A stretch of 64,000 nucleotides of DNA, from IMG/VR virus record IMGVR_UViG_3300043803_001772. One strand, given 5' to 3'. A program made the translations under genes and the position numbers. Shown one piece after another: positions 1 through 64,000 of the stretch (position 1 is the stretch's first letter; each line of letters begins with the position of its first letter). Source of the DNA: a virus (Duplodnaviria; Heunggongvirae; Uroviricota; Caudoviricetes). The notes below the pieces were generated by a model. That model was not told where the DNA came from. It saw nothing but the letters and a program-made list of their open reading frames with translations, and did no database searches.

Positions 1-8
1 ATAAAAAA

Positions 9-926
9 TTGAATGAAGGATTATTTGAGCCTGACGACGACACCATAGGTGCTAAACTAGGCTTTTGGCTAGATCAAAATAGTAGTGGTTATGCCTCTTC
101 ATTTGAAGTTGATACCGTTTTGGATGATTTAGATATTGAAAAAGGTACGCCTGCATTTAATGAATTGGTGGATGAATTCAAAGAAAGTGGTTATGAATTG
201 AAAGGAAACGAGTTTGTAAAAATTGTTAAAAAAGTTAAAAAAGGTAGTGGCGTATCAGATGAAGTAGTAAAAGATACTGCTAAGCAATATATAAAACATT
301 TTGGTAAAGGTTCATATTCTTTGGGAATCTCAGCTAAAGATTTTGTAAGTTTGAGTCAAGGAGAAGGAGATTCCGATATTAGAAGCAACTTTCCAAATTG
401 GAGTGATGAAAACTTTAAACAAGTATTAGACATACTTTATACAGATGGTGGATTAAAAAGACCAGTAGATGAAACATTTCAAAAACACTTGGGTCTTCTA
501 CGTAAAAAATTGAACGAGGACACTGGTGACATTGTATCTATGATTGAACGATACATCGAAATTATAGAAACTCTTAAGAGTGTAGCTTTAAGCTACGACG
601 GTGACACTCCAGCTTTGGAAGATGAAAAACGTAATATCAAATCTCAAATTATTAGTTCCAAAGGACAAGAATACTTTAATATGGTTGATGAACTAGCTGA
701 ACTAAAAGTTCGTAAAGGTAACCAATCTAAAGTTGAAGCATTAGCAAATCGATTGGGACTGCCACAATTAGCATTAAGTGAAGTAACTACTGATGGTGGT
801 TCACTACCTGAACTTGCTTTAAAAGGCGCTGAGGTAATTGATGTAATGACATCGAGTGATGGCAAAGTTCATCTTCGAATAAAAGCTGCAAATTCAACCC
901 AGTTATATGACGCTGTATTAGTATAA
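9..926 (+). CDS. hypothetical protein (305 aa), acidic, no recognisable motif
   Basis: Long ORF in the provided track, followed by an intrinsic terminator at 948-982. The start is near the window edge, so the N-terminus may be incomplete. Confidence 0.5.
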   Translation: MNEGLFEPDDDTIGAKLGFWLDQNSSGYASSFEVDTVLDDLDIEKGTPAFNELVDEFKESGYELKGNEFVKIVKKVKKGSGVSDEVVKDTAKQYIKHFGKGSYSLGISAKDFVSLSQGEGDSDIRSNFPNWSDENFKQVLDILYTDGGLKRPVDETFQKHLGLLRKKLNEDTGDIVSMIERYIEIIETLKSVALSYDGDTPALEDEKRNIKSQIISSKGQEYFNMVDELAELKVRKGNQSKVEALANRLGLPQLALSEVTTDGGSLPELALKGAEVIDVMTSSDGKVHLRIKAANSTQLYDAVLV

Positions 927-947
927 AAAAGATAATCTTTATATCAA

Positions 948-982
948 GCCCCACCGATTAAAATAAATTGGTGGGGTTTTTT
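948..982 (+). terminator. rho-independent terminator (ccccacc-loop-ggtgggg + TTTTTT)
   Basis: 7-bp GC-rich stem, 14-nt loop, and a T6 run. Confidence 0.6.
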
Positions 983-1029
983 ACTTTAATGTAACTAATT
1001 ATATACAAGAGTTTGATATTTAATATTAT

Positions 1030-1344
1030 ATGAATACACTAAAAAAGTTTTTTAAGATGGTTTTTGGTAATAACGATAATAACGAGTGTTATGATTTAGT
1101 GTTATTGAAAGCTGTTTTAGATAGTAACAAACAACAAACTGAAAGGTTAAACGAAATTATGGCTGCAATTAATAATCTACAAGACGCATTGGCACGTTTG
1201 AGTGCTGCAACTGATAGTGCTGTAACAGTATTAAACACTCCACATCCAAGTGAAGAAGCAATTCAAGCTGCTGCTGACTTGGTAAATGCACAAGCTGCTC
1301 GTTTGGAAGCTGCTAGTGACAATGATCCAACAACCACTGCCTAA
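1030..1344 (+). CDS. hypothetical small protein (104 aa), Ala/Gln-rich, helical C-terminus
   Basis: ORF located between two terminator hairpins, with the terminator at 1368-1400 just downstream. Confidence 0.45.
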   Translation: MNTLKKFFKMVFGNNDNNECYDLVLLKAVLDSNKQQTERLNEIMAAINNLQDALARLSAATDSAVTVLNTPHPSEEAIQAAADLVNAQAARLEAASDNDPTTTA

Positions 1345-1367
1345 TTCACATATTAGTTGAATATGAA

Positions 1368-1400
1368 AACCCCACTATTAATTTAGTGGGGTTATTTGTT
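1368..1400. terminator. bidirectional terminator hairpin (aaccccacta/tagtggggtt)
   Basis: 10-bp stem. T-rich on the plus side (ATTTGTTTATT) and TTTTC on the minus side. Sits between convergent genes 1030-1344 (+) and 1403-1717 (-). Confidence 0.55.
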
Positions 1401-1402
1401 TA

Positions 1403-1717
1403 TTAGTTCTTCTTTGGTTTGGTTGGTCTATCACCATCTTTTGGTGGACCATCGTGTTTTGGACCTCTTGGACCGCCTGGTGGTGGACCAAAACTTCTCA
1501 TTAATTTACGATCATCATCACTGACCTTGGTACGTTCTTCTTTGTCCAACTTACCATCTTTATTCACATCATATTTAGCAACCAAAGCAACACGTTGTGC
1601 TTTTTGTTCCTCTGTCAACTTTGGACGAGGAGGACGATTACCTGGAGGTGGACCTTTTGGACCTTCTTGAGCATTTAGAGATAATGCTGCGGTTAATACT
1701 AATAGATATTTTAACAT
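1403..1717 (-). CDS. secreted proline-rich protein with one EF-hand-like Ca-binding loop (DVNKDGKLDKEE)
   Basis: N-terminal signal-peptide-like stretch MLKYLLVLTAALSLNAQ, PPG/PRP repeats, and a canonical DxNxDGxIxxxE loop. It is the only minus-strand gene in this stretch and is flanked by hairpin terminators. Confidence 0.55.
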   Translation of the reverse strand: MLKYLLVLTAALSLNAQEGPKGPPPGNRPPRPKLTEEQKAQRVALVAKYDVNKDGKLDKEERTKVSDDDRKLMRSFGPPPGGPRGPKHDGPPKDGDRPTKPKKN

Positions 1718-1817
1718 ATATTTCCTTTGTTTGTGTAACCACCATTGATTACATTACATATATACCATATCAACCACCCCAAATAAACATCTTTTACTTC
1801 CTCTTTACAATTTTCTC

Positions 1818-1846
1818 TTGACTTTATAACAAGTAGATGTTAATAT
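1818..1846 (+). promoter_or_regulatory. sigma70-like early promoter TTGACT-N17-TAATAT
   Basis: Seen directly. ATG of the kinase gene lies 7 nt downstream. Confidence 0.5.
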
Positions 1847-1852
1847 ACACAT

Positions 1853-2311
1853 ATGAATAACACAATTTATATTGCCGTTGGCTTGCCTGGAAGTGGTAAG
1901 TCAACTTATGCAAAGAACTTTATTAAAGACAAAGATATTGAATATCTAAGTAGTGATGAACTACGTGCAAAATTTGGAAGTGGAGAAACGGACCAAACTT
2001 GCACAAATCAAGTTTTTGGTCATATCAAACGAAAGGTTGACGAATTTCTAAAAGATGGTAAAAATGTATTAGTAGACGCAACTAGTGTAAATCGTAGAGA
2101 ACGAAGTGACTACACTAATACAGCCAAAAAGTATGGTGCAAAGGTAGTTGCTCTTGTATTCAAGATGGATCGTGATGGATTAATTGCACGAAACCAGAAG
2201 AGAGGTAGTGAAGGTGGTAGAGTTGTACCTACTTTTGTAATCGACAAAATGCTTGCTAAGTTTGAAGAACCTTCTACAAATGAAGGCATTGATGAGGTAA
2301 TTTATGTTTGA
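1853..2311 (+). CDS. polynucleotide 5'-kinase-like P-loop kinase (T4 Pnk kinase-domain-like, 152 aa)
   Basis: Walker A GLPGSGKST (T4 Pnk has GCPGSGKST). Downstream SSDELR, VDATSVNRRER and RNQKRGSEGGRVVPTFV parallel the T4 Pnk kinase-domain motifs. Promoter at 1818-1846. Confidence 0.7.
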   Translation: MNNTIYIAVGLPGSGKSTYAKNFIKDKDIEYLSSDELRAKFGSGETDQTCTNQVFGHIKRKVDEFLKDGKNVLVDATSVNRRERSDYTNTAKKYGAKVVALVFKMDRDGLIARNQKRGSEGGRVVPTFVIDKMLAKFEEPSTNEGIDEVIYV

Positions 2312-2978
2312 AAGACCGCTAAAACTAATTCATAATGATGATCACAAGGTATTCTTTACCAGTGATACTCATTTCCGACATAATCAAAGCTTCATATTTG
2401 AAGCTAGAGGATATAAAGATCGTTATGAACACGATGATGCTTTGATTGCGAAGATCAATGAAGTGGTGCGTCCAGAAGATACACTAATTCATCTTGGTGA
2501 TTTTTGTCTTAATATTACTCCGCCTGAGTTCAATGAAATTCTGGCTAGAATCAATTGTCAAAACATTGCTTATATTTGGGGCAATCATAACAGCTGTATT
2601 CGTAAGCATTATGAAGATGCTGTTGCTGGCCATTTGAATATGGTTAGATTCACTGGTAACAGTCCTAATGATGGCATTGAAGTGTATCCATATGCAATTG
2701 GTAAACTAACTTATCTGGGTTATTATAAGGAATTGATTGTAAACGGTCATATGATTGTTATTCATCATTACCCACATCAAATCTTTAACCAAATGCAAAA
2801 GGGTGCTTGGCAGTTGAGTGGTCATAGTCACTATACCAATCCAACCACTCAGGTAGATTATCCAGACAATAAAATTCTGGATGTAGGTTGGGATGGTCAC
2901 GGTAAGCCGTTGTCATTCCCAGAGATTCAGAAGATTATGTTGAATAAGAACCACGTTAAGCAAGATAAACATCATTAA
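2304..2978 (+). CDS. calcineurin-like metallophosphoesterase (putative 2',3'/3'-phosphatase partner of the kinase)
   Basis: Metallophosphoesterase motif series: SDTHFRH (DxH), GDFCLN (GD), GNHN (GNH[DE]), HHYP (H), SGHSH (GH). It overlaps the kinase gene by 8 nt, indicating translational coupling. Confidence 0.7.
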   Translation: MFERPLKLIHNDDHKVFFTSDTHFRHNQSFIFEARGYKDRYEHDDALIAKINEVVRPEDTLIHLGDFCLNITPPEFNEILARINCQNIAYIWGNHNSCIRKHYEDAVAGHLNMVRFTGNSPNDGIEVYPYAIGKLTYLGYYKELIVNGHMIVIHHYPHQIFNQMQKGAWQLSGHSHYTNPTTQVDYPDNKILDVGWDGHGKPLSFPEIQKIMLNKNHVKQDKHH

Positions 2979-2986
2979 GTATACAA

Positions 2987-3019
2987 ATCCCCTCCGTAAA
3001 AAGAGGGGATTTTTGTTTT
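2987..3019 (+). terminator. rho-independent terminator (atcccctc/gaggggat + TTTTGTTTT)
   Basis: 8-bp stem plus a T-run. Confidence 0.6.
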
Positions 3020-3046
3020 GACTTGTTATAAAACCTGTGGTAGATT
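3018..3046 (+). promoter_or_regulatory. sigma70-like early promoter TTGACT-N17-TAGATT (GTGG immediately before the -10)
   Basis: Follows terminator 2987-3019. Shares a 'gtggTAGAtT' -10 context with the promoters at 5534 and 8649. Confidence 0.55.
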
Positions 3047-3055
3047 GAGTTTGTT

Positions 3056-3532
3056 ATGTCAAAGCCATATATTCACGCTCAAAGTTCAGTCCGTAAGTTC
3101 GGCGGTCAGCCACAGGATTATGAACCTATTCACGCCTTTATGGATTGTAGTAAGGGTGCAATTGCGGATAACCGACATCGTGCTCTAACCCACAATAGTT
3201 GGTTTCTTAGTAATATTCTGGAACGAGTAAAGTTTGCTAATAGTGGTCCAGAAACAAGTGATCATCGTTTTCCTACTATTATTAATAGTGATGGACGTAG
3301 TGTAAGTGTGCGGGATATTGGTGAACAACATTGTTTGGAAGACTTTGCTAATAAGTTTATTCCTTCAGCACAAGATTATCTGGCTGAAATGGAGTTCAAG
3401 AGTTGGATGCAGAATGGCATTTCACATCCTCCTAGCTTTGTGAAAATTGATGAAGGTCGTAAATCCCGTGCTAAAAATGGTTTGACTTCTAAAACTTTCG
3501 GTGGTAGTATTAAAAATGTAATCGGAGACTAA
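3056..3532 (+). CDS. conserved hypothetical phage protein (158 aa)
   Basis: ORF with promoter 3018-3046 and RBS-less short leader. No catalytic motif recognised. Confidence 0.5.
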   Translation: MSKPYIHAQSSVRKFGGQPQDYEPIHAFMDCSKGAIADNRHRALTHNSWFLSNILERVKFANSGPETSDHRFPTIINSDGRSVSVRDIGEQHCLEDFANKFIPSAQDYLAEMEFKSWMQNGISHPPSFVKIDEGRKSRAKNGLTSKTFGGSIKNVIGD

Positions 3533-3550
3533 CAAAACAAAACAAAACAT

Positions 3551-3937
3551 ATGAAAGAGTCACTTAAGAAAATTGAAGAGCTAAAGAATCAACTCAACAC
3601 AGTTAAGTCAGAACTCCAGAAGGAGTTTAAGGCTGAACTAAAGAAGATCTTTGTTGATAATCCTACACTGGACAGCATTGAGATGTATCTTAATAACCAC
3701 GAATTTAACGATGGTGGCGCAACCTCATTCTATATTGGATATGAAGATCTCAAGATTGTAGTAGAAGGTGAAGAAGTTGAACGTGAGTGGGATAATGCAA
3801 CGAAGGAATATAAGCCAAATCCACTGCTTGAATCACTAATTGAACTTTTTGGTGATGTTCAGTGTATCCACGAAGACCTATATGGTGATGAATATGAACA
3901 TCTGTCTATTATCCGTGAGGAAGTTCTAAAGTTTTAA
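3551..3937 (+). CDS. hypothetical protein (128 aa), N-terminal coiled-coil
   Basis: ORF tightly packed after the previous gene. KxxELKxQL heptad-like N-terminus. Confidence 0.45.
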   Translation: MKESLKKIEELKNQLNTVKSELQKEFKAELKKIFVDNPTLDSIEMYLNNHEFNDGGATSFYIGYEDLKIVVEGEEVEREWDNATKEYKPNPLLESLIELFGDVQCIHEDLYGDEYEHLSIIREEVLKF

Positions 3938-3940
3938 TAT

Positions 3941-4330
3941 ATGAGTTCATATCGTAGAGCAACATTACAGGATCTAGCCAAACTTGGTTACGTTCCTAAT
4001 ACACAAAAGTATAGTGAACATATTGCGTTTGCCAAGAAGTATTATCCTCCTGAAGCAACCACAATGGTTATGGTAGTTCATAGTGAGTACAACGATTGTA
4101 CCTATGATAATAGTTTTCAGTATGTCATTGTATATGACAAGGATGGCAATGAACTTCCTCCACTAAAGAAGACTGCCAAAGAATGTCGTGCAAATTGGAA
4201 TATTGATAATCTGCCTATTCCAAACACAAGAGACGGCGATTATGATTCAGCTGAATCAGATGAACCTTTGAATGATGTAGTTATTCCATTGACCACTGAA
4301 GTTCCAGAACTTTATATCAAGGAGAATTAA
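3941..4330 (+). CDS. hypothetical protein (129 aa)
   Basis: ORF begins 4 nt after the previous stop. No recognisable domain. Confidence 0.45.
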   Translation: MSSYRRATLQDLAKLGYVPNTQKYSEHIAFAKKYYPPEATTMVMVVHSEYNDCTYDNSFQYVIVYDKDGNELPPLKKTAKECRANWNIDNLPIPNTRDGDYDSAESDEPLNDVVIPLTTEVPELYIKEN

Positions 4331-4333
4331 TAT

Positions 4334-4585
4334 ATGTTTAGTAATAAAAATATTGTAAAGTATTGCACAAAGTATTTTGTTTTGATGACAGCGGGTGCTT
4401 ATGTTTTTAACACATCCGTGATATTGATTAATCAAAAAAGTGACATTGCAAATCTTATCGGGTCCGCACTTTTTGCTGGACTTTTTATCAGCACGCTGGT
4501 AATCTTAAAAAGTGATGTGACCAAGTTGGTCAAGAAACTAGAAGAAAATAAAAACAAAGAAAATAAAAACAAAGAAAATGAATAA
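4334..4585 (+). CDS. small membrane protein (83 aa) with C-terminal ENKNK repeats
   Basis: Two hydrophobic segments and (ENKNK)x3 at the C-terminus. RBS AAGGAGAA upstream. Overlaps the next gene by 8 nt. Confidence 0.4.
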   Translation: MFSNKNIVKYCTKYFVLMTAGAYVFNTSVILINQKSDIANLIGSALFAGLFISTLVILKSDVTKLVKKLEENKNKENKNKENE

Positions 4586-5483
4586 GAAGATCGTTAGTCT
4601 AATCGCCGGTATCGTCGCCATCTCAACTTTCACTGGTTGTGATAGGGTTGAGCCTGGTTATGTTGGTATCAAGGTAAATCAGTGGGGTAGCCAGAAGGGA
4701 GTCAATGATTTCCCGTTGGTTACTGGTGGTGTGTTCTACAACCCTATCACTGAGGATATCTATAAGTTCCCTACTTTTATGCAGAATGCTGTGTGGGATC
4801 GTGAACGTGGGAGCAAGGAAAGTCCTGGCGATGACAGTGTAACTTTCAATAGTATTGAAGGTGCGGTGGTTAATGCTGATATTGCTCTGGCTTACACGTT
4901 TATTGCTGAGAAGGTTCCTCAGATTTTCGTTGAGTTTCGTCAGTCGCCTGATGTTATTACTCATGGATTTATGAGGAATGAGGTGAATAACGCATTCAAT
5001 CGTGTTGCTAGTACTATGAAGGCTAGTGACATCTTTGGTGAGAGGAAGCAGTATCTTCTTGACAATGTTAAGAGCAATCTTAACGTCCAACTTGGACCCA
5101 AGGGATTTAGGTTTGAGTTGATCAGCTTCCACGGTGGTCTTCGTGTTGATCAGAGTGTTCAGACTCGTATCAATGCTGTACTAGAAGCTAGTCAGAAGGC
5201 TATTGAGGCTGAAACCAAGGTTCGTCAAAGTAAGGCTGAGGCGGATCAGGTGATTGAGAAGGCTCGTGGTGAGAAGGAAAGTAACATTGCCAAGGCAGAG
5301 GGTGAGGCTCGGAGTATTGCTCTTAAGGCAGAGGCTCAGTCCAAGGCTAACTTGGTGTTGGCTCAGTCTCTAACCCCGGCACTGGTTCAGTATGAAGCGC
5401 TTCAGAGGTGGGATGGTAAGTTGCCGGTATATAATGGCGGAGGAGTTGTGCCGTTCATTAATGTTGGAAATACCAACCGATAA
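4578..5483 (+). CDS. SPFH/band-7 (prohibitin/HflC-like) lipoprotein
   Basis: Lipoprotein-like signal ending FTGC. VEPGYVGIKVNQWG start typical of the band-7 fold. Long Ala/Glu/Lys coiled-coil tail (KAEADQVIEKARGEKESNIAKAEGEARSIALKAEAQ). Confidence 0.6.
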   Translation: MNKKIVSLIAGIVAISTFTGCDRVEPGYVGIKVNQWGSQKGVNDFPLVTGGVFYNPITEDIYKFPTFMQNAVWDRERGSKESPGDDSVTFNSIEGAVVNADIALAYTFIAEKVPQIFVEFRQSPDVITHGFMRNEVNNAFNRVASTMKASDIFGERKQYLLDNVKSNLNVQLGPKGFRFELISFHGGLRVDQSVQTRINAVLEASQKAIEAETKVRQSKAEADQVIEKARGEKESNIAKAEGEARSIALKAEAQSKANLVLAQSLTPALVQYEALQRWDGKLPVYNGGGVVPFINVGNTNR

Positions 5484-5501
5484 GTGGTAGGATAAGTGGA
5501 G

Positions 5502-5533
5502 AAACCCGCTAGAGAAATCTGGCGGGTTTTTTG
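5502..5533 (+). terminator. rho-independent terminator (aacccgc/gcgggtt + TTTTTT)
   Basis: Stem plus T6, located after the SPFH gene. Confidence 0.6.
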
Positions 5534-5562
5534 TTGACTTTGTTTAAACTACGTGGTAGAGT
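5534..5562 (+). promoter_or_regulatory. sigma70-like early promoter TTGACT-N17-TAGAGT
   Basis: Follows terminator 5502-5533. cgtggTAGAGT. AAGGAG RBS downstream. Confidence 0.55.
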
Positions 5563-5571
5563 TAAGGAGTA

Positions 5572-5889
5572 ATGAATATCGTAGATTACATTGTAAAGAA
5601 TTGGGACACTCTTCCTAAGAGCAAGTTTGATGATGACCACATCGTAATTTTCAAGGAGATTGAGAATTGGGATGGTGGTTATGGTCACCACTCTTATGAG
5701 GGTATTGGTGTTGACAAGGATGGTAACGTCACTTGGTGTTACAGCTCTGGTTGTAGCTGTAGTGGTGGACCCTCGCTTGATACCAAGAAGGACTTGAAGG
5801 TGTTTGTTGTAAATGATGGAATTGATTTGAATGTAGATCCGTCTACTATTAATTTCAAGTCACTTGAGGTTGAGTTTACCAGTTATTAA
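5572..5889 (+). CDS. hypothetical protein (105 aa)
   Basis: Promoter 5534-5562 and strong RBS AAGGAG 8 nt upstream of the ATG. Confidence 0.5.
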   Translation: MNIVDYIVKNWDTLPKSKFDDDHIVIFKEIENWDGGYGHHSYEGIGVDKDGNVTWCYSSGCSCSGGPSLDTKKDLKVFVVNDGIDLNVDPSTINFKSLEVEFTSY

Positions 5890-5947
5890 TTTAGAAAAAT
5901 AAGATAGCAAGTTGTAATTAACAATATTCATTTTCATACTTATTAGT

Positions 5948-6679
5948 ATGAAGAAATGGATTATATATAAAACAACTTGTACAGTCAATAATAAAATATA
6001 CATAGGTCAACATAAAACTGATAACATTGATGATGGATACATTGGTAGTGGAAAACTAATTACCAGTGCAATTAAAAAATATGGAAAAAATAGTTTTAAC
6101 CGAGAAATATTAGAAGAATGTTTTACATTTAACGACGCTAGAGAAAAAGAAGAATTTTATATTAAAAAATTTAATTCTACAAATAGAGACATAGGTTATA
6201 ATATAACTCCATATGCATGGGGAGGTCAACCTATGACAGCTGAAACAAGATTAAAAATAAGTCAACTAAATAAAGGAAAAACTCGTTCGATTGAAACGAG
6301 AGAAAAAATGAGAAAAGCTAAAACAGGTACCACTTGGTCAGTACAACATAAATTAAATCAAATTAAATCTAAAATCGGTAAAAAATGGTATCATAATCCC
6401 ATAACACTAGAATCTAAAAAATTCAAAGATGATGAGGGTATACCAAATGGATGGTTGTTTGGTAGAGGCAATACTCAAAAAATAGGACCTGAAAGGAAAA
6501 AACAATCTTTTTCTAAAGATGCACTTGAAAACATCAGAAATGCAAATCTAAATCCGGAAAAAAGAAGAAAAACATCTTGTACTTTGAAGGGACATAGTGT
6601 ATCGTTAGAGACGAGAGAAAAAATAAAAAATAGTTTAAAAAAATTTTATGAGAAAACTAGCGTCAATCAAAAAAATTGA
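5948..6679 (+). CDS. GIY-YIG homing endonuclease with C-terminal NUMOD3-like DNA-binding repeats
   Basis: WIIYKTTCTVNNKIYIGQHKT...GYIGSGK...REKEEFYIKKFNS...GYNI matches the I-TevI/Seg GIY-YIG core. Repeated ETR(L/E)KI/MRKAKTG and ETREKIKNSL motifs. The gene is markedly AT-richer than its neighbours. Confidence 0.8.
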   Translation: MKKWIIYKTTCTVNNKIYIGQHKTDNIDDGYIGSGKLITSAIKKYGKNSFNREILEECFTFNDAREKEEFYIKKFNSTNRDIGYNITPYAWGGQPMTAETRLKISQLNKGKTRSIETREKMRKAKTGTTWSVQHKLNQIKSKIGKKWYHNPITLESKKFKDDEGIPNGWLFGRGNTQKIGPERKKQSFSKDALENIRNANLNPEKRRKTSCTLKGHSVSLETREKIKNSLKKFYEKTSVNQKN

Positions 6680-7658
6680 AGAAATCAAGTTAATTGAAGG
6701 AGCAGATAAAATTTGCGCATATCGTGTGGGGGGTTGGTGGGTAGTAGATTCTGTGACTAAATACAAGGTGGGTGATTTGGCTGTTTATTACGAAATTGAC
6801 AGCTTTTTGCCGATCCGCCCTCAATTTGAATTTCTACGCAAGAGTAGTTTCAAGCGTATGGGTTCTACTGAGGGATTTCGTCTCAAGACCATTAGGCTCC
6901 GTGGACAGATCAGTCAGGGTCTATTGACTCCAATTCCAGAGGGTATTAGTAATCCAAAGGAAGGTGATGATTTGACTGAGGCTCTTGATATTGTCAAGTA
7001 TGAACCTCCTATTCCCGCTCAATTGGCTGGAAAGATCAAGGGAACATTTCCTAGCTTTATTCCAAAGACTGAGGAAATTCGTATTCAGAACTTTGAGAGT
7101 GAAGTTGGATTTAGTCCAGTTGGTGAGCGTGCTTATATAACTGAAAAGTTGGATGGTACTAGTTTCACTTGTTATTTTAACAACGGTGTATTTGGTGTTT
7201 GTGGCCGCAATTGGGAGTTGTCTGAAACTGATGACAATAGTCTATGGCGTATGGCCAAGGTGCTTGAATTGAAGGACAAGATGACTAAACACGGCAAGAA
7301 TATTGCTTTGCAGGGAGAACTAATTGGTGCTGGTATCAATGGTAATTTGTATGGATTGAGCGACCACAAGTTGTACTTCTTTACTGGTTATGACATTGAT
7401 AAGGGTCGCCGTATGTTCTTTGATGAACTTGAGTGGGTATTGTTTGGTTTGCAATTGCAGATGGTGCCTGTACTTGAGAAGTATGGATTTGTAATTCCAA
7501 ATGAAAACAATATTGTTGACTATATGTTGAGGTATGCTGAAGGTAAGAGTGTATTGAATATGGAAGTTGATAGGGAAGGTGTGGTTGTACGTGGTCTTGA
7601 GAAGGAGTTTAGTTTCAAGGCTATTAGCAATACGTATCTTCTTGGAAGTAAGGATTGA
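6648..7658 (+). CDS. RNA ligase (nucleotidyltransferase; Pfam RNA_ligase-family-like)
   Basis: Motif I AYITEKLDGTSF (KxDG lysine-adenylate motif). N-terminus KLASIKKIEEIKLIEGADKICAYRVGGWWVVDS typical of this RNA ligase family. Overlaps the HEG 3' end by 32 nt. Confidence 0.65.
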   Translation: MRKLASIKKIEEIKLIEGADKICAYRVGGWWVVDSVTKYKVGDLAVYYEIDSFLPIRPQFEFLRKSSFKRMGSTEGFRLKTIRLRGQISQGLLTPIPEGISNPKEGDDLTEALDIVKYEPPIPAQLAGKIKGTFPSFIPKTEEIRIQNFESEVGFSPVGERAYITEKLDGTSFTCYFNNGVFGVCGRNWELSETDDNSLWRMAKVLELKDKMTKHGKNIALQGELIGAGINGNLYGLSDHKLYFFTGYDIDKGRRMFFDELEWVLFGLQLQMVPVLEKYGFVIPNENNIVDYMLRYAEGKSVLNMEVDREGVVVRGLEKEFSFKAISNTYLLGSKD

Positions 7659-7662
7659 TATC

Positions 7663-7698
7663 AAAAGGGAGGTATGTAACAGTACCTCCCTTATTTTT
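7663..7698 (+). terminator. rho-independent terminator (gggaggta/tacctccc + TTATTTTTAT)
   Basis: 8-bp stem, 8-nt loop, T-run. Located after the RNA ligase. Confidence 0.6.
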
Positions 7699-7935
7699 AT
7701 GAAAAAGTATAGTATCAAGACAAATGATATTGGTATGTGTATGAGTGTAGGTTGTGATTTTTATCAAACTTGCACCAATAATAGTGTAAATATGTTTTAC
7801 AAGACCAAACGAAAGTTTGAACCAGTGCTTGAAGAATCAATTTGTTTGAGTTATAGTAGTGGAAAGAATAGTAAAGACTACCCAGACAATTGTTATCCCA
7901 ACGTATTGAAGAAGATTTATGAATCTGGATATTAA
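7699..7935 (+). CDS. small Cys-rich protein (78 aa)
   Basis: ATG at 7699 directly after terminator 7663-7698. 8 Cys. The track ORF 7567-7935 extends upstream into the ligase gene and was trimmed. Confidence 0.35.
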   Translation: MKKYSIKTNDIGMCMSVGCDFYQTCTNNSVNMFYKTKRKFEPVLEESICLSYSSGKNSKDYPDNCYPNVLKKIYESGY

Positions 7936-8644
7936 ATTTGTGGAACTACCACAAGAACCATATAAAGTTCCAATGAAACTAGAAAAGACCACATTAAATT
8001 TATTTGTAAAGCATTTACCCACATCAAGTGTGTTGGAGTATTTGATTGAGTTATTGCCTAAGTGTACTGAAAATGGTCCGTGGATTGCTGGTGGTTGTTT
8101 ACATAGAACCTATCGTAAGTTACCATTAACAAATGCTGATGTAGATGTATTCTTTAAAAACAAAGAACAATTTGAAAAGTTTGTATATGATCTGAGTGTA
8201 AGCAGTGTTACTGCGGGATATATAAAAATTGAATCTACCATATACAGTGAGTGGCATTGTACACTTACAATTAAGTATATGGATGTTGATTGGAAGATTC
8301 AGTGCGTAACATTCAAATATTTTGATACTATTGAAGAACTATTTAAGTCATTTGATATCAATGTATGTCGCATTGCTTATGATGGTACCAATGTAGTTTA
8401 TGAAAATGGCATTTTAGATGATATCAAGACTAATAAATTGAAGTTTAATGAAGGTAGTATTTACTATCCTAGTGTAACATTGAAACGATTGGTTAAGTAT
8501 ATTAAGATGGGATATGACGTTGAAGATGTGGATCTTAAATTGTTGACCCACGCTTTTTATAAGTCTAAGAAAAAAGCAATTGACATTCTTGACCAAGACT
8601 TGGCTACAAAAAAGCCAATTGAAACTTATAAAGGTTTAAAATAA
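7919..8644 (+). CDS. hypothetical protein (241 aa)
   Basis: ORF overlapping the previous stop. No motif recognised. Confidence 0.45.
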   Translation: MNLDIKFVELPQEPYKVPMKLEKTTLNLFVKHLPTSSVLEYLIELLPKCTENGPWIAGGCLHRTYRKLPLTNADVDVFFKNKEQFEKFVYDLSVSSVTAGYIKIESTIYSEWHCTLTIKYMDVDWKIQCVTFKYFDTIEELFKSFDINVCRIAYDGTNVVYENGILDDIKTNKLKFNEGSIYYPSVTLKRLVKYIKMGYDVEDVDLKLLTHAFYKSKKKAIDILDQDLATKKPIETYKGLK

Positions 8645-8648
8645 GCTG

Positions 8649-8676
8649 TTGACATTTTGAAAAAAGGTGGTAGATT
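8649..8676 (+). promoter_or_regulatory. sigma70-like early promoter TTGACA-N16-TAGATT
   Basis: aggtggTAGATT. Located immediately after the stop of 7919-8644. Confidence 0.5.
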
Positions 8677-8712
8677 GGTACTTGTGATGAGCACCAAATC
8701 TACCACTTTTTT
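8669..8712 (+). other. leader stem-loop (ggtagattggt...accaaatctacc) + T7 overlapping the -10 of promoter 8649-8676
   Basis: Imperfect 11-bp inverted repeat with a T-run. Possible attenuator or terminator inside the 5' region of gene 8687-9535. Confidence 0.3.
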
Positions 8713-9535
8713 TAGCAATCAAATCAAAAATGGACTTCTCAAGCTTGAGAAGAAAAACAAGTCTGAGTCTCACCTTTCTAGGGTTGACCACTTGGTTGCA
8801 TCGTTGACTGACATTGGCATCAACAAGCTTCCTCAATTTGACAGTGTGGATGAGTTCCTCAAGGAAGTGAATGATGTTAACAGTGATGCACATAAAATTG
8901 ACAATGTGCTTGCGTTGCCTGAGAACATCAAGCATCAAACTGGTCGTGGTGAGTTGTCTATGTTTTTGATGCTTGGTGATTCACGCAAGAGCAATATCAA
9001 ACGTGGTGAAACTGGTGATGTAACGCTTAATGACAAGTCGTATGAATTGAAGAAGGAAAGTGGCATTATTGATTTTGCTATCAAAACGAGGGGTGAAGTC
9101 ACTGATCGTTACAATGAACTTGTTATGATTCGTTCGTTTTGTGATAAGATTTTGAATGCCTATTTTGTTGACAGTAACGTTACCAAGTATTTTAATCAAT
9201 ATTTTCGTAAGAAGATCACTGAGTTTTCCAGTGCTGATTTTGAATTGTTTGATAATTTGTTGGTTATGATCAAATCTGATACTGATATTCGTAACAAGAT
9301 TACTGGTACTATTTTGATTGATGTTATCAATAACTTTTCAGCTTACGAATGGCGTAAGAAAGTTGCGCAACTGATTGTTAAAAGTTATAGTGGTGGTGTC
9401 GTTGTGTATCGTAAGAGCAAGAAGGGCAATCGTAAAGTAAAGCGAGTGGATAGCAAGTATGAATTGCTTGATGCTAAGAATGTTATTGTGCAGAATCTTA
9501 CACTGGGTAATATTCAGTTGAAGATTATTAATTAA
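8687..9535 (+). CDS. hypothetical protein (about 283 aa)
   Basis: The track ORF starts at TTG 8657, inside the promoter 8649-8676. The first ATG after the -10 is 8687 (MSTKSTTFFS...). Start is uncertain because a stem-loop plus T-run lies at 8669-8712. Confidence 0.45.
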   Translation: MSTKSTTFFSNQIKNGLLKLEKKNKSESHLSRVDHLVASLTDIGINKLPQFDSVDEFLKEVNDVNSDAHKIDNVLALPENIKHQTGRGELSMFLMLGDSRKSNIKRGETGDVTLNDKSYELKKESGIIDFAIKTRGEVTDRYNELVMIRSFCDKILNAYFVDSNVTKYFNQYFRKKITEFSSADFELFDNLLVMIKSDTDIRNKITGTILIDVINNFSAYEWRKKVAQLIVKSYSGGVVVYRKSKKGNRKVKRVDSKYELLDAKNVIVQNLTLGNIQLKIIN

Positions 9536-10241
9536 ACTCTATTATTGTTTCTTTATCTGATTTGAGTTTGGGATATTCTATAATGGGATAATTCAAACTT
9601 TTAATCAGATTTTTCTTTTCCACTTTGCTTCCCAGTGGATAGATATATCTTTCTTTGACTGACAATTCTTTGATTTTAAATGGTCTGGGTAGTACTTCTA
9701 TTAATTTGTTATAGTTAAACGTACCATATTTGTTAAATAGTGTACGTGAATGTTGCCATTTAACACCACCATCAAAACTAACAATATAACCACTGGTACC
9801 TTTGGGTCTTTCAATATTTTGATACAGCCAATTGGTAGCTTGATATATGGTACCGATGTGTCCAGCATCAGGATCAGCATAACTTATCAAACATTTTATT
9901 TCAGGATGATTGAGTTTGATATATTTCAAACATTGACCAATAACCCAACTTTCAGTATTTTTACCCAAATCATCTTCTACCCACAATCGTTTCAACTCCC
10001 ATAAATTGGAATGATTTAGTAAAGGTGATACACTTCTAGCCACATTAGCACCAGCAGTTGGTCCAAATACAACCGCCCCAACCAGCTTAGGCGCTTCAAA
10101 AAATACACTACCTTTGCTTTTGTCGAAGATTCCTATACACAACTCAGCTATGGTCCATTTGTGTGTATAATGATGTTTAACAATCAATTCTTTGGCAGTC
10201 AAATTGTTTACTTTTTCAACATAAAGATTTTCCATAAACAT
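9528..10241 (-). CDS. Mom-like DNA-modification acyltransferase (phage Mu Mom family), tentative
   Basis: From memory of the Mu Mom alignment: KHHYTHKW...VGAVVFGPTAGANVARS...WELKRLWV...KNTESWVIGQCLKYI...LISYADPDAGHIGTIYQATNWLYQ resembles the Mom HHY and SYAD..GH.G.IYQA.W.Y motifs. Opposite strand to the surrounding genes. Confidence 0.45.
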   Translation of the reverse strand: MFMENLYVEKVNNLTAKELIVKHHYTHKWTIAELCIGIFDKSKGSVFFEAPKLVGAVVFGPTAGANVARSVSPLLNHSNLWELKRLWVEDDLGKNTESWVIGQCLKYIKLNHPEIKCLISYADPDAGHIGTIYQATNWLYQNIERPKGTSGYIVSFDGGVKWQHSRTLFNKYGTFNYNKLIEVLPRPFKIKELSVKERYIYPLGSKVEKKNLIKSLNYPIIEYPKLKSDKETIIEFN

Positions 10242-10262
10242 ATCATATCATACCCACCTCAA
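10242..10262 (-). promoter_or_regulatory. candidate promoter for the Mom-like gene (TTGAAA-N17-TATGAT on minus strand, near-leaderless)
   Basis: Reverse complement reads ttgaaattttgaggtgggtatgatatgatATG. Weak. Confidence 0.25.
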
Positions 10263-10286
10263 AATTTCAAAATATAAAAAAGGTTG

Positions 10287-10315
10287 TTGACTTTTTATAA
10301 AGTCGCTGGTATTAT
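10287..10315 (+). promoter_or_regulatory. sigma70-like promoter TTGACT-N17-TATTAT for the deaminase-like gene
   Basis: Seen directly. Divergent from the Mom-like gene. Confidence 0.5.
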
Positions 10316-10718
10316 GAATTTAGTAATGAACAGTAAGATTTTGAAGCGTACCATTGACATTGCCAAAGCTATGTGTCCGCTTAACCTAGAGCATAGGTGT
10401 AGTCATATAGCTTTTTTGATTAAGTGTGGAAAGATTGTACATATTGGTACAAATAGCTGTAAGAGTCATCCTGAGACACTTAAATACGATTATAAAAACC
10501 ATCAACTGGTTGGTTTGCACGCTGAGTTGAGTGTGTGTATGAAGAGTGGCAAGGAGGATCTTAGGGATTTTAAAATGGTTGTTCTTAGGGTAGATCGAAC
10601 TGGCAAGTTGAACAACAGCAAGCCGTGTTGTGGTTGTCAAAGTGTGATCAAGCAATTTAATGTGGGTGAAGTGTGGTATAGCGATTCTAATGGAGATGTA
10701 ATTAAAAATGAAAATTGA
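10314..10718 (+). CDS. cytidine/dCMP deaminase-fold zinc enzyme (about 134 aa)
   Basis: Zinc-binding HAE (GLHAELSVC) and PCxxC (KPCCGCQ) signature of the CDA/dCMP deaminase fold. The track start TTG 10284 lies inside the -35 of promoter 10287-10315. ATG 10314 or 10326 is the likely start (near-leaderless). Confidence 0.6.
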   Translation: MNLVMNSKILKRTIDIAKAMCPLNLEHRCSHIAFLIKCGKIVHIGTNSCKSHPETLKYDYKNHQLVGLHAELSVCMKSGKEDLRDFKMVVLRVDRTGKLNNSKPCCGCQSVIKQFNVGEVWYSDSNGDVIKNEN

Positions 10719-11229
10719 ATTCAAATCTGAGGTTTATAGTCTGGGAGAAATTTCTCTTAAAGAACTGAAACGATACAAGATGATTAATGACTATGTTTAC
10801 AATCAAGTTAGAGTTGGCGGATGTGGGGAATTGATTGAACGAATCATATTGGATTATTTGACCACCAAAAGCGGTTATACCAATATCAAAAAGAGTCCAG
10901 CAAACAGCAAGTGGGATTTTGAATTAACAGATGATCCCACCGTTCGTGTAGACGTTCGTCGTGTATCTCCGACAAATACAATTTATCTTGGACATACATC
11001 AGGCAATCTTAAAAAATTGATTTGGGAAGACAAAGCTGAAGTTCTCAACAACGGTGGGTATTTTTGTATCAAGTTGTGTGAGGATAAAATGGTGTTGTTT
11101 TATATTTCAGCAAAAAGTTTGCTCAATTATGTGTATGAACATCCTAATTTCGAGTTAAAAAACGAAGTACCTGTAAAAATTCTCAACGAAAAATTTTGGA
11201 AGACGCTCAACGTTCCGCTTGACAATTAA
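10708..11229 (+). CDS. hypothetical protein (173 aa)
   Basis: ORF overlapping the deaminase stop. No convincing motif. Confidence 0.45.
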   Translation: MKIEFKSEVYSLGEISLKELKRYKMINDYVYNQVRVGGCGELIERIILDYLTTKSGYTNIKKSPANSKWDFELTDDPTVRVDVRRVSPTNTIYLGHTSGNLKKLIWEDKAEVLNNGGYFCIKLCEDKMVLFYISAKSLLNYVYEHPNFELKNEVPVKILNEKFWKTLNVPLDN

Positions 11230-11253
11230 AGAAACCAATGTTAAGATGATTTT

Positions 11254-11285
11254 GTTGTGAGGAACTGGTTCACAACTCTTAATTT
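11254..11285 (+). terminator. possible weak terminator hairpin (gttgtga/tcacaac)
   Basis: 7-bp stem, 9-nt loop, weak T tract. Sits in the 150-nt gap before 11380. Confidence 0.3.
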
Positions 11286-11379
11286 AAATCCAAAAAGCAC
11301 TTACGCTGTCTGTGATAAAAATTATTAATTAGACAATTATGTCATAACCCAAATCCAGTAATAAAAGGAAAATAATAAT

Positions 11380-12561
11380 ATGATCGGTACAAATGAAAAG
11401 ACAATTAAGTCCACAACTGAAAACTGGGAACTCTCCAATGTAAAGAAGTTTCTCGATAGCGTCTTTATCGACGATAGTTTTCAAAGTCCTGCACGTTGGG
11501 ACGGTGCAAAGTCACGCAGTTATCTTGATTCGCTATTTAAGGGAATCGCTCCAAGCAAGTTTATTTTTGCTGATGTAGTTGAATGCCGGAAGAATTCACT
11601 GTCAACGGAAGATATCAACTATTATTCCGATTGGCTTTCCGAGGGAGCTAACTATCTTAACCTTGATAGCAACAACCGTTTTACTACCCTACGATTGTTG
11701 TTTACTAACCAACTGGAATTGCGTGCTGGAACATATTGTGACAATCTAGGCAATAAGTTTACTATCAAGCGTGAACAGCGGTGGGCTGATCTAAGCGAAT
11801 CAGTTAAGGATTTTATTCTTACTCGTACAATTACACTGGAAGTGTATACCAAGGCTACTCGTTCACAGTTGAGTGACATTTTCATCGCTGTAAATAGTGG
11901 ATGTGAATTGAACGCTGCTGAAAAGCGTAACGCTATTATTAGTCCCATCTCAAAGATTTGTCGGGAATTGGGTGAGAACTATTACAAGAATTTCAGTACC
12001 CGTAGTTGGATTCTTTCAATCTTTTCAGAACAGGATTATAACCGTCGTAAGATTGACTCACAGTTTGCTGGTATGGCATTCTTCCATAGTTTTGGATTCA
12101 AGAAGAACATCAGTGATGGTATTCTTTATAGTGAATATGAAACTGGCTCTGAGCTAAATAGCAAGTCAACTTGTTTTAAGAATGACGTAGATGAATTCTT
12201 TAATACGTGGGTTGCTCCAAATGAAGATATCTTCAAGGAAAGTATGAAGCTAAGTAAGCAAACTGTGTTTGACTTGTTTGTGTTTTATCACCGTCATCGT
12301 AATCAGATCAAGGATGTGAATATGTTTCTGAAAAAGTTTGTGGAAATCAACACTCTTTTGAAGAAGAATCCTGAAGCTGACCACAAGGTTGGCGACAAAA
12401 AGATGACATACGCAGCGTTGCTCCGTGGTCGTGAAACCCCAAAGTGTCAGAAGCGATATGAACTGTTGGCCAATGGATTGGTTAAGTCAAAGGTAATGAC
12501 AGACGAAAACGTAACAGCAGTTTATAAGTATAAAACAAAAATCAATACAGTGTCAGCTTAA
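11380..12561 (+). CDS. DUF262-like (ParB/Srx-fold, GmrSD N-domain-like) protein
   Basis: QSPARWDGAKSRSYLDSLFKG and LDSNNRFTTLRLL parallel the DUF262 'fQR..vW' and 'DGQQRLTTL' motifs (QQ to NN). IFIAVNSGCELNAAEKRNA matches the second DUF262 block. RBS AAAGGAAAA upstream. Confidence 0.5.
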   Translation: MIGTNEKTIKSTTENWELSNVKKFLDSVFIDDSFQSPARWDGAKSRSYLDSLFKGIAPSKFIFADVVECRKNSLSTEDINYYSDWLSEGANYLNLDSNNRFTTLRLLFTNQLELRAGTYCDNLGNKFTIKREQRWADLSESVKDFILTRTITLEVYTKATRSQLSDIFIAVNSGCELNAAEKRNAIISPISKICRELGENYYKNFSTRSWILSIFSEQDYNRRKIDSQFAGMAFFHSFGFKKNISDGILYSEYETGSELNSKSTCFKNDVDEFFNTWVAPNEDIFKESMKLSKQTVFDLFVFYHRHRNQIKDVNMFLKKFVEINTLLKKNPEADHKVGDKKMTYAALLRGRETPKCQKRYELLANGLVKSKVMTDENVTAVYKYKTKINTVSA

Positions 12562-12571
12562 ACCACACCAA

Positions 12572-12606
12572 AGTCAAGGACGATGAAAATCTCCTTGACT
12601 TTTTTC
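12572..12606 (+). terminator. rho-independent terminator (agtcaagga/tccttgact + TTTTTT) overlapping the next promoter's -35
   Basis: 9-bp stem, 11-nt loop, T6. Located after the DUF262-like gene. Confidence 0.6.
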
Positions 12607-12623
12607 TTGCGCCGTGGTAATAT
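12595..12623 (+). promoter_or_regulatory. sigma70-like promoter TTGACT-N17-TAATAT for the DNA ligase, -35 embedded in terminator stem
   Basis: ccgtggTAATAT. The -35 hexamer forms the 3' arm of hairpin 12572-12600. Confidence 0.55.
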
Positions 12624-12633
12624 TATAAAAGAT

Positions 12634-13731
12634 ATGAAACTACCTATGTTATTCGCTCGTACCAATACGGGTGCTATTCAAACTTGGACCATTGAGGTTG
12701 ATGGTAACAAGTATCGTACTCACTATGGACAGATTGATGGAGCAATCCAAACAACCGAATGGACTTTGTGTGAGGGTAAAAATTCAGGTAAAAAGAATGC
12801 TACTTCATCTGAAGATCAAGCCGTAAAAGAAGCCAAAGCCACTTGGAAGAAGAAGAAAGAAAGTGGTTATTTTGAAAACATCAAGGACATTGATGAATCT
12901 TCATTTACTGAGCCAATGTTGGCCAAGAACTATGATGACTACAAGGATGAATTGAAGTATCCAGTTTATAGTCAACCCAAGTTGGATGGTATTCGTTGTG
13001 TTGTAAAGCGTGATGGTATGTGGAGCCGTAATGGTAAACCTATTGTTTCAGCTCCTCACGTACTGGTTGCATTGAAACCTTTCTTTGACAAGTTCCCCAA
13101 TGCAATTCTTGATGGTGAATTGTATGCTGATAAGTTTGCCAATGACTTTAATGCTATTTGTAGTTTGGTAAAGAAGACCAAGCCTACCGCTGAAGATTTG
13201 GCTGAGAGTGAAAAGAATATTCAATACTGGGTTTATGACTGGATTGTACAGAAGACTTTTAGTGACCGCAATAGTGACATTACTACTTATATTGTTAATA
13301 ACAATGTGGTTCGTCGTGTTCCGACTCACCTTGTGGACACGATTACACATTTAAATGAGTTGTATGAAAAGTATGTTGACGAAGGATACGAGGGTCAGAT
13401 GGTTCGTACCGATGGGCCATATGAGAACAAACGAAGCAAACATCTTCTCAAGCGTAAGGAGTTTCAAGATAGTGAATTCACTATTCTTGATATTGTTGAA
13501 GGTGTAGGTAACAAGAGTGGTATGGCTGGACATATGGTATTCAAAAACCATAAAGGTATTGAGTTCCACAGTAATATTAAGGGTGATCGGCAATATTTGA
13601 AGCAACTATTGAAGAATAAAAATAAGCTCATTGGAAAGAGTGCTACGGTGAAGTATTTTAACCTTACACCTGGAGATGAACTGCCCAGATTCCCGTATGT
13701 CACCAACATTGATCGTGAAAGTTATGAATAA
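12634..13731 (+). CDS. ATP-dependent DNA ligase (T7-ligase-sized, 366 aa)
   Basis: Motif I PKLDGIRCVV, motif III ILDGELYAD, motif IV YEGQMVRTD, motif V HLLKRKEF. The track start 12583 lies inside terminator/promoter 12572-12623. The ATG at 12634 follows the -10. Confidence 0.8.
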   Translation: MKLPMLFARTNTGAIQTWTIEVDGNKYRTHYGQIDGAIQTTEWTLCEGKNSGKKNATSSEDQAVKEAKATWKKKKESGYFENIKDIDESSFTEPMLAKNYDDYKDELKYPVYSQPKLDGIRCVVKRDGMWSRNGKPIVSAPHVLVALKPFFDKFPNAILDGELYADKFANDFNAICSLVKKTKPTAEDLAESEKNIQYWVYDWIVQKTFSDRNSDITTYIVNNNVVRRVPTHLVDTITHLNELYEKYVDEGYEGQMVRTDGPYENKRSKHLLKRKEFQDSEFTILDIVEGVGNKSGMAGHMVFKNHKGIEFHSNIKGDRQYLKQLLKNKNKLIGKSATVKYFNLTPGDELPRFPYVTNIDRESYE

Positions 13732-13918
13732 TATTAATAAAACTAAATCTGCTAGAATTGTATTGGACATTGAATGGGAAGCTGTTGATGATAGTGATCT
13801 ACCATCCCTATGGGATTGGAAACGCATCAAGATGCCTATGGATTTGACCAAGGTAAAGTATATTGGTATTCAAACCCCAAATGGACCAGAGAATGTAACT
13901 AATTGGATGGGAAATTAA
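13724..13918 (+). CDS. small hypothetical protein (64 aa)
   Basis: ATGAATAA start overlaps the ligase stop. Trimmed from track ORF 13676-13918. Confidence 0.35.
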   Translation: MNNINKTKSARIVLDIEWEAVDDSDLPSLWDWKRIKMPMDLTKVKYIGIQTPNGPENVTNWMGN

Positions 13919-14112
13919 ATTATATGACTATTGTAAAAACATCAGAAATTATTGAATGGGTTAAAAACGCAGTGGAAAAGAAGATGATCAAGGAATTGAA
14001 TATTCCTAATGCTAAGGTTTATCTTAGTTGTGATCGTCCAAATCCAGATGTAATTCTTGAAACCAAGAATGCAGATGGTGATCTACAGATTGTAAGATTT
14101 CTGATTATATGA
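13903..14112 (+). CDS. small hypothetical protein (69 aa)
   Basis: ORF overlapping the previous stop by 16 nt. Confidence 0.3.
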   Translation: MDGKLNYMTIVKTSEIIEWVKNAVEKKMIKELNIPNAKVYLSCDRPNPDVILETKNADGDLQIVRFLII

Positions 14113-14190
14113 ACACTGACACACTATATTATGGATTGTGTTTTATTGGATTATTACTAATTATCAGTGCATTTTTTATTATAACCAAAG

Positions 14191-14388
14191 ATGACAACCA
14201 ATAAGTTTTTCTTGAAGTTAGCTAGAACTATTGACCACCGTGTAGGTCATACAGATGAATGTAAGCCAGATGTGCCTGTATTGCCTGTAAATTATGCTCT
14301 AGCTAGTTTTTCCTTGAGGTTTATCATTGTTCTGGTAAACTTTATTACATGCGCCTTTATTATCGCAAACATCATTCATCACTGGTAA
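14191..14388 (+). CDS. small hydrophobic protein (65 aa)
   Basis: ORF with a C-terminal hydrophobic segment. Weak. Confidence 0.25.
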   Translation: MTTNKFFLKLARTIDHRVGHTDECKPDVPVLPVNYALASFSLRFIIVLVNFITCAFIIANIIHHW

Positions 14389-14394
14389 ACATTT

Positions 14395-14586
14395 ATGAGC
14401 AATCCAAAATATTATTTAACAGTTAATCTACCACCAAATTTTGACGATGTAGATGCAGAGGCCATTAAAACTGATTTAATGGCTTATATTAACAGCAAGA
14501 ATCAGTATGGGGCTATGTATGGTCCCAAGTCACATAAAAAAGGAATTACTGTTGATAAAGTAATTTACAGAACCAATGAAGACTAA
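14395..14586 (+). CDS. small hypothetical protein (63 aa)
   Basis: First of a run of seven tightly overlapping small ORFs (ATGA-type overlaps). Confidence 0.35.
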   Translation: MSNPKYYLTVNLPPNFDDVDAEAIKTDLMAYINSKNQYGAMYGPKSHKKGITVDKVIYRTNED

Positions 14587-14794
14587 CAAAATAGTAATTG
14601 ATAGACTACGAGAATTTACACAAAAAAATTGTAATACCACAATTGATCCAAAGTTGTGTGAAGATATTCGTTATCTATGTGATGAAGTGGAACGATTTAG
14701 CCGTGAGATTGTAAAGGCTAATGATCATATGGATGAAGATTTTATTACAATTCAAAGATATAAAAATAAACTAAGCAAATATGAATCGTTTTAA
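14576..14794 (+). CDS. small Cys-containing hypothetical protein (72 aa)
   Basis: Overlaps neighbours at both ends. Confidence 0.35.
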   Translation: MKTNKIVIDRLREFTQKNCNTTIDPKLCEDIRYLCDEVERFSREIVKANDHMDEDFITIQRYKNKLSKYESF

Positions 14795-15005
14795 TAAAAT
14801 TATGTTGGGTAGTTTAGCAGCAATTCTATTGACTGCTATGACAGTAGAACCACCAAAAATTAAGGTATATCTAATTATGTCATATAGAGGTAATGATTTG
14901 GCAATTGAAAAGGTATATCTCAAGAAAGAAAATGCTGAAAAATATCGTGATATGTACAAAGATAGTCATAATTATTCAGTAGAAGAACGTGAGTTAACAG
15001 AATGA
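14781..15005 (+). CDS. small protein with N-terminal hydrophobic helix (74 aa)
   Basis: ORF in the same overlapping series. Confidence 0.35.
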   Translation: MNRFNKIMLGSLAAILLTAMTVEPPKIKVYLIMSYRGNDLAIEKVYLKKENAEKYRDMYKDSHNYSVEERELTE

Positions 15006-15247
15006 AGAAACTATTAATTATTGCATTATTGTGTACTGGATGTTCCAGTGGAATGTTGTTGAGATACAGTTATAATAGAGCATTGGAAACACTACCTCCT
15101 TGCAGCAGAGTGCATTCTATTAACAACGAGTATATTACTTATAGTATGATTGAAAACTCCACAAATAGTGTATATGTAGTACACACAAACTATTATAGGG
15201 CTTATTATAATTGTGACGGTAAAATCATTAAAACAATTAAAAATTGA
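15002..15247 (+). CDS. small secreted/lipoprotein-like protein (81 aa)
   Basis: MKKLLIIALLCTGCSSG signal-like N-terminus. Confidence 0.4.
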   Translation: MKKLLIIALLCTGCSSGMLLRYSYNRALETLPPCSRVHSINNEYITYSMIENSTNSVYVVHTNYYRAYYNCDGKIIKTIKN

Positions 15248-15456
15248 TGAAAGAACAAATTGATTCTATCATCAAAAAACATTGCTTAAAAATGCAAGAA
15301 GTAGATAAGAACAAAAGCATTCCTATGACAGTAAAAGATTTGGATCATATTGTATATGATATGTACCGAGAACTGTATGGACTACGTGATATACGTGCTA
15401 GTAACTACAATCTTAATAGTTTTACCGCAGATGATAAAAAGGGTCATTGTTGTTAA
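15244..15456 (+). CDS. small hypothetical protein (70 aa)
   Basis: ORF in the same overlapping series. Confidence 0.35.
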   Translation: MMKEQIDSIIKKHCLKMQEVDKNKSIPMTVKDLDHIVYDMYRELYGLRDIRASNYNLNSFTADDKKGHCC

Positions 15457-15740
15457 TTATGAAAAAGAAACAAACTCCAGCGTGTCAAAAAGTGGAACTA
15501 GACAATTGTTTTAGTTGTAAAGTTGTTGCTGGCAAACCACACAAAAAAAAGTGTGACATTGAAAGATGTAGTGTATGTGGTGGCCAAAAGTTAGGATGTG
15601 AGTGTGTTGACCACGATAAACAATTTGCTAGATGGACTGGCTTTTGGCCTGGGGAACTTGAATGTAAAGCGTTGAATATGGATTTGAATACTTTTTATAT
15701 GACAGGAATGCACAAAATATTCTTTGTCAAACCCCGATAA
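15447..15740 (+). CDS. Cys-rich putative zinc-binding small protein (97 aa)
   Basis: CQKVELDNCFSCK...KKCDIERCSVCGG...GCECVDHD: four or more CxxC-like pairs. Confidence 0.4.
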   Translation: MLLIMKKKQTPACQKVELDNCFSCKVVAGKPHKKKCDIERCSVCGGQKLGCECVDHDKQFARWTGFWPGELECKALNMDLNTFYMTGMHKIFFVKPR

Positions 15741-15746
15741 TATATT

Positions 15747-16010
15747 ATGGCTACAAAAATTACAGAACACAATGAACTAATTGCTACCAGAGTACCACCT
15801 GGCGATAGATGGACTCTTGTGAATGATACCCGCAAAATAATTCATCCAAGTATCACTGAAGCGCTTGAATCTTATTTCAAAGAAACCAAAATCAAGTGTG
15901 AATATAGACTAGCCCCACTAGATAGCAAATTGTATGCTATTAAGACTATTGAAGAAGAAGTGGTACCACAACCACCCAAAGGCTTCAATATCTATGGTGA
16001 TCCCGTTTAA
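15747..16010 (+). CDS. hypothetical protein (87 aa), last plus-strand gene
   Basis: ORF ends inside the palindrome ccgtttaaacgg, which also holds the stop of the convergent minus-strand gene. Confidence 0.4.
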   Translation: MATKITEHNELIATRVPPGDRWTLVNDTRKIIHPSITEALESYFKETKIKCEYRLAPLDSKLYAIKTIEEEVVPQPPKGFNIYGDPV

Positions 16011-16014
16011 ACGG
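16003..16014. other. perfect 12-bp palindrome ccgtttaaacgg containing the stops of both convergent genes
   Basis: TAA at 16008-16010 (+) and TAA read from 16009-16007 (-). Confidence 0.5.
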
Positions 16015-16201
16015 TTTCGGTATTAGCGGTGGGGGGGCTAGTAAAATCACCAGTTGTTTGTTGTGATTGAGATTGTATACGATTGGTGATTTCTTGATTC
16101 AAAATTCGAATGTTATTTTGTGCCAATTCGATTTTTGCAAGTTCATCGTATGCCAAACTTTTCAATTCAACCACGGTGAAATCAGATATTTGTTTTTGCA
16201 T
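16007..16201 (-). CDS. small paralogous protein 1 (64 aa)
   Basis: Shares (V/L)VELK(S/A)(L/F)AYDE..K(I/L)...QNN(I/L)RI(L/I)NQE with the adjacent ORF. Confidence 0.4.
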   Translation of the reverse strand: MQKQISDFTVVELKSLAYDELAKIELAQNNIRILNQEITNRIQSQSQQTTGDFTSPPTANTETV

Positions 16202-16211
16202 ATAACTTATA

Positions 16212-16400
16212 TTATTGTTTTGTTGCAGTTGTTACTGGTGACGCATTTTCCACACCTTGTTGTTGACGGGCAGAAAGTTCTTGGTTGATAATTCTCAAAT
16301 TGTTTTGTGAAAAGTTTAACTTAACAACTTCATCGTAAGCAAAAGCTTTCAATTCAACTAATGTGAGATCTGATAAATTAATTTGTTTTTGTTCTTCCAT
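16212..16400 (-). CDS. small paralogous protein 2 (62 aa)
   Basis: Tandem paralog of 16007-16201. Confidence 0.4.
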   Translation of the reverse strand: MEEQKQINLSDLTLVELKAFAYDEVVKLNFSQNNLRIINQELSARQQQGVENASPVTTATKQ

Positions 16401-16453
16401 ATGTTTATAACTTTGTTAAATAACTAGAACACTACTATACAATAGTTATTATT

Positions 16454-16831
16454 TTAATTACTTACAGAACCTGTTGTTACCCAAGGCAATGGCGGTTGAA
16501 CCACCGGAGGATTTATTTGAGTATATAAACTAGATATAGCACCAGCTTCAATATTAGCTTTGCTACCAGTACCCATACTATCAAATGTCCATCCCAATAC
16601 CACATTCTCAGTCAATTGATCATATGGTATAAATGCTGAACCACTGTGGTATTGTACACCTGTGGTACCGTATAATCTACTGTTATATACACTGCCACTC
16701 AAACTACCTGTAGCAACCACAATGTTGCCCAAACAGTCCCAGTGTACAGTAAATACAACGTCGGTTTCTTGATCGTATTTTGGGTAACAGTCTAGGTTTG
16801 TTACTTTCCAAGTAATTGTTGGTTGATTCAT
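16454..16831 (-). CDS. hypothetical virion-associated protein (125 aa)
   Basis: ORF with an RBS-like AAAAAATATG context. Ser/Gly/Thr-rich. No motif recognised. Confidence 0.45.
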   Translation of the reverse strand: MNQPTITWKVTNLDCYPKYDQETDVVFTVHWDCLGNIVVATGSLSGSVYNSRLYGTTGVQYHSGSAFIPYDQLTENVVLGWTFDSMGTGSKANIEAGAISSLYTQINPPVVQPPLPWVTTGSVSN

Positions 16832-16836
16832 ATTTT

Positions 16837-17166
16837 TTAAGCTTGATATCTGCTATCAGTTTGTTTCCAATTTGGCACTTTGTTTTCCCAATAATCAATC
16901 CGTTCTTGTACTTTGTTCCAATCTTCAGGTGCTCTCAAATATTCAATGCTACCTTCGATTGTGGTTACTGTCCCATTTTCATCTGTATCTTCATAAGATG
17001 GTGTGGGTATTACAACAGTAGGAAATGCGCTGATATAAGGAAATGCTAGACGAACTTTTAATCCATCGTCTTCTAATACAGTAACGTCGTTTCTGTTACC
17101 ATATGCAGCAACAAATTCTCTACTCGCTTTGTCGTGAATATTATGTATTATTATTGTGTCTTTCAT
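16837..17166 (-). CDS. partner protein A of the Gly-rich fibre cassette (109 aa)
   Basis: Paralog of 19755-20126 (HNIHDK.SREFVA.YGNRNDV.VLEDDG..VRL..PYISAFPT...NTPSY...IDYWENKVPNWKQTDSRY). Conserved upstream motif TATTTATAATAGACT before the ATG. Confidence 0.5.
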   Translation of the reverse strand: MKDTIIIHNIHDKASREFVAAYGNRNDVTVLEDDGLKVRLAFPYISAFPTVVIPTPSYEDTDENGTVTTIEGSIEYLRAPEDWNKVQERIDYWENKVPNWKQTDSRYQA

Positions 17167-17211
17167 AGTCTATTATAAATATTGTTATATACCAAAATTG
17201 TTTTTTTATTT

Positions 17212-18501
17212 TTAAATATGTACTTTTCTCAGAGTTATAGCACCCGCTCCACCTGCACCGCCAGGAGAACCGCCGCCTGGACCATATCCAGGACCAACAC
17301 CAGCACTACCACCGCTCGCAACAACACTTCCAGCGTTAGTGTATGTACCACCATAAATTATTATGGTTCTACCACCTCCACTACCACCCCCACCCGCTCC
17401 ACTACCAGCGCCTCCACTTGGTCCTCCACCATTTCCACCAGCTGATCCGTTATTTGAAACAGTGCCATTTATTGTAATATTTCCTCTTACAATAAGTATT
17501 AACAATCCGCCGACACCAATTCCACCATTAGTTGCAGGTGGATCATTACGACCTGATCCAGCTGGGCCTGTTGGAGATCCAGCTCCTCCGCCGCCACCAC
17601 CTTGAATTCCAGCCCAACCAGCTCCTCCGCCACCACCAACTTCAAATGCAGCGGAAGATCCTCCTGTTTGTCCACCAGGGCCATTTCCAGAACCTCCACC
17701 TCCGCCTCCCGCAGAAAATATTGTACCTCTTCCTCCGGCACCACCATTGTAATAGTTACTAGCCCCACCTCCACCTCCGCCTCCACAACAAAATATACCA
17801 GCCGTTCCAGTTCCACCAATTCCAGTGAAGGGAGTACTAGTTTGTTGAATTCCACCGGCCCCCCCAGCAACACTTCCACTCAATGGCACTCGTATCTTAT
17901 AGTTGCTAAACCAAGCACTGCCACTAGGCGCCCAATTCATATGACCAATAGTTCCAGTGGCACTTGATGAAAAATTATTGAAATATAGTGTAGCATCCAC
18001 CAAATCATATCTTGAATCGGTGCTTGAAGCAATTCCAATAGGTGCAGCAATTTTGGAACCAACACCACCACCTTTACCAGTCATACTTATAGTACCGTTC
18101 ACGGTCAAGTCGCCTGTACAATATATAACCAAACCTCTACAAGCTCGTAATGGACTAAATAATAAGCCGCCGTTAATGGTTAAATTTTTAAAATTCTTTA
18201 CAATTATATCACCAAATTCACGGCTGATATTGTTTAATCCAGCGGGTGATGTGGATGAACTTATTTGCGCACTACTGCTTATGGTACAATCACCGTCTGT
18301 ACCTGTGCCAAAATAATTGTCGTAACTGCTTAAACTGCCTACTGTAGTATTATTGCTATAAAATAAATTGTGTGTAGTTATTCTAGCTTTTTTATTTCTA
18401 TTTGCTGATGAACTTATTGTCTGATCCAAAACGGGAAAAACATTTGTATTATTGTTTATACTGCCTGTTAAGGTACTTAATGCTGATATTAAAGTTGCCA
18501 T
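17212..18501 (-). CDS. glycine-rich beta-helix-like putative tail fibre/adhesin A (429 aa)
   Basis: MATLISALSTLTGS N-terminus; LTINGG...CRGLVIYCTGDLTVNGTISMTGKGG; poly-Gly tracts (CCGGGGGGGAS, GGGGGGSG); LLILIVRGNITINGTVSNNG; GGGRTIIIYGGTYTNAGSVVASGG. Paralog of 20127-21368. Confidence 0.55.
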   Translation of the reverse strand: MATLISALSTLTGSINNNTNVFPVLDQTISSSANRNKKARITTHNLFYSNNTTVGSLSSYDNYFGTGTDGDCTISSSAQISSSTSPAGLNNISREFGDIIVKNFKNLTINGGLLFSPLRACRGLVIYCTGDLTVNGTISMTGKGGGVGSKIAAPIGIASSTDSRYDLVDATLYFNNFSSSATGTIGHMNWAPSGSAWFSNYKIRVPLSGSVAGGAGGIQQTSTPFTGIGGTGTAGIFCCGGGGGGGASNYYNGGAGGRGTIFSAGGGGGGSGNGPGGQTGGSSAAFEVGGGGGAGWAGIQGGGGGGAGSPTGPAGSGRNDPPATNGGIGVGGLLILIVRGNITINGTVSNNGSAGGNGGGPSGGAGSGAGGGGSGGGRTIIIYGGTYTNAGSVVASGGSAGVGPGYGPGGGSPGGAGGAGAITLRKVHI

Positions 18502-18526
18502 ATTCTATTATAAATAGTTTTTTCTT

Positions 18527-19090
18527 CTAAAAATTCAATAAAGAATAATCTGGGTGTAATAAATCTTTATATTTATAAACTCTAAAATCTATACTCAGTC
18601 TTGTTTTGTTAGTATTGTTGAATTTATTACCGTGAAGTAAATTGCAACCATCCCAATGTACAAATTGACCGTAATCACATTTTATCGGAGAAAAATCGTG
18701 ACTGTCTTCAACTGATTCAGTCCAAATTGTGTTTGTATCAAAAGCATTTGTAAATGGTAAAAAAATATTATCTATCTGCATATCACTATAAATCGTATTT
18801 TTTCTATACCACTTGTCTTTATGAAGTTTATGCATATTTAATTTATTTTTATATACTAATCTACACACTGGTTTAGTTTGATATGCTATAACACCATTAT
18901 ACAACTCTGTGATATATTTTCTTATAAACTGTACATACATATCTAAAAACTGTTTATCTGATAGATAATCTGAATATAGTCGCTCTATGTCTTTATTTTC
19001 ATCCAAATTATCTAAATTAGATGTGTTTAAAACAGTTTGTAATTGTTCTTTAAAATTAAATTCTGTTATATCATATGAATATAATTTCAT
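18527..19090 (-). CDS. 2OG-Fe(II) oxygenase-like protein (HxD...H...RxS), tentative
   Basis: MHKLHKDKW (HxD), about 70 aa later LLHGNKF (second His), then 10 aa later KTRLSIDFRV (RxS). This is the facial-triad spacing of PhyH/2OG-Fe(II) dioxygenases. Very AT-rich relative to flanking Gly-rich genes. Confidence 0.4.
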   Translation of the reverse strand: MKLYSYDITEFNFKEQLQTVLNTSNLDNLDENKDIERLYSDYLSDKQFLDMYVQFIRKYITELYNGVIAYQTKPVCRLVYKNKLNMHKLHKDKWYRKNTIYSDMQIDNIFLPFTNAFDTNTIWTESVEDSHDFSPIKCDYGQFVHWDGCNLLHGNKFNNTNKTRLSIDFRVYKYKDLLHPDYSLLNF

Positions 19091-19758
19091 ATATCTGTCA
19101 AATAACCCATTCTGTGTTCGGTCGATAAATCTATATTATTATATATAATACGATTAATATTGTCATCTGTATGATAATTTTCTGTTATATCATTATTAAG
19201 TTTTACACCGACATAACTTTTATTAATAATGTATTGTTGATTTTTTTTAACCAATTCAAATTTATTGCTAATATCATTTAATACAAAATCAGTGTTGTGT
19301 TTCAAATCTTCGTATCGTATAAAATAATACTTATTTACTAACTCAGGCATATCGTCCAACAAATATTTACATTTTATAGAACGCATCTCAAATATGTTTT
19401 TGAATCTTAAATTGTTGTTTTTAAAATTTCTATCATCCAAAATATCTACATATTTTCCTTTGTGTAAATACACCGAATAAAATTCATTTAATAAAAAAGA
19501 CTCTATGTTTTGCGTTCTTTCTATAGGTTGTAATAGTTTGGAATTATAAAAAGATATTAAAAAATCTATGGGGTTTCTTGCAATACAAAAATAAATTACA
19601 TCTTGGTTATTTTTCAATTTATTTTCATATCCACTATAACCAAAAAAATGTTTCCAACCACCTAACCAATCCAACTTCAATTCAAAGTTATCAGATATCA
19701 ATTGTTCTAAAAAATTTGTTCCTGATCGTCGTTCCCCTAATATTGTATAACGATTCAT
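19087..19758 (-). CDS. sulfotransferase-like protein (PAPS 5'-PSB-like motif), tentative
   Basis: N-terminal TILGERRSGTNFLEQLI resembles the sulfotransferase 5'-phosphosulfate-binding loop (P/G)(K/R)SGTT. Overlaps the oxygenase-like gene by 4 nt, indicating coupling. Confidence 0.5.
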   Translation of the reverse strand: MNRYTILGERRSGTNFLEQLISDNFELKLDWLGGWKHFFGYSGYENKLKNNQDVIYFCIARNPIDFLISFYNSKLLQPIERTQNIESFLLNEFYSVYLHKGKYVDILDDRNFKNNNLRFKNIFEMRSIKCKYLLDDMPELVNKYYFIRYEDLKHNTDFVLNDISNKFELVKKNQQYIINKSYVGVKLNNDITENYHTDDNINRIIYNNIDLSTEHRMGYLTDI

Positions 19759-20126
19759 ACATATCTACTATCAGTTTGTTTCCAATTAGGCACTTTATTT
19801 TCCCAATAATCTATTCTACTGTGTACATCGTCCCAATTATTAGGACAACTTATATATTCAATACTAGCTGGTATAACTAAATCATCAACATTTATATCTA
19901 ATTTTATAGACACACCACCACTTTCTTCTGCAATTGGAGAATCTGTATAGGAAGGCGTGTTTATAATAATAGTTGGAAACGCACTAATATATGGATATTT
20001 TAATCGAACATTATACCCATCATCTTCTAACACAACAACATCATTTCTGTTACCATATGTAGCAACAAATTCTCTACTTATTTTATCGTGAATACTATGT
20101 AGTATGATTATATCTTTCATTTTCAA
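19755..20126 (-). CDS. partner protein B of the Gly-rich fibre cassette (123 aa)
   Basis: Paralog of 16837-17166. Starts immediately after the stop of Gly-rich protein B. Confidence 0.5.
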   Translation of the reverse strand: MKMKDIIILHSIHDKISREFVATYGNRNDVVVLEDDGYNVRLKYPYISAFPTIIINTPSYTDSPIAEESGGVSIKLDINVDDLVIPASIEYISCPNNWDDVHSRIDYWENKVPNWKQTDSRYV

Positions 20127-21368
20127 TTAAATATGTACTTTTCTCACTGTTACGCTACCTGCTCCTCCTGATCCCCCCGAGCCAGCAGGGCCTGCTCCAC
20201 CACTTCCACCATTCGCAACCACGCTTCCAGCATTGGTGTATGTACCTCCATAAATTATTAAAGTTCTACCACCTCCACTACCTCCACCACCACCCGCATT
20301 ATCACTACCGTTAGCCGCACCTAGTCCACCGGTTGTCCCATTATTTGAAACAGTACCATTTATTGTAATATTTCCCCTCACAATAAATACTAATAACCCG
20401 CCAACACCTATTGATCCATTAGTACCAGGACCAGGTTGATTTAAAACTCCCGCGCCCCCACCGCCAGTAGGTCCATAGTAGTTTCGTGAACCAGCACCAC
20501 CACTTTCAAGAAGTCCTGAACTTCCAGCAGTAACTGCAAGTAGAAGCCCACCATAACCGCCGCCGCCACCGCCGCCACCAGTAAATATTGTCCCCCTACC
20601 TCCAGCATAACCAGATCCAAAAGAACCATATTTTTGTGCCCCATTACCACCACCGCCTCCACCCCCACAACAAAAAATTCCAGCTGTGCCAGTTGATCCA
20701 GCTCCACTACCCCCACTTCCGCCGGCGCCTCCAGCAACACTTCCACTTAATGGCACTCTTATCTTAAAATTACTAAACCAAGTACTACCACTAGGCGCCC
20801 AATTCCAATGCGTAGGTATGCCTCTTCCACCAGAAGCACTTGATGAAAAATTATTGAAATATAGTGTAGCATCCACCAAATCATATCTTGAATCTGTACT
20901 TGATGCAAGTCCAATAGGCGCAGCAATTTTGGCAACAACACCGCCGCCTTTGCCAGTCATACTTATGGTACCGTTCACGGTCAAGTCGCCTGTACAATAT
21001 ATAACCAAACCTCTACAAACTCGTAATGGACTAAACAATACGCCGCTGTTGATAGTTAAATTTTGAAAATTCTTTACAATTGTATCGCCAAATTCACGGC
21101 TGATATTGTTTAATCCAGCGGGTGAAGTTGATGAACTTATTTGCGCACTACTGCTTACAGTGCAATTACCATCGGCGCCTGTACCAAAATAATTATCATA
21201 ACTACTTAAACTGCCTACTGTAGTATTATTGCTATAAAATAAATTATGTGCTGTTATTCTAGCTTTTTCATTTGTATTTGATATTAAATCAACAATAGGC
21301 AGTACACAAGTATCATTGTTTTTGCTGCCTGTCAATATTGACATTGATGATATTGATAAAGTTGCCAT
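20127..21368 (-). CDS. glycine-rich beta-helix-like putative tail fibre/adhesin B (413 aa)
   Basis: Near-collinear with 17212-18501 and shares long identical nucleotide stretches (for example ccagtcatacttatggtaccgttcacggtcaagtcgcctgtacaatatataaccaaacctctacaa). Confidence 0.55.
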   Translation of the reverse strand: MATLSISSMSILTGSKNNDTCVLPIVDLISNTNEKARITAHNLFYSNNTTVGSLSSYDNYFGTGADGNCTVSSSAQISSSTSPAGLNNISREFGDTIVKNFQNLTINSGVLFSPLRVCRGLVIYCTGDLTVNGTISMTGKGGGVVAKIAAPIGLASSTDSRYDLVDATLYFNNFSSSASGGRGIPTHWNWAPSGSTWFSNFKIRVPLSGSVAGGAGGSGGSGAGSTGTAGIFCCGGGGGGGNGAQKYGSFGSGYAGGRGTIFTGGGGGGGGYGGLLLAVTAGSSGLLESGGAGSRNYYGPTGGGGAGVLNQPGPGTNGSIGVGGLLVFIVRGNITINGTVSNNGTTGGLGAANGSDNAGGGGGSGGGRTLIIYGGTYTNAGSVVANGGSGGAGPAGSGGSGGAGSVTVRKVHI

Positions 21369-21370
21369 AA

Positions 21371-22402
21371 TTATAAAACTTGCAATTCCTTTATAGTAAT
21401 GCTTCCTGCTCCGCCATCGCCACCTTTAGTTGGTGCGGTACCCCCACCTATACCACCAGAAACGGAAATAGTACCTCCGTTATTAACATAACCTTGATTA
21501 TATAATATTACTATTCTACCACCTCCACTACCTCCTCCACCACCAGCAGATCCAGCGCCACCATTTACCCCACGTGCCGTGATTATACCAGTATTACCAA
21601 GTGTAAATGTTCCTTTAACAACGAGAATAATTAATCCGCCAGTTCCAGTTCCTCCACTTATTCCACCTGGGCCACCTGCTCCACCATTATTACCAGCTCC
21701 CCCACCAGTGTTAGCTGCACTACCTGCTCCACCGGCGCCACCATTAACAGAACCAGCTGTAGCACTTGGTCCACCCCCACCACCCGATCCACCACTCCAA
21801 CTGGTACCTGCGGTTCCTGCACCACCAGCATAACCACCTCCGCCTCCACCAGTATAACCTTCTCCAGCAGATCTACCTGCTGTACTAGCCGCACCACCTC
21901 CACTGCCTGAACCATACAATTTTACACTATTAAATTGATATTGAGGTATAAAGTTACCATAATAATTTTTAGCTTGATATACATAATGAGCTGCGGTTCC
22001 AACTGCATTTGCGCCTTTAGCTGTCATAGTAAGTGTACCATTTATAGTACAATCACCGGCTACGTATATTAATAAACCCTTACACCGATTGCTTACGGTC
22101 ATTGTATGACCAGCATTGATTGTGAGAGATGTATAATTTCTTACCAATACTTCCGCGTCATTAGACGTTGCAAATGTTACACTCGATGTTGTGTTCAATG
22201 AACCATTAGCACCAGTCCCAAACCAAGTTATAGCTGATTGAGAAAACTGACTACATACATTTGTATATTTAACCTTTTTGTTAAAATCTACGTATCCATC
22301 TGCATTTTGATCTTTTGTAGCAGTCGCATCATATACCAAATAATAATTACTTGATGATATAATTGAAGTTTCTGTTAAATCTGTTATACGTTTATTTGCC
22401 AT
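21371..22402 (-). CDS. glycine-rich fibre-like protein C with N-terminal RITDL anchor motif (343 aa)
   Basis: MANKRITDLTE N-terminus; CKGLLIYVAGDCTINGTLTMTAKGA; Gly tracts; LIILVVKGTFTLGNTGIITARG; GGGRIVILYNQGYVNNGGTISVSGG. Confidence 0.55.
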   Translation of the reverse strand: MANKRITDLTETSIISSSNYYLVYDATATKDQNADGYVDFNKKVKYTNVCSQFSQSAITWFGTGANGSLNTTSSVTFATSNDAEVLVRNYTSLTINAGHTMTVSNRCKGLLIYVAGDCTINGTLTMTAKGANAVGTAAHYVYQAKNYYGNFIPQYQFNSVKLYGSGSGGGAASTAGRSAGEGYTGGGGGGYAGGAGTAGTSWSGGSGGGGGPSATAGSVNGGAGGAGSAANTGGGAGNNGGAGGPGGISGGTGTGGLIILVVKGTFTLGNTGIITARGVNGGAGSAGGGGGSGGGRIVILYNQGYVNNGGTISVSGGIGGGTAPTKGGDGGAGSITIKELQVL

Positions 22403-22415
22403 ATATTATTAAATA

Positions 22416-23558
22416 TTAGTTTGCTGCTGGAAATGCAGTATTTAGTTTTTGTATTATAGCAGTTCCAGCTCCACCAGCTCCACTAGCTCCTCCACCAAAT
22501 GGAGATCCACCGGAACCACCATTTGATGTGACAGATCCATTATTAGTCAATTGACCACCATAATATACATATAACACTCCACCCCCACTACCCCCACCCG
22601 CGCCACTGCCTCCAACTATGTTTGCATTATTACCCGCGCTCCCATTAGTAGTTATACTACCATTTGGTCCTATTTTTAAATTACCCCTCACAATTAATAT
22701 TAACAATCCACCCGTGCCTGTTGCTGTTTGTGATCCACCTGTTCCATTTGGATTTCCAGCTCCTCCACCACTATTACCACCTCCACCTCCATTTCCACCT
22801 GCTCCTCCAATCGGACTACCATTAGATCCCGCGCCAGCCGGAGCTCCGCCTCCGCCGCCTCCAGCTCCACCACTATAAGACGTTCCTGTTCCTCCTGATC
22901 CTCCTCCTGCTGTTCCATATGGACCAGTACTGGTAGAACCTCCACCTCCACCACCTGATCTTCCCAATCCACCAGCTGTTCCAGCAGTTGAACCACCGCC
23001 GCCTGCCGCACCAACAGCAAATACTCTGCTCAAATAACTTGATGATGGAAACAACTGTGTGCTCCAATAATCACCCAAATATGGCGGATTTACTGTTGTA
23101 AAAGAAGCATCTGCACCTACAGCAGACGCGCCTCTAGAGGTCATAGTTATGCTGCCACTGATAGTCGCATCACCATCCACAAATATCAACATACCTCTAC
23201 ATCTGTTAGGCGGACTTATAACCACACTTCTAGAAATGAACAGTGAGCTAAAGTTCTTGATGACAGGAGGACCATCACTAGTGCTTGCGAACGAAGCGGA
23301 TATACGAGTTCTTAGAGTTGTGATAGAACCACTGAAGTTGCCTGATCCATCGCTATTATCACCAAAATAATAAAGACCAGGTGTATGTTTGGTAAACGAA
23401 GAGGAATTATTTCCATTTAAATAAAAATATTTTCGTAAATCATTTACACTTATTTTTTTATTTTTGGAATTTATAGATTCATTAGCGTCTACTATGGGAA
23501 CAAATGAACCAGTTGATATTATGATACTCTCAGCTAAATCTGTAATTCTAGTTGGCAT
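22416..23558 (-). CDS. glycine-rich fibre-like protein D with RITDL anchor (380 aa)
   Basis: MPTRITDLAES...PIVDANE...KNKKISVNDLRK. Paralog of 23572-24750 (shared LYYFGDNSDG.GNFSGSITTLRTRISASF...CRGMLIFVDGDATISGSI). Confidence 0.55.
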   Translation of the reverse strand: MPTRITDLAESIIISTGSFVPIVDANESINSKNKKISVNDLRKYFYLNGNNSSSFTKHTPGLYYFGDNSDGSGNFSGSITTLRTRISASFASTSDGPPVIKNFSSLFISRSVVISPPNRCRGMLIFVDGDATISGSITMTSRGASAVGADASFTTVNPPYLGDYWSTQLFPSSSYLSRVFAVGAAGGGGSTAGTAGGLGRSGGGGGGSTSTGPYGTAGGGSGGTGTSYSGGAGGGGGGAPAGAGSNGSPIGGAGGNGGGGGNSGGGAGNPNGTGGSQTATGTGGLLILIVRGNLKIGPNGSITTNGSAGNNANIVGGSGAGGGSGGGVLYVYYGGQLTNNGSVTSNGGSGGSPFGGGASGAGGAGTAIIQKLNTAFPAAN

Positions 23559-23571
23559 ATATTATTATATA

Positions 23572-24750
23572 TTAATTCGCTACAGGAAACGCAGTGTTTA
23601 GTTTTAATAAAACAGATGTACCAGCTCCTCCTGCTCCTCCCTGATTGACAGTTGGCGCTGCTGGTGTACCAGTTAAACCACCTGATCCACCGTTGGATGT
23701 AACAGTACCATTGTTTGTTAATGTGCCACCATAATAAATATATAAAACGCCACCTCCACTTCCACCCCCACCCGCACTTCCAAAAGCAGCAATTCCATTA
23801 CCCCCACTGATTCCATTAGCTACAATTGATCCATTTGGACCTATTTTTAAATTGCCTCTTACAATTAATATTAATAATCCACCTGTACCGGCTGGGGCGG
23901 AGACTGGGAGAGGACTAAATGGTGCCGCGGCTGGCGTTACACCACCTGGATTGCCAGCTCCACCTCCTCCGTAACCAAGTGTTGGACCACCTTGACCACC
24001 AAATGCAAAACCATTCGCTCCCGGAGATGGTCCTCCTCCTCCTCCTCCTGACCCACCACTAAAAGATGTGCCTGCTGATCCAGCTCCACCTGCAGCTGCT
24101 TGTCCACCTCCTCCACCGCCGCCTCCACTTCTTCCTAATGTACCAGTTACACCAGTACCACCAACACTAGATGGAGTAGGACCAGCTGGACCGCCACTTG
24201 CGCCTATAGCAAATACTCTGCTCAAATAACTTGATGATGGAAACAATTGAGTGCTCCAATAATCACCCAAATATGGCGGATTTATTGATCTAAAAGACGC
24301 ATCACTTCCAGTGAATTTTGCACCTCTAGCAGTCATACTAATACTACCACTAATGGTTGCATCTCCATCAACAAATATCAACATACCTCTACATCTGTTA
24401 GGCGGACTTATAACCACACTTCTAGAAATAAAAAGGCTACTAAAGTTTTTGATGACAGGAGGCCCGTCTAATGAGCTAGAAAATGAAGCGGATATTCTGG
24501 TTCTGAGAGTTGTGATGGATCCGCTAAAATTGCCTGGCCCATCACTATTATCACCAAAATAATAAAGGCCTGGGGTATGTCTAATAAAAGAGCTAGTATT
24601 TCGTGAATTTAAGTAAAAAACTTTTCTTAAATCGGTTATGCTTATTTTTTTATTTTTATCACCAACTGTTTCGTTGTTGTCAACTATTGGTATAAATGCC
24701 GATGCGGTTAATAAATTATATTCAGCTAGTTGTGAAATTTTTGTAGGCAT
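23572..24750 (-). CDS. glycine-rich fibre-like protein E with anchor (392 aa)
   Basis: MPTKISQLAEY...PIVDNNE...KNKKISITDLRK. Paralog of 22416-23558. Confidence 0.55.
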   Translation of the reverse strand: MPTKISQLAEYNLLTASAFIPIVDNNETVGDKNKKISITDLRKVFYLNSRNTSSFIRHTPGLYYFGDNSDGPGNFSGSITTLRTRISASFSSSLDGPPVIKNFSSLFISRSVVISPPNRCRGMLIFVDGDATISGSISMTARGAKFTGSDASFRSINPPYLGDYWSTQLFPSSSYLSRVFAIGASGGPAGPTPSSVGGTGVTGTLGRSGGGGGGGGQAAAGGAGSAGTSFSGGSGGGGGGPSPGANGFAFGGQGGPTLGYGGGGAGNPGGVTPAAAPFSPLPVSAPAGTGGLLILIVRGNLKIGPNGSIVANGISGGNGIAAFGSAGGGGSGGGVLYIYYGGTLTNNGTVTSNGGSGGLTGTPAAPTVNQGGAGGAGTSVLLKLNTAFPVAN

Positions 24751-24761
24751 ATAACTTTTTA

Positions 24762-26129
24762 TTAACTAAAATTTCTTCCCCAAGTAAATGATTGTGATAT
24801 TGCTAACAAATATCCAGATTGTTTGTTTTGCTGTGCACCAAATACAAATGACATTAAATTGCTTGCGGTTTGTACTCCAACACCAAAACTTCTCCAATTT
24901 GAATTGAGTGATTCAGTGTCATTGAAAGTAGCTACCTTAGTTATAGTATAACCAAAACTACTTGTTGGATAAACTCTTCTATAAACAGGTGTTGCATCAA
25001 TTGATTTGGTAATAAAATTTGTATTTCTTGTTATGTTGGTACCCCAACTAGGACTAGATCCACTATTTGTGCTGGTAAATACATACAATCCTCTATATGA
25101 AGAAGGTAAACCATATTTACTTGTTTGATTAAAGAAATATGGTTCATTGCCATGTAATCCACTGTCAGTATATGTGGTTAATCCACTACCACTTACTTTG
25201 CTTAATCCGTAAAGATTCATTTGAGAATTACCACCTTTATTGCTTCCACTTAAACTAACAGAACCAGTAAGTGCCGTTGTGGGCGACATTGTTACTCTTA
25301 AACTATAAAAAACAGTTATATTTTGACCTGCTTTCACAGGAGCTAGTGCTGTACCTGCGGATCCAGATGTTAATCGTATTCTGCTAAATAGTGATGGACT
25401 ATTAAAGAATGGCAACCAACTTAAACCAACTTCTGTGACATATGCGGTTTGATCAACTGTTGCGGCAGCAAAATTAAATTGTCTATTGTGTGTTACAAAA
25501 CTACTTCCAAATGTAGTACTACAAGCCGATCCGAAACTTCCTGATGCAGCTGGAAAGTTGTTTCCATCATTGTTACGTCCACATTTTTGAGTTTCATTGG
25601 ACATACTAATTTGATTGGTAAAATAAATTGTATAATTTTTATCTGTAGCAGAACCTGTTGGTACACTGCCATCCAAATTCAATACACTACAACTTCTAGC
25701 TTGATTTGAACCAGTTTGTGCTTTTATTCTAAATGTATTATCCCCAACTATATTAATGATATTACCAACATCACTTGCTCTAATTACACTGCCTGATATA
25801 GGATACGATGGACTTGTTCTTGGAAATGTTACTAAATGTCCACTTCTCTTTGCCGTTGAATATAACAAATTTTGATCAAATCCATTTCCAGAAATAATAG
25901 ATCCGGTCACAGGTACATTTGTTTTTTTAGTTTCAGCTAAACCAGTACCAATAGAACAACAAGTAAACAATTCTGCAATTGGCCTATTAGCAACTTCATC
26001 CATTCCTTGGTTCAATATTAAGTTATTAATATAACCAGTATCTTTAATCACTGTGTCTCCCTCTGAGACAGTTAATCTAACTTGACCGTGTAGTTTATAA
26101 TCAATATTGTTACTAATAGAGTTTTGCAT
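24762..26129 (-). CDS. virion structural protein (455 aa), distant paralog of 57578-59650
   Basis: Shares RIRLTSGSAGTALAPVKAGQNITVFYSLRVTMSP with KIRLDPPITLHAGQYLRVNYELRVNMSP in 57578-59650. Confidence 0.5.
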   Translation of the reverse strand: MQNSISNNIDYKLHGQVRLTVSEGDTVIKDTGYINNLILNQGMDEVANRPIAELFTCCSIGTGLAETKKTNVPVTGSIISGNGFDQNLLYSTAKRSGHLVTFPRTSPSYPISGSVIRASDVGNIINIVGDNTFRIKAQTGSNQARSCSVLNLDGSVPTGSATDKNYTIYFTNQISMSNETQKCGRNNDGNNFPAASGSFGSACSTTFGSSFVTHNRQFNFAAATVDQTAYVTEVGLSWLPFFNSPSLFSRIRLTSGSAGTALAPVKAGQNITVFYSLRVTMSPTTALTGSVSLSGSNKGGNSQMNLYGLSKVSGSGLTTYTDSGLHGNEPYFFNQTSKYGLPSSYRGLYVFTSTNSGSSPSWGTNITRNTNFITKSIDATPVYRRVYPTSSFGYTITKVATFNDTESLNSNWRSFGVGVQTASNLMSFVFGAQQNKQSGYLLAISQSFTWGRNFS

Positions 26130-26137
26130 TTGTACCT

Positions 26138-27379
26138 TTAGTCTGTTAATAAATAGGAGTCATCCTCTAAATAAATATATTTAAAATTCTGAAATGCTAA
26201 AGTAGAACCCGTAGCATTACTTTGACTCATATAATAATTTGTAAACAATAATAAATTGTTAGAACCAGTTTCATTTAGTCGCACATTACTTATCGTTTCT
26301 TTGATTAATATATCATTATTTTCAAGATATATTGCTCTATCGTTTTGATAACCAATTTGACTTGCTAATGACGATGAAGCATCAGCAAGTATATATTTAG
26401 TACTTAAACTTGTAGTATTGGAGCCTGTTTCATTTAGTCGCACATTACTTATTGTTTCTTTGATTAATATATCATTGTTTTCCAAGTAAATAGCTCTATC
26501 GTTTTGATAACCAATTTGTGTAGCGGACGTTGACACCGTATCAGCTAATGTATATTTGGTATTTAAAATTGTTGTACTTGATCCAGTTTCATTTAGTCTT
26601 GTAATAGGTGGCGGTGCCTCTGTTATGAAAATGTCTAGATTTTGTAGATAAACAGCTTTATTATTTTGATATATTATTGAATCTCCGGCACCATTGGATT
26701 CAACTAAGAAATACTTGGTATTTAATGATGTATTTAAACTGCTTGTTTCATTTTGTAGTGTGTTGCTTACAGTTTCTTGTATAAATATATCAAAATTCTG
26801 TAAATAGATGCTACGGTTGTTTTGATAAACTATATTGGTTGATGTACTACTAGCTACACTTTCACTAGCATAATATTTAGTTTTTAATAAAGTGCTAAAA
26901 CTGCCTGTTTCACTTTGTCTGGTGTTGCTTACAGTTTCTTGTATAAATACATCAAAATTTTGCAAATAGATGGATCTATTATTTTGATAAATTAAATTGT
27001 TAGTGCTTGAGGCGGCTACACTTTCACTAGCATAATACTTGGTGTTTAATGATGTATTTAAACTGCTTGTTTCATTTTGTAGTGTGTTGCTTACAGTTTC
27101 TTGTACAAATATATCAAAATTTTGTAGGTAAATGCTTCTATTATTTTGATAAATTAAATTGGTTGATGTACTACTAGCTATACTTTCACTAGCATAGTAC
27201 TTAGGTGAAACAGTGTTGAATAATGTGGGTCTATCAGAAACGAATTTATTGTAAAAACTACTATATGCAATTGCCACTGATCCAGTTCTAAATCCACTGC
27301 CAGTAGCGAATAATCTAGATTCAATATTTTGTCGTTTATTGTTAGCAAATACTAGATAATTACGAAATATAGCAGGCAT
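26138..27379 (-). CDS. repeat protein (413 aa) built from about six 54-aa tandem repeats
   Basis: KYYASESVASSTSTNLIYQNNRSIYLQNFDIFVQETVSNTLQNETSSLNTSLNT repeated. Encoded by a 162-bp DNA tandem array. Confidence 0.5.
   Translation of the reverse strand: MPAIFRNYLVFANNKRQNIESRLFATGSGFRTGSVAIAYSSFYNKFVSDRPTLFNTVSPKYYASESIASSTSTNLIYQNNRSIYLQNFDIFVQETVSNTLQNETSSLNTSLNTKYYASESVAASSTNNLIYQNNRSIYLQNFDVFIQETVSNTRQSETGSFSTLLKTKYYASESVASSTSTNIVYQNNRSIYLQNFDIFIQETVSNTLQNETSSLNTSLNTKYFLVESNGAGDSIIYQNNKAVYLQNLDIFITEAPPPITRLNETGSSTTILNTKYTLADTVSTSATQIGYQNDRAIYLENNDILIKETISNVRLNETGSNTTSLSTKYILADASSSLASQIGYQNDRAIYLENNDILIKETISNVRLNETGSNNLLLFTNYYMSQSNATGSTLAFQNFKYIYLEDDSYLLTD
26270..27240. repeat. 162-bp tandem repeat array, about 6 copies (encodes 54-aa protein repeats)
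   Basis: Period seen directly: 26276/26438 and 26745/26907/27069 share tcatt(t/a)(a/g)gt...cttacagtttcttgtataaata blocks. Confidence 0.6.
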
Positions 27380-27387
27380 ATAACAAT

Positions 27388-28251
27388 TTACTGATAATTT
27401 TCTGTAGAACTACCAAGAATATAATTATTAGATCTTAGAAAAGTGTAAATTGATGTTGCACTCGGTAAAATATTAGTGGGATAGAGTGAATTTGCCCATT
27501 TAACTGTAACTGGAAACGTTGGAAGAACATTGTTTGAACCTGTATTGTTTAATATGACGACTATAGCACTACCTGTTCCAACATTTGTAAACGTATAAGT
27601 TTCACTAGTTGATACATTTTTTTCAAGTGTATTATTGGTCCAGTTAATTGATGTACCTGACAGTGTAGCTATCGTATAATTAGTTAAAGCATTTATCGCA
27701 AAAGTAGCATAACTGCTTGTAATTGGATAACTACTACCTGTACTTAAAGAAGATCCTCCGCTAGCATTTAAAGCGTAACTAGCTGTAATCGATCTTCTCG
27801 AATAACTGCTTGTTATGGGATACGTACTTCCAGTAAATAATGTAGTACCGCTTATACCACTACTTCCACTACTACCACTTGAACCATTGGTGCCGGATGT
27901 ACCACTTGTTCCACTAGTGCCACTGGTACCACTTGTTCCACTGGTGCCACTGGTGCCACTTGATCCACTAGTACCACTGTTACCTGATGTACCACTCGTA
28001 CCAGCATTTGCGTTTAAAGCGTAACTAGCTGTAATTGATCTTACCGCATAACTACTTGTTATAGGATAAGTACTACCTGTACTTAAAGTTGTTCCTCCAG
28101 CTCCTGACTTCAGTGAGTAACTAGCGGTCAAAGATCTTAAAGCGTAACTACTTGATCCAATTATTGTATTTTTAAAAAAAACACTACCACTTACTTTAAG
28201 TGATCCGCTTAAAATAGTTGATCCGGATAATGTCGGTGAGTAAATGATCAT
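27388..28251 (-). CDS. collagen-like (Gly-X-Y, proline-free) short fibre protein (287 aa)
   Basis: (GTS/GSS)n tract of about 40 triplets flanked by TGSTYPITSSY..SITASYALNA repeats shared with the giant fibres. Confidence 0.5.
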   Translation of the reverse strand: MIIYSPTLSGSTILSGSLKVSGSVFFKNTIIGSSSYALRSLTASYSLKSGAGGTTLSTGSTYPITSSYAVRSITASYALNANAGTSGTSGNSGTSGSSGTSGTSGTSGTSGTSGTSGTSGTNGSSGSSGSSGISGTTLFTGSTYPITSSYSRRSITASYALNASGGSSLSTGSSYPITSSYATFAINALTNYTIATLSGTSINWTNNTLEKNVSTSETYTFTNVGTGSAIVVILNNTGSNNVLPTFPVTVKWANSLYPTNILPSATSIYTFLRSNNYILGSSTENYQ

Positions 28252-28285
28252 ATTTTATATAAATAGAGATTGGTTATTATAAATT

Positions 28286-31200
28286 TTATGTTATTCGTAT
28301 TTGTAGTATATTTCCATTGCGGTACACGCCACCGCGTGGTACTCCGCCAGTACCAGCCGCAGTATCATTTGCGAAATTTAGTGATGCTGATACATAAGAC
28401 AATATCAGATATCCATTGCTAATCGTCTGACTATTTTTAAAATTATTACTACCGGTTGTTGCTAAATTAGATGCAGCTGGTATTGTTCTTAATCCACTTC
28501 TTGTGGCAATGGCATATCCACTACTTGATACAGGAAAAGTAATTGTAGCCGTATTTAAATTTGTAAGTACAATGGTTTGTGGTAATACTTGGTTAAAACT
28601 ATTATTATAAGTTTGTATCAATACTGGTTTACTACCAAGATTGTGATTAAATGTCCACGTGGGGGAATTATTAAAAGAAGAACTTACACTGTCACTATTT
28701 AATAAATTAAGAGCTACACTAGCAGTAATTGCTTTTCTTGACCAACTACTGGTTATAGGATAAGTACTGCCTGTATATAGTTTATAACTACTGCTCAATA
28801 CTCTTAATCCACCCATCGTCGCAATAGCTGTTCCAGCAACAGGCGATGGAAAAATCATTCTTATATGATTTGCATCTAACCATTTAGTTGTTGTGGGTAA
28901 TATTAATTCATATACATTATTATAAGCTTGTACGACAACTTGTTTTTGACCCAAACTATGAGTAAAATTCCATGTTGTAGAACTTCCAAAAGATTGAGTT
29001 ACACTATTGCCAAAGTTGTTAGCATAACTAGCTGTAATTGCTTTGAAAGCCCAGCTACTGGTTATAGGATATTTACTACTTGTATAAATTCTAGTGCCTG
29101 CATTAACAGCCCAACTACTGGTTATAGGATAAGTACTGCCTGTATTTAAGTTGTAATAACCATAACTGCTACTAAATATTCGTACACCACCTCTGGTTGC
29201 AATAGCATAACCACTAGCTGATATTGGGAACGTTAATCTAGCACTATTAACTGTATCCAATATAATACTTTGAGGTATTATTTGATTATAACTTGTATTA
29301 TAGGCTTGAATTACTACAGTTCGTTCACCCAAGTTATGATTAAATGTCCAAGTAGCTAAATTATTGAATGATTGTGTAACACTGTTACCAAAGTTAAGAG
29401 CATAACTAGCAGTTAATACTCTAGTGGCCCAACTGCTTGTTATAGGATATTTACTACCAGTGTGTAATGATGATCCACCTCCACCCCCACCAGCGGCGTT
29501 ACCCAAAAATCTAACATCAATCTTTGAATTTAATGGCGGTGCAGATGCTAATGTGAGTGTAGATCCAGTTACAGTATAACTTGAACTGTAATTTTGCACT
29601 ACACCGTTAATAGCAACTATAATATCATAACTGCGTATTACACTTTGTGTAAGCGCATATTGTGTAACAATACCATTGCTTGTAAATGTTTGCGCATTGG
29701 CAATACCAACTATACCACTGGTGCCACTTGTACCGTTTGCACCACCCCCAGTAAATTTAACAACGTGTATTTCTTCATTTAATAGTGGTGGGGAAGTAAA
29801 TGTCAATACACCTGAACTGAGTGTATAATCAACACCATTATTTAAAGTAATACCGCCAAGAAATACCAATGAATTTGTGCCGGTAAATGTATTATTATTT
29901 AAATTAAAAACAGATCCACTGCCATTGCCACTACGTGTAATATTAGTCAAACTCAATGAAGCAGTGCCACTAGTTCCATTTACTACATACAATGCCCAAC
30001 TTGCAGTAATAGGATAACTACTACCAGTGTACAAAGAACTACCACCACCAGTAGCATTTAAAGCATAACTAGCAGTTATAGCTCTACTAGCAGTAATTGG
30101 ATATGTGCTTCCTGTTATTAAAAGAGTACCACTGTTTCCACTTGATCCGCTACTTCCAGTTTCACCACTACTTCCACTACTACCATTAGTTCCACTAAAT
30201 CCACTGCTTCCGCTTGTACCACTTTGACCACTAGTACCACTGGTACCAGTAGCGCCACTTGTTCCACTAGATCCACTTGTGCCGCTCGTACCAAATGTTT
30301 CACCGCTTGTACCGGCAGTAGCCGCAGTACCACTTGTACCACTACTTCCACTACTACCACTACTTCCGCTACTACCACTAGATCCACTGGTACCGCTACT
30401 ACCACTTGTACCACTAGATCCACTTGTACCGCTTGTACCAAATGTTTCACCACTCGTACCAGCAGTAGCTGCAGTACCACTGGTGCCACTACTTCCTCCT
30501 GTACCACTACTTCCACTTGATCCGCTACTACCACTTGTACCATTAACTCCAGAAGTGCCACTGGTACCACTTGTACCGTCACTGCCTGATGTACCGCTTG
30601 ATCCACTGGTACCACTACTGCCACTGCTTCCAGCGGTGCCACTTGTTCCACTACTACCGCTACTTCCACTTGTTCCACTTTGACCACTACTGCCACTGCT
30701 TCCAGTAGTACCACTTGTTCCGCTAGTACCACTGGTACCATTTGTATCTACTATGTTGATTGTACCAATCATAGAACTATGATTTGCACATTGATAAACT
30801 ATACTGCTCGGCGCATTCAGTGGAACATCATATATTATTGTAACATTGTAAGCTCCATTTACAGGATCATTATTTGTTGTTCCTGGCACAACAGATGTAT
30901 CACCATTTGACAATCTTAAAGCAAACGGATGTGTTGATGATACAGATGTAAGATTAAAATAGTGTTTTAATCCACGTACTACGGTGATGGTTGGATTACT
31001 ACCGGATATATTATTAAAAGTATAATAAAATCCAGGTGAATTTACTACAAACGTTTTACCGCCTTCCAATCCACTTGTACCACTGGTACCGCTAGATCCA
31101 CTACTACCACCGCTTCCGCTACTGCCACTTGTTCCATTTTGACCACTTGTACCAGATGTTCCACTTGTACCATCACTTCCGCTTGTACCACTAGTACCGC

Positions 31201-31888
31201 TTGAGCCTGTTAATCCACTTGTGCCACTTGTACCAGATGAACCACTGCTTCCACTACTACCACTACTACCGCTAGATCCACTACTTCCACTGGTACCTGA
31301 TGTACCACTTGTACCGCTGGTGCCACTACTTCCAGCTGTGCCTGATGTACCTGATGTACCACTGGTTGTTTGATTTAAAGCGTAACTTGCGGTTACTGCC
31401 CAACTTGCAGTTATGGGATATGTACTTGATGTAAACAGTTTGGTACCACTGTTTAATGCCCAACTTGCGGTTATAGGATAGGTACTACCTGTATATAATT
31501 TGGTGCCACCGTTTAATGCCCAACTTGCAGTTATTGGATAAACACTACCTGTATATATTTTTGTACCACCGTTTAAAGCGTAACTTGCGGTGGTTGTTCT
31601 AAAAGCATAACTTGATGATCTAGCTGTTAATGCGTAACTAGCTGTTGTGGATCTTCTAGCATAACTTGCAGATGTTGCGTTAAATGAATAACTGGAAGAT
31701 AAAGAGTAACTAGCTGAAATTGCTTTTCTTGAGAAACTGGCAGTTATGTTTGGGGAAGAAAAAAGAGTACTGATATCAATCTTTTTACTTGACCCAGAAA
31801 AAAAGCTGCCTGTATCACTTACATCAATTACATACAGCAAATCATTGATAGACGCTGTAAATAATTGTGGTAGATCTGTTATTCTCAT
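28286..31888 (-). CDS. giant tail-fibre protein (1200 aa) with RITDL anchor, two collagen-like tracts and 20-aa YPITASW repeats
   Basis: MRITDLPQLFTASINDLLYVIDVSD...KKIDISTLF N-terminus. ALNGGTKLYTGSTYPITASW x3. Two G-(T/S)-S tracts with an internal duplication (GTSGTAATAGTSGETFGTSG twice). Confidence 0.6.
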   Translation of the reverse strand: MRITDLPQLFTASINDLLYVIDVSDTGSFFSGSSKKIDISTLFSSPNITASFSRKAISASYSLSSSYSFNATSASYARRSTTASYALTARSSSYAFRTTTASYALNGGTKIYTGSVYPITASWALNGGTKLYTGSTYPITASWALNSGTKLFTSSTYPITASWAVTASYALNQTTSGTSGTSGTAGSSGTSGTSGTSGTSGSSGSSGSSGSSGSSGSSGTSGTSGLTGSSGTSGTSGSDGTSGTSGTSGQNGTSGSSGSGGSSGSSGTSGTSGLEGGKTFVVNSPGFYYTFNNISGSNPTITVVRGLKHYFNLTSVSSTHPFALRLSNGDTSVVPGTTNNDPVNGAYNVTIIYDVPLNAPSSIVYQCANHSSMIGTINIVDTNGTSGTSGTSGTTGSSGSSGQSGTSGSSGSSGTSGTAGSSGSSGTSGSSGTSGSDGTSGTSGTSGVNGTSGSSGSSGSSGTGGSSGTSGTAATAGTSGETFGTSGTSGSSGTSGSSGTSGSSGSSGSSGSSGSSGTSGTAATAGTSGETFGTSGTSGSSGTSGATGTSGTSGQSGTSGSSGFSGTNGSSGSSGETGSSGSSGNSGTLLITGSTYPITASRAITASYALNATGGGSSLYTGSSYPITASWALYVVNGTSGTASLSLTNITRSGNGSGSVFNLNNNTFTGTNSLVFLGGITLNNGVDYTLSSGVLTFTSPPLLNEEIHVVKFTGGGANGTSGTSGIVGIANAQTFTSNGIVTQYALTQSVIRSYDIIVAINGVVQNYSSSYTVTGSTLTLASAPPLNSKIDVRFLGNAAGGGGGGSSLHTGSKYPITSSWATRVLTASYALNFGNSVTQSFNNLATWTFNHNLGERTVVIQAYNTSYNQIIPQSIILDTVNSARLTFPISASGYAIATRGGVRIFSSSYGYYNLNTGSTYPITSSWAVNAGTRIYTSSKYPITSSWAFKAITASYANNFGNSVTQSFGSSTTWNFTHSLGQKQVVVQAYNNVYELILPTTTKWLDANHIRMIFPSPVAGTAIATMGGLRVLSSSYKLYTGSTYPITSSWSRKAITASVALNLLNSDSVSSSFNNSPTWTFNHNLGSKPVLIQTYNNSFNQVLPQTIVLTNLNTATITFPVSSSGYAIATRSGLRTIPAASNLATTGSNNFKNSQTISNGYLILSYVSASLNFANDTAAGTGGVPRGGVYRNGNILQIRIT
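30088..30703. repeat. GGN/AGY-rich collagen-like triplet-repeat DNA (G-T/S-S)n
   Basis: More than 600 nt of 9-nt-periodic accactDccgct-type repeats. The complementary strand gives spurious PLVP ORFs. Confidence 0.6.
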
Positions 31889-31912
31889 TCTTTAATAAAT
31901 ATTAAAACACTA

Positions 31913-34363
31913 CTATATATCTATACTAAATCCATATTCATCCACCAATGTTCCGCCATCTTCTAATGCTGCTTCTACCCAAATACCTGAAGTTGCGCTT
32001 ATTTTACGTTCACTATTGGAACAATTGAGTATTACAGGCAATTTCCAGTTGGAACCTGTATCATATTGATATATCGGCCAGTTTTTTGTAACGAAACTGG
32101 CTCTATAAGGTGTATTATAATCAAAGTTGGTTACATACAAACCAGGATTAGAATTACCTATTACTTGAAATGCTAAATCTTGACCATAATTTACTATACT
32201 TTGCGTTAAATTACCCCCACTCATATAATAAACTATATTGACTTGATTTACATAGTTTGTGGGAGAATCACTATTAAACGTTACAGTTGAAGCGGTACTA
32301 TATGGTCTAAATGTTGTATTTGAACCCAATACAGTTTCACTAATATTAGGTGTATATGATATATCTTTAAATGACCCAGACAATTTTGTCTTGTTATTTA
32401 TATCACTTTCACTTCGTAATGATGATAATCTATTGTTTGCACTAACATTTACTTCAAATCTAATATCATCATATTTCAATGATTTTAAGTTTGATGATTG
32501 ATTTACCAACTTATTATTAGATTCATCTTCATATACCAATTTTTTCAAATTATCGGTGGTATTAACCAATTTACCATATTCACCCAAAGAATAATTCAAA
32601 CTATTTAATGCCACATTGTATGTCATATTATTTGAATACGGTCCTTGAAACATACTCAAATTGGTCAATACACTGCTATTTTGCGTAACTGTTCTGATAT
32701 ATTCGTTGGGTACAAATGTTATGGAATGTAAAGAAGTTGCAAATGAAGCATTATCACCATAATCAGCGGATTTTAGTAGTAAACCATTTAAACCATTGGT
32801 TTGCGCAACCAAATCAATTTCATATTGATTGTAATTTAAACTACTAATAGTGAAATTTTCATTTACAATTTCAAGTTGTACATTATTATGACTTAAACTA
32901 CCCAAAACATTATTTGAAATTGAATTATCACCAAAATTAATATAGTTGCTTAAACCATTTAAAGATATAGAGTTATTGGATATATCAGAAAAATTTGTGT
33001 AATTGTTTAAACCGATTATATTACTTGTATTAATTGATGTGTCATTATAATTTACATAATACCCCGAGGATTTTAGTACTAATGAATTATTGGATGCATC
33101 AGTATAATTTATATAATATCCAGAAGATTTTAATGTTAATGAATTATTAGATGCGTCAGTATAGTTAACATAATACTGCGATCCTAACGTAGATACAGCA
33201 TTTTGTGATGCATCATAAAAATCCACATAGTACTGTGATCCTAACGTAGATACAGCATTTTGTGATGCATCATAAAAATCCACATAGTACTGTGAACCCA
33301 CTGTAGATAATGCGTTTTGAGATGCATCATAAAAGTTAACATAATATTGTGAACCCAATACCGTTAATGAGGTTTGTGATGCATCATAAAAATCTACATA
33401 ATACTGCGAACCCACCGTGGATACTGCGGTTTGTGACGCATCATAAAAATCTACATAGTATTCTGAACCAGCTACTGATACATCTATTTGCGATGAATCG
33501 GTATAGTCTACATAATATTGTGAACCAACTGTAGATACTGCGGTTTGTGATGCATCAAATATATTTGTGTAATAAGATGATCCAAATAACTGTACATTAT
33601 TGTTTCCAATATCAACTTGAGATGGTAAATGTAATGTGCTATATAAGTTAACACTATTAACTGAATTATCAATATCAGGTTTATAATTTGTGATACTGTT
33701 AAGTGACGTATTAGTATTACCACCATCTAATATATCTGTATAATAATTTGAACCATTTAATGCTATATTTGTTATTATTTGATCAGATAGATTTTTGTAG
33801 TGATCTACACTGTTTAGTGTATTGTATATAACACTTGAATTTAATATTGGAGTATCATATACGGTACTATTTAGTGTTATATTTTGATTACCAACATTTA
33901 TTTTTGGATCAACTAATTGAACGTTTGAAACGTTAATTGAATTAAAAACAGGATCACCTTCAAGTTTTAAACTTGTGTTATTTAAGGTAGGAGATATTGT
34001 AGCTGATTCTACAGATGCGTTTGTGTATACAACACTGTTTAGTGATTGTGCATAATCAATTTTATCCCCTATTGATGTTGGAATAGAAATACTATTGAGA
34101 GAACTGTATAATGTAGCTGGATTATATAGTGGAATAACATTAGCTGAACGTAATGTTATATTATTGGTAGCTGATTCTGTATCTAATTTGGTAAGAGCGG
34201 AGTTTAGTGTGAGGTTTAAACTTGCACTTTCAACTACTTTGACTCGGAAAATGAGATTGCGTCTATTTAATGAAAGAGGCGTACCCAAATACTTTCTGGT
34301 GAGAAATACTGGGTAGATCGGATTAAATAGAAACGACGATGAATTTGTAGCTCTAAATATCAT
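31913..34363 (-). CDS. fibre/adhesin protein (816 aa) with about ten 19-aa tandem repeats
   Basis: VGSQYYVDFYDASQ(T/N)AVST repeated. Encoded by a 57-bp DNA tandem array at about 33050-33560. Confidence 0.55.
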   Translation of the reverse strand: MIFRATNSSSFLFNPIYPVFLTRKYLGTPLSLNRRNLIFRVKVVESASLNLTLNSALTKLDTESATNNITLRSANVIPLYNPATLYSSLNSISIPTSIGDKIDYAQSLNSVVYTNASVESATISPTLNNTSLKLEGDPVFNSINVSNVQLVDPKINVGNQNITLNSTVYDTPILNSSVIYNTLNSVDHYKNLSDQIITNIALNGSNYYTDILDGGNTNTSLNSITNYKPDIDNSVNSVNLYSTLHLPSQVDIGNNNVQLFGSSYYTNIFDASQTAVSTVGSQYYVDYTDSSQIDVSVAGSEYYVDFYDASQTAVSTVGSQYYVDFYDASQTSLTVLGSQYYVNFYDASQNALSTVGSQYYVDFYDASQNAVSTLGSQYYVDFYDASQNAVSTLGSQYYVNYTDASNNSLTLKSSGYYINYTDASNNSLVLKSSGYYVNYNDTSINTSNIIGLNNYTNFSDISNNSISLNGLSNYINFGDNSISNNVLGSLSHNNVQLEIVNENFTISSLNYNQYEIDLVAQTNGLNGLLLKSADYGDNASFATSLHSITFVPNEYIRTVTQNSSVLTNLSMFQGPYSNNMTYNVALNSLNYSLGEYGKLVNTTDNLKKLVYEDESNNKLVNQSSNLKSLKYDDIRFEVNVSANNRLSSLRSESDINNKTKLSGSFKDISYTPNISETVLGSNTTFRPYSTASTVTFNSDSPTNYVNQVNIVYYMSGGNLTQSIVNYGQDLAFQVIGNSNPGLYVTNFDYNTPYRASFVTKNWPIYQYDTGSNWKLPVILNCSNSERKISATSGIWVEAALEDGGTLVDEYGFSIDI
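33050..33560. repeat. 57-bp tandem repeat array, about 9-10 copies (encodes 19-aa repeats)
   Basis: Identical 57-mers at 33180 and 33237 (gatcctaacgtagatacagcattttgtgatgcatcataaaaatccacatagtactgt). Diverging copies on both sides. Confidence 0.6.
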
Positions 34364-34402
34364 TGGTTTATATACATATTATAAACCAAATAGATAAATA
34401 TG

Positions 34403-34675
34403 TTAGAATGGAGGATTTGGATCGGTCCATTCAGGTGTGGCTAATATATTTAATATTTCTGGATAAGTGTATGGACCTTCTGTGGTGGTCATTTGACTGA
34501 AAAATTCAGGTGTTGCGCCATCCCATTTACAAAATGTTTTGGTACCATCAACACTTTTTCTTACAGTGTCAATTGAAGTTTCTTGTACTTTAGTGAAATC
34601 TACAAGATTCAATTCACTTACATTGAATATCATAAATTCTCTATCCTCGTATATTGTTACATTTGTTTCACTCAT
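34403..34675 (-). CDS. hypothetical small protein (90 aa)
   Basis: ORF between the fibre gene and the LamG triplet. No motif recognised. Confidence 0.4.
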   Translation of the reverse strand: MSETNVTIYEDREFMIFNVSELNLVDFTKVQETSIDTVRKSVDGTKTFCKWDGATPEFFSQMTTTEGPYTYPEILNILATPEWTDPNPPF

Positions 34676-34680
34676 AAATT

Positions 34681-35382
34681 TTATAGTCCAAATCTGTTTT
34701 TAGTTGCGTTGTAATTAAATAATATTTCGCTGGAACTCAATACTCTGTTATATAATCTTACAATTGCTATACTGCCATTGAAATAACTGGGTGCCCAAGT
34801 AGCTGCTCCTATTTGTAAAGAGGTTGATGTATTAGGCAAAGTTGATGGTAAACTATTAACTCTACCACTGTATGATGTTTCTCTTCCATTAACAAACGTT
34901 CTTAATTGAGCACTTGGTGTAGCCAAACCAATTACTTGATTCCACGATCCCAAAGTTACACCTGTAGAAGTTTCTAAATAAACATCTGAGCCAGGAGAAC
35001 TCCAGTCAAAATATAAGTTACCCGAACTATACGCTATAAACCTGGGATTATCAGGTGTAGCACCACTGTCACTTGTTCCTCTATTTAAAAATGTGCCTGT
35101 TGTTGCAACGGTGGGTTTAATCCACACTTCATATGTAGCGCCATTTGGGGTGTTTAAAATAGAATTATATGGAACATTTACATAATCATTGGTACCATCA
35201 AATACTATACTTCCTTGATTACCCGCGCTAAAAGTGGGACCATTGGTTAATGTGCCTGTATTGTTATTGCCGCTCAAATCACGCCAAGTGGTACCTGTGC
35301 CAGGATAACTAAGTTTATCAGCAGCATCTAGTGCTAATACCAAACCGCTTGTTACAATTTTTGGACCTCTGGCTATTCCCAT
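34681..35382 (-). CDS. standalone Laminin_G_3/ConA-like lectin-fold protein, copy 3 of cluster 1 (233 aa)
   Basis: GLVLALDAADKLSYPGTGTTWRDLSGNNNTGTLTNGPTFSAGNQGSIVFDGTNDYV... ending IVRLYNRVLSSSEILFNYNATKNRFGL. This is the FDG.NDYV plus YNRaLsaeEi signature of the LamG_3 family. Confidence 0.6.
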   Translation of the reverse strand: MGIARGPKIVTSGLVLALDAADKLSYPGTGTTWRDLSGNNNTGTLTNGPTFSAGNQGSIVFDGTNDYVNVPYNSILNTPNGATYEVWIKPTVATTGTFLNRGTSDSGATPDNPRFIAYSSGNLYFDWSSPGSDVYLETSTGVTLGSWNQVIGLATPSAQLRTFVNGRETSYSGRVNSLPSTLPNTSTSLQIGAATWAPSYFNGSIAIVRLYNRVLSSSEILFNYNATKNRFGL

Positions 35383-35393
35383 ATACAGTATAA

Positions 35394-36101
35394 TTATAAA
35401 CCGAATCTTGTTTTAGTTGCGTTATAATTTTGCAATACTTCAGCTGTACTTAATGCTCTATTGTATATAAGGGCCGTTGATATATTTCCTTGCCAATATC
35501 TTCTAGAATTAATCGCATCAGCCCCTATACTTAATAAAGCAGATGCATTTTGTTTAAGTGTTCCATCATATGCGATACCACCATCTAAAATTCCGTTATA
35601 ATAAAAATAAACTTGACCCGCAGTTGCATTTGCTACCATTGATATATTATACCAAATATTTGTAGAAAAGTTTGTAGCGGTAGATGTAGTTTCACGATAA
35701 GTATTGTTACTTTGCCTAACTCCCCACCCCCATCTTTTAGGCGACAAATCGGCTCTCCAAAGTATATAATAGAGTTCATCACTAGCTGCACCTAATTCTA
35801 TAGGATTTCTTATTGTTGTGTCACTAGCAGTCAATCTAAGCCAAATAGAAAGTGTAACACTTGTAGACGGATTAAAAATACTGTTATATGTAAAACCAAC
35901 ATAATCATTTGTACCATCAAATACTATACTACCCATATTACCCGCGTTAAAAGTGGGACCATTGGTTAATGTGCCTGTGTTATTATTACCGCTTAAATCA
36001 GTCCACGTTGTGCCACTGCCTTTATAACTAAGTTTATCAGCTGCATCTAGTGATAAAACACATCCGCTTGTAATTATTTTGGGTCCTGATATTCCTGACA
36101 T
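35394..36101 (-). CDS. standalone LamG_3-like protein, copy 2 of cluster 1 (235 aa)
   Basis: Same conserved N-terminus and C-terminus (ALIYNRALSTAEVLQNYNATKTRFGL). Divergent central region. Confidence 0.6.
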   Translation of the reverse strand: MSGISGPKIITSGCVLSLDAADKLSYKGSGTTWTDLSGNNNTGTLTNGPTFNAGNMGSIVFDGTNDYVGFTYNSIFNPSTSVTLSIWLRLTASDTTIRNPIELGAASDELYYILWRADLSPKRWGWGVRQSNNTYRETTSTATNFSTNIWYNISMVANATAGQVYFYYNGILDGGIAYDGTLKQNASALLSIGADAINSRRYWQGNISTALIYNRALSTAEVLQNYNATKTRFGL

Positions 36102-36104
36102 ATA

Positions 36105-36773
36105 TTAGTATCCATATCTGCTTTTTGTAGCATTGTAATTTTGAAGTATTTCCGTTGCACTTAATTCTCTATTGTATATAGAAAATGTACTTACATTTCC
36201 GGTAAATTTAGACCAAAATGAATCTGGAGAACTACCTATTCTAATTGAATTTGAACTTATAGATAAATTACCTAAAGCAATAGTATTTTGTAATTTACCG
36301 TTTATATAACCTGACATAGTTGAATTAACAGTGTATGTTAATATTAAATTATACCATCTATTTACAATGATTGTATCTATAGGACTAATTGTATAAGTTG
36401 TAGTAGATACTTTTATATCTATTGATCCTCCATCAAATAAATTATATCCATTGGCAGAATTGATGCCTGAATGTTTGTTTGCAACACTCGCTGCTCTACC
36501 CGGTAAAGAGGTGGGTTTATACCAAACACTAATAGTTTGTGTATTTGCATTTAAAGTGTCATTATTAGATATATCTACATAATCATCCACACCATCAAAT
36601 AATATACTACCCATATTACCAGCGCTAAATGTAGGACCATTAGTTAATGTGCCGTTATTATTATTGCCGCTTAAATCTCTCCACGTGGTACCTGTGCGAG
36701 GATAGCTTAGGCGTTCAGCTGCATCTAATGCTAATACCAAACCGCTTGTGACTATTCGTGGGCTATAGTACAT
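36105..36773 (-). CDS. standalone LamG_3-like protein, copy 1 of cluster 1 (222 aa)
   Basis: Same conserved ends (LFDGVDDYV ... SIYNRELSATEILQNYNATKSRYGY). Confidence 0.6.
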   Translation of the reverse strand: MYYSPRIVTSGLVLALDAAERLSYPRTGTTWRDLSGNNNNGTLTNGPTFSAGNMGSILFDGVDDYVDISNNDTLNANTQTISVWYKPTSLPGRAASVANKHSGINSANGYNLFDGGSIDIKVSTTTYTISPIDTIIVNRWYNLILTYTVNSTMSGYINGKLQNTIALGNLSISSNSIRIGSSPDSFWSKFTGNVSTFSIYNRELSATEILQNYNATKSRYGY

Positions 36774-36776
36774 AAA

Positions 36777-37025
36777 TTATGATTCGTTTAATATATTGGG
36801 CCAAACATTTTTAAGTTCTTGTGTATTGGTTATAGTGGATAAATCGGTGGTGGTAACATCTCTTAGAGCTTGTTTTTTGGCTACAATTTGTTGTTGTTTG
36901 GTTGTATCGCCATTTTCAACAGCACGCATAAATTCTGTATCTAATTTTTCCAAGATAGGTTTTCTTGCGGTTCTCCATCTATTTTTTTGTATTTCTTTGG
37001 CTTTATCAAGATTTATTGTTATCAT
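36777..37025 (-). CDS. small hypothetical protein (82 aa), possible fibre-assembly accessory
   Basis: ORF position between fibre genes. No motif recognised. Confidence 0.4.
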   Translation of the reverse strand: MITINLDKAKEIQKNRWRTARKPILEKLDTEFMRAVENGDTTKQQQIVAKKQALRDVTTTDLSTITNTQELKNVWPNILNES

Positions 37026-37031
37026 ATGATG

Positions 37032-37280
37032 TTATAGTGTATCTGTTGGATATTCCCAGGCGTTTCTGAAGGTTCTATCTGTTGGTATATCTTCTACTGG
37101 TACAATTTTATATGATGTTCCTGCTGGTACATCTTTTGCAGCAATTCTTGTGATAAATTCGTCATAAGTTTCATCTGCATTTTTTGCATTTATTGATGGT
37201 ATTATTATAGCAACTCCACCATTTTCCGTTGGGTATATTATTCGTTTTTCACTCATACATTTATATATAGTAAACTTCAA
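37032..37280 (-). CDS. small hypothetical protein (82 aa)
   Basis: Overlaps the upstream gene by 4 nt. Confidence 0.4.
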   Translation of the reverse strand: MKFTIYKCMSEKRIIYPTENGGVAIIIPSINAKNADETYDEFITRIAAKDVPAGTSYKIVPVEDIPTDRTFRNAWEYPTDTL

Positions 37281-38386
37281 TTGCTAAATGCCAATGATGT
37301 AATTATCGTACTATCCGCCGCGACACCATTTTCAGTAGTATATATTTGATAATAATTTGTATTATATGCGCTTACATATGCACCGTAATTAGTATCGACC
37401 GTTACATTTCTTCGTTGAGCAATTGCAAAATAATTTGTATTACTTAATATAGTACTAAAATTTACTGTGTAATAACCTGTTCCGTTATCCGTTATGCTGC
37501 TTACATTGTAACTATCTCGTATTGCTACGGTGCCTTGACCATTAAAGTTGACCCAAGCTTTTGCTAATTGTGCGCCATTTATACCACCTGTTCCTATTGC
37601 AAATCCTGTTGCAGTACTATTAACCACTACAGTACTATTTGCATCACCTGTACTATCTAAAAATTGCGTGGTAGATGGCGTAAAATTACTCGTATACCTA
37701 GCTATACCTTTTGTAATTCGCAATTCATCTATATAACCTTGATAAAAACCATTAGTATAAGCGCCTATAGTAAAAGCTGTATTAGTAGATGATTGTGGGG
37801 TTCCTACTATAGTGTGTGTAGTTGAACTTTTTACTCCATTTACATATATATCTACCCCAACCGAACTTTTTACCATTGCTAAATGTGTCCACGTATTTAA
37901 AGTAAGAGTTAAATTGCTTGTAAAAGATTGGGCAGAACCGTTATAATAATAAAACTTTACATTACCGCTTGAATTTGTACCAAAACTCCAATAATTTGTG
38001 TCGCCATTAAAACTCATATTACCAATCAAATTGCCGATACTTCCGCCACTTCCCGTTGCGGCAGGAAATGAAATTGCATAGACCCACATTTCTAATGTAT
38101 AATCTACAGTCCACCAATCAAATAAAGCCGTATTATAAGTTGTTGAAACATAATCATTTGTACCGTCAAATAATACGCTACTGCCGCCGAATTTGCTTTG
38201 AGCAGTGCTTATGGCAGCACCATTTGTAGCAGTAACCGTAACATTATTTTTGCTATTATCTGTCATAGTGGTACTACCATTTGTACCATTAAAATGCATC
38301 AATAAGCTGGTTTGTGGATAATAAACATCACCTGTTGTGGTTCCAACAGGTACTGCGATTTGTGATAAAAAAGGTTTGGTTGCCAT
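37277..38386 (-). CDS. LamG_3-domain fibre-associated protein (369 aa)
   Basis: LLMHFNGTNGSTTMTDNSKNNVTVTATNGAAISTAQSKFGGSSVLFDGTNDYVST...EMWVY...GYIDELRITKGIARYTSNFTPSTTQF. Same module as in the giant fibres. Confidence 0.55.
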   Translation of the reverse strand: MATKPFLSQIAVPVGTTTGDVYYPQTSLLMHFNGTNGSTTMTDNSKNNVTVTATNGAAISTAQSKFGGSSVLFDGTNDYVSTTYNTALFDWWTVDYTLEMWVYAISFPAATGSGGSIGNLIGNMSFNGDTNYWSFGTNSSGNVKFYYYNGSAQSFTSNLTLTLNTWTHLAMVKSSVGVDIYVNGVKSSTTHTIVGTPQSSTNTAFTIGAYTNGFYQGYIDELRITKGIARYTSNFTPSTTQFLDSTGDANSTVVVNSTATGFAIGTGGINGAQLAKAWVNFNGQGTVAIRDSYNVSSITDNGTGYYTVNFSTILSNTNYFAIAQRRNVTVDTNYGAYVSAYNTNYYQIYTTENGVAADSTIITSLAFSN

Positions 38387-38392
38387 AAAATT

Positions 38393-41300
38393 TTATAATT
38401 CGGATGTTAATATAACAGGTATTGTGGTGCTTGGAGCATTTAGATAACAAACTTGTCCAGCCGTCCCACCACCAGCAATTCCGAACTGAAATAATATAAA
38501 ATTATTTGTTGACACGGCGTTTAAAGCAAGAGAAGTCAATGTTTGATATGTCCCGCCATTAGGTATATAAACTTGATAATTGCCAGCGGTTACTGCAGAA
38601 CTTAATATAGGTATTGTTCTCATAATCTGTGGTAAGTTAAATCCAATAAATCCAAATGTTGTCCCTCCAAATGAACCAGGTGCGAGAAAATAATTTGTTC
38701 CAACTGCCGTGGTTAATGAATAACAATATCTTTGACAATTAACCAATTCTGTTCCGATCAATCTTCTTTCAAATGGTGTTGCTAATGGACCTGCTTCTAA
38801 TTGAACATTATCTATTGTCCAAGTGCCTGAAGTTTGAGCACCAACACTAAATACAATTTCAATACCTGTAGTAGCCGATGATGGAATAAATATTTGTGCG
38901 CTATATCTACTCAATGTACTAGTTACAGTAAATGTACCCGTAGATATTTGTGTTCGTGTAGGACTACCCAATGTACCAAATGTATCACTAGTAGTAGCAT
39001 AATAAGCAGTCCAAGTTACACTAGTCAATAAACTATTAGCCAAATCAACACCAAGCGTCGCTGTAGATCCTGCCAAATCAATACTATTAGCCGCTTCTAT
39101 TCTTTGTCCAAAACCAATACCAGTAACACTAGCCGCACCTGTAAATCTATAAGCATATTGATTATTACCTGTACCAGCAACTCTCTGACCAGTAACATTT
39201 GCACCAGTACAATATGCATACCATCTATCCACTGTATAAGCTAATGCAGCACCAGCAGTAATTGTCTGTGATGCGCCAGCATTTCTTTGGTCTATAGCCA
39301 TAGCACCATTGATAATACGATTAATATTGCTGGAATTTAAATTAAAACCAGCGGTACCAATACTAACACCTGTAGCAGTACTGTTTACAACCAACGCTTT
39401 ACCTACATCACCACCTGTATTAGAAAACGCAGTTGTTGATGGCGTAAAATTACCAGTATACCTAGCATACCCATTCGTAATTCTCAATTCATCAATATAT
39501 CCAGCAAAATTTAAAGTATTAGTTTTACTCGCTCCAATATAAATTACCGATGATACATAATTTGTACTGTCACTTACAGTTGACCCAACTTGCGTTCCAT
39601 TAATAAAAATTCTATTATTTCCTGATGCTCTAGTCCATACTATATGATTCCAACTATTTAATGTTAGTGTTCCCGAAGGCGATATTATTTCCGTTCCACC
39701 TTTCCATAAATTTAATTGATTATTATAACTATATAATATCCATCCTCCAACTGACGAATATACATCGTCGCCTACTAACGCTTTATATGCACTTACAGAT
39801 GACACGGTTTGATATATCCATAGTTCAACTGTCAAATCGTTTGTGCCAAATGTAAGCATCGGTGTTGTTTGTGAAACTAAATAATCATTTGTACCGTCAA
39901 GAAATACACTTGCACCACCGAATTTACTTTGTACAGTACTTATAAACGCACCATTTGTGGCAGTAACAGTTAAGTTATTTTTGCTATTGTCTGTGATTAC
40001 CGTGCTACCATTAGTACCGTCAAAATGTAACAATGCAGCAACTTGTGGATAATAAGCATCACCTGTGGTTGTACCTGTCAATACTATATTAGCTAAATTA
40101 ACATCACTGCTATTTGTAGCGGTTACTAAATATCTTGCATTAATTTTACTGCCAGATGGATAACTTTCAGTAAATGTAACTCTGCTTGCACTTACTGTAT
40201 AATCAGTTATAGGAGTTTGTATAATACCATTTACACTCAATAACACATCACTCGGGGAAACTACACTTCTACTCAATACATACAAATTACTACCACTAAC
40301 ATAATTCATCGTCTGATTAACCAACGCAGTACCACCATTTAATGCATAACTAGCAGTAATAGCTCTTCTTGAAAAACTGCTTGTTATAGGATAAGTACTT
40401 CCTGTTCTTAATGTACTACCACCACCACTTGCATTTAAAGCATAACTAGCAGTCTTAGATAATAATGAATAACTGCTAGTAACACTAACCTTAGTATAAT
40501 CAATCACATTCACATACACTCTGTCAATACTAGCACTTAAAGATCCACTTGATGGATTGCCAGGTGTAGTCATCTTCACTACTTTAAGCGAACTATCATT
40601 CAATTTTTGTACACCATAATCCACATTTGTGTCATTTAATCCACCTACAGTGCCTATGTATTTTGTCAGTGATTGATATAAAGATCGATTGTTATAAAAT
40701 TGAGAATTTTCCGGAGTGAAATTACCGGTATATCTTGCTACACCTTTTGTTAGTCTTAACTCATCTAAATAACCAGGATAATAATATGTTGCGGCATATC
40801 TTCCGATTTCTAGTGGTGCTGCTCCATTTGGTATTGTAGCGGTTGATGTAAATGTAGAAATTTGTGTTCCGTTTTGAAATGTTCTAAAAGTATTTCCTTG
40901 TCGAGTTACTGCATAATGTGTCCAACTATTTATTATTATAACACCCATACTTACAGCGCTCGCAATTGACCAACTACTCCCATTACCAGCAAAAAAATTA
41001 ATATTACCAGATTCGGTCCATCCAACCATCCATGGCGGTTGTCCGCTACTATTTCTAGATATTCCTGGTTTAAATACAGCATTTGATGTTCTATATTCCC
41101 AATATTCAATTGTAAAATCTCCGGTACCAAAATCAAATGCGGAATTATCCGGCACCGTAAGATAATCATCTGATCCGTCAAAAAACCCACTAGCACCACC
41201 AAATTTGCTTTGAACAGTGCTAATTGCAGCGCCGTTAACCGATGTAACTGTTTTTGGCGATGGACTATTATCGGTGAATGTAGTACTTCCATTTACACCA

Positions 41301-41761
41301 TTAAAATGCATCAACAAACTACAGCTGTTATAATATTGATCTCCAGGAATTATTTTTGCGTCCCATTCTTCCACAACACTAACATTCCACTTGTTGCTAC
41401 TCAAACTTAAGCCTGTAATAGTGTTTGTACTACCTGATTTTACATTAGTCCATAATGTCTGACTAGCAATACTACCTGTTTGCAGAGTTGCAGTACTACT
41501 TGTGCCACTTGATCCCGCAGTACCACTGGTGCCTGGACTACCTACTCCGCTTGTACCACTACTACCAGCTGTAGCACTTGTTCCACTAGTTCCACTGCTT
41601 CCGACTGATCCATTTGCACCACTTGTGCCGCTACTACCAGCTGCGCCTCCCATCACATAACTAGCAGTTAAAGATCGTCTCGCATAACTAGATGTACCAC
41701 TAAAAGATCCAGTAAATGGTCCTTGTGATATTAAAGATGGTAGTATTTTTAGTAATGGCAT
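38393..41761 (-). CDS. giant tail-fibre/adhesin (1122 aa) with collagen-like tract and two LamG_3 modules
   Basis: G-S/T-S tract near the N-terminus. Two LHF(N/D)G.NGST..TDNS...FDG.(D/N)DY...ELRITKG.ARYTGNFTP modules. Shared module YIGTVGGLNDTNVDYGVQKLNDSSLKVVKM. Confidence 0.6.
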   Translation of the reverse strand: MPLLKILPSLISQGPFTGSFSGTSSYARRSLTASYVMGGAAGSSGTSGANGSVGSSGTSGTSATAGSSGTSGVGSPGTSGTAGSSGTSSTATLQTGSIASQTLWTNVKSGSTNTITGLSLSSNKWNVSVVEEWDAKIIPGDQYYNSCSLLMHFNGVNGSTTFTDNSPSPKTVTSVNGAAISTVQSKFGGASGFFDGSDDYLTVPDNSAFDFGTGDFTIEYWEYRTSNAVFKPGISRNSSGQPPWMVGWTESGNINFFAGNGSSWSIASAVSMGVIIINSWTHYAVTRQGNTFRTFQNGTQISTFTSTATIPNGAAPLEIGRYAATYYYPGYLDELRLTKGVARYTGNFTPENSQFYNNRSLYQSLTKYIGTVGGLNDTNVDYGVQKLNDSSLKVVKMTTPGNPSSGSLSASIDRVYVNVIDYTKVSVTSSYSLLSKTASYALNASGGGSTLRTGSTYPITSSFSRRAITASYALNGGTALVNQTMNYVSGSNLYVLSRSVVSPSDVLLSVNGIIQTPITDYTVSASRVTFTESYPSGSKINARYLVTATNSSDVNLANIVLTGTTTGDAYYPQVAALLHFDGTNGSTVITDNSKNNLTVTATNGAFISTVQSKFGGASVFLDGTNDYLVSQTTPMLTFGTNDLTVELWIYQTVSSVSAYKALVGDDVYSSVGGWILYSYNNQLNLWKGGTEIISPSGTLTLNSWNHIVWTRASGNNRIFINGTQVGSTVSDSTNYVSSVIYIGASKTNTLNFAGYIDELRITNGYARYTGNFTPSTTAFSNTGGDVGKALVVNSTATGVSIGTAGFNLNSSNINRIINGAMAIDQRNAGASQTITAGAALAYTVDRWYAYCTGANVTGQRVAGTGNNQYAYRFTGAASVTGIGFGQRIEAANSIDLAGSTATLGVDLANSLLTSVTWTAYYATTSDTFGTLGSPTRTQISTGTFTVTSTLSRYSAQIFIPSSATTGIEIVFSVGAQTSGTWTIDNVQLEAGPLATPFERRLIGTELVNCQRYCYSLTTAVGTNYFLAPGSFGGTTFGFIGFNLPQIMRTIPILSSAVTAGNYQVYIPNGGTYQTLTSLALNAVSTNNFILFQFGIAGGGTAGQVCYLNAPSTTIPVILTSEL

Positions 41762-41762
41762 A

Positions 41763-42155
41763 TTATTCTGAAATTAATTTCCAAGATAGTGTTGTTTCGT
41801 CCCAAACATAAAATTTTCCGTCATTTGGATATAAAACAGGAGCTTCCCATATACAACTTCCTTCGTTTAAGATCCAACTTGGATATGACTGAGGCGGTAT
41901 GAATGCGTCTAAGTTCATATCATATTTAAATCCAATTCCAGCAAAATTTTTTCTAAATGATTTAGATTGATCATCATCTGGTAAGTTTGTTATTGGATTA
42001 TAATATATTCCCCCTTTAGTATTATAACTAGTTCGTTTACAGATCTGTCCCTTTTTAATTGTATAATAATTTTCCCAATCAAAAAGTCTTTCATCTTTAC
42101 CGACAATCACTTCGGTAACTACATAATCTTCGTTTAAAAATGCGTAATGTGCCAT
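41763..42155 (-). CDS. small conserved phage protein (130 aa), possible fibre-assembly chaperone
   Basis: MAHYAFLNEDYVVTEVIVG...W-rich. Position between two giant fibre genes. Function inferred from context only. Confidence 0.4.
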   Translation of the reverse strand: MAHYAFLNEDYVVTEVIVGKDERLFDWENYYTIKKGQICKRTSYNTKGGIYYNPITNLPDDDQSKSFRKNFAGIGFKYDMNLDAFIPPQSYPSWILNEGSCIWEAPVLYPNDGKFYVWDETTLSWKLISE

Positions 42156-42159
42156 ATTT

Positions 42160-45100
42160 TTAAGAAATTGTTATTGTGTCTGAACCAGCTGTAAACGTAG
42201 TAATTTTATAACTTCCAGTAGTAACAGTCGTCGAAGTCAAACCCACACCAATTGTTAAAGTTCTATTAGATAAATATTTTGCAATTACAATACCTGATCC
42301 ACCATTATATGCACTTTCATTTGGATATCCACCACCTCCGCCACCTCCTCCACGCGACGCCTCGCCCGCAGATCCGTTTCCATTTCCATAGTTACCATTT
42401 CCACCTCCGCCTAGACCACCTGTTCCGCGATTGGTGACACCACTATTTCCACCATATACACCTCCGCCGCCGCCGCCAGCATAATATATTGGAGTGCTTG
42501 AAATGTTAGATATAAGCCCATTTCCACCATTACCTCCTGAACCAGGAGTATAACTTCCACCAATAACACCAGCGCCACCTCCACCACCACCAGCATATGG
42601 CGGACTAGTAGGACTACCAGCTCCACCATTATTACCTTGTGACACAGTTCCAGATCCACCTGCACCCTGGGTTGCACCACCTCCACCTGAACCGCCTGGG
42701 TTAGCCGGTTTGTATTCAGATCCTGCTCCGCCACCACCTGTCGATGTAATTGATGCAAATACACTATTACTCCCATTGGCACCATTTGCAGCTCTTGATG
42801 CTGCTGCCGATCCACCTGAACCAACTGAGACCGTGTATGCAACAGACCGAAGCAAACCCAAAGAACCAGTTCTAAAACCTCCTGCTCCACCACCACCAGC
42901 ATGCGCAAAACCACCACCACCACCGCCTGCTAAAACCAAATATTGAAATTGGTCAGCACTGGTAATATATGTTATAGCATTTATTTTAAATGTAGAAGCC
43001 CCGTCAGTATTCATCAAATATATTGGATAAGTACCTTCATTTTTTGAAATTACATTTACATTAAGTTTGTTGCTATTAACATATGTGACTATTGACCCAG
43101 ACGTATTATCTATAAATATAGATGCGCTAGGCTTAAAATTACTACCTGATATAGTAATATAATTGGTATTTGGTTTAATTATATCTATAAAAGACGATGT
43201 GGTTGGAACATAACTACTATTTGTATAAATAATAGATTTAATTTTGGGAATATCCAATGAATTAACTGAATTTAAAGCATTAGTAGCATAACTGCTTGTA
43301 ACCGCAACTTTACTATAATCCAATACGTTTACATATACCCTATCCACACTGCTACTCAACGACCCACTTGGAAACGGCGATGTGGTTTGAGACATCTTGA
43401 CCACTTTAAGCGAACTATCACTCAATTTCTGCACACCATAGTCTACACTTCTATCATTTAAACCACCAATCAAACCAATGTACTTAGTCGCATATTGCGT
43501 AACACCAATACTATTCGGAAAAGCCGATGTTTGTGGTGTAAAATTACCGGTATATCTTGCAACCCCTTTTGTAATTCTCAATTCATCTATATAACCAACA
43601 AAATAACCACTGCTTACAATTTGGCCAATTGTTAAGGCGGATGTAGATGTTAATGTAGTTCCTCCTGTATATGTAGAACCTTCTTGAACACCATTCAAAA
43701 ATAATTTATATGAACCAGCTGTACCGGATACTGCAATGTGATACCAAGTATCAGTTGAAATTGTTGTAGTGCCTATAATATCCTGTCCATTTCCTGATAA
43801 ATTTACATTTACTACACCGTTCAATAATTGAAGCACCCAACCATTTGTAACATCTTGATAATTAGTAACTAAAACTCTCTGACCAGATACCGAAGAAAAA
43901 TATGCCCAAAGTTCAACTGTAAATGTTCCTGATGTAAAATTAAACTCCGCATTATTTGGAATTGAAACATAATCATTTGTACCATCAAAAAATACACTAG
44001 CTCCTCCAAATTTGCTTTGTGCTGTACTAATTACAGCACCATTTGCAGCGGTAACGGTAAAATTATTTTTGCTATTGTCAGTTATAGTAGTGCTACCATT
44101 AGTACCGTCAAAATGTAATAATAAACTACAGCTATTATAATATTGATCCCCAGCTACAATTACAGCGTCCCACTCCTCTTTAATATCTACACCCCACTTA
44201 TTACCACTTAGATTTAAACCTGTAATTACGTTTTGGCTGCCTGACGTTACGTTGTACAATATGGTTTGTTTAGCAATACTACCTGTTTGTACAGTGCCAT
44301 TTATACCACTAGTGCCACTTGATCCTTGACCAGCATTAATATATCTAACATCAACCAATCCGCCACTTTGTACAGCTTCACTTAAAGTCAAAGTTGTACC
44401 ACTTACAGTATAATTGCTACCTGTTCGACTTTGTACCACACCGTTTGTTACAACAAGTATTTGATCTCGGTTTACAACACTTTGATTTAAAGTATATACA
44501 GTTTGACTACCATTGCTTATAAAAGTTTGAGCACCAGCAAGTGAAGATCCACCACCGCTTGCATTTAAAGCATAACTAGCAGTTAAAGATCTTCTGGACC
44601 AACTGCTTGTTATAGGATATAAACTACCAGTTGTTAATGAAGCACCCCCACCACTTGTACCACTTGATCCAGAAGCACCAGTTGCACCGCTGCTACCAGA
44701 TGTACCATTATTTCCACTGCTTCCACTGCTTCCAGTTGTACCTGATGTACCACTATTACCACTTGATCCACTACTACCAGAAGCACCGCTAGATCCACTT
44801 GATCCATTTTGACCACTGGTACCTGATGAACCAGCTGTTGAACTGGTGCCTGATGTACCTGAAGTACCATTATTTCCGCTCGTACCACTACTGCCATTTG
44901 CACCCCCACCCAATATATAACTTGCGGTCAAAGCATTGGTAGCATAACTGCTAGTTACACTAACGTTTGTGTAATTAAGCACATTCACATATACTCTATC
45001 AACAGATGCGCTTAATGATCCACTTGGAAACGGCGAAGTGGTTTGTGTCATCTTCACCACCTTAAGCGAACTATCACTCAGCTTTTGTACGCCGTAATCT

Positions 45101-46857
45101 ACGCTTTTATCATTCAATCCACCAATCAAACCTACATACTTAGTCGCATATTGTGTTGATCCTCCATTGGTTGGAAATTGAGATGTAGCTGGGGTAAAAT
45201 TGCCAGTGTATCTAGCCACACCGTTTGTAATTCTAATATTTGATAAATACCCAGGAAAATGCCATACAGCACCATCAACTGAGCTGAATCCACTCTGTCG
45301 ACCAATATACAAATTATTATTAGCACCAGGAGTAACATTTAAATTAATTGAATTCCACGAATATGTACTATCTGTTCCTACAAGTGACCCATTATACCAA
45401 AATTTAATTTGATTTGAAGTTCTGGTTACCGCAACGTGTGCCCAAGTATTTAATGGAATATTAATTGCATTGCTTGAAACACCATAATAATCGGGTACAC
45501 CAAAACTGTTTCCACCTTTTGTTGCAAATGATAATCTATTTCCAGCTTGTACGTTGTATATAAATGAATAAAAAACTCTACTGTTTGAATTTTCCGCAAA
45601 ATAATTTCCCAATTGTATTAATGGTGCATATGTTTCACCTACAGCTGTGGTACCATTTTGCGTCAAATATAAGAAACACTCTATAGTAAAATCATTTGTA
45701 CCTAATAACAACGAAGTTGTATTTGGTGTAGTTAGATAATCACCATTACCATCTAAATAAAGACTACCCCCACTAAATTTAGTTTGCGCCGTACTAATTT
45801 GAGCATTACCATTAGCAGTCATCGTTTTTGGCGATGAACTATTGTCAACAAATGATGTACTTCCGTTGCTTCCGGTGAGGCGTAATAATAAATTTACATT
45901 ATTATAATATTGATCTCCAGGTACAACCGCATAGTCCCATTCTTCTTTAATGTCTACACCCCACTTGTTTCCGCTTAAATTTAGGCCTGTAATAGTGTTT
46001 TGGCTGCCTGATACTACATTGTACAATATGGTTTGCTTAGCTAAACTACCTGTTTGCAACGTTGCGGTACCACTTACACCGCTTGATCCACTGGTACCTT
46101 GTGTGCCTGCTGCACCTGTTCCACTTGTACCACTTGATCCAGGTGTACCAGTTGCACCACTACTACCACTGGTACCAGTTGCACCACTTGACCCACTTGT
46201 GCCTGTGGAACCACTACTACCAGCAGTGCCACTGCTGCCTGATGTACCATTTGCACCACTACTTCCTGATGTGCCAGAAGCGCCACTGCTGCCTGATGAT
46301 CCGTTATTACCGCTTGTGCCACTTGATCCGTTATTACCGCTTGTACCTGATGATCCGTTATTACCACTTGTACCGCTACTACCCACTCCACCACCTGTTA
46401 CATAACTTGCACTTAACGCTTTAAGTGCATAACTGGATGTATTTGTATTTGAACCTATTGGTACTGTTACTATACTACTACTGAAGAAATTGAGTTTTGG
46501 ACTATTATTTGTGACAGTAACTGTAAGTGGATAATTATCAAAATAAATACTCGCGGTACTTACATATATATCTTTCCATTTATTAGTAGCATTACCCAAA
46601 CTATATGTGTTATTTTTAGCGGGTATTAAAGATTGACTTATGGTGGCTAAATAACTAGCAGTAACTGCTTTTCTTGAATAACTAGCAGTAATTGGATAAG
46701 TACTACCAGTTCGTAATGAAGCACCGCCGCCACCACTCGCATTCAACGCATAACTTGCGGTTAATGCTCTTCTTGAATAACTGCTGGTACCACGAAATGA
46801 ACCAGTAAAGCTACCACTTGAAATTAATGCTGGTAATACCTTTGTTAACGTCAACAT
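42160..46857 (-). CDS. giant tail-fibre/adhesin (1565 aa): collagen-like tracts, at least two LamG_3 modules, IPT/TIG-like domain, Gly-rich C-terminus
   Basis: Two G-(S/T)-S tracts. LLLRLTGSNGSTSFVDNS...LYLDGNGDYLTTP and LLLHFDGTNGSTTITDNS...VFFDGTNDYVSIP modules. IPKIKSIIYTNSSY...ITISGSNFKPSASIFID...GTYPIYLMNTDGAS (IPT-like). C-terminal AGGGGGGFAHAGGGGAGG tracts. Confidence 0.6.
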   Translation of the reverse strand: MLTLTKVLPALISSGSFTGSFRGTSSYSRRALTASYALNASGGGGASLRTGSTYPITASYSRKAVTASYLATISQSLIPAKNNTYSLGNATNKWKDIYVSTASIYFDNYPLTVTVTNNSPKLNFFSSSIVTVPIGSNTNTSSYALKALSASYVTGGGVGSSGTSGNNGSSGTSGNNGSSGTSGNNGSSGSSGASGTSGSSGANGTSGSSGTAGSSGSTGTSGSSGATGTSGSSGATGTPGSSGTSGTGAAGTQGTSGSSGVSGTATLQTGSLAKQTILYNVVSGSQNTITGLNLSGNKWGVDIKEEWDYAVVPGDQYYNNVNLLLRLTGSNGSTSFVDNSSSPKTMTANGNAQISTAQTKFSGGSLYLDGNGDYLTTPNTTSLLLGTNDFTIECFLYLTQNGTTAVGETYAPLIQLGNYFAENSNSRVFYSFIYNVQAGNRLSFATKGGNSFGVPDYYGVSSNAINIPLNTWAHVAVTRTSNQIKFWYNGSLVGTDSTYSWNSINLNVTPGANNNLYIGRQSGFSSVDGAVWHFPGYLSNIRITNGVARYTGNFTPATSQFPTNGGSTQYATKYVGLIGGLNDKSVDYGVQKLSDSSLKVVKMTQTTSPFPSGSLSASVDRVYVNVLNYTNVSVTSSYATNALTASYILGGGANGSSGTSGNNGTSGTSGTSSTAGSSGTSGQNGSSGSSGASGSSGSSGNSGTSGTTGSSGSSGNNGTSGSSGATGASGSSGTSGGGASLTTGSLYPITSSWSRRSLTASYALNASGGGSSLAGAQTFISNGSQTVYTLNQSVVNRDQILVVTNGVVQSRTGSNYTVSGTTLTLSEAVQSGGLVDVRYINAGQGSSGTSGINGTVQTGSIAKQTILYNVTSGSQNVITGLNLSGNKWGVDIKEEWDAVIVAGDQYYNSCSLLLHFDGTNGSTTITDNSKNNFTVTAANGAVISTAQSKFGGASVFFDGTNDYVSIPNNAEFNFTSGTFTVELWAYFSSVSGQRVLVTNYQDVTNGWVLQLLNGVVNVNLSGNGQDIIGTTTISTDTWYHIAVSGTAGSYKLFLNGVQEGSTYTGGTTLTSTSALTIGQIVSSGYFVGYIDELRITKGVARYTGNFTPQTSAFPNSIGVTQYATKYIGLIGGLNDRSVDYGVQKLSDSSLKVVKMSQTTSPFPSGSLSSSVDRVYVNVLDYSKVAVTSSYATNALNSVNSLDIPKIKSIIYTNSSYVPTTSSFIDIIKPNTNYITISGSNFKPSASIFIDNTSGSIVTYVNSNKLNVNVISKNEGTYPIYLMNTDGASTFKINAITYITSADQFQYLVLAGGGGGGFAHAGGGGAGGFRTGSLGLLRSVAYTVSVGSGGSAAASRAANGANGSNSVFASITSTGGGGAGSEYKPANPGGSGGGGATQGAGGSGTVSQGNNGGAGSPTSPPYAGGGGGGAGVIGGSYTPGSGGNGGNGLISNISSTPIYYAGGGGGGVYGGNSGVTNRGTGGLGGGGNGNYGNGNGSAGEASRGGGGGGGGYPNESAYNGGSGIVIAKYLSNRTLTIGVGLTSTTVTTGSYKITTFTAGSDTITIS

Positions 46858-46902
46858 ATCATATAAATATCACACTTTAATCAATTTATCAAATTAAGAT
46901 AT

Positions 46903-47607
46903 TTATCTTCCAAACCTAACTCTTGTAGCATTATAGTTTTGAAGCATTTCCGCAGCGGTTAATGCTCTATTGTAAATCATACACATAGACAATGAACTAT
47001 CTAAATATCCAGAAGTCCCTTCAAAGGAATTTAAATATATAAAATCAGGATCTGTTATTAATGGAACATTACCTGTAGAAGTACCAATAGTTGTACTTTT
47101 TAATGTATTATTTATATATATGTTGTATTGAGAACTTTCGTAGTTAAAAACAATATTATACCAAGTTCCAGCAGATAAAGATCCTCCATCATTAACAGCC
47201 GTTCTTTTGTCACCAGGTTCTTGTACAATAGTAATATATTCATTTGCAACACGGCCTGTATTATCCCCAAAACTTATATATTTAATTGTACTACTTTTTA
47301 AATAAATTAAACTTTTACCGACCGATGCGGAATTAATTATTGTAGTTGGTTTAATCCACATACTAATACAATATATATTAAAAGCAGATACTGGATTCAC
47401 AACCGCATAATCATTTGTGCCATCAAATACTATACTACCCATATTACCAGCGTTAAATGTAGGACCATTGGTTAATGTGAGATTTTTACCAGTACCGCTT
47501 AAATCGGTCCAAGTGGTACCAGTGCCAGGATAGCTAAGTTTATTAGCCGCATCCAAACACAATACTAATCCACTTGATACAATTTTTGGTCCTCTAGATA
47601 TACCCAT
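46903..47607 (-). CDS. standalone LamG_3-like protein, copy 3 of cluster 2 (234 aa)
   Basis: GLVLCLDAANKLSYPGTGTTWTDLSG...FDGTNDYA ... MIYNRALTAAEMLQNYNATRVRFGR. Confidence 0.6.
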   Translation of the reverse strand: MGISRGPKIVSSGLVLCLDAANKLSYPGTGTTWTDLSGTGKNLTLTNGPTFNAGNMGSIVFDGTNDYAVVNPVSAFNIYCISMWIKPTTIINSASVGKSLIYLKSSTIKYISFGDNTGRVANEYITIVQEPGDKRTAVNDGGSLSAGTWYNIVFNYESSQYNIYINNTLKSTTIGTSTGNVPLITDPDFIYLNSFEGTSGYLDSSLSMCMIYNRALTAAEMLQNYNATRVRFGR

Positions 47608-47618
47608 ATACAGTATAA

Positions 47619-48302
47619 TTATCTGCCAAATCTACTTTTAACAGCATTATAGTTCTGCAACACTTCAGTAGCACTTAATGCTCGGTTGTATATTTGTACA
47701 CTAGACATATTACCTTTAAATGGTACGCCGAATGTATATTCTTCATCACCGATCACACCATTAAATGCAGACGACGCAGGCGGAACTGCCGTTGTAAATG
47801 ATGTACCCACTTGATAACCATTTTTATACAACATAATAGTAGTTGATGTCGTTGAATATGTTACGCACACTTGTGTCCACGTATTTGTTGCAATTCCAGC
47901 TGCTACTTGTATTTCTGTCGCAGTGCTGGTATGAAAATATGTAAGATTTCCTGATGTGGCTCTATTGATAGTAAATACCCATCCATCACCATTTACACTT
48001 CTTGTTCCACATATACCTGCTCTACTGGTAGTAGTGGGATATATAAATGCACAAATTGTTTTTGAACCTACACCTGATATTTGTGTAGGAAAAGATCCAA
48101 CATAATCATTTGTACCATCAAATAATATACTACCCATATTACCAGCGCTAAATGTAGGACCATTGGTTAATGTGCCATTATTACTATTACCACTTAAATC
48201 GGTCCAAGTGGTACCTGTGCGAGGATAGCTAAATTTATTAGCCGCATCCAAACACAATACTAATCCATTTTCAACAATATCTGGTCCACTTTTTCCTGAC
48301 AT
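47619..48302 (-). CDS. standalone LamG_3-like protein, copy 2 of cluster 2 (227 aa)
   Basis: GLVLCLDAANKFSYPRTGTTWTDLSGNSNNGTLTNGPTFSAGNMGSILFDGTNDYV ... QIYNRALSATEVLQNYNAVKSRFGR. Confidence 0.6.
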   Translation of the reverse strand: MSGKSGPDIVENGLVLCLDAANKFSYPRTGTTWTDLSGNSNNGTLTNGPTFSAGNMGSILFDGTNDYVGSFPTQISGVGSKTICAFIYPTTTSRAGICGTRSVNGDGWVFTINRATSGNLTYFHTSTATEIQVAAGIATNTWTQVCVTYSTTSTTIMLYKNGYQVGTSFTTAVPPASSAFNGVIGDEEYTFGVPFKGNMSSVQIYNRALSATEVLQNYNAVKSRFGR

Positions 48303-48313
48303 ATATATTATAA

Positions 48314-48994
48314 TTATCTACCAAATCTACTTTTAACCGCATTATAGTTTTGCAACACTTCAGCGGCGGTTAATTCTCTATTATATGCCCTAAACGAACT
48401 AATGCTACCTGGAAATTTATAACCAGAATCACCTCTCGTACCAGAAATTCTTCCGTTACCACTATTGAAATTTCTATTTGATGTGAGTTCCGATGATAAC
48501 ACTTGACTCAAACTTTGATTTACGACATTAACATAAATTTTATTATTTGTATATGAAACATCACTTCTCATTACGAATACTATATGTTTCCAATTACCAA
48601 TTATACCCAAATTAGTAACTTGAGTAGATGTTAAACCATAAATATCGCCATTGAATGTATTAAATCCTATAGCTCCAGAAGATGCATATATATCATACAG
48701 ATTAAATCCAAAAAGCATACTATTAGTAGTCGCAGTAGTATATTTTGCCCAAAATTCCAATGTAACTGTTGTGGTTAAATTGGAAATTATAACATCAGCG
48801 TAATCATCTACTCCATCAAATACAATGTTTCCACCATTTGTACTACTAAATGTAGGACCATTGGTTAATGTGCCGTTATTACTATTACCACTTAAATCGG
48901 TCCAAGTGGTACCTGTGCCAGGATAACTACGTTTATTAGCCGCATCCAAACACAGTACCAATCCATTTGACACAATTCTGGGTCCGTAATACAT
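48314..48994 (-). CDS. standalone LamG_3-like protein, copy 1 of cluster 2 (226 aa)
   Basis: GLVLCLDAANKRSYPGTGTTWTDLSGNSNNGTLTNGPTFSSTNGGNIVFDGVDDYA ... RAYNRELTAAEVLQNYNAVKSRFGR. Confidence 0.6.
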   Translation of the reverse strand: MYYGPRIVSNGLVLCLDAANKRSYPGTGTTWTDLSGNSNNGTLTNGPTFSSTNGGNIVFDGVDDYADVIISNLTTTVTLEFWAKYTTATTNSMLFGFNLYDIYASSGAIGFNTFNGDIYGLTSTQVTNLGIIGNWKHIVFVMRSDVSYTNNKIYVNVVNQSLSQVLSSELTSNRNFNSGNGRISGTRGDSGYKFPGSISSFRAYNRELTAAEVLQNYNAVKSRFGR

Positions 48995-48998
48995 AAAC

Positions 48999-49376
48999 TC
49001 AAGATTCTAATTTGGTATATTTTTGTTTTACTGCAAGACACGCATCCAGATAAGTTTGTAATGCTTCTGTATCATTTTTAACAATTGCATCCAAATAATT
49101 TGCCATTGGTGGATATGCATTTTTTCTTAGGTCAGATATGGTTCTTACAACCACTTCTTCATTTATTGTTAATCCCCATTGTTGACAATATGTAAAATCA
49201 TATCCATTGTAACTAGCGAATGGTTCAAACGCTTCATAATTTGTTTTGGATAATACCAAGAAACTGGAACAATCAGTTGTTTGCGCAATAATCACAACAT
49301 CAGTTACTTGTTTTCTTTCTTCTGGTTTACCGAATAATAATTCGAAATTTTGAGATGGTAATTTATAAAGTTTCAT
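48999..49376 (-). CDS. hypothetical protein (125 aa)
   Basis: ORF 1 nt after the next gene's stop. No motif recognised. Confidence 0.4.
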   Translation of the reverse strand: MKLYKLPSQNFELLFGKPEERKQVTDVVIIAQTTDCSSFLVLSKTNYEAFEPFASYNGYDFTYCQQWGLTINEEVVVRTISDLRKNAYPPMANYLDAIVKNDTEALQTYLDACLAVKQKYTKLES

Positions 49377-49377
49377 A

Positions 49378-49986
49378 TTATTCTATCAACTTTGGTTCAT
49401 TTATGTTATTTAATTTCAATGCATCAACAATATCTTTTTGTTCCAACAACATTGTTTCTTTTGGTACTAATCCCACTAACTTTAATGATTCCAGTGTTTG
49501 TGGATTGCTCATTGCGTTTAATAGCTTCGCAGGTGATGGTCTACCATTTGCAATAATTTCTGATTGAATTTCCCGACCAATTGTTACTGTGAATTCATTA
49601 TTTGCATTTGCTTCAAACATTTGGTCGTCTGTATAACCAGGAATTCTGGTGGGTTCAACTATTGTATATAATTCAGCTATTAGTTTTTCCAATATCTTTA
49701 TTTCTTGACGGTTTAATTCAAATGCATGTTTTTGGTCATCCAAATGTGATTCCAATTCTAAAATTTCTGCTTCCAAATTCAATATTACATGCGGTAATGC
49801 AGGTAATTCTTTCAAATGTTTTAGTTCTGCTAATTTGGCTTTATATTTTAAATCCGCAACTTGTTCCAAAACAGCTGCTCTTTTTCTACCCACAAGAAAA
49901 CCTTTTAATGTTTTTAATTTTTCCCACGGGGTACTGCCTATAACTTGATAACGATAATTAAATTCTGAATTCAAATTTGATGCCAT
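49378..49986 (-). CDS. hypothetical coiled-coil protein (about 203 aa)
   Basis: Track ORF 49378-50082 overlaps the upstream giant gene by 74 nt. Trimmed to the internal ATG 49986 (MASNLNSEF...). Start uncertain. Confidence 0.4.
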   Translation of the reverse strand: MASNLNSEFNYRYQVIGSTPWEKLKTLKGFLVGRKRAAVLEQVADLKYKAKLAELKHLKELPALPHVILNLEAEILELESHLDDQKHAFELNRQEIKILEKLIAELYTIVEPTRIPGYTDDQMFEANANNEFTVTIGREIQSEIIANGRPSPAKLLNAMSNPQTLESLKLVGLVPKETMLLEQKDIVDALKLNNINEPKLIE

Positions 49987-50008
49987 ATGTTTGTTTAATA
50001 TATATAGT

Positions 50009-52405
50009 TTATGTAATTGAATAACCCGCTGCTGCTGGACCATGTCTAGCAGTTCCCACTCCAGTTGTATCTGTCGCAACAATACCTGTGTTGCTTACTA
50101 AATTCGTAACAGATGCATTTGCGCTTGTATAACCATAACCAAATACTGCTTTATCTGTACCATATCCAGCTGCTGCTAATATATATCTATTAGTACCTAC
50201 ACCTGTTGTATCTGTCGTAACAATACCTGTATTACTTACTAAATTTGTCATAGATACAGCTCCGCTAGTTATACCATATCCAAAAATAGCTTTATCATTT
50301 CCATATCCCGATGCGGCTAACCAATTTCTAGCAGTACCAACGCCCGTTGTATCTGTCGCAACTACGCCTATGTTACTTACTAAATTCGTCATAGATACAT
50401 TTCCAGAAGTCTTACCATATCCAAAAATAGCTTTATCATTTCCATAACGAGCAGATGATAAACCACTTCTAGCAGTACCAACACCCGTTGTATCTGTCGC
50501 AACTACACCTGTGTTGCTTACCAAATTAGTCACAGATACAACAGCACTAGGATTGTCGTATATAGTAGTACCATAACCAAATATTGCTTTATCGGTTCCA
50601 TATCCAGCCGCTGCTGAATCTCTTCTTGCAGTACCAACACCCGTTGTATCTGTCGCAACTACACCTGTATTACTTACTAAATTCGTCATAGATAAGTTTG
50701 GTCCTGTTGATATACCGTAACCAAATATTGCTTTATCTGTACCATATCCAGCTGCCGATGGAACAGCCCTAGCAGTACCAACGCCTGTTGTATCTGTCGC
50801 AACCACTCCAGTATTACTTACCAAATTAGTCATAGAAAACATTGATACGCCGTCTGTACCATAACCAAATATAGCTTTGGTTGTATTAGTTGTACCTGCT
50901 ATATATGTTATAGCATTTATTTTAAATGTAGACGCACCATCAGTATTCATCAAATATATTGGATATGTTCCAGCCGTTTTTGTTGCTACATTCACATTTA
51001 ACCGATTTGTATTTACATAACTTACTATAGAACCCGTAGTTGCATCAATAAAAACAGATGCGCTGGATTTAAAATTACTACCAGATATAATTATATAATT
51101 ATTACCTTTTACAAGATCTACCGCAGAAGCTGTGGTTGGTGTATAACCACTGTTTGTATAAATAATAGATTTAATTTTGGGAATATCTAATGAATTAACC
51201 GAATTTAATGCATTGGTAGCATAACTGCTAGTCACACTTACTTTAGTATAATCAAGCACATTCACATACACTCTACTAACACTACCACTCAATGATCCAC
51301 TACCAACAATAGGTTGATTTGGATATGTAAGTCTTGTTAGTTTAAGTGAACTATCACTCAACTTCTGCACACCATAATCCACATATTTATCATCAATACC
51401 ACCCACCAATCCCACATACTTTGTAAGCACTTGATTTCTTGAATTTGGAAATGGTGCATTTGGCGGCGTAAAATTAGCGGTATAACGAGCTACTCCCTTA
51501 GTAATTCTTAATTCATCTATATAACCTTGATACAAATATGATGTATCATAATATCCACCAATTGCTAAATATGTACCTGAACAATTACCGGTGGTTGTTC
51601 CCGAACCAACTGATGTACCATTAACATATAATGTAGATGTTCCTGAATTTCTTACTAAAGCAATATGATACCAAGTATTTGTTGATATTACCGCCGTGGA
51701 CGAACCAACCCAAGTTCCAACAACATTAGCACCTAATCCGCCGTTAAGTGGGGAGGCCGAACCATTTATTCCTTGGATTATAATTATACCAGTAGTATAA
51801 CTTGTTTTTAAACCACCCGCTGTATCGGATGTTTGTAAAAATCCTCTTTGAGCAGATGATACATCCGATGAATAAATCCAAAATTCAACTGTAAAATTTC
51901 CTGTACCAAATGCGAAATTGTTTGAACTGTTTGTGCTCAAATAATCACCTGTTCCATCAAAAAATGCACTTGCTCCGCCAAATTTATATTGTGACGTACT
52001 TAAACCAACATTGCCACTTGAAGTAATGGCGAAATTATTTCTGCTATTATCAATAAATCTACCTGCTGCATTCAAACTATCAAAATGGCACAACAAACTA
52101 CAACTATTATAATATTGATCCAAAGTTGCCGCATCCCACTCTTCAACCACATTTACATTCCACTTGTTGCTACTCAAACTTAAACCTGTAATAGTATTTG
52201 TACTACCCGAGGTTACATTGGTCCACAATGTTTGATTAGCAATACTGCCAGTTTGAACTGATCCACCACCGCCTCCACCTCCACTTGAATTCAAAGCATA
52301 ACTAGCTGTCAACGTTCTTCTAGCATAACTACTGGTGCCACTTAATGATCCTGTAATAGATCCATTTGGCTTAATTAGTGATTGTCGTAATCTTGTAAAT
52401 GGCAT
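50009..52405 (-). CDS. tail-fibre/adhesin (798 aa): LamG_3 module, IPT-like domain, C-terminal 6-7 blade YG-repeat beta-propeller-like array
   Basis: FFDGTGDYLST...GYIDELRITKGVARYTANFTP. IPKIKSIIYTNSGY... IPT-like. Six or more repeats AAGYGTDKAIFGYG.TS...S(M/V)TNLVSNTGVVATDTTGVGTAR. Confidence 0.55.
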   Translation of the reverse strand: MPFTRLRQSLIKPNGSITGSLSGTSSYARRTLTASYALNSSGGGGGGGSVQTGSIANQTLWTNVTSGSTNTITGLSLSSNKWNVNVVEEWDAATLDQYYNSCSLLCHFDSLNAAGRFIDNSRNNFAITSSGNVGLSTSQYKFGGASAFFDGTGDYLSTNSSNNFAFGTGNFTVEFWIYSSDVSSAQRGFLQTSDTAGGLKTSYTTGIIIIQGINGSASPLNGGLGANVVGTWVGSSTAVISTNTWYHIALVRNSGTSTLYVNGTSVGSGTTTGNCSGTYLAIGGYYDTSYLYQGYIDELRITKGVARYTANFTPPNAPFPNSRNQVLTKYVGLVGGIDDKYVDYGVQKLSDSSLKLTRLTYPNQPIVGSGSLSGSVSRVYVNVLDYTKVSVTSSYATNALNSVNSLDIPKIKSIIYTNSGYTPTTASAVDLVKGNNYIIISGSNFKSSASVFIDATTGSIVSYVNTNRLNVNVATKTAGTYPIYLMNTDGASTFKINAITYIAGTTNTTKAIFGYGTDGVSMFSMTNLVSNTGVVATDTTGVGTARAVPSAAGYGTDKAIFGYGISTGPNLSMTNLVSNTGVVATDTTGVGTARRDSAAAGYGTDKAIFGYGTTIYDNPSAVVSVTNLVSNTGVVATDTTGVGTARSGLSSARYGNDKAIFGYGKTSGNVSMTNLVSNIGVVATDTTGVGTARNWLAASGYGNDKAIFGYGITSGAVSMTNLVSNTGIVTTDTTGVGTNRYILAAAGYGTDKAVFGYGYTSANASVTNLVSNTGIVATDTTGVGTARHGPAAAGYSIT
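50040..50900. repeat. about 141-bp tandem repeats x6 (YG/beta-propeller-like blades)
   Basis: Recurring gtatctgtcgcaac(t/a)acacctgt(g/a)tt(a/g)cttac(t/c)aaatt(c/a)gtcatagat blocks. Confidence 0.5.
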
Positions 52406-52420
52406 ATTATTATATATAGT

Positions 52421-55400
52421 TTATGTTGTCGAATAACCAGCTGCTGCTATATACCTTCTAGCAGTACCCACTCCCAATGTGTCATTAGCAACCACTCCAA
52501 CGTTTGACACCAAATTAACCATAGATACAACCGTACCAGTTGAACCATAACCAAATATTGCTTTATCACCACCATATCTAGCAGCAGCGGGACTATATCT
52601 AGCAGTACCAACTCCTGTTGTATCTGTAGCAACTACACCTGTGTTAGAAACTAAATTGGTTATTGAATAATAAGTACTACCATTCCAACCAAATCCAAAT
52701 ATAGCTTTGTCCGTTCCATATCCAGCAGCAGTTAAATCATATCGTGCAGTACCAACTCCTGTTGTATCTGTTGCAACTACACCAGTATTACTTACCAAAT
52801 TTGTCATAGATACAACCACACTAGTATAACCATAACCAAATATAGCTTTGTCCGTTCCATATCCAGCAGCAGCTAAATTAGTTCTAGCAGTGCCTACACC
52901 AGTTGTATCTGTAGCAACCACGCCTGTGTTGCTTACCAAATTAGTCATAGACACAACAACACTAGTATAACCATAACCAAATATAGCTTTATCGTTTCCA
53001 TATCCCGAAGCTGCAAGAGCAACTCTAGCTGTGCCTACACCAGTTGTATCTGTAGCAACTACACCTGTGTTACTCACTAAATTAGTCATAGATACAGCAA
53101 CACTAGTTATACCATATCCAAATATAGCTTTATCACCACCATATCCAGCAGCTGCTAACTGGTATCTAGCAGTGCCTACACCAGTTGTATCATTTGCAAC
53201 TACGCCTGTATTACTAACTAAATTCGTAATCGATACATTTATGCTTGTTAAACCATAACCAAATATAGCTTTGGTTGTATTATTTGAAGCAGGCAGTAAA
53301 TAACTCGCGGTCAATGATCTTCTTGAAAAACTGCTACTAACAGAAGATCCACCACCTAAGTATCTGATATCAACATTTGAACCTGAAGGAGCATTTTCTG
53401 TCAAAGTCAAAGTGGAACCTGAAACTGTGTAGCTGTTTATTCTAGATTGAACCAAACCATCTAATATTACTAAAATTTGATCATTATTAGCCGCACTTTG
53501 TGTTAATTTCAATTGACTCACAGACGCAGTTAATACAAATGTTTGAGCCAAAGATAATGCAGGAGTAGAACTAGTACCACTAGTACCACTACTGCCAGGA
53601 GACCCAACTCCACTTGTTCCACTACTTCCACTAGTACCTGATGTACCAGATGTACCACTTGATCCACTAGTGCCACTCGCACCACTTGTACCACTTGATC
53701 CAGCTGCACCTCCCAATACATAACTCGCGGTCAACGCTCTTCTTGAATAACTGCTAGTACCAAAGAAGCCAACTGCATTTCTTCTGCTACTAGTAAATTG
53801 ACTGCCGCTTATGTTACCTTGAACGTGCAACTTAACAGCTGGATTTGTAGTACCTATACCCAAATTGCCACTTCCGCTCAATCTCATAACTTCAGTGAAA
53901 ACCGTTGGGCTTGTGGATTTATACCATATATGCCTATTACCTGAATAATATCCTACAGCGCCATCATTAACACTTAATCCAGCAATAAACGCACCATCGT
54001 CATATATTGTAATTTTATTTGGTCCTCTTACTGTATCATTAAAGTCATTATTAAATATTAATCTTTTAGCGAGTCTGTAATTTGAAGTATTGCTCAATCC
54101 GAGTCCCCCACGAACAGTTATACTCCCCGTCATTTGAAGACCACCCTCGGATTTAATTGAAGTACCGGTTGCGGAGCTGCTTATATGTAATTTTTGTACA
54201 GGATTTGTAGTACCTATACCCAAATTACCACTTCCACTCAATCTCATAACTTCGGTGAAAACTGTTGGACTTGTAGATTTATACCATATATGATTATTAC
54301 CAGAATAATAACCTACCGCATTGTTATGAACACTTAATCCAGCAATAAATGCGCCGTCATCATATATTGTAATTTTATTTGGACCCCGAGCTGTATCACT
54401 AAAATCATTATTAAATATTAATCTATTAAAAGAACTATAATTTACAGCTGCACTGCTACCTTGTGTACCTTGAATGTACTCATTGCCATTGTAAATATGT
54501 AATTTAGCACTTGGCGTAGCAATACCTATGCCAACGCTACTACCACTTACAACCAACGCATTGGTACCATAAGCACCAGCAACAATTCTGTTATTGCTAA
54601 ACACTTCCAATATTGGAAAACCAGCTATAGTATTTACACTAAATAAACTACCACTCAAATTATCTGTAACTTCAAATAAAGTACCACTTCCACCATCTAC
54701 CTTTAACACACTTGCATTGCTTCCACTTCTATATACCTGTAATCTTGATACCAAACTACTTGAAATAGCACCTATACCAATAAAAGCAGATCCACTTTCA
54801 AAAATAGGAGTAAATGTTTGTCCCACCGCAGAAGCATTATTATACTTAACAAATCTATTGGTTGTACCCGCACCAATAGCACTTGTTTTGCTAGCAGTTA
54901 TAGGATAGGTACTACCAGTTCTTAATGTACTACCACCACCCCCACCACTAGCATTCAACGCATAACTTGCAGTCAAAGCTCTTCTAGCATAACTTGCAGT
55001 ACCTAAGAAACCTATAGCATTTCGTCTGCTTGATGTAAATTGACTACCACTCACATTTCCCTGAATGTGTAGTTTAGCACTTGGTGTGGCAATACCTATG
55101 CCAACGCTACTGGCACTCACAACCAACGCATTTGTACCATAAGCACCAGCAACCATTCTATTGTTACTAAATACTTCCAATATTGGAAAGCCTGCTATGG
55201 TATTTACACTAAATAAACTTCCGCTCAAATTGTCAGTAACTTCAAATAAAGTACCACTACCGCCATCTACCTTCAACACACTTGCGTTACTTCCGCTACG
55301 GAAAACTTGTAATCTTGATACTAGACTAGTTGAGATTGGACCCACACCAACAAAAGCAGATCCACTTTCAAAGATAGGAGAAAAAGACTGACCAACTGTA

Positions 55401-57301
55401 GTTGCGCCTGTGTATTTAGCTAATCTATTGGTTGTACCACTTGATATTGTACCACTTCCTCCGCCAGCACTAGTCAATGCGTAACTGGCAGTAATAGCTC
55501 TTCTAGCAAAACTACTGGTGATTGGATAGGTACTACCAGTTCTCAATGTAGTACCACCACTACTTACATTTAATGCAAAACTTGCAGTTAAAGCTCTTCT
55601 AGCATAACTTGCAGTGCCTGAGAATCCAACGGCGTTTCTTCTGCTACTAGTAAACTGACTTCCGCTTATATTACCTATGACTTGTAGTTTTGCACTTGGA
55701 GTTGCGGTGCCAATACCAACTCTACTTCCACTTATAACCAAATCGTTTGCAGCATATTTACCAGCGACAATTCTATTATTGCTAAATACTTCAAATATAG
55801 GTAAACCCGTTATATCATTTACGTTAAATAAACTACCACTTAGATTATCAGTAACCTCAAACAATGTACCACTACCACCATCTACTTTTAGTACACTCGC
55901 ATTGCTTCCACTACGATAAACCTGAAGACTTGATACCAAGCTGCTTGTTACACCTATACCAACAAAAGCAGATCCACTCTCGTATATTACAGCAGAACTA
56001 CCAACTGTGGTTGCGCCTGTATATTTAGCCAATCTATTGGTTGTACCACTTGATACCGTACCACTTCCCCCTCCACCAGCACTAGCCAATGCGTAACTGG
56101 CAGTAATAGCTCTTCTGGCAAAACTGCTTGTAATTGGATAAGTGCTACCTGTTCTTAGTGTGGTACCACCGCTACTTGCATTTAGTGCAAAACTTGCGGT
56201 TAATGATCTTCTAGCATAACTTGAAGTACCCAAGAAACCTACAGCATTTCTTCTACTGGAGGTAAACTGACTTCCGCTTATGTTTCCTATGACTTGTAGT
56301 TTGGCACCTGGAGTTGCAGTACCAATACCAACTCTGCTACCGCTTATAACCAAGTCATTTGCAGCATATTTACCAGCAACAATTCTGTTGTTGCTAAATA
56401 CTTCAAAGAGTGGCAGACCAGTGATGTCATTTACATTGAACAAACTGCCGCTTAAGTTGTCGGTGACTTCAAACAATGTGCCACTACCACCATCTACTTT
56501 TAGTACACTTACGTTACTTCCGCTGCGGTAAACTTGCAATCTTGATACCAAGCTACTTGTTACACCTATACCAATAAAAGCAGATCCACTTTCATATATT
56601 GGAGTACTTGTTACACCAAGAGTACTTGCAGTTGCAAATTTAACCAATTGATTTGTTGTACCAGATACTGATACACTAGTACCACTACTTCCACTTGTGC
56701 CAGAAGCACCTGAAGATCCACTAGTGCCTGGACTACCCACACCACTTGTTCCGCTACTACCGGCTGTTGCACTTGTTCCGCTACTACCACTTGTACCGCT
56801 TGATCCACTTGTACCAGAAGCACCACTAGATCCGCTTGTACCACTTGTACCAGATTCACCACTAGATCCGCTTGTACCACTTGTACCAGATTCACCACTA
56901 GATCCGCTTGTGCCTGGACTACCTACACCGCTTGTACCGCTACTACCGGCTGTTGCACTTGATCCGCTGCTTCCACTTGTACCAGAAGCACCACTAGATC
57001 CGCTTGTACCGCTACTACCGTTAGTTCCAGATTCGCCACTTGAACCTGATGTGCCAGCACTACCTACTCCGCTCGTTCCGCTACTACCATTTGTACCAGA
57101 AACGCCACTAGATCCGCTTGTACCACTTTGTCCACTACTGCCATTGGTACCATTTGCACCACTTGTACCGCTTGATCCAGTTCCACCTCCACCTATTATA
57201 TAACTTGCGGTTAATGCTTTATTGGAATAACTGGAACTAAAATTATAAAGATAATTTGAGCTGGTTATAATTCTTAATAAATCTAACTTCTTTAAAGACA
57301 T
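52421..57301 (-). CDS. giant fibre/adhesin (1626 aa): collagen-like N-terminal tract, four to five 186-aa tandem repeats, GIGTTNP..KLH tail-fibre motif, C-terminal YG beta-propeller-like repeats
   Basis: G-(T/S)-S tract over about 175 aa. Long repeat IYESGSAFVGIGVTSSLVSRLQVYRSGSN.SVLKVDGGSGTLFEVTDNLSGSLF...VGIGTATPSAKLQVIGNISGSQFTSSRRNAVGF x about 4.5. C-terminal DKAIFGYG repeats x6. Confidence 0.6.
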   Translation of the reverse strand: MSLKKLDLLRIITSSNYLYNFSSSYSNKALTASYIIGGGGTGSSGTSGANGTNGSSGQSGTSGSSGVSGTNGSSGTSGVGSAGTSGSSGESGTNGSSGTSGSSGASGTSGSSGSSATAGSSGTSGVGSPGTSGSSGESGTSGTSGSSGESGTSGTSGSSGASGTSGSSGTSGSSGTSATAGSSGTSGVGSPGTSGSSGASGTSGSSGTSVSVSGTTNQLVKFATASTLGVTSTPIYESGSAFIGIGVTSSLVSRLQVYRSGSNVSVLKVDGGSGTLFEVTDNLSGSLFNVNDITGLPLFEVFSNNRIVAGKYAANDLVISGSRVGIGTATPGAKLQVIGNISGSQFTSSRRNAVGFLGTSSYARRSLTASFALNASSGGTTLRTGSTYPITSSFARRAITASYALASAGGGGSGTVSSGTTNRLAKYTGATTVGSSAVIYESGSAFVGIGVTSSLVSSLQVYRSGSNASVLKVDGGSGTLFEVTDNLSGSLFNVNDITGLPIFEVFSNNRIVAGKYAANDLVISGSRVGIGTATPSAKLQVIGNISGSQFTSSRRNAVGFSGTASYARRALTASFALNVSSGGTTLRTGSTYPITSSFARRAITASYALTSAGGGSGTISSGTTNRLAKYTGATTVGQSFSPIFESGSAFVGVGPISTSLVSRLQVFRSGSNASVLKVDGGSGTLFEVTDNLSGSLFSVNTIAGFPILEVFSNNRMVAGAYGTNALVVSASSVGIGIATPSAKLHIQGNVSGSQFTSSRRNAIGFLGTASYARRALTASYALNASGGGGGSTLRTGSTYPITASKTSAIGAGTTNRFVKYNNASAVGQTFTPIFESGSAFIGIGAISSSLVSRLQVYRSGSNASVLKVDGGSGTLFEVTDNLSGSLFSVNTIAGFPILEVFSNNRIVAGAYGTNALVVSGSSVGIGIATPSAKLHIYNGNEYIQGTQGSSAAVNYSSFNRLIFNNDFSDTARGPNKITIYDDGAFIAGLSVHNNAVGYYSGNNHIWYKSTSPTVFTEVMRLSGSGNLGIGTTNPVQKLHISSSATGTSIKSEGGLQMTGSITVRGGLGLSNTSNYRLAKRLIFNNDFNDTVRGPNKITIYDDGAFIAGLSVNDGAVGYYSGNRHIWYKSTSPTVFTEVMRLSGSGNLGIGTTNPAVKLHVQGNISGSQFTSSRRNAVGFFGTSSYSRRALTASYVLGGAAGSSGTSGASGTSGSSGTSGTSGTSGSSGTSGVGSPGSSGTSGTSSTPALSLAQTFVLTASVSQLKLTQSAANNDQILVILDGLVQSRINSYTVSGSTLTLTENAPSGSNVDIRYLGGGSSVSSSFSRRSLTASYLLPASNNTTKAIFGYGLTSINVSITNLVSNTGVVANDTTGVGTARYQLAAAGYGGDKAIFGYGITSVAVSMTNLVSNTGVVATDTTGVGTARVALAASGYGNDKAIFGYGYTSVVVSMTNLVSNTGVVATDTTGVGTARTNLAAAGYGTDKAIFGYGYTSVVVSMTNLVSNTGVVATDTTGVGTARYDLTAAGYGTDKAIFGFGWNGSTYYSITNLVSNTGVVATDTTGVGTARYSPAAARYGGDKAIFGYGSTGTVVSMVNLVSNVGVVANDTLGVGTARRYIAAAGYSTT
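52440..53300. repeat. about 141-bp tandem repeats x6, second copy of the propeller-like array in the adjacent gene
   Basis: Same nucleotide blocks as 50040-50900 (ccagttgtatctgtagcaac.ac.cctgtgtt). Confidence 0.5.
53750..56650. repeat. about 560-bp tandem repeats x about 4.5 inside the 1626-aa gene
   Basis: 186-aa protein period. Plus-strand shadow ORFs in the track recur at about 520-600-nt spacing (54594, 55161, 55677, 56280) with near-identical sequences. Confidence 0.55.
56686..57211. repeat. collagen-like triplet-repeat DNA in N-terminus of 52421-57301
   Basis: Same (G-T/S-S)n coding periodicity. Confidence 0.55.
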
Positions 57302-57339
57302 AGTTTACTAAGATATAAATAGTACTTAAGATAATGTAT

Positions 57340-57561
57340 CTAATTATTGTTTAATAGTATTTTGTACGTAGTACCATTTATAACAATAGGCAAATATAAC
57401 CCACTACTACCACCAGCGGTACCAGCCAGATTAAGTGAACTGGTAATACCGCTGGTATTTAAACTAATAAAGTTACTGTTTACTTTATGAAAACCTTCTC
57501 TGATGGTATCAGCAGTATCACTATTAGCAATAGATCCTGTATTTACTAAAATATAAGCCAT
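57340..57561 (-). CDS. small hypothetical protein (73 aa)
   Basis: ORF between two large structural genes. Confidence 0.35.
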   Translation of the reverse strand: MAYILVNTGSIANSDTADTIREGFHKVNSNFISLNTSGITSSLNLAGTAGGSSGLYLPIVINGTTYKILLNNN

Positions 57562-57577
57562 AACACATTATATACGT

Positions 57578-59650
57578 TTAACCTCTACCCCAAGTATATC
57601 TAAACACCATCTTCAATGAATAATCTTTGCTCTTGGTTTGTCCATTTTCTAAAACATACACATAACCATTGTTCTTAGCAGCATCATTCATTGCTTCAGG
57701 TGTCAAATTAATACTAGTTGGACCCACACCAATTGTTCTCCACAACGGAGCAACAGCTGGATCGGGTCTGTATAAGTTTGGAATATCTTCATTATTAGCA
57801 ACACCATTGCTAAAGATAACCACTTTGTCTCTGGTGTATGTGCTTTGTGTATATGGATTCAAATACATAGGCAACTCAACAGAATATATCTTGGTTGTAG
57901 AATTTCTAGATCTATCAACTGTGTTGAATGACGATGTAGCAGATCCGCTAAATGTTGATAGAAAACAACTACTTCCACGTACATAATAGTTTGTACCAAG
58001 TTTACGACCACTAGTTGGTGATGCGGTACCTGTCCAACCGGTACGTCTTACCCACAATGGCATACTTGACAATGAAGCAGTAGTTTGATATGGATTCCAA
58101 TCATCCCAATAAAAGAAATAATTTGGAATTTTCTTGTCTATAACACCATTACCAGCTATCATTTTTTTACCTTCATCAGTAGTAATAGTCTCAGGAGATT
58201 CTTCAATTTCATATTTGGATCCTGTACCTTTACCGCCAGGTGTCAATAATCTACTTGGGAATTTAGGATAACTCAAACTACCACTATTTTGCATTGATGG
58301 ATCGTAAAATAAATCATTGAATAAATTTGTATTGTTGTTATAACCACTAAGAACAGGCGTTACACCAGGCACACTACTCAATGTTGCCAACTTACAATAT
58401 GGGGTCCATAGATTATCTAATTTTGGAAATTTATCTGAACTATAGTATACAACGGTATCTGCAATTGTTACACCACTTTTAAATCCCCATTGACCATTGA
58501 CAGGTCCTGTGGTAGTGTTTACCTGATTTATGTAATATATACCTTCAGTCTCAGTCTTATAGCCCAAGGTTCCGCCCGTAGGTGGATTATATGCCCAATT
58601 TGGATCGCCATTATAGTACAAATTACTAAAAAGAGTAGCTAAATTATAAAATAAATCGCTAGTGAAATAGTTTCTTGGTTTATACGTAGTTGTATTTGGA
58701 ATACAAAAACTTCCACTGTAACTACCATTTGCGACACTCAAACTAGCAGATATACCCAAGTCCAAAAATTGATATGGGTTTTGATAGTTTGCAAAAAATT
58801 CCTGAAGTGGACCAACTGCTTTGAATGGATTTTGTTCATAACTTACAGCTGGGAAAAATGAACCTGTAGGAACATAGTTTACATTACTACCATTATAATA
58901 TCTATTTACGAAACCAAAGCCAGGTCCAAAACTAATTTGACCAGGAGCAAATGGTTCGTTACAAAAACCACCTTCGTCAATTGGTATTGCCAAACCACTG
59001 CCACTATCAATACCGCACAAACCAATCTTTTGAATTGCTTCTCTATCCAATGAACCAGTTGTCCAACCTGTGAAAGCAGGATATTGGGCTGGAATTCTGC
59101 CACCAACACTGCTACTAAATGGACTCATATTCACACGCAATTCGTAGTTTACACGAAGATATTGACCAGCGTGCAAAGTAATTGGTGGGTCCAAACGAAT
59201 TTTACTAAACAATGTGGTCGCAGCAGGTGTTTCTTTAAATCCTACTTCGGTATATGTGGTATTATCTAATTCTTTGTAGAAATCGAATGTTCTATACAAT
59301 CTAACCAAGCTACCTGAAACTTTATGACCACAGTTGTTTTCGCCTGTTAGATAAAAAGCATTGATTTTTCTTGGTCTTTTCAACATCTTTTCACTAAAAG
59401 AAGCGGTTAGTGTATCACTTGGACCATATGGATAATCGCCAACCAAACAAAATTGAAACACTTGTGCCCATGGCATATAAGCAATTTTGTCCAAACCACT
59501 GTTTAAAATTGTGTTGGGTTTCCAGCCTGTTGAATATTGTTCGCTTACTTGGTTGTTTTCATCAACACCCATCACAGAGGCTTTATAAAAACCTTTTACA
59601 GTTCTGTGTAATGTTACTGTTTGTTCTTTTTCTACACGTGTGTTTGTCAT
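57578..59650 (-). CDS. virion structural protein (690 aa), paralog of 24762-26129
   Basis: Shares the IRL...AGQ...LRV.MSP block with 24762-26129. Upstream TATTTATAA motif before the ATG. Confidence 0.5.
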   Translation of the reverse strand: MTNTRVEKEQTVTLHRTVKGFYKASVMGVDENNQVSEQYSTGWKPNTILNSGLDKIAYMPWAQVFQFCLVGDYPYGPSDTLTASFSEKMLKRPRKINAFYLTGENNCGHKVSGSLVRLYRTFDFYKELDNTTYTEVGFKETPAATTLFSKIRLDPPITLHAGQYLRVNYELRVNMSPFSSSVGGRIPAQYPAFTGWTTGSLDREAIQKIGLCGIDSGSGLAIPIDEGGFCNEPFAPGQISFGPGFGFVNRYYNGSNVNYVPTGSFFPAVSYEQNPFKAVGPLQEFFANYQNPYQFLDLGISASLSVANGSYSGSFCIPNTTTYKPRNYFTSDLFYNLATLFSNLYYNGDPNWAYNPPTGGTLGYKTETEGIYYINQVNTTTGPVNGQWGFKSGVTIADTVVYYSSDKFPKLDNLWTPYCKLATLSSVPGVTPVLSGYNNNTNLFNDLFYDPSMQNSGSLSYPKFPSRLLTPGGKGTGSKYEIEESPETITTDEGKKMIAGNGVIDKKIPNYFFYWDDWNPYQTTASLSSMPLWVRRTGWTGTASPTSGRKLGTNYYVRGSSCFLSTFSGSATSSFNTVDRSRNSTTKIYSVELPMYLNPYTQSTYTRDKVVIFSNGVANNEDIPNLYRPDPAVAPLWRTIGVGPTSINLTPEAMNDAAKNNGYVYVLENGQTKSKDYSLKMVFRYTWGRG

Positions 59651-59698
59651 AGATAATATTATAGTTATAAATAGAAAGAAGATATACTTAATATTTAT

Positions 59699-60880
59699 TT
59701 ATTCATATAGAGGTAGGAATTTTCTGCCATAACCCTCAACATATACTGGCATCCATCCCCAAAAAGATTTGCTAGTTAATCCAGCTACAGATGGTTCTGT
59801 ACCACCTCCATCAGCTGTAAATATATATGTATTTGGGTCATTTATGCTACCAGATACCATACCTGATAATCCCTCGCCCAATATATACAAATTTTGAGCA
59901 GTGGTTTTGTCTTGTAAACCAGGTGTCTTTAAATCTGTTATAAATGCTATAGACTTGCTTACAGGTCTACCAATAGCAGCATTATCATAAAAGATAAATG
60001 AGAAAAATAACTCTTGATTACCCGCCATCAATATTGATCCAGTACTGTCAAATCCACTAGCAACTCCAGCCCATTCAATAGTATTATATGGTGATAATCT
60101 TACAGTATGACTTATGCTGCCACTATTTACCAATCTAATTGAAAAAGCAGATGGTGTTTTGCTGCCGGTAAGTCTTATATTTAAATTGTTTTCAGTGCTT
60201 AAATGATAATAAGAATAATAAGCTGAACAAGTTATCTTGGACAATGCTTCGCCCTTGAAAAAGGAAGAAGTAAACAATACCGCAGTACTAGTACCACTGT
60301 TCAAAGCATAACTAGCTGTAATACCCCAACTGGATGTGATGGGATAAGTACTGCCAGTAAATAATTGAGTACCACCACTTAATGCATATAAAGCATAACT
60401 GGAACTAACTGCCCAACTTGCAGTTATTGGGTAAGTGCTAGCAGTATATAATTGTGTACCACCGTTTAGTGCCCAACTTGCAGTAATAGGATAAGTACTA
60501 CCAGTATACAATTGAGTACCACCAGCATTTGCATTTAATGCATAACTGGCCGTTAAAGCCCAACTTGCAGTTATAGGATACGTGCTGCCTGTGAACAATA
60601 CAGATCCAGCACCACTGGTACCACTACTGCCTGGATAACCAGTTAAACCACTTGTGCCAGCTGTAGCACTAGTACCACTACTGCCTGCAGTACCACTTGT
60701 ACCACTTGTGGTGATTGAAATAACAGTGGATTTACCAACTTTACCAGTGTTATTATCAACTGTTAAATATACAGCATTGGGTTGAACAGATAAATCACTG
60801 GGTTGTATTTTGATTGACCCAGTAAATACTGTAGATCCTGATATTGTAGGATCTTTGATAAATGGTGTATCTATTAACAT
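59699..60880 (-). CDS. fibre protein (393 aa) with short collagen-like tract and five YPITASW 20-aa repeats
   Basis: GTSGTAGSSGTSATAGTSGLTGYPGSSGTSGAGS followed by (TQLYTGSTYPITASWALNGG)x5. Confidence 0.5.
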   Translation of the reverse strand: MLIDTPFIKDPTISGSTVFTGSIKIQPSDLSVQPNAVYLTVDNNTGKVGKSTVISITTSGTSGTAGSSGTSATAGTSGLTGYPGSSGTSGAGSVLFTGSTYPITASWALTASYALNANAGGTQLYTGSTYPITASWALNGGTQLYTASTYPITASWAVSSSYALYALSGGTQLFTGSTYPITSSWGITASYALNSGTSTAVLFTSSFFKGEALSKITCSAYYSYYHLSTENNLNIRLTGSKTPSAFSIRLVNSGSISHTVRLSPYNTIEWAGVASGFDSTGSILMAGNQELFFSFIFYDNAAIGRPVSKSIAFITDLKTPGLQDKTTAQNLYILGEGLSGMVSGSINDPNTYIFTADGGGTEPSVAGLTSKSFWGWMPVYVEGYGRKFLPLYE

Positions 60881-60881
60881 C

Positions 60882-61484
60882 TTATTTTAACTTATTTTTA
60901 TAAACTATACTTTGCAACATTTCTTTCAAACTGGCATTACTCATAGGTAAATTATTACCCTCATATTTTCTTGGGGTAGTAATATCAACTAACTTATACT
61001 TTATGGGTAAATTGTTAATAGTTCTATATGTAGCCAATATATTCTTGCTACTATCATCCACAAAGAATATATCATTGTAACCCTCATTTTGTATCTTGTT
61101 CAATATCCAATTAGCCTTCGCCATTGGATCGCCAGTACCCAAAGTGATTACCTCAATATTTACTCTAAAGTACTTTCTAATTATATCTCTTATGTGTGGC
61201 GCTGCTTCAGATCCTCTAGCCGTCAATATCACAGTCTTACGATCCGGTCCGGTAGATTGTGTTATTTTATAAAATCGTTTACCAATTGAACGAATTAACG
61301 TTGGATTGATAAGTGTTTGAAATTGACTAAAATCAAACTTATCGCCTGGTTGTGGTTCATATACAGCATATTCAGCTGGGGTAATTTCTCTACTAGTACC
61401 ATCGGACGAAGTAACAACAACTTTGGCTTCAGTTTCAAAAAGTGTATCATCCAGATCAAAAATTCTAAGTTTCTTTATTTTCAT
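60882..61484 (-). CDS. HAD-superfamily phosphatase (200 aa)
   Basis: Motif I IFDLDDTLF (DxDxT). Motif II TARGS (T/S). Motif IV FFVDDSSKN. Resembles the T4 Pnk 3'-phosphatase and deoxyribonucleotidase class. Confidence 0.6.
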   Translation of the reverse strand: MKIKKLRIFDLDDTLFETEAKVVVTSSDGTSREITPAEYAVYEPQPGDKFDFSQFQTLINPTLIRSIGKRFYKITQSTGPDRKTVILTARGSEAAPHIRDIIRKYFRVNIEVITLGTGDPMAKANWILNKIQNEGYNDIFFVDDSSKNILATYRTINNLPIKYKLVDITTPRKYEGNNLPMSNASLKEMLQSIVYKNKLK

Positions 61485-62944
61485 CCTCGTAATGCTTTCA
61501 ATAGTTTCTTGTATAATGATTCTTTCTTAACCAATTTATCCAATGGTATACCTCTGTACTTTTGTCTTATTTGTGCAATAGGCATACCATATTGTTTTTC
61601 AGCTTGAGCAATCAAACTGTATCTATTTTTCTTTTCTTTTTCCAACGCATGCAATTTACGTTGTACAGATGTAGCTACAACGTCTTTTATATTATCTGTA
61701 TAATACTTTTCACCCGAAGCTAATAAATCTCTTAGTATCTTGATTTCAATATCCAATCCATCAACTTCTTTTTCTAATGCGGCCTTTTCTTCAGGTGTAG
61801 GAGGTTTATCATTTTTTCCTACTGCTCCAGCAGAATGTAATTTACCGCTCTTTTCTACAAACTCTTTATTCTTATTATGAATTACTTGTTCCAAACTAGG
61901 TTGCTCTTCTATTTTCTGAAGTCCCCAGTTGGGATAATCAAATTCACTACCAACTGGAACACTTAGAAGATTACTATCAGTTACCTTTATTGATACATTA
62001 TTACCTTTAATAGCTGTAACATCCGCTTTTATATCCATTCCTACGATTTTTATTTTTTCACCCACTTTGAAACTGTCTGAAGATTTGGTACCAACATCTG
62101 GTTGAACAAGTTCCATACCAGATGCTAGTTGTTTAATATCTCTTCCTTGTCTAAACGGACCAAGTGAATATTTGGAACTTGTTATGTTAACTGTAACATA
62201 ATCACCGTCAATATGGGTTACGTCACCAACAACATCCTTAAAACCTTTCAGTCTTACTTTATCACCCACTTTGAAAACCACATCAGCTTTATCTACATCA
62301 GAGGGTTTAGATTCTGGTGGAGGAGTTTCTTTCTTAGGTTCTTCTTTATCATACAGTTCATTGTATGAAATTATTCCGCTGCCAATTTCATATAAACATT
62401 CAGTTGGATTATATCCATTTAACTCTATTACTTTCTCGTACTGATCTTTATATGGAATTACTCTATCTTTTTTATAATCCCAAAATGTGACAATAATAGC
62501 TTTACCACTTGGTATTGTACTCTCAATCTTTAAATCAGAATCATCTACAATATCTTTAGCATCGTCCACTTCAAATATTCTACCCTTCAAAAGTGGAGCA
62601 GCATAAATGCCATATCTATCTATTCCTTTTAAAAGATTTTCTATATCTAAATGACCACCACCACTATTTCCATTCTTTAAGTTACTTATTGCACTTTTAA
62701 CACTTGGCTGTTTGGATAATTCGTCTATATCCTTTAAAACTTCGGCATCATCACAAACAAAGTCTTTTTTAACAACACTATATCCAAATATAGTGTTTTT
62801 ACCACTCTTTTCATCTTTATATACAAGAAAAGCACATTTATTCGCTGGGCTACGATAACTATACACCTTTCGTTTATAATACACAGTGTCTGGACTTTCT
62901 AAAAGTAAATCTCTAAATAGCTTCATAATAGTTATAAATATCAC
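61481..62944 (-). CDS. hypothetical protein (about 481-487 aa) with two KOW/SH3-like KVGDK.R.KG..DVVGDVT.I.GD.VT.N repeats and C-terminal coiled-coil
   Basis: The track start is GTG at 62944. The first ATG is 62926 (MKLFRDLL...). Confidence 0.45.
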   Translation of the reverse strand: MIFITIMKLFRDLLLESPDTVYYKRKVYSYRSPANKCAFLVYKDEKSGKNTIFGYSVVKKDFVCDDAEVLKDIDELSKQPSVKSAISNLKNGNSGGGHLDIENLLKGIDRYGIYAAPLLKGRIFEVDDAKDIVDDSDLKIESTIPSGKAIIVTFWDYKKDRVIPYKDQYEKVIELNGYNPTECLYEIGSGIISYNELYDKEEPKKETPPPESKPSDVDKADVVFKVGDKVRLKGFKDVVGDVTHIDGDYVTVNITSSKYSLGPFRQGRDIKQLASGMELVQPDVGTKSSDSFKVGEKIKIVGMDIKADVTAIKGNNVSIKVTDSNLLSVPVGSEFDYPNWGLQKIEEQPSLEQVIHNKNKEFVEKSGKLHSAGAVGKNDKPPTPEEKAALEKEVDGLDIEIKILRDLLASGEKYYTDNIKDVVATSVQRKLHALEKEKKNRYSLIAQAEKQYGMPIAQIRQKYRGIPLDKLVKKESLYKKLLKALRG

Positions 62945-63114
62945 TCAAATCTACTATTATGCTTACTTTTAAAGTGTTTCAACCGTTCCATTATTTCTTC
63001 ACGTTGTTTATCAGTATAAAACGACCAATCCCTCAACTCTTCCCAAGTACGTCCACATCCTTCACATAGTTTATTATCAACTACTACACAGATTCTTTTA
63101 CACGGGGTTTTCAT
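62941..63114 (-). CDS. small Cys-rich protein (57 aa), DUF1289-like Cx3C...CxxC
   Basis: Not in the ORF track because it is under 60 aa. MKTPCKRICVVVDNKLCEGCGRTWEELRDWSFYTDKQREEIMERL. Has its own ATG directly downstream of terminator 63126-63157. Confidence 0.35.
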   Translation of the reverse strand: MKTPCKRICVVVDNKLCEGCGRTWEELRDWSFYTDKQREEIMERLKHFKSKHNSRFE

Positions 63115-63125
63115 ATTATTTTTTT

Positions 63126-63157
63126 ACACAAAAAAACCCGTTCATTTCTGAACGGGT
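63126..63157 (-). terminator. rho-independent terminator on minus strand (acccgttca/tgaacgggt + TTTTTTT)
   Basis: 9-bp stem, 4-nt loop. The minus strand reads a T7 run after the hairpin. Follows gene 63172-63660. Confidence 0.55.
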
Positions 63158-63171
63158 CAATTGATTTTATT

Positions 63172-63660
63172 TTAAATGTTTTTTGCTTTTTCTATAATTT
63201 CTTTTAACTTTTTACTCTTTTTAGCGTCCATTGCTGCTTTCTTCATTGGTTCAGTTTTGTTGCCATCTTTATCCAAATCCAAAAAGTCAGGCTTTGCACC
63301 TTCTTCATAACATTCATCACATTCCATATATTCCATCATCTTATCAATATCAGCTTCTTCTAGTTTTCTACCAACATATGGAGTAAGTATTTTCTTGATT
63401 TTACCAAACAAGTCAGCATCACCTTGGTCACCAGCAAATCTGTTCTTATCACTGTGTTTGTCAATTGTCTTGACAAATGACTTGGTAATCTTATTTGGAT
63501 CTTCTGATTTTGGAGCTTTTTTAGCAACTGGCTTTTCAGCTTTTGGCTTTTCAACCTTTGGTTCGGCCTTTGGTTTTTCAGCTTTTTCAGCTTTTTTAAC
63601 TTCGGTTGCTACTTCTTCGTATACTTCTTGTATAAGTTTTTTTAAATCTGTTTTGGTCAT
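63172..63660 (-). CDS. lysine-rich KAEKPK-repeat protein (162 aa), histone-H1-like or DNA-binding
   Basis: KAEKAEKPKAEPKVEKPKAEKPVAKKAPK low-complexity tract. Acidic C-terminus. Followed by terminator 63126-63157. Confidence 0.4.
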   Translation of the reverse strand: MTKTDLKKLIQEVYEEVATEVKKAEKAEKPKAEPKVEKPKAEKPVAKKAPKSEDPNKITKSFVKTIDKHSDKNRFAGDQGDADLFGKIKKILTPYVGRKLEEADIDKMMEYMECDECYEEGAKPDFLDLDKDGNKTEPMKKAAMDAKKSKKLKEIIEKAKNI

Positions 63661-63699
63661 AATAGTATTATATTGATGTTATAGAAATAAATATAACAA

Positions 63700-63999
63700 T
63701 CAATTGGTTATAATTTGTTTTTTTATCAAACCGTCATACCATTTTCTACCAATTTCACTAAATCTATAATCCCACTTTAGTATGTAACGACTTTGTAATT
63801 CTTTAACCATCGCCGTAGCATATCCTCTGCGACGATGTTCATATCTTATATTAATAAATTCAATATATACAATGTCATCGTAGCTGTTGACCTTGTAATA
63901 CTTACAAAAACCAACAGCATTGCCTTGTTTATTTAAAATTTCACAATTGTATTCGTCTCGGTTATTGTTGTAACCCAAATACGTGTGAATGAATTTCAT
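63700..63999 (-). CDS. small GNAT-like acetyltransferase (99 aa), tentative
   Basis: HRRRGYATAMVKEL fits the GNAT motif A (R/Q)xxGxG/A acetyl-CoA loop. The start codon lies at the window edge (63997-63999). Confidence 0.4.
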   Translation of the reverse strand: MKFIHTYLGYNNNRDEYNCEILNKQGNAVGFCKYYKVNSYDDIVYIEFINIRYEHRRRGYATAMVKELQSRYILKWDYRFSEIGRKWYDGLIKKQIITN

Positions 64000-64000
64000 A

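Follow-up and report, generated by a model that had tools for sequence, protein, structure and literature searches.

Background

Swaps within the mosaic adhesins of T-even phages alter host range while assembly is retained. The glycine-rich motifs of gp38 and the conserved boxes of gp37 reportedly flank hypervariable segments there, in work associated with the names of Tetart et al. (1996 and 1998) and Trojet et al. (2011). The window (the whole 64,000-nt stretch of phage DNA analysed here) carries two triplets of small laminin-G (LamG) genes, called A and B, of a comparable plan: conserved blocks lie beside variable specificity segments and offer homology for swaps between phages. Two features of a T-even-type mosaic are found, namely conserved blocks that flank variable segments, and discordant histories of blocks and segments with breakpoints at their borders; such mosaicism is taken here as a mode of evolution, not as a homologous family. 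The fold differs (a LamG jelly roll, against the polyglycine sandwich of gp38), the exchanged unit makes up about 60% of the whole domain, the genes are separate, small and arrayed in tandem with a junction block that spans the gene boundary, and gp37/gp38 matches were absent from family searches with these genes.

Diversity-generating retroelements (DGRs) mutate adenine-templated sites within a short region, with the help of a reverse transcriptase and a template repeat. They are described mainly from phages and bacteria and, as here, diversify ligand-binding proteins, but the present genes appear to undergo replacement of whole segments from a standing pool of alleles. In the G segment of Mu, the C segment of P1 and the R64 shufflon, a site-specific recombinase acts on short inverted sites, and the alternatives are silent. 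These switches also combine alternative specificity segments with a common constant part, whereas the copies described here are complete, co-oriented and presumably co-expressed.

Branched multi-RBP systems, such as those of Klebsiella KP32-type phages and the CBA120 tailspikes, rely on conserved N-terminal anchors or docking peptides (PMC13352976, PMC12692247). The likeness consists of side-by-side paralogues with similar N-termini, differing specificity parts and modular exchange. The difference is that the anchor of those systems is a domain of its own and their spikes are large, trimeric and enzymatic, whereas the N segment is here integral to one domain, conservation extends to both ends, and protein size is about 25 kDa. 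Modules of the same family and fold (34-40% identity) occur in p176 of S-PM2 and in SWZG_00005 of S-SKS1, the latter phage also having the small partner gene w90 described below. There the modules are domains of 960-1058-aa proteins, whereas the window and hundreds of metagenomic phages have them as arrayed genes of their own. Outside phages, the umbrella toxin particles of Streptomyces bear diversified lectin sets (PMC13274773; bioRxiv 10.1101/2025.04.24.650519). There, diversified lectin paralogues on one particle serve as bet-hedging over target surface glycans; the particle is a bacterial toxin, not a phage, and the analogy is functional only. Searches of the full-text literature, at incomplete coverage, turned up no account of phages with LamG_3 cassettes arrayed in tandem.

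The six genes and their segments

Two triplets of minus-strand genes (n=6, 222-235 aa each) lie where a sequence-only reading of the window had placed them. In order of transcription, triplet A consists of the ORFs A3 (36105-36773, 222 aa), A2 (35394-36101, 235 aa) and A1 (34681-35382, 233 aa), and triplet B of B3 (48314-48994, 226 aa), B2 (47619-48302, 227 aa) and B1 (46903-47607, 234 aa). All six pass the Pfam family Laminin_G_3 (PF13385) with 48-82 bits and E-values of 1e-12 to 1e-23 (2.2e-21 for A3), the curated gathering threshold being 27.6 bits. Against NCBIfam, A3 gave a sub-threshold TafC fimbrial match (38 bits for a cut-off of 410), which was set aside. tRNA and Rfam scans of the 64,000-nt window gave no matches.

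Each gene divides into three segments. The N segment, of about 67 codons, comprises five beta-strands and stops at FDGxxDYV; it occupies ~36576-36773 in A3, 35898-36101 in A2, 35179-35382 in A1, 48797-48994 in B3, 48099-48302 in B2 and 47404-47607 in B1. The core, of about 140 codons (~420 nt), comprises nine strands with their loops (~36180-36575 in A3, ~35469-35897 in A2, ~34755-35178 in A1, ~48387-48796 in B3, ~47692-48098 in B2 and ~46975-47403 in B1). The C segment, of about 25 codons, forms the last strand and a helix and bears the motif YNRxLSxxExLQNYNAxKxRFG (36105-36179 in A3, 35394-35468 in A2, 34681-34754 in A1, 48314-48386 in B3, 47619-47691 in B2 and 46903-46974 in B1). The pattern of conserved ends and divergent cores first noticed in the sequence is borne out by pairwise protein identities among the six genes, which amount to 66-84% in the N segment and 58-83% in the C segment but fall to 16-27% in the core. 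The sequence-only reading had the centres differ completely, which holds for their identity, but the fold is still common, since W, NG and G landmarks are retained in the cores and the Pfam match runs across them.

Conservation is also visible at the DNA level. The same reading extended it over the first 80 or so codons; 5' conservation stands, but its extent is about 67 codons, just past FDGxxDYV. A repeat family of six copies (194 nt, 76-88% identity) is present in the window, and a 22-mer pointed out earlier is exact in all three B genes and has three mismatches in A3, where none would be expected by chance. N-segment nucleotide identity is 77-83% within A, 81-89% within B and 70-80% between A and B, so that the greater similarity claimed within clusters holds for N-segment DNA; the cores, unlike the N segments, have no such contrast.

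Structure

The AF2 model of A3 (pLDDT 93.6) has 15 strands in a single jelly roll over all 222 residues, and has the two-sheet beta-sandwich of the ConA-like lectin-glucanase superfamily. Foldseek gave a probability of 1.00 to ConA-like domains, with a TM of 0.80 to AbnA domain 4 (5hon). The nearest solved folds are this domain, a trans-sialidase lectin domain and the clostridial neurotoxin binding (HC) domain; from these relatives the six proteins may be predicted to bind carbohydrate or another ligand. A conserved N-terminus acting as a separate anchor domain was considered and ruled out, as residues 12-68 form five strands of the same jelly roll (residues 1-10 have a pLDDT of 71). Because the AlphaFold model has one jelly-roll domain, the conserved ends are not a separate anchor, and the independently folding N-terminal anchor of branched RBPs is absent from the A3 model. 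Conservation of the ends could be purely structural, as integral strands of the modelled domain. Of the swappable lectin heads proposed earlier, the swapping of cores is retained, but core and ends make up one jelly-roll domain and there are no separate heads.

Family-wide comparison

The database holds 6,381 homologues of this LamG family. Grouped at 50% identity, 188 distinct members make up 152 core types, and 20 inter-locus pairs from several lineages have N segments at least 88% identical with cores below 35%. Array size has three as its mode (26 of 60), and some relatives have fused ORFs of 2-4 modules.

The six genes might be ordinary divergent paralogues, derived from an ancient duplication, with ends kept alike by the constraints of the LamG_3 fold and no exchange of cores. 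Several observations fit this account. In the locus set, which was collected with patterns and an HMM that both favour conserved ends, the contrast between ends and core is family-wide (54% against 17% identity between unrelated loci), the N-terminal motif is general in LamG_3 and present in an embedded second subtype too, and ends and core belong to one domain in the A3 model. The family-wide contrast and the generic motif mean that part of the pattern is explicable without recombination. Four observations are left unexplained by it, as detailed below: syntenic junction DNA that is 85-96% identical beside cores with no DNA similarity, one core type at different positions and loci, a single-core difference between two close relatives, and cores whose synonymous divergence is 10-25 times lower than that of the ends of the same genes. 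We consider simple paralogy improbable.

Junction blocks

Between consecutive genes, the last ~75 nt of one gene, a spacer of 3-11 nt and the first ~200 nt of the next form a junction block of ~290 nt. The A2/A1 block (35180-35468, minus strand), for example, joins the final ~75 nt of A2 to the initial ~200 nt of A1 across an 11-nt spacer; its counterparts lie at 35899-36179, 48101-48386 and 47406-47721. To these blocks the DNA homology of the arrays with syntenic relatives is limited, at 74-96% identity.

Within the window, the junction blocks resemble one another on repeat comparison. Exact runs of 51 nt (B2 and A3) and 43 nt (B2 and B3) are found (permutation p <= 0.0002), and N-segment dS within clusters (0.18 for B1-B2) is below core dS, which is saturated. 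The local duplication or gene conversion suspected earlier agrees with these 43-51-nt exact patches common to paralogues, and the sequence comparison supports patchy gene conversion between paralogues in the window as the probable process.

Core replacement at related loci

A search of related metagenomic phages, as the sequence-only reading had advised, revealed core variation at syntenic loci. Compared position by position with the loci L001, L004 and L007, the N-segment DNA of A3, A2 and A1 is 80-92% identical, against a protein identity of only 15-27% for cores at the same positions. In blastn, homology of locus A breaks in every gene at two points, near codon 67 and some 25 codons ahead of the stop; for A3, homology to L004, L007 and L001 ends at 36551-36576 and restarts at 36179. 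Locus B gives the same picture with L092, where identity is kept at 85.5% in the flank, at 96.3% and 89.6% in the two junctions and at 90.4% in the region downstream, and all three cores are unrelated. Syntenic relatives thus keep the junction blocks and carry unrelated cores, as expected if cores are swapped through recombination in the conserved ends. In L079, a close relative of the window phage, the counterpart of the A2 core is 62% identical, while the adjoining genes are ~98% identical over their full length.

Core types also recur at other positions and at the other locus, a second argument for exchange. The A1-type core is found in the L081 quartet, where it fills position 1 (87%), and in the B loci of L102 (89%) and L111 (83%), in both at position 3; the B1 core has an 85% identical counterpart in the A-type triplet of L001, whose middle gene carries it; a B2-like core (58%) occupies position 1 in L102; and L030.1 and position 1 of L111 have cores 51-54% identical to that of B3. 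These differences in order between loci could in part be due to duplication and loss in place of replacement. The cleanest replacement separates L081 and L082, which are 97-100% identical apart from gene 3, where one core is swapped: identity already falls in the N segment, breaks down from codon 67 on and is regained in the C segment, so that the edges lie inside conserved segments. The L082 variant was found in two independent samples. Comparison sequences are mostly metagenome assemblies, in which chimeras at repeats are conceivable, but the same arrangements recur in independent samples and in cultured phages, which argues against assembly chimeras. A 22-kb megablast query matched none of 50,697 phage records, and relatives among cultured phages were found at the protein level only. 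Taken together, the alignments support a wholesale exchange of cores between genes and between related phages, with the ends kept alike.

A programmed switch, in which cassettes are shuffled or selected in the course of infection by a site-specific recombinase of its own, like Mu Gin, P1 Cin or that of the shufflon, might account for the regular, position-specific junction blocks and for an array size that is strikingly constant at three. The organization of the arrays speaks otherwise: all genes are co-oriented, complete ORFs with their own starts, silent, promoterless or inverted copies are absent, and the repeats are long and imperfect, unlike short crossover sites. Five independent near-identical assemblies of this phage are moreover 100% identical over 10 kb including the B locus, and so give no signal of population variation. 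Neither inverted crossover sites nor segments in opposite orientation were detected, the six genes and all repeats being co-oriented; the annotated neighbours include no recombinase, and recombinase families were absent from the ORFs scanned between 16 and 63 kb (those below 100 aa scanned in part). Such a switch is very improbable, and the pattern agrees with ordinary homologous recombination on an evolutionary time scale.

Synonymous divergence and selection

Relative to L079, for which background dS is ~0.35, the core of A3 has a dS of 0.023 against 0.28 and 0.56 for its own ends. In the same comparison A1 has a dS of 0.038 over the whole gene, and the A2 core one of 1.12. In the pairs A1/L081.1 and B1/L001.2 the ends are likewise more diverged than the cores; for B1/L001.2, core dS is 0.26 and that of the ends 1.1-1.6. 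Core synonymous divergence is uncoupled both from that of the gene's own ends and from the genome background, and this uncoupling of cores and ends is a further argument for exchange. Orthologous cores have a dN/dS of 0.18-0.35, i.e. they are under purifying selection, which suggests old alleles shuffled from a large pool rather than hypermutated ones. The cores had been called hypervariable; they are highly different, but at such dN/dS values they are constrained old alleles and not fast-mutating sequences.

Cores diversified in place, by targeted hypermutation (a DGR or similar) or by intense positive selection, would also end up as dissimilar as unrelated family members, as these are (16-27%), and Laminin_G_3 receives a mention in a DGR survey (PMC5758913). 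The low dN/dS of orthologous cores is at odds with this, as are near-identical cores in diverged genomes (the A3 core at a dS of 0.023) and the many indels across nine strands, not a few sites, that separate cores. Nor does the window hold an adenine-specific repeat pair or a reverse-transcriptase-like ORF. In the window self-blast no repeat pair has more than 75% of its mismatches at one base, and the most base-biased pairs sit in fibre repeats, outside the LamG cores. A crude check of the scanned window ORFs detected no DGR reverse transcriptase; among [YF]xDD motifs in the six frames of the window, two are in long open frames, neither with an RT-like context. The sequence-only reading had dismissed a classical DGR on account of a missing reverse transcriptase, a view that this crude check upholds, adenine-biased repeat pairs and convincing YxDD ORFs being absent. 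In-place diversification therefore seems highly unlikely.

Genomic neighbourhood

Both triplets were said to lie immediately downstream of a giant LamG-bearing fibre gene. This is not the case: two small ORFs intervene at each, after a 369-aa or a 798-aa LamG protein, and the giant 1565-aa LamG/collagen gene is downstream of triplet B in transcription order, not upstream. At locus A, the conserved left flank consists of two 82-aa ORFs (37032-37280 and 36777-37025, minus strand), which are 84-95% identical in L079 and L080 and present also in L001, L004 and L007; the second has a weak match to a tail fibre assembly PHROG (E 0.003). At locus B, it consists of w125 (48999-49376, minus strand), used as the marker for 42 B-type loci, and w234 (49378-50082, minus strand). 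The 369-aa protein (37277-38386, minus strand) has an embedded LamG of a second subtype (Laminin_G_3, E 2e-20), and its core (~37739-38159) is likewise swapped, with homology to L079, L004, L007 and L001 breaking at ~38160-37738. Five more modules of this subtype are present in 38393-41761, 42160-46857 and 50009-52405. Genes near the triplets contain collagen repeats and tail-fibre PHROG matches.

Directly downstream of A1 lies w90 (34403-34675, minus strand), a small conserved partner gene of 90 aa. Homologues of w90 are found within or beside LamG arrays at 63 of ~90 loci, including those of the cultured phages S-SKS1 and immuto. The gene has 4,095 homologues, the best 120 of which are 71-97% identical. 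Searches against Pfam, PHROGs, NCBIfam and PDB sequences returned nothing usable for it, and its AF2 model (pLDDT 82) has no fold match in the PDB. Triplet B has no adjoining w90.

Annotated relatives place the module among structural proteins. In S-PM2 it is the C-terminus of p176, which RefSeq labels 'virion structural protein', although a review consulted for its proteomics leaves p176 unnamed; in phage immuto a tandem pair labelled 'structural protein' stands beside a tail-fibre-like gene; and in S-SKS1 a multi-LamG protein and a w90 homologue are inside a tail fibre/baseplate cluster. The core swap could be real and the proteins nevertheless non-virion, acting inside or on the infected cell in receptor masking, superinfection exclusion or host-glycan binding after release. 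Consistent with this, the standalone members have no separate anchor domain (A3 model) and are known from sequence alone, the label in immuto being an annotation. However, the genes lie mid-operon, surrounded by fibre genes of the collagen-like and LamG kinds; S-PM2 and S-SKS1 carry this module as part of large virion structural proteins; and relatives join 2-4 modules in one ORF. On these grounds a role away from the virion appears rather unlikely.

Discussion

As a whole, the observations are probably best explained by a rack of junction blocks with recombining cassettes that encode virion-borne glycan-binding adhesins. The six genes belong, as standalone members, to a phage family of LamG/ConA-like jelly-roll proteins that is very large, and are encoded in the tail-fibre/baseplate region. 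The rack, a position-specific order of junction blocks, would be passed on vertically, and loci A and B would have arisen by its duplication as a unit. The cassettes are the cores, which homologous recombination, with crossovers within the junction blocks, exchanges among the paralogues of a genome and between related phages that co-infect a cell; within a genome, the junction blocks are kept alike by patchy gene conversion. Of the whole account, this exchange is what the comparisons show. The conserved ends would maintain the fold framework that all copies have in common and probably also a surface for docking, likewise common, to which the 90-aa partner or fibre proteins might bind; this docking role is a guess. 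The core would be the determinant of ligand specificity, in which case its exchange should alter adsorption or host range. Virion location, sugar binding and a host-range effect are thus what we would expect of the six proteins from their relatives and neighbours.

The locus adds to known tail-fibre mosaicism, as a new form of it. To what is described for parts of one long fibre gene it adds gene conversion and inter-phage recombination acting on tandem whole genes. We advance only tentatively, as a possibility that we rather doubt, that aquatic phages widely carry rack-and-cassette diversification, usually with three slots and a 90-aa partner, lectin cores drawn from hundreds to thousands of types, and alike junctions that partly preserve exchangeability. 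If true, the rack and its cassettes would be a recombination-based counterpart to DGRs for the retargeting of phage adhesion, and the constant number of three might mirror heteromeric assembly on a three-fold fibre.

Host recognition is the chief determinant of the bacteria killed by a phage, and it is the worst-annotated part of phage genomes in environmental data. The present case offers a sequence-defined grammar for widespread candidate adhesins, made of fixed junction blocks, exchangeable cores and a small conserved partner. Such a grammar enables the automatic detection of arrays, catalogues of core types and the tracking of core turnover in time-series metagenomes, as well as engineered core swaps at natural breakpoints.

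Two triplets of standalone LamG genes

Six ORFs of 222-235 aa, each matching Pfam Laminin_G_3 and all located on the minus strand, form two triplets. In transcription order these are A3 (36105-36773), A2 (35394-36101) and A1 (34681-35382) for the first, and B3 (48314-48994), B2 (47619-48302) and B1 (46903-47607) for the second; intergenic spacers within triplets measure 3-11 nt. Pairwise protein identity is 66-84% in the N segment (first ~67 codons), 16-27% in the core and 58-83% in the C segment (last ~25 codons), and the 5' parts of the genes constitute a six-copy DNA repeat of 194 nt with 76-88% identity. The description given by the sequence-only reading stands apart from details: the 22-mer it quoted is present as an exact copy in all three B genes, the conserved 5' part covers ~67 codons and not ~80, and what directly precedes each triplet is not a giant fibre gene but two small ORFs, themselves preceded by a mid-sized LamG protein.

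The first residues (~10) and the spacers are position-specific and common to both triplets: A3 and B3 start with MYY.PRIV, A2 and B2 with MSG.SGP, A1 and B1 with MGI.RGPKIV. This suggests that a rack of three slots, i.e. a series of junction blocks each made of the end of one LamG gene, the spacer and the start of the next, was duplicated as one unit. Cluster-specific residues (VLAL versus VLCL, DAAD versus DAAN) and a lower N-segment dS within clusters (0.18 for B1-B2, 0.57-0.72 for pairs within A, cores being saturated) point to gene conversion within clusters atop this duplication. They agree with the gene conversion proposed earlier. Exact runs are shared by A3 and B2 (51 nt) and by B3 and B2 (43 nt), permutation p being <= 0.0002 for both. 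Junction blocks are shown to be partly homogenised inside one genome.

Exchange of cores between loci

At locus A, four related metagenomic phage loci (L001, L004, L007 and L079) share synteny with the window. Coming from the genes upstream, their blastn homology enters each LamG gene, breaks at about codon 67, restarts ~25 codons before the stop, spans the spacer and breaks again at codon 67. At the same positions in L001, L004 and L007, N-segment DNA identity is respectively 90, 92 and 85% for A3, 80, 89 and 87% for A2, and 82, 88 and 89% for A1; the corresponding core protein identities are 27, 22 and 19%, 15, 22 and 24%, and 16, 19 and 21%. Among the embedded LamG modules, at least that of the 369-aa protein has its core (~37739-38159) replaced in relatives too, so cassette behaviour extends beyond the standalone genes.

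With the 125-aa gene upstream of triplet B serving as marker, we found 42 B-type loci, several of which share contigs with A-type relatives. B3-, B2- and B1/A1-type N segments follow each other in constant order in these arrays, with 72-94% identity, but next to differing cores. L092 has a marker 99% identical to that of the window, junctions at 96% and 90% and flanks at 86-90%, yet none of its three cores is related to those in the window. Cores are also found in other slots: in L081 an A1-type core occupies position 1 (87%) of an array of four genes, and L102 (89%) and L111 (83%) have one at position 3 of their B loci; L001 carries a B1-type core (85%) in the middle gene of its A-type triplet, and L102 a B2-like core (58%) at position 1. 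L081 and L082 are 97-100% identical through genes 1, 2 and 4 but not in gene 3, which encodes 235 aa in L081 and 207 aa in L082: identity drops to 73-93% inside its N segment, breaks down at codon 67 and is back at 97-100% shortly after its C segment. This difference is a recent core replacement.

Sequence comparison thus shows that cores are exchanged relative to junction blocks, with fixed borders, between paralogous slots and between phages. The swapping of cores between conserved ends by recombination, proposed before, is supported by the discordance of cores and junction blocks, the fixed borders and the L081/L082 replacement. Assembly chimeras could in principle produce such mosaics, but are an unlikely cause: independent samples show the arrangements again, and cultured phages carry arrays too. 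The 207-aa version of gene 3 is present in two samples, and at least five samples yielded independent assemblies of the window sequence itself, 100% identical over >10 kb.

Synonymous divergence of cores and ends is uncoupled. Between the window and L079, dS is ~0.35 in the flanking small genes, taken as background, 0.023 in the A3 core, 0.28 and 0.56 in the A3 N and C segments, 0.038 over the whole A1 gene and 1.12 in the A2 core. A1 and the first gene of L081 differ by 0.35 in the core and by 1.6 or saturation in the ends, B1 and the second gene of L001 by 0.26 and 1.1-1.6. As core dN/dS is 0.18-0.35, the cores are constrained and not hypermutating. A DGR as diversifier is not supported: neither an adenine-biased repeat pair nor, in a crude check, an RT-like ORF was found in the window, in line with the first reading. 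An invertase-type switch is not supported either, all LamG genes being co-oriented and complete and no recombinase being found among the scanned neighbours.

Predicted fold

The AlphaFold2 model of A3 (alignment of 66 sequences, pLDDT 93.6) is a single jelly roll, in which residues 12-68 of the N segment form five strands, residues 78-179 of the core nine strands plus loops, and residues 191-220 of the C segment the last strand and a helix. Since the three segments build one jelly roll in this model, the conserved ends as a separate anchor are ruled out, and the variable part is most of the LamG domain, not a few loops. In Foldseek ~220 columns of the model align with domains of the ConA-like lectin or carbohydrate-binding kind, including AbnA domain 4 (TM 0.80), the trans-sialidase lectin domain and the clostridial neurotoxin binding (HC) domain; further matches were LamG proteins of uncultured freshwater phages, of S-SKS1 and of an algal giant virus, and virion proteins of S-PM2.

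Family size and the w90 partner

Scanning IMG/VR yielded 324 relatives, and an HMM scan of 78 loci revealed frequent tandem arrays made up of standalone members 215-245 aa long. Triplets are by far the commonest size (26 of 60 distinct complete arrays), the largest arrays reaching 12-13 genes; we can guess that the number three is kept by heteromeric assembly on a three-fold fibre. Single ORFs fusing 2-4 modules (458-1055 aa; L016, L019, L022, L035, L042, L055 and L077) suggest that members readily fuse and split at the 3-11-nt spacers. Among 171 distinct members, collected with tools biased toward conserved ends, identity between loci is 54% in the N segment, 17% in the core and 59% in the C segment, which indicates that the contrast is largely a family property. 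We counted 152 core types at 50% identity among 188 members, and 20 inter-locus pairs from several lineages with N segments at least 88% identical but unrelated cores. A large protein database holds 6,381 LamG homologues at E <= 1e-10, almost all unnamed or "hypothetical protein" among the matches listed.

Directly downstream of A1 lies w90, a 90-aa ORF (34403-34675, minus strand) missed by the sequence-only reading; triplet B has no adjacent copy. Homologues occur in 63 of ~90 loci, always within or beside LamG arrays, and in the cultured phages S-SKS1 and immuto. In cyanophage S-SKS1 the homologue directly follows a 960-aa multi-LamG protein in the tail fibre/baseplate cluster. The best 120 of 4,095 homologues are 71-97% identical, hence w90 is conserved far better than the LamG cores. 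Searches of Pfam, PHROGs and NCBIfam matched it to no family, and its predicted model matched no PDB fold. Its slot is the usual place of a fibre assembly chaperone or adaptor, a role for which w90 is a candidate.

Genomic setting

The 27-60 kb part of the window is a single long minus-strand run of fibre-type genes, with tail-fibre PHROG matches at 57578-59650 and 27388-28251. Collagen repeats exceed the Pfam threshold in five proteins (sizes including 287, 1200, 1565 and 1626 aa) and fall below it in two others (393 and 1122 aa); Laminin_G_3 domains are embedded in proteins of 369, 798, 1122 and 1565 aa. Six LamG modules of a second subtype, also with conserved flanks (repeat families D17-D20), lie in larger fibre proteins (37277-38386, 38393-41761, 42160-46857 and 50009-52405, minus strand). 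Tandem repeats of 141 nt (47 codons, 70-82% identity; families D4 and D6) are common to 49984-50843 and 52414-53280, the 3' parts of the 798-aa gene (overlapping ORF 49378-50082) and of the 1626-aa gene. Seven 57-nt tandem repeats (33080-33592) lie inside an 816-aa protein, whose repeat number or content probably varies, its relatives measuring 886 and 911 aa and being only ~60% identical. A 54-91-nt motif (families D11-D14) has 12-20 copies across all large fibre genes (27.7-31.7, 40.3-41.7, 44.5-46.8 and 52.3-57.3 kb), where long 9-nt-periodic collagen-like tracts also occur; both are further recombination substrates among fibre genes.

The plus-strand part encodes RNA ligase, polynucleotide kinase, DNA ligase, a Mom-like modification protein (9528-10241, minus strand) and a homing endonuclease (5948-6679), a gene set indicating a large virulent-type phage. 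An RNA-repair-type set (polynucleotide kinase, phosphoesterase, RNA ligase) and the DNA ligase lie within 1853-13731 on the plus strand, as does the endonuclease. A second kinase-like ORF (60882-61484, minus strand) adjoins the fibre genes. The only ORFs at 13700-16450, the 2.7 kb before the strand switch, are small plus-strand ones (54-97 aa). A 223-aa ORF (19087-19758, minus strand) with a sulfotransferase-domain match (E 1.6e-5, 24.9 bits versus a cut-off of 22) is surrounded by an operon of unannotatable, presumably structural genes. No tRNA or Rfam family was found in the whole window, and Megablast of 22 kb against 50,697 phage records returned no cultured relatives.

Possible mechanism and significance

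General homologous recombination during co-infection and replication would be the agent of core exchange. The LamG proteins may be virion-borne glycan binders, their conserved ends keeping one shared framework and perhaps a surface for docking, and core exchange would alter adsorption. The arrays evolve in the manner of T-even gp37/gp38 mosaics and of modular receptor-binding proteins in general; they differ from these in fold, in their tandem whole genes, in gene-spanning junction blocks, in the conserved 90-aa partner and in the recurrent triplet. Full-text literature searches turned up no account of tandem LamG arrays of this sort in phages. Their interest lies mainly in how widely they occur, in how sharply they are defined and in their direct use for annotating and engineering.
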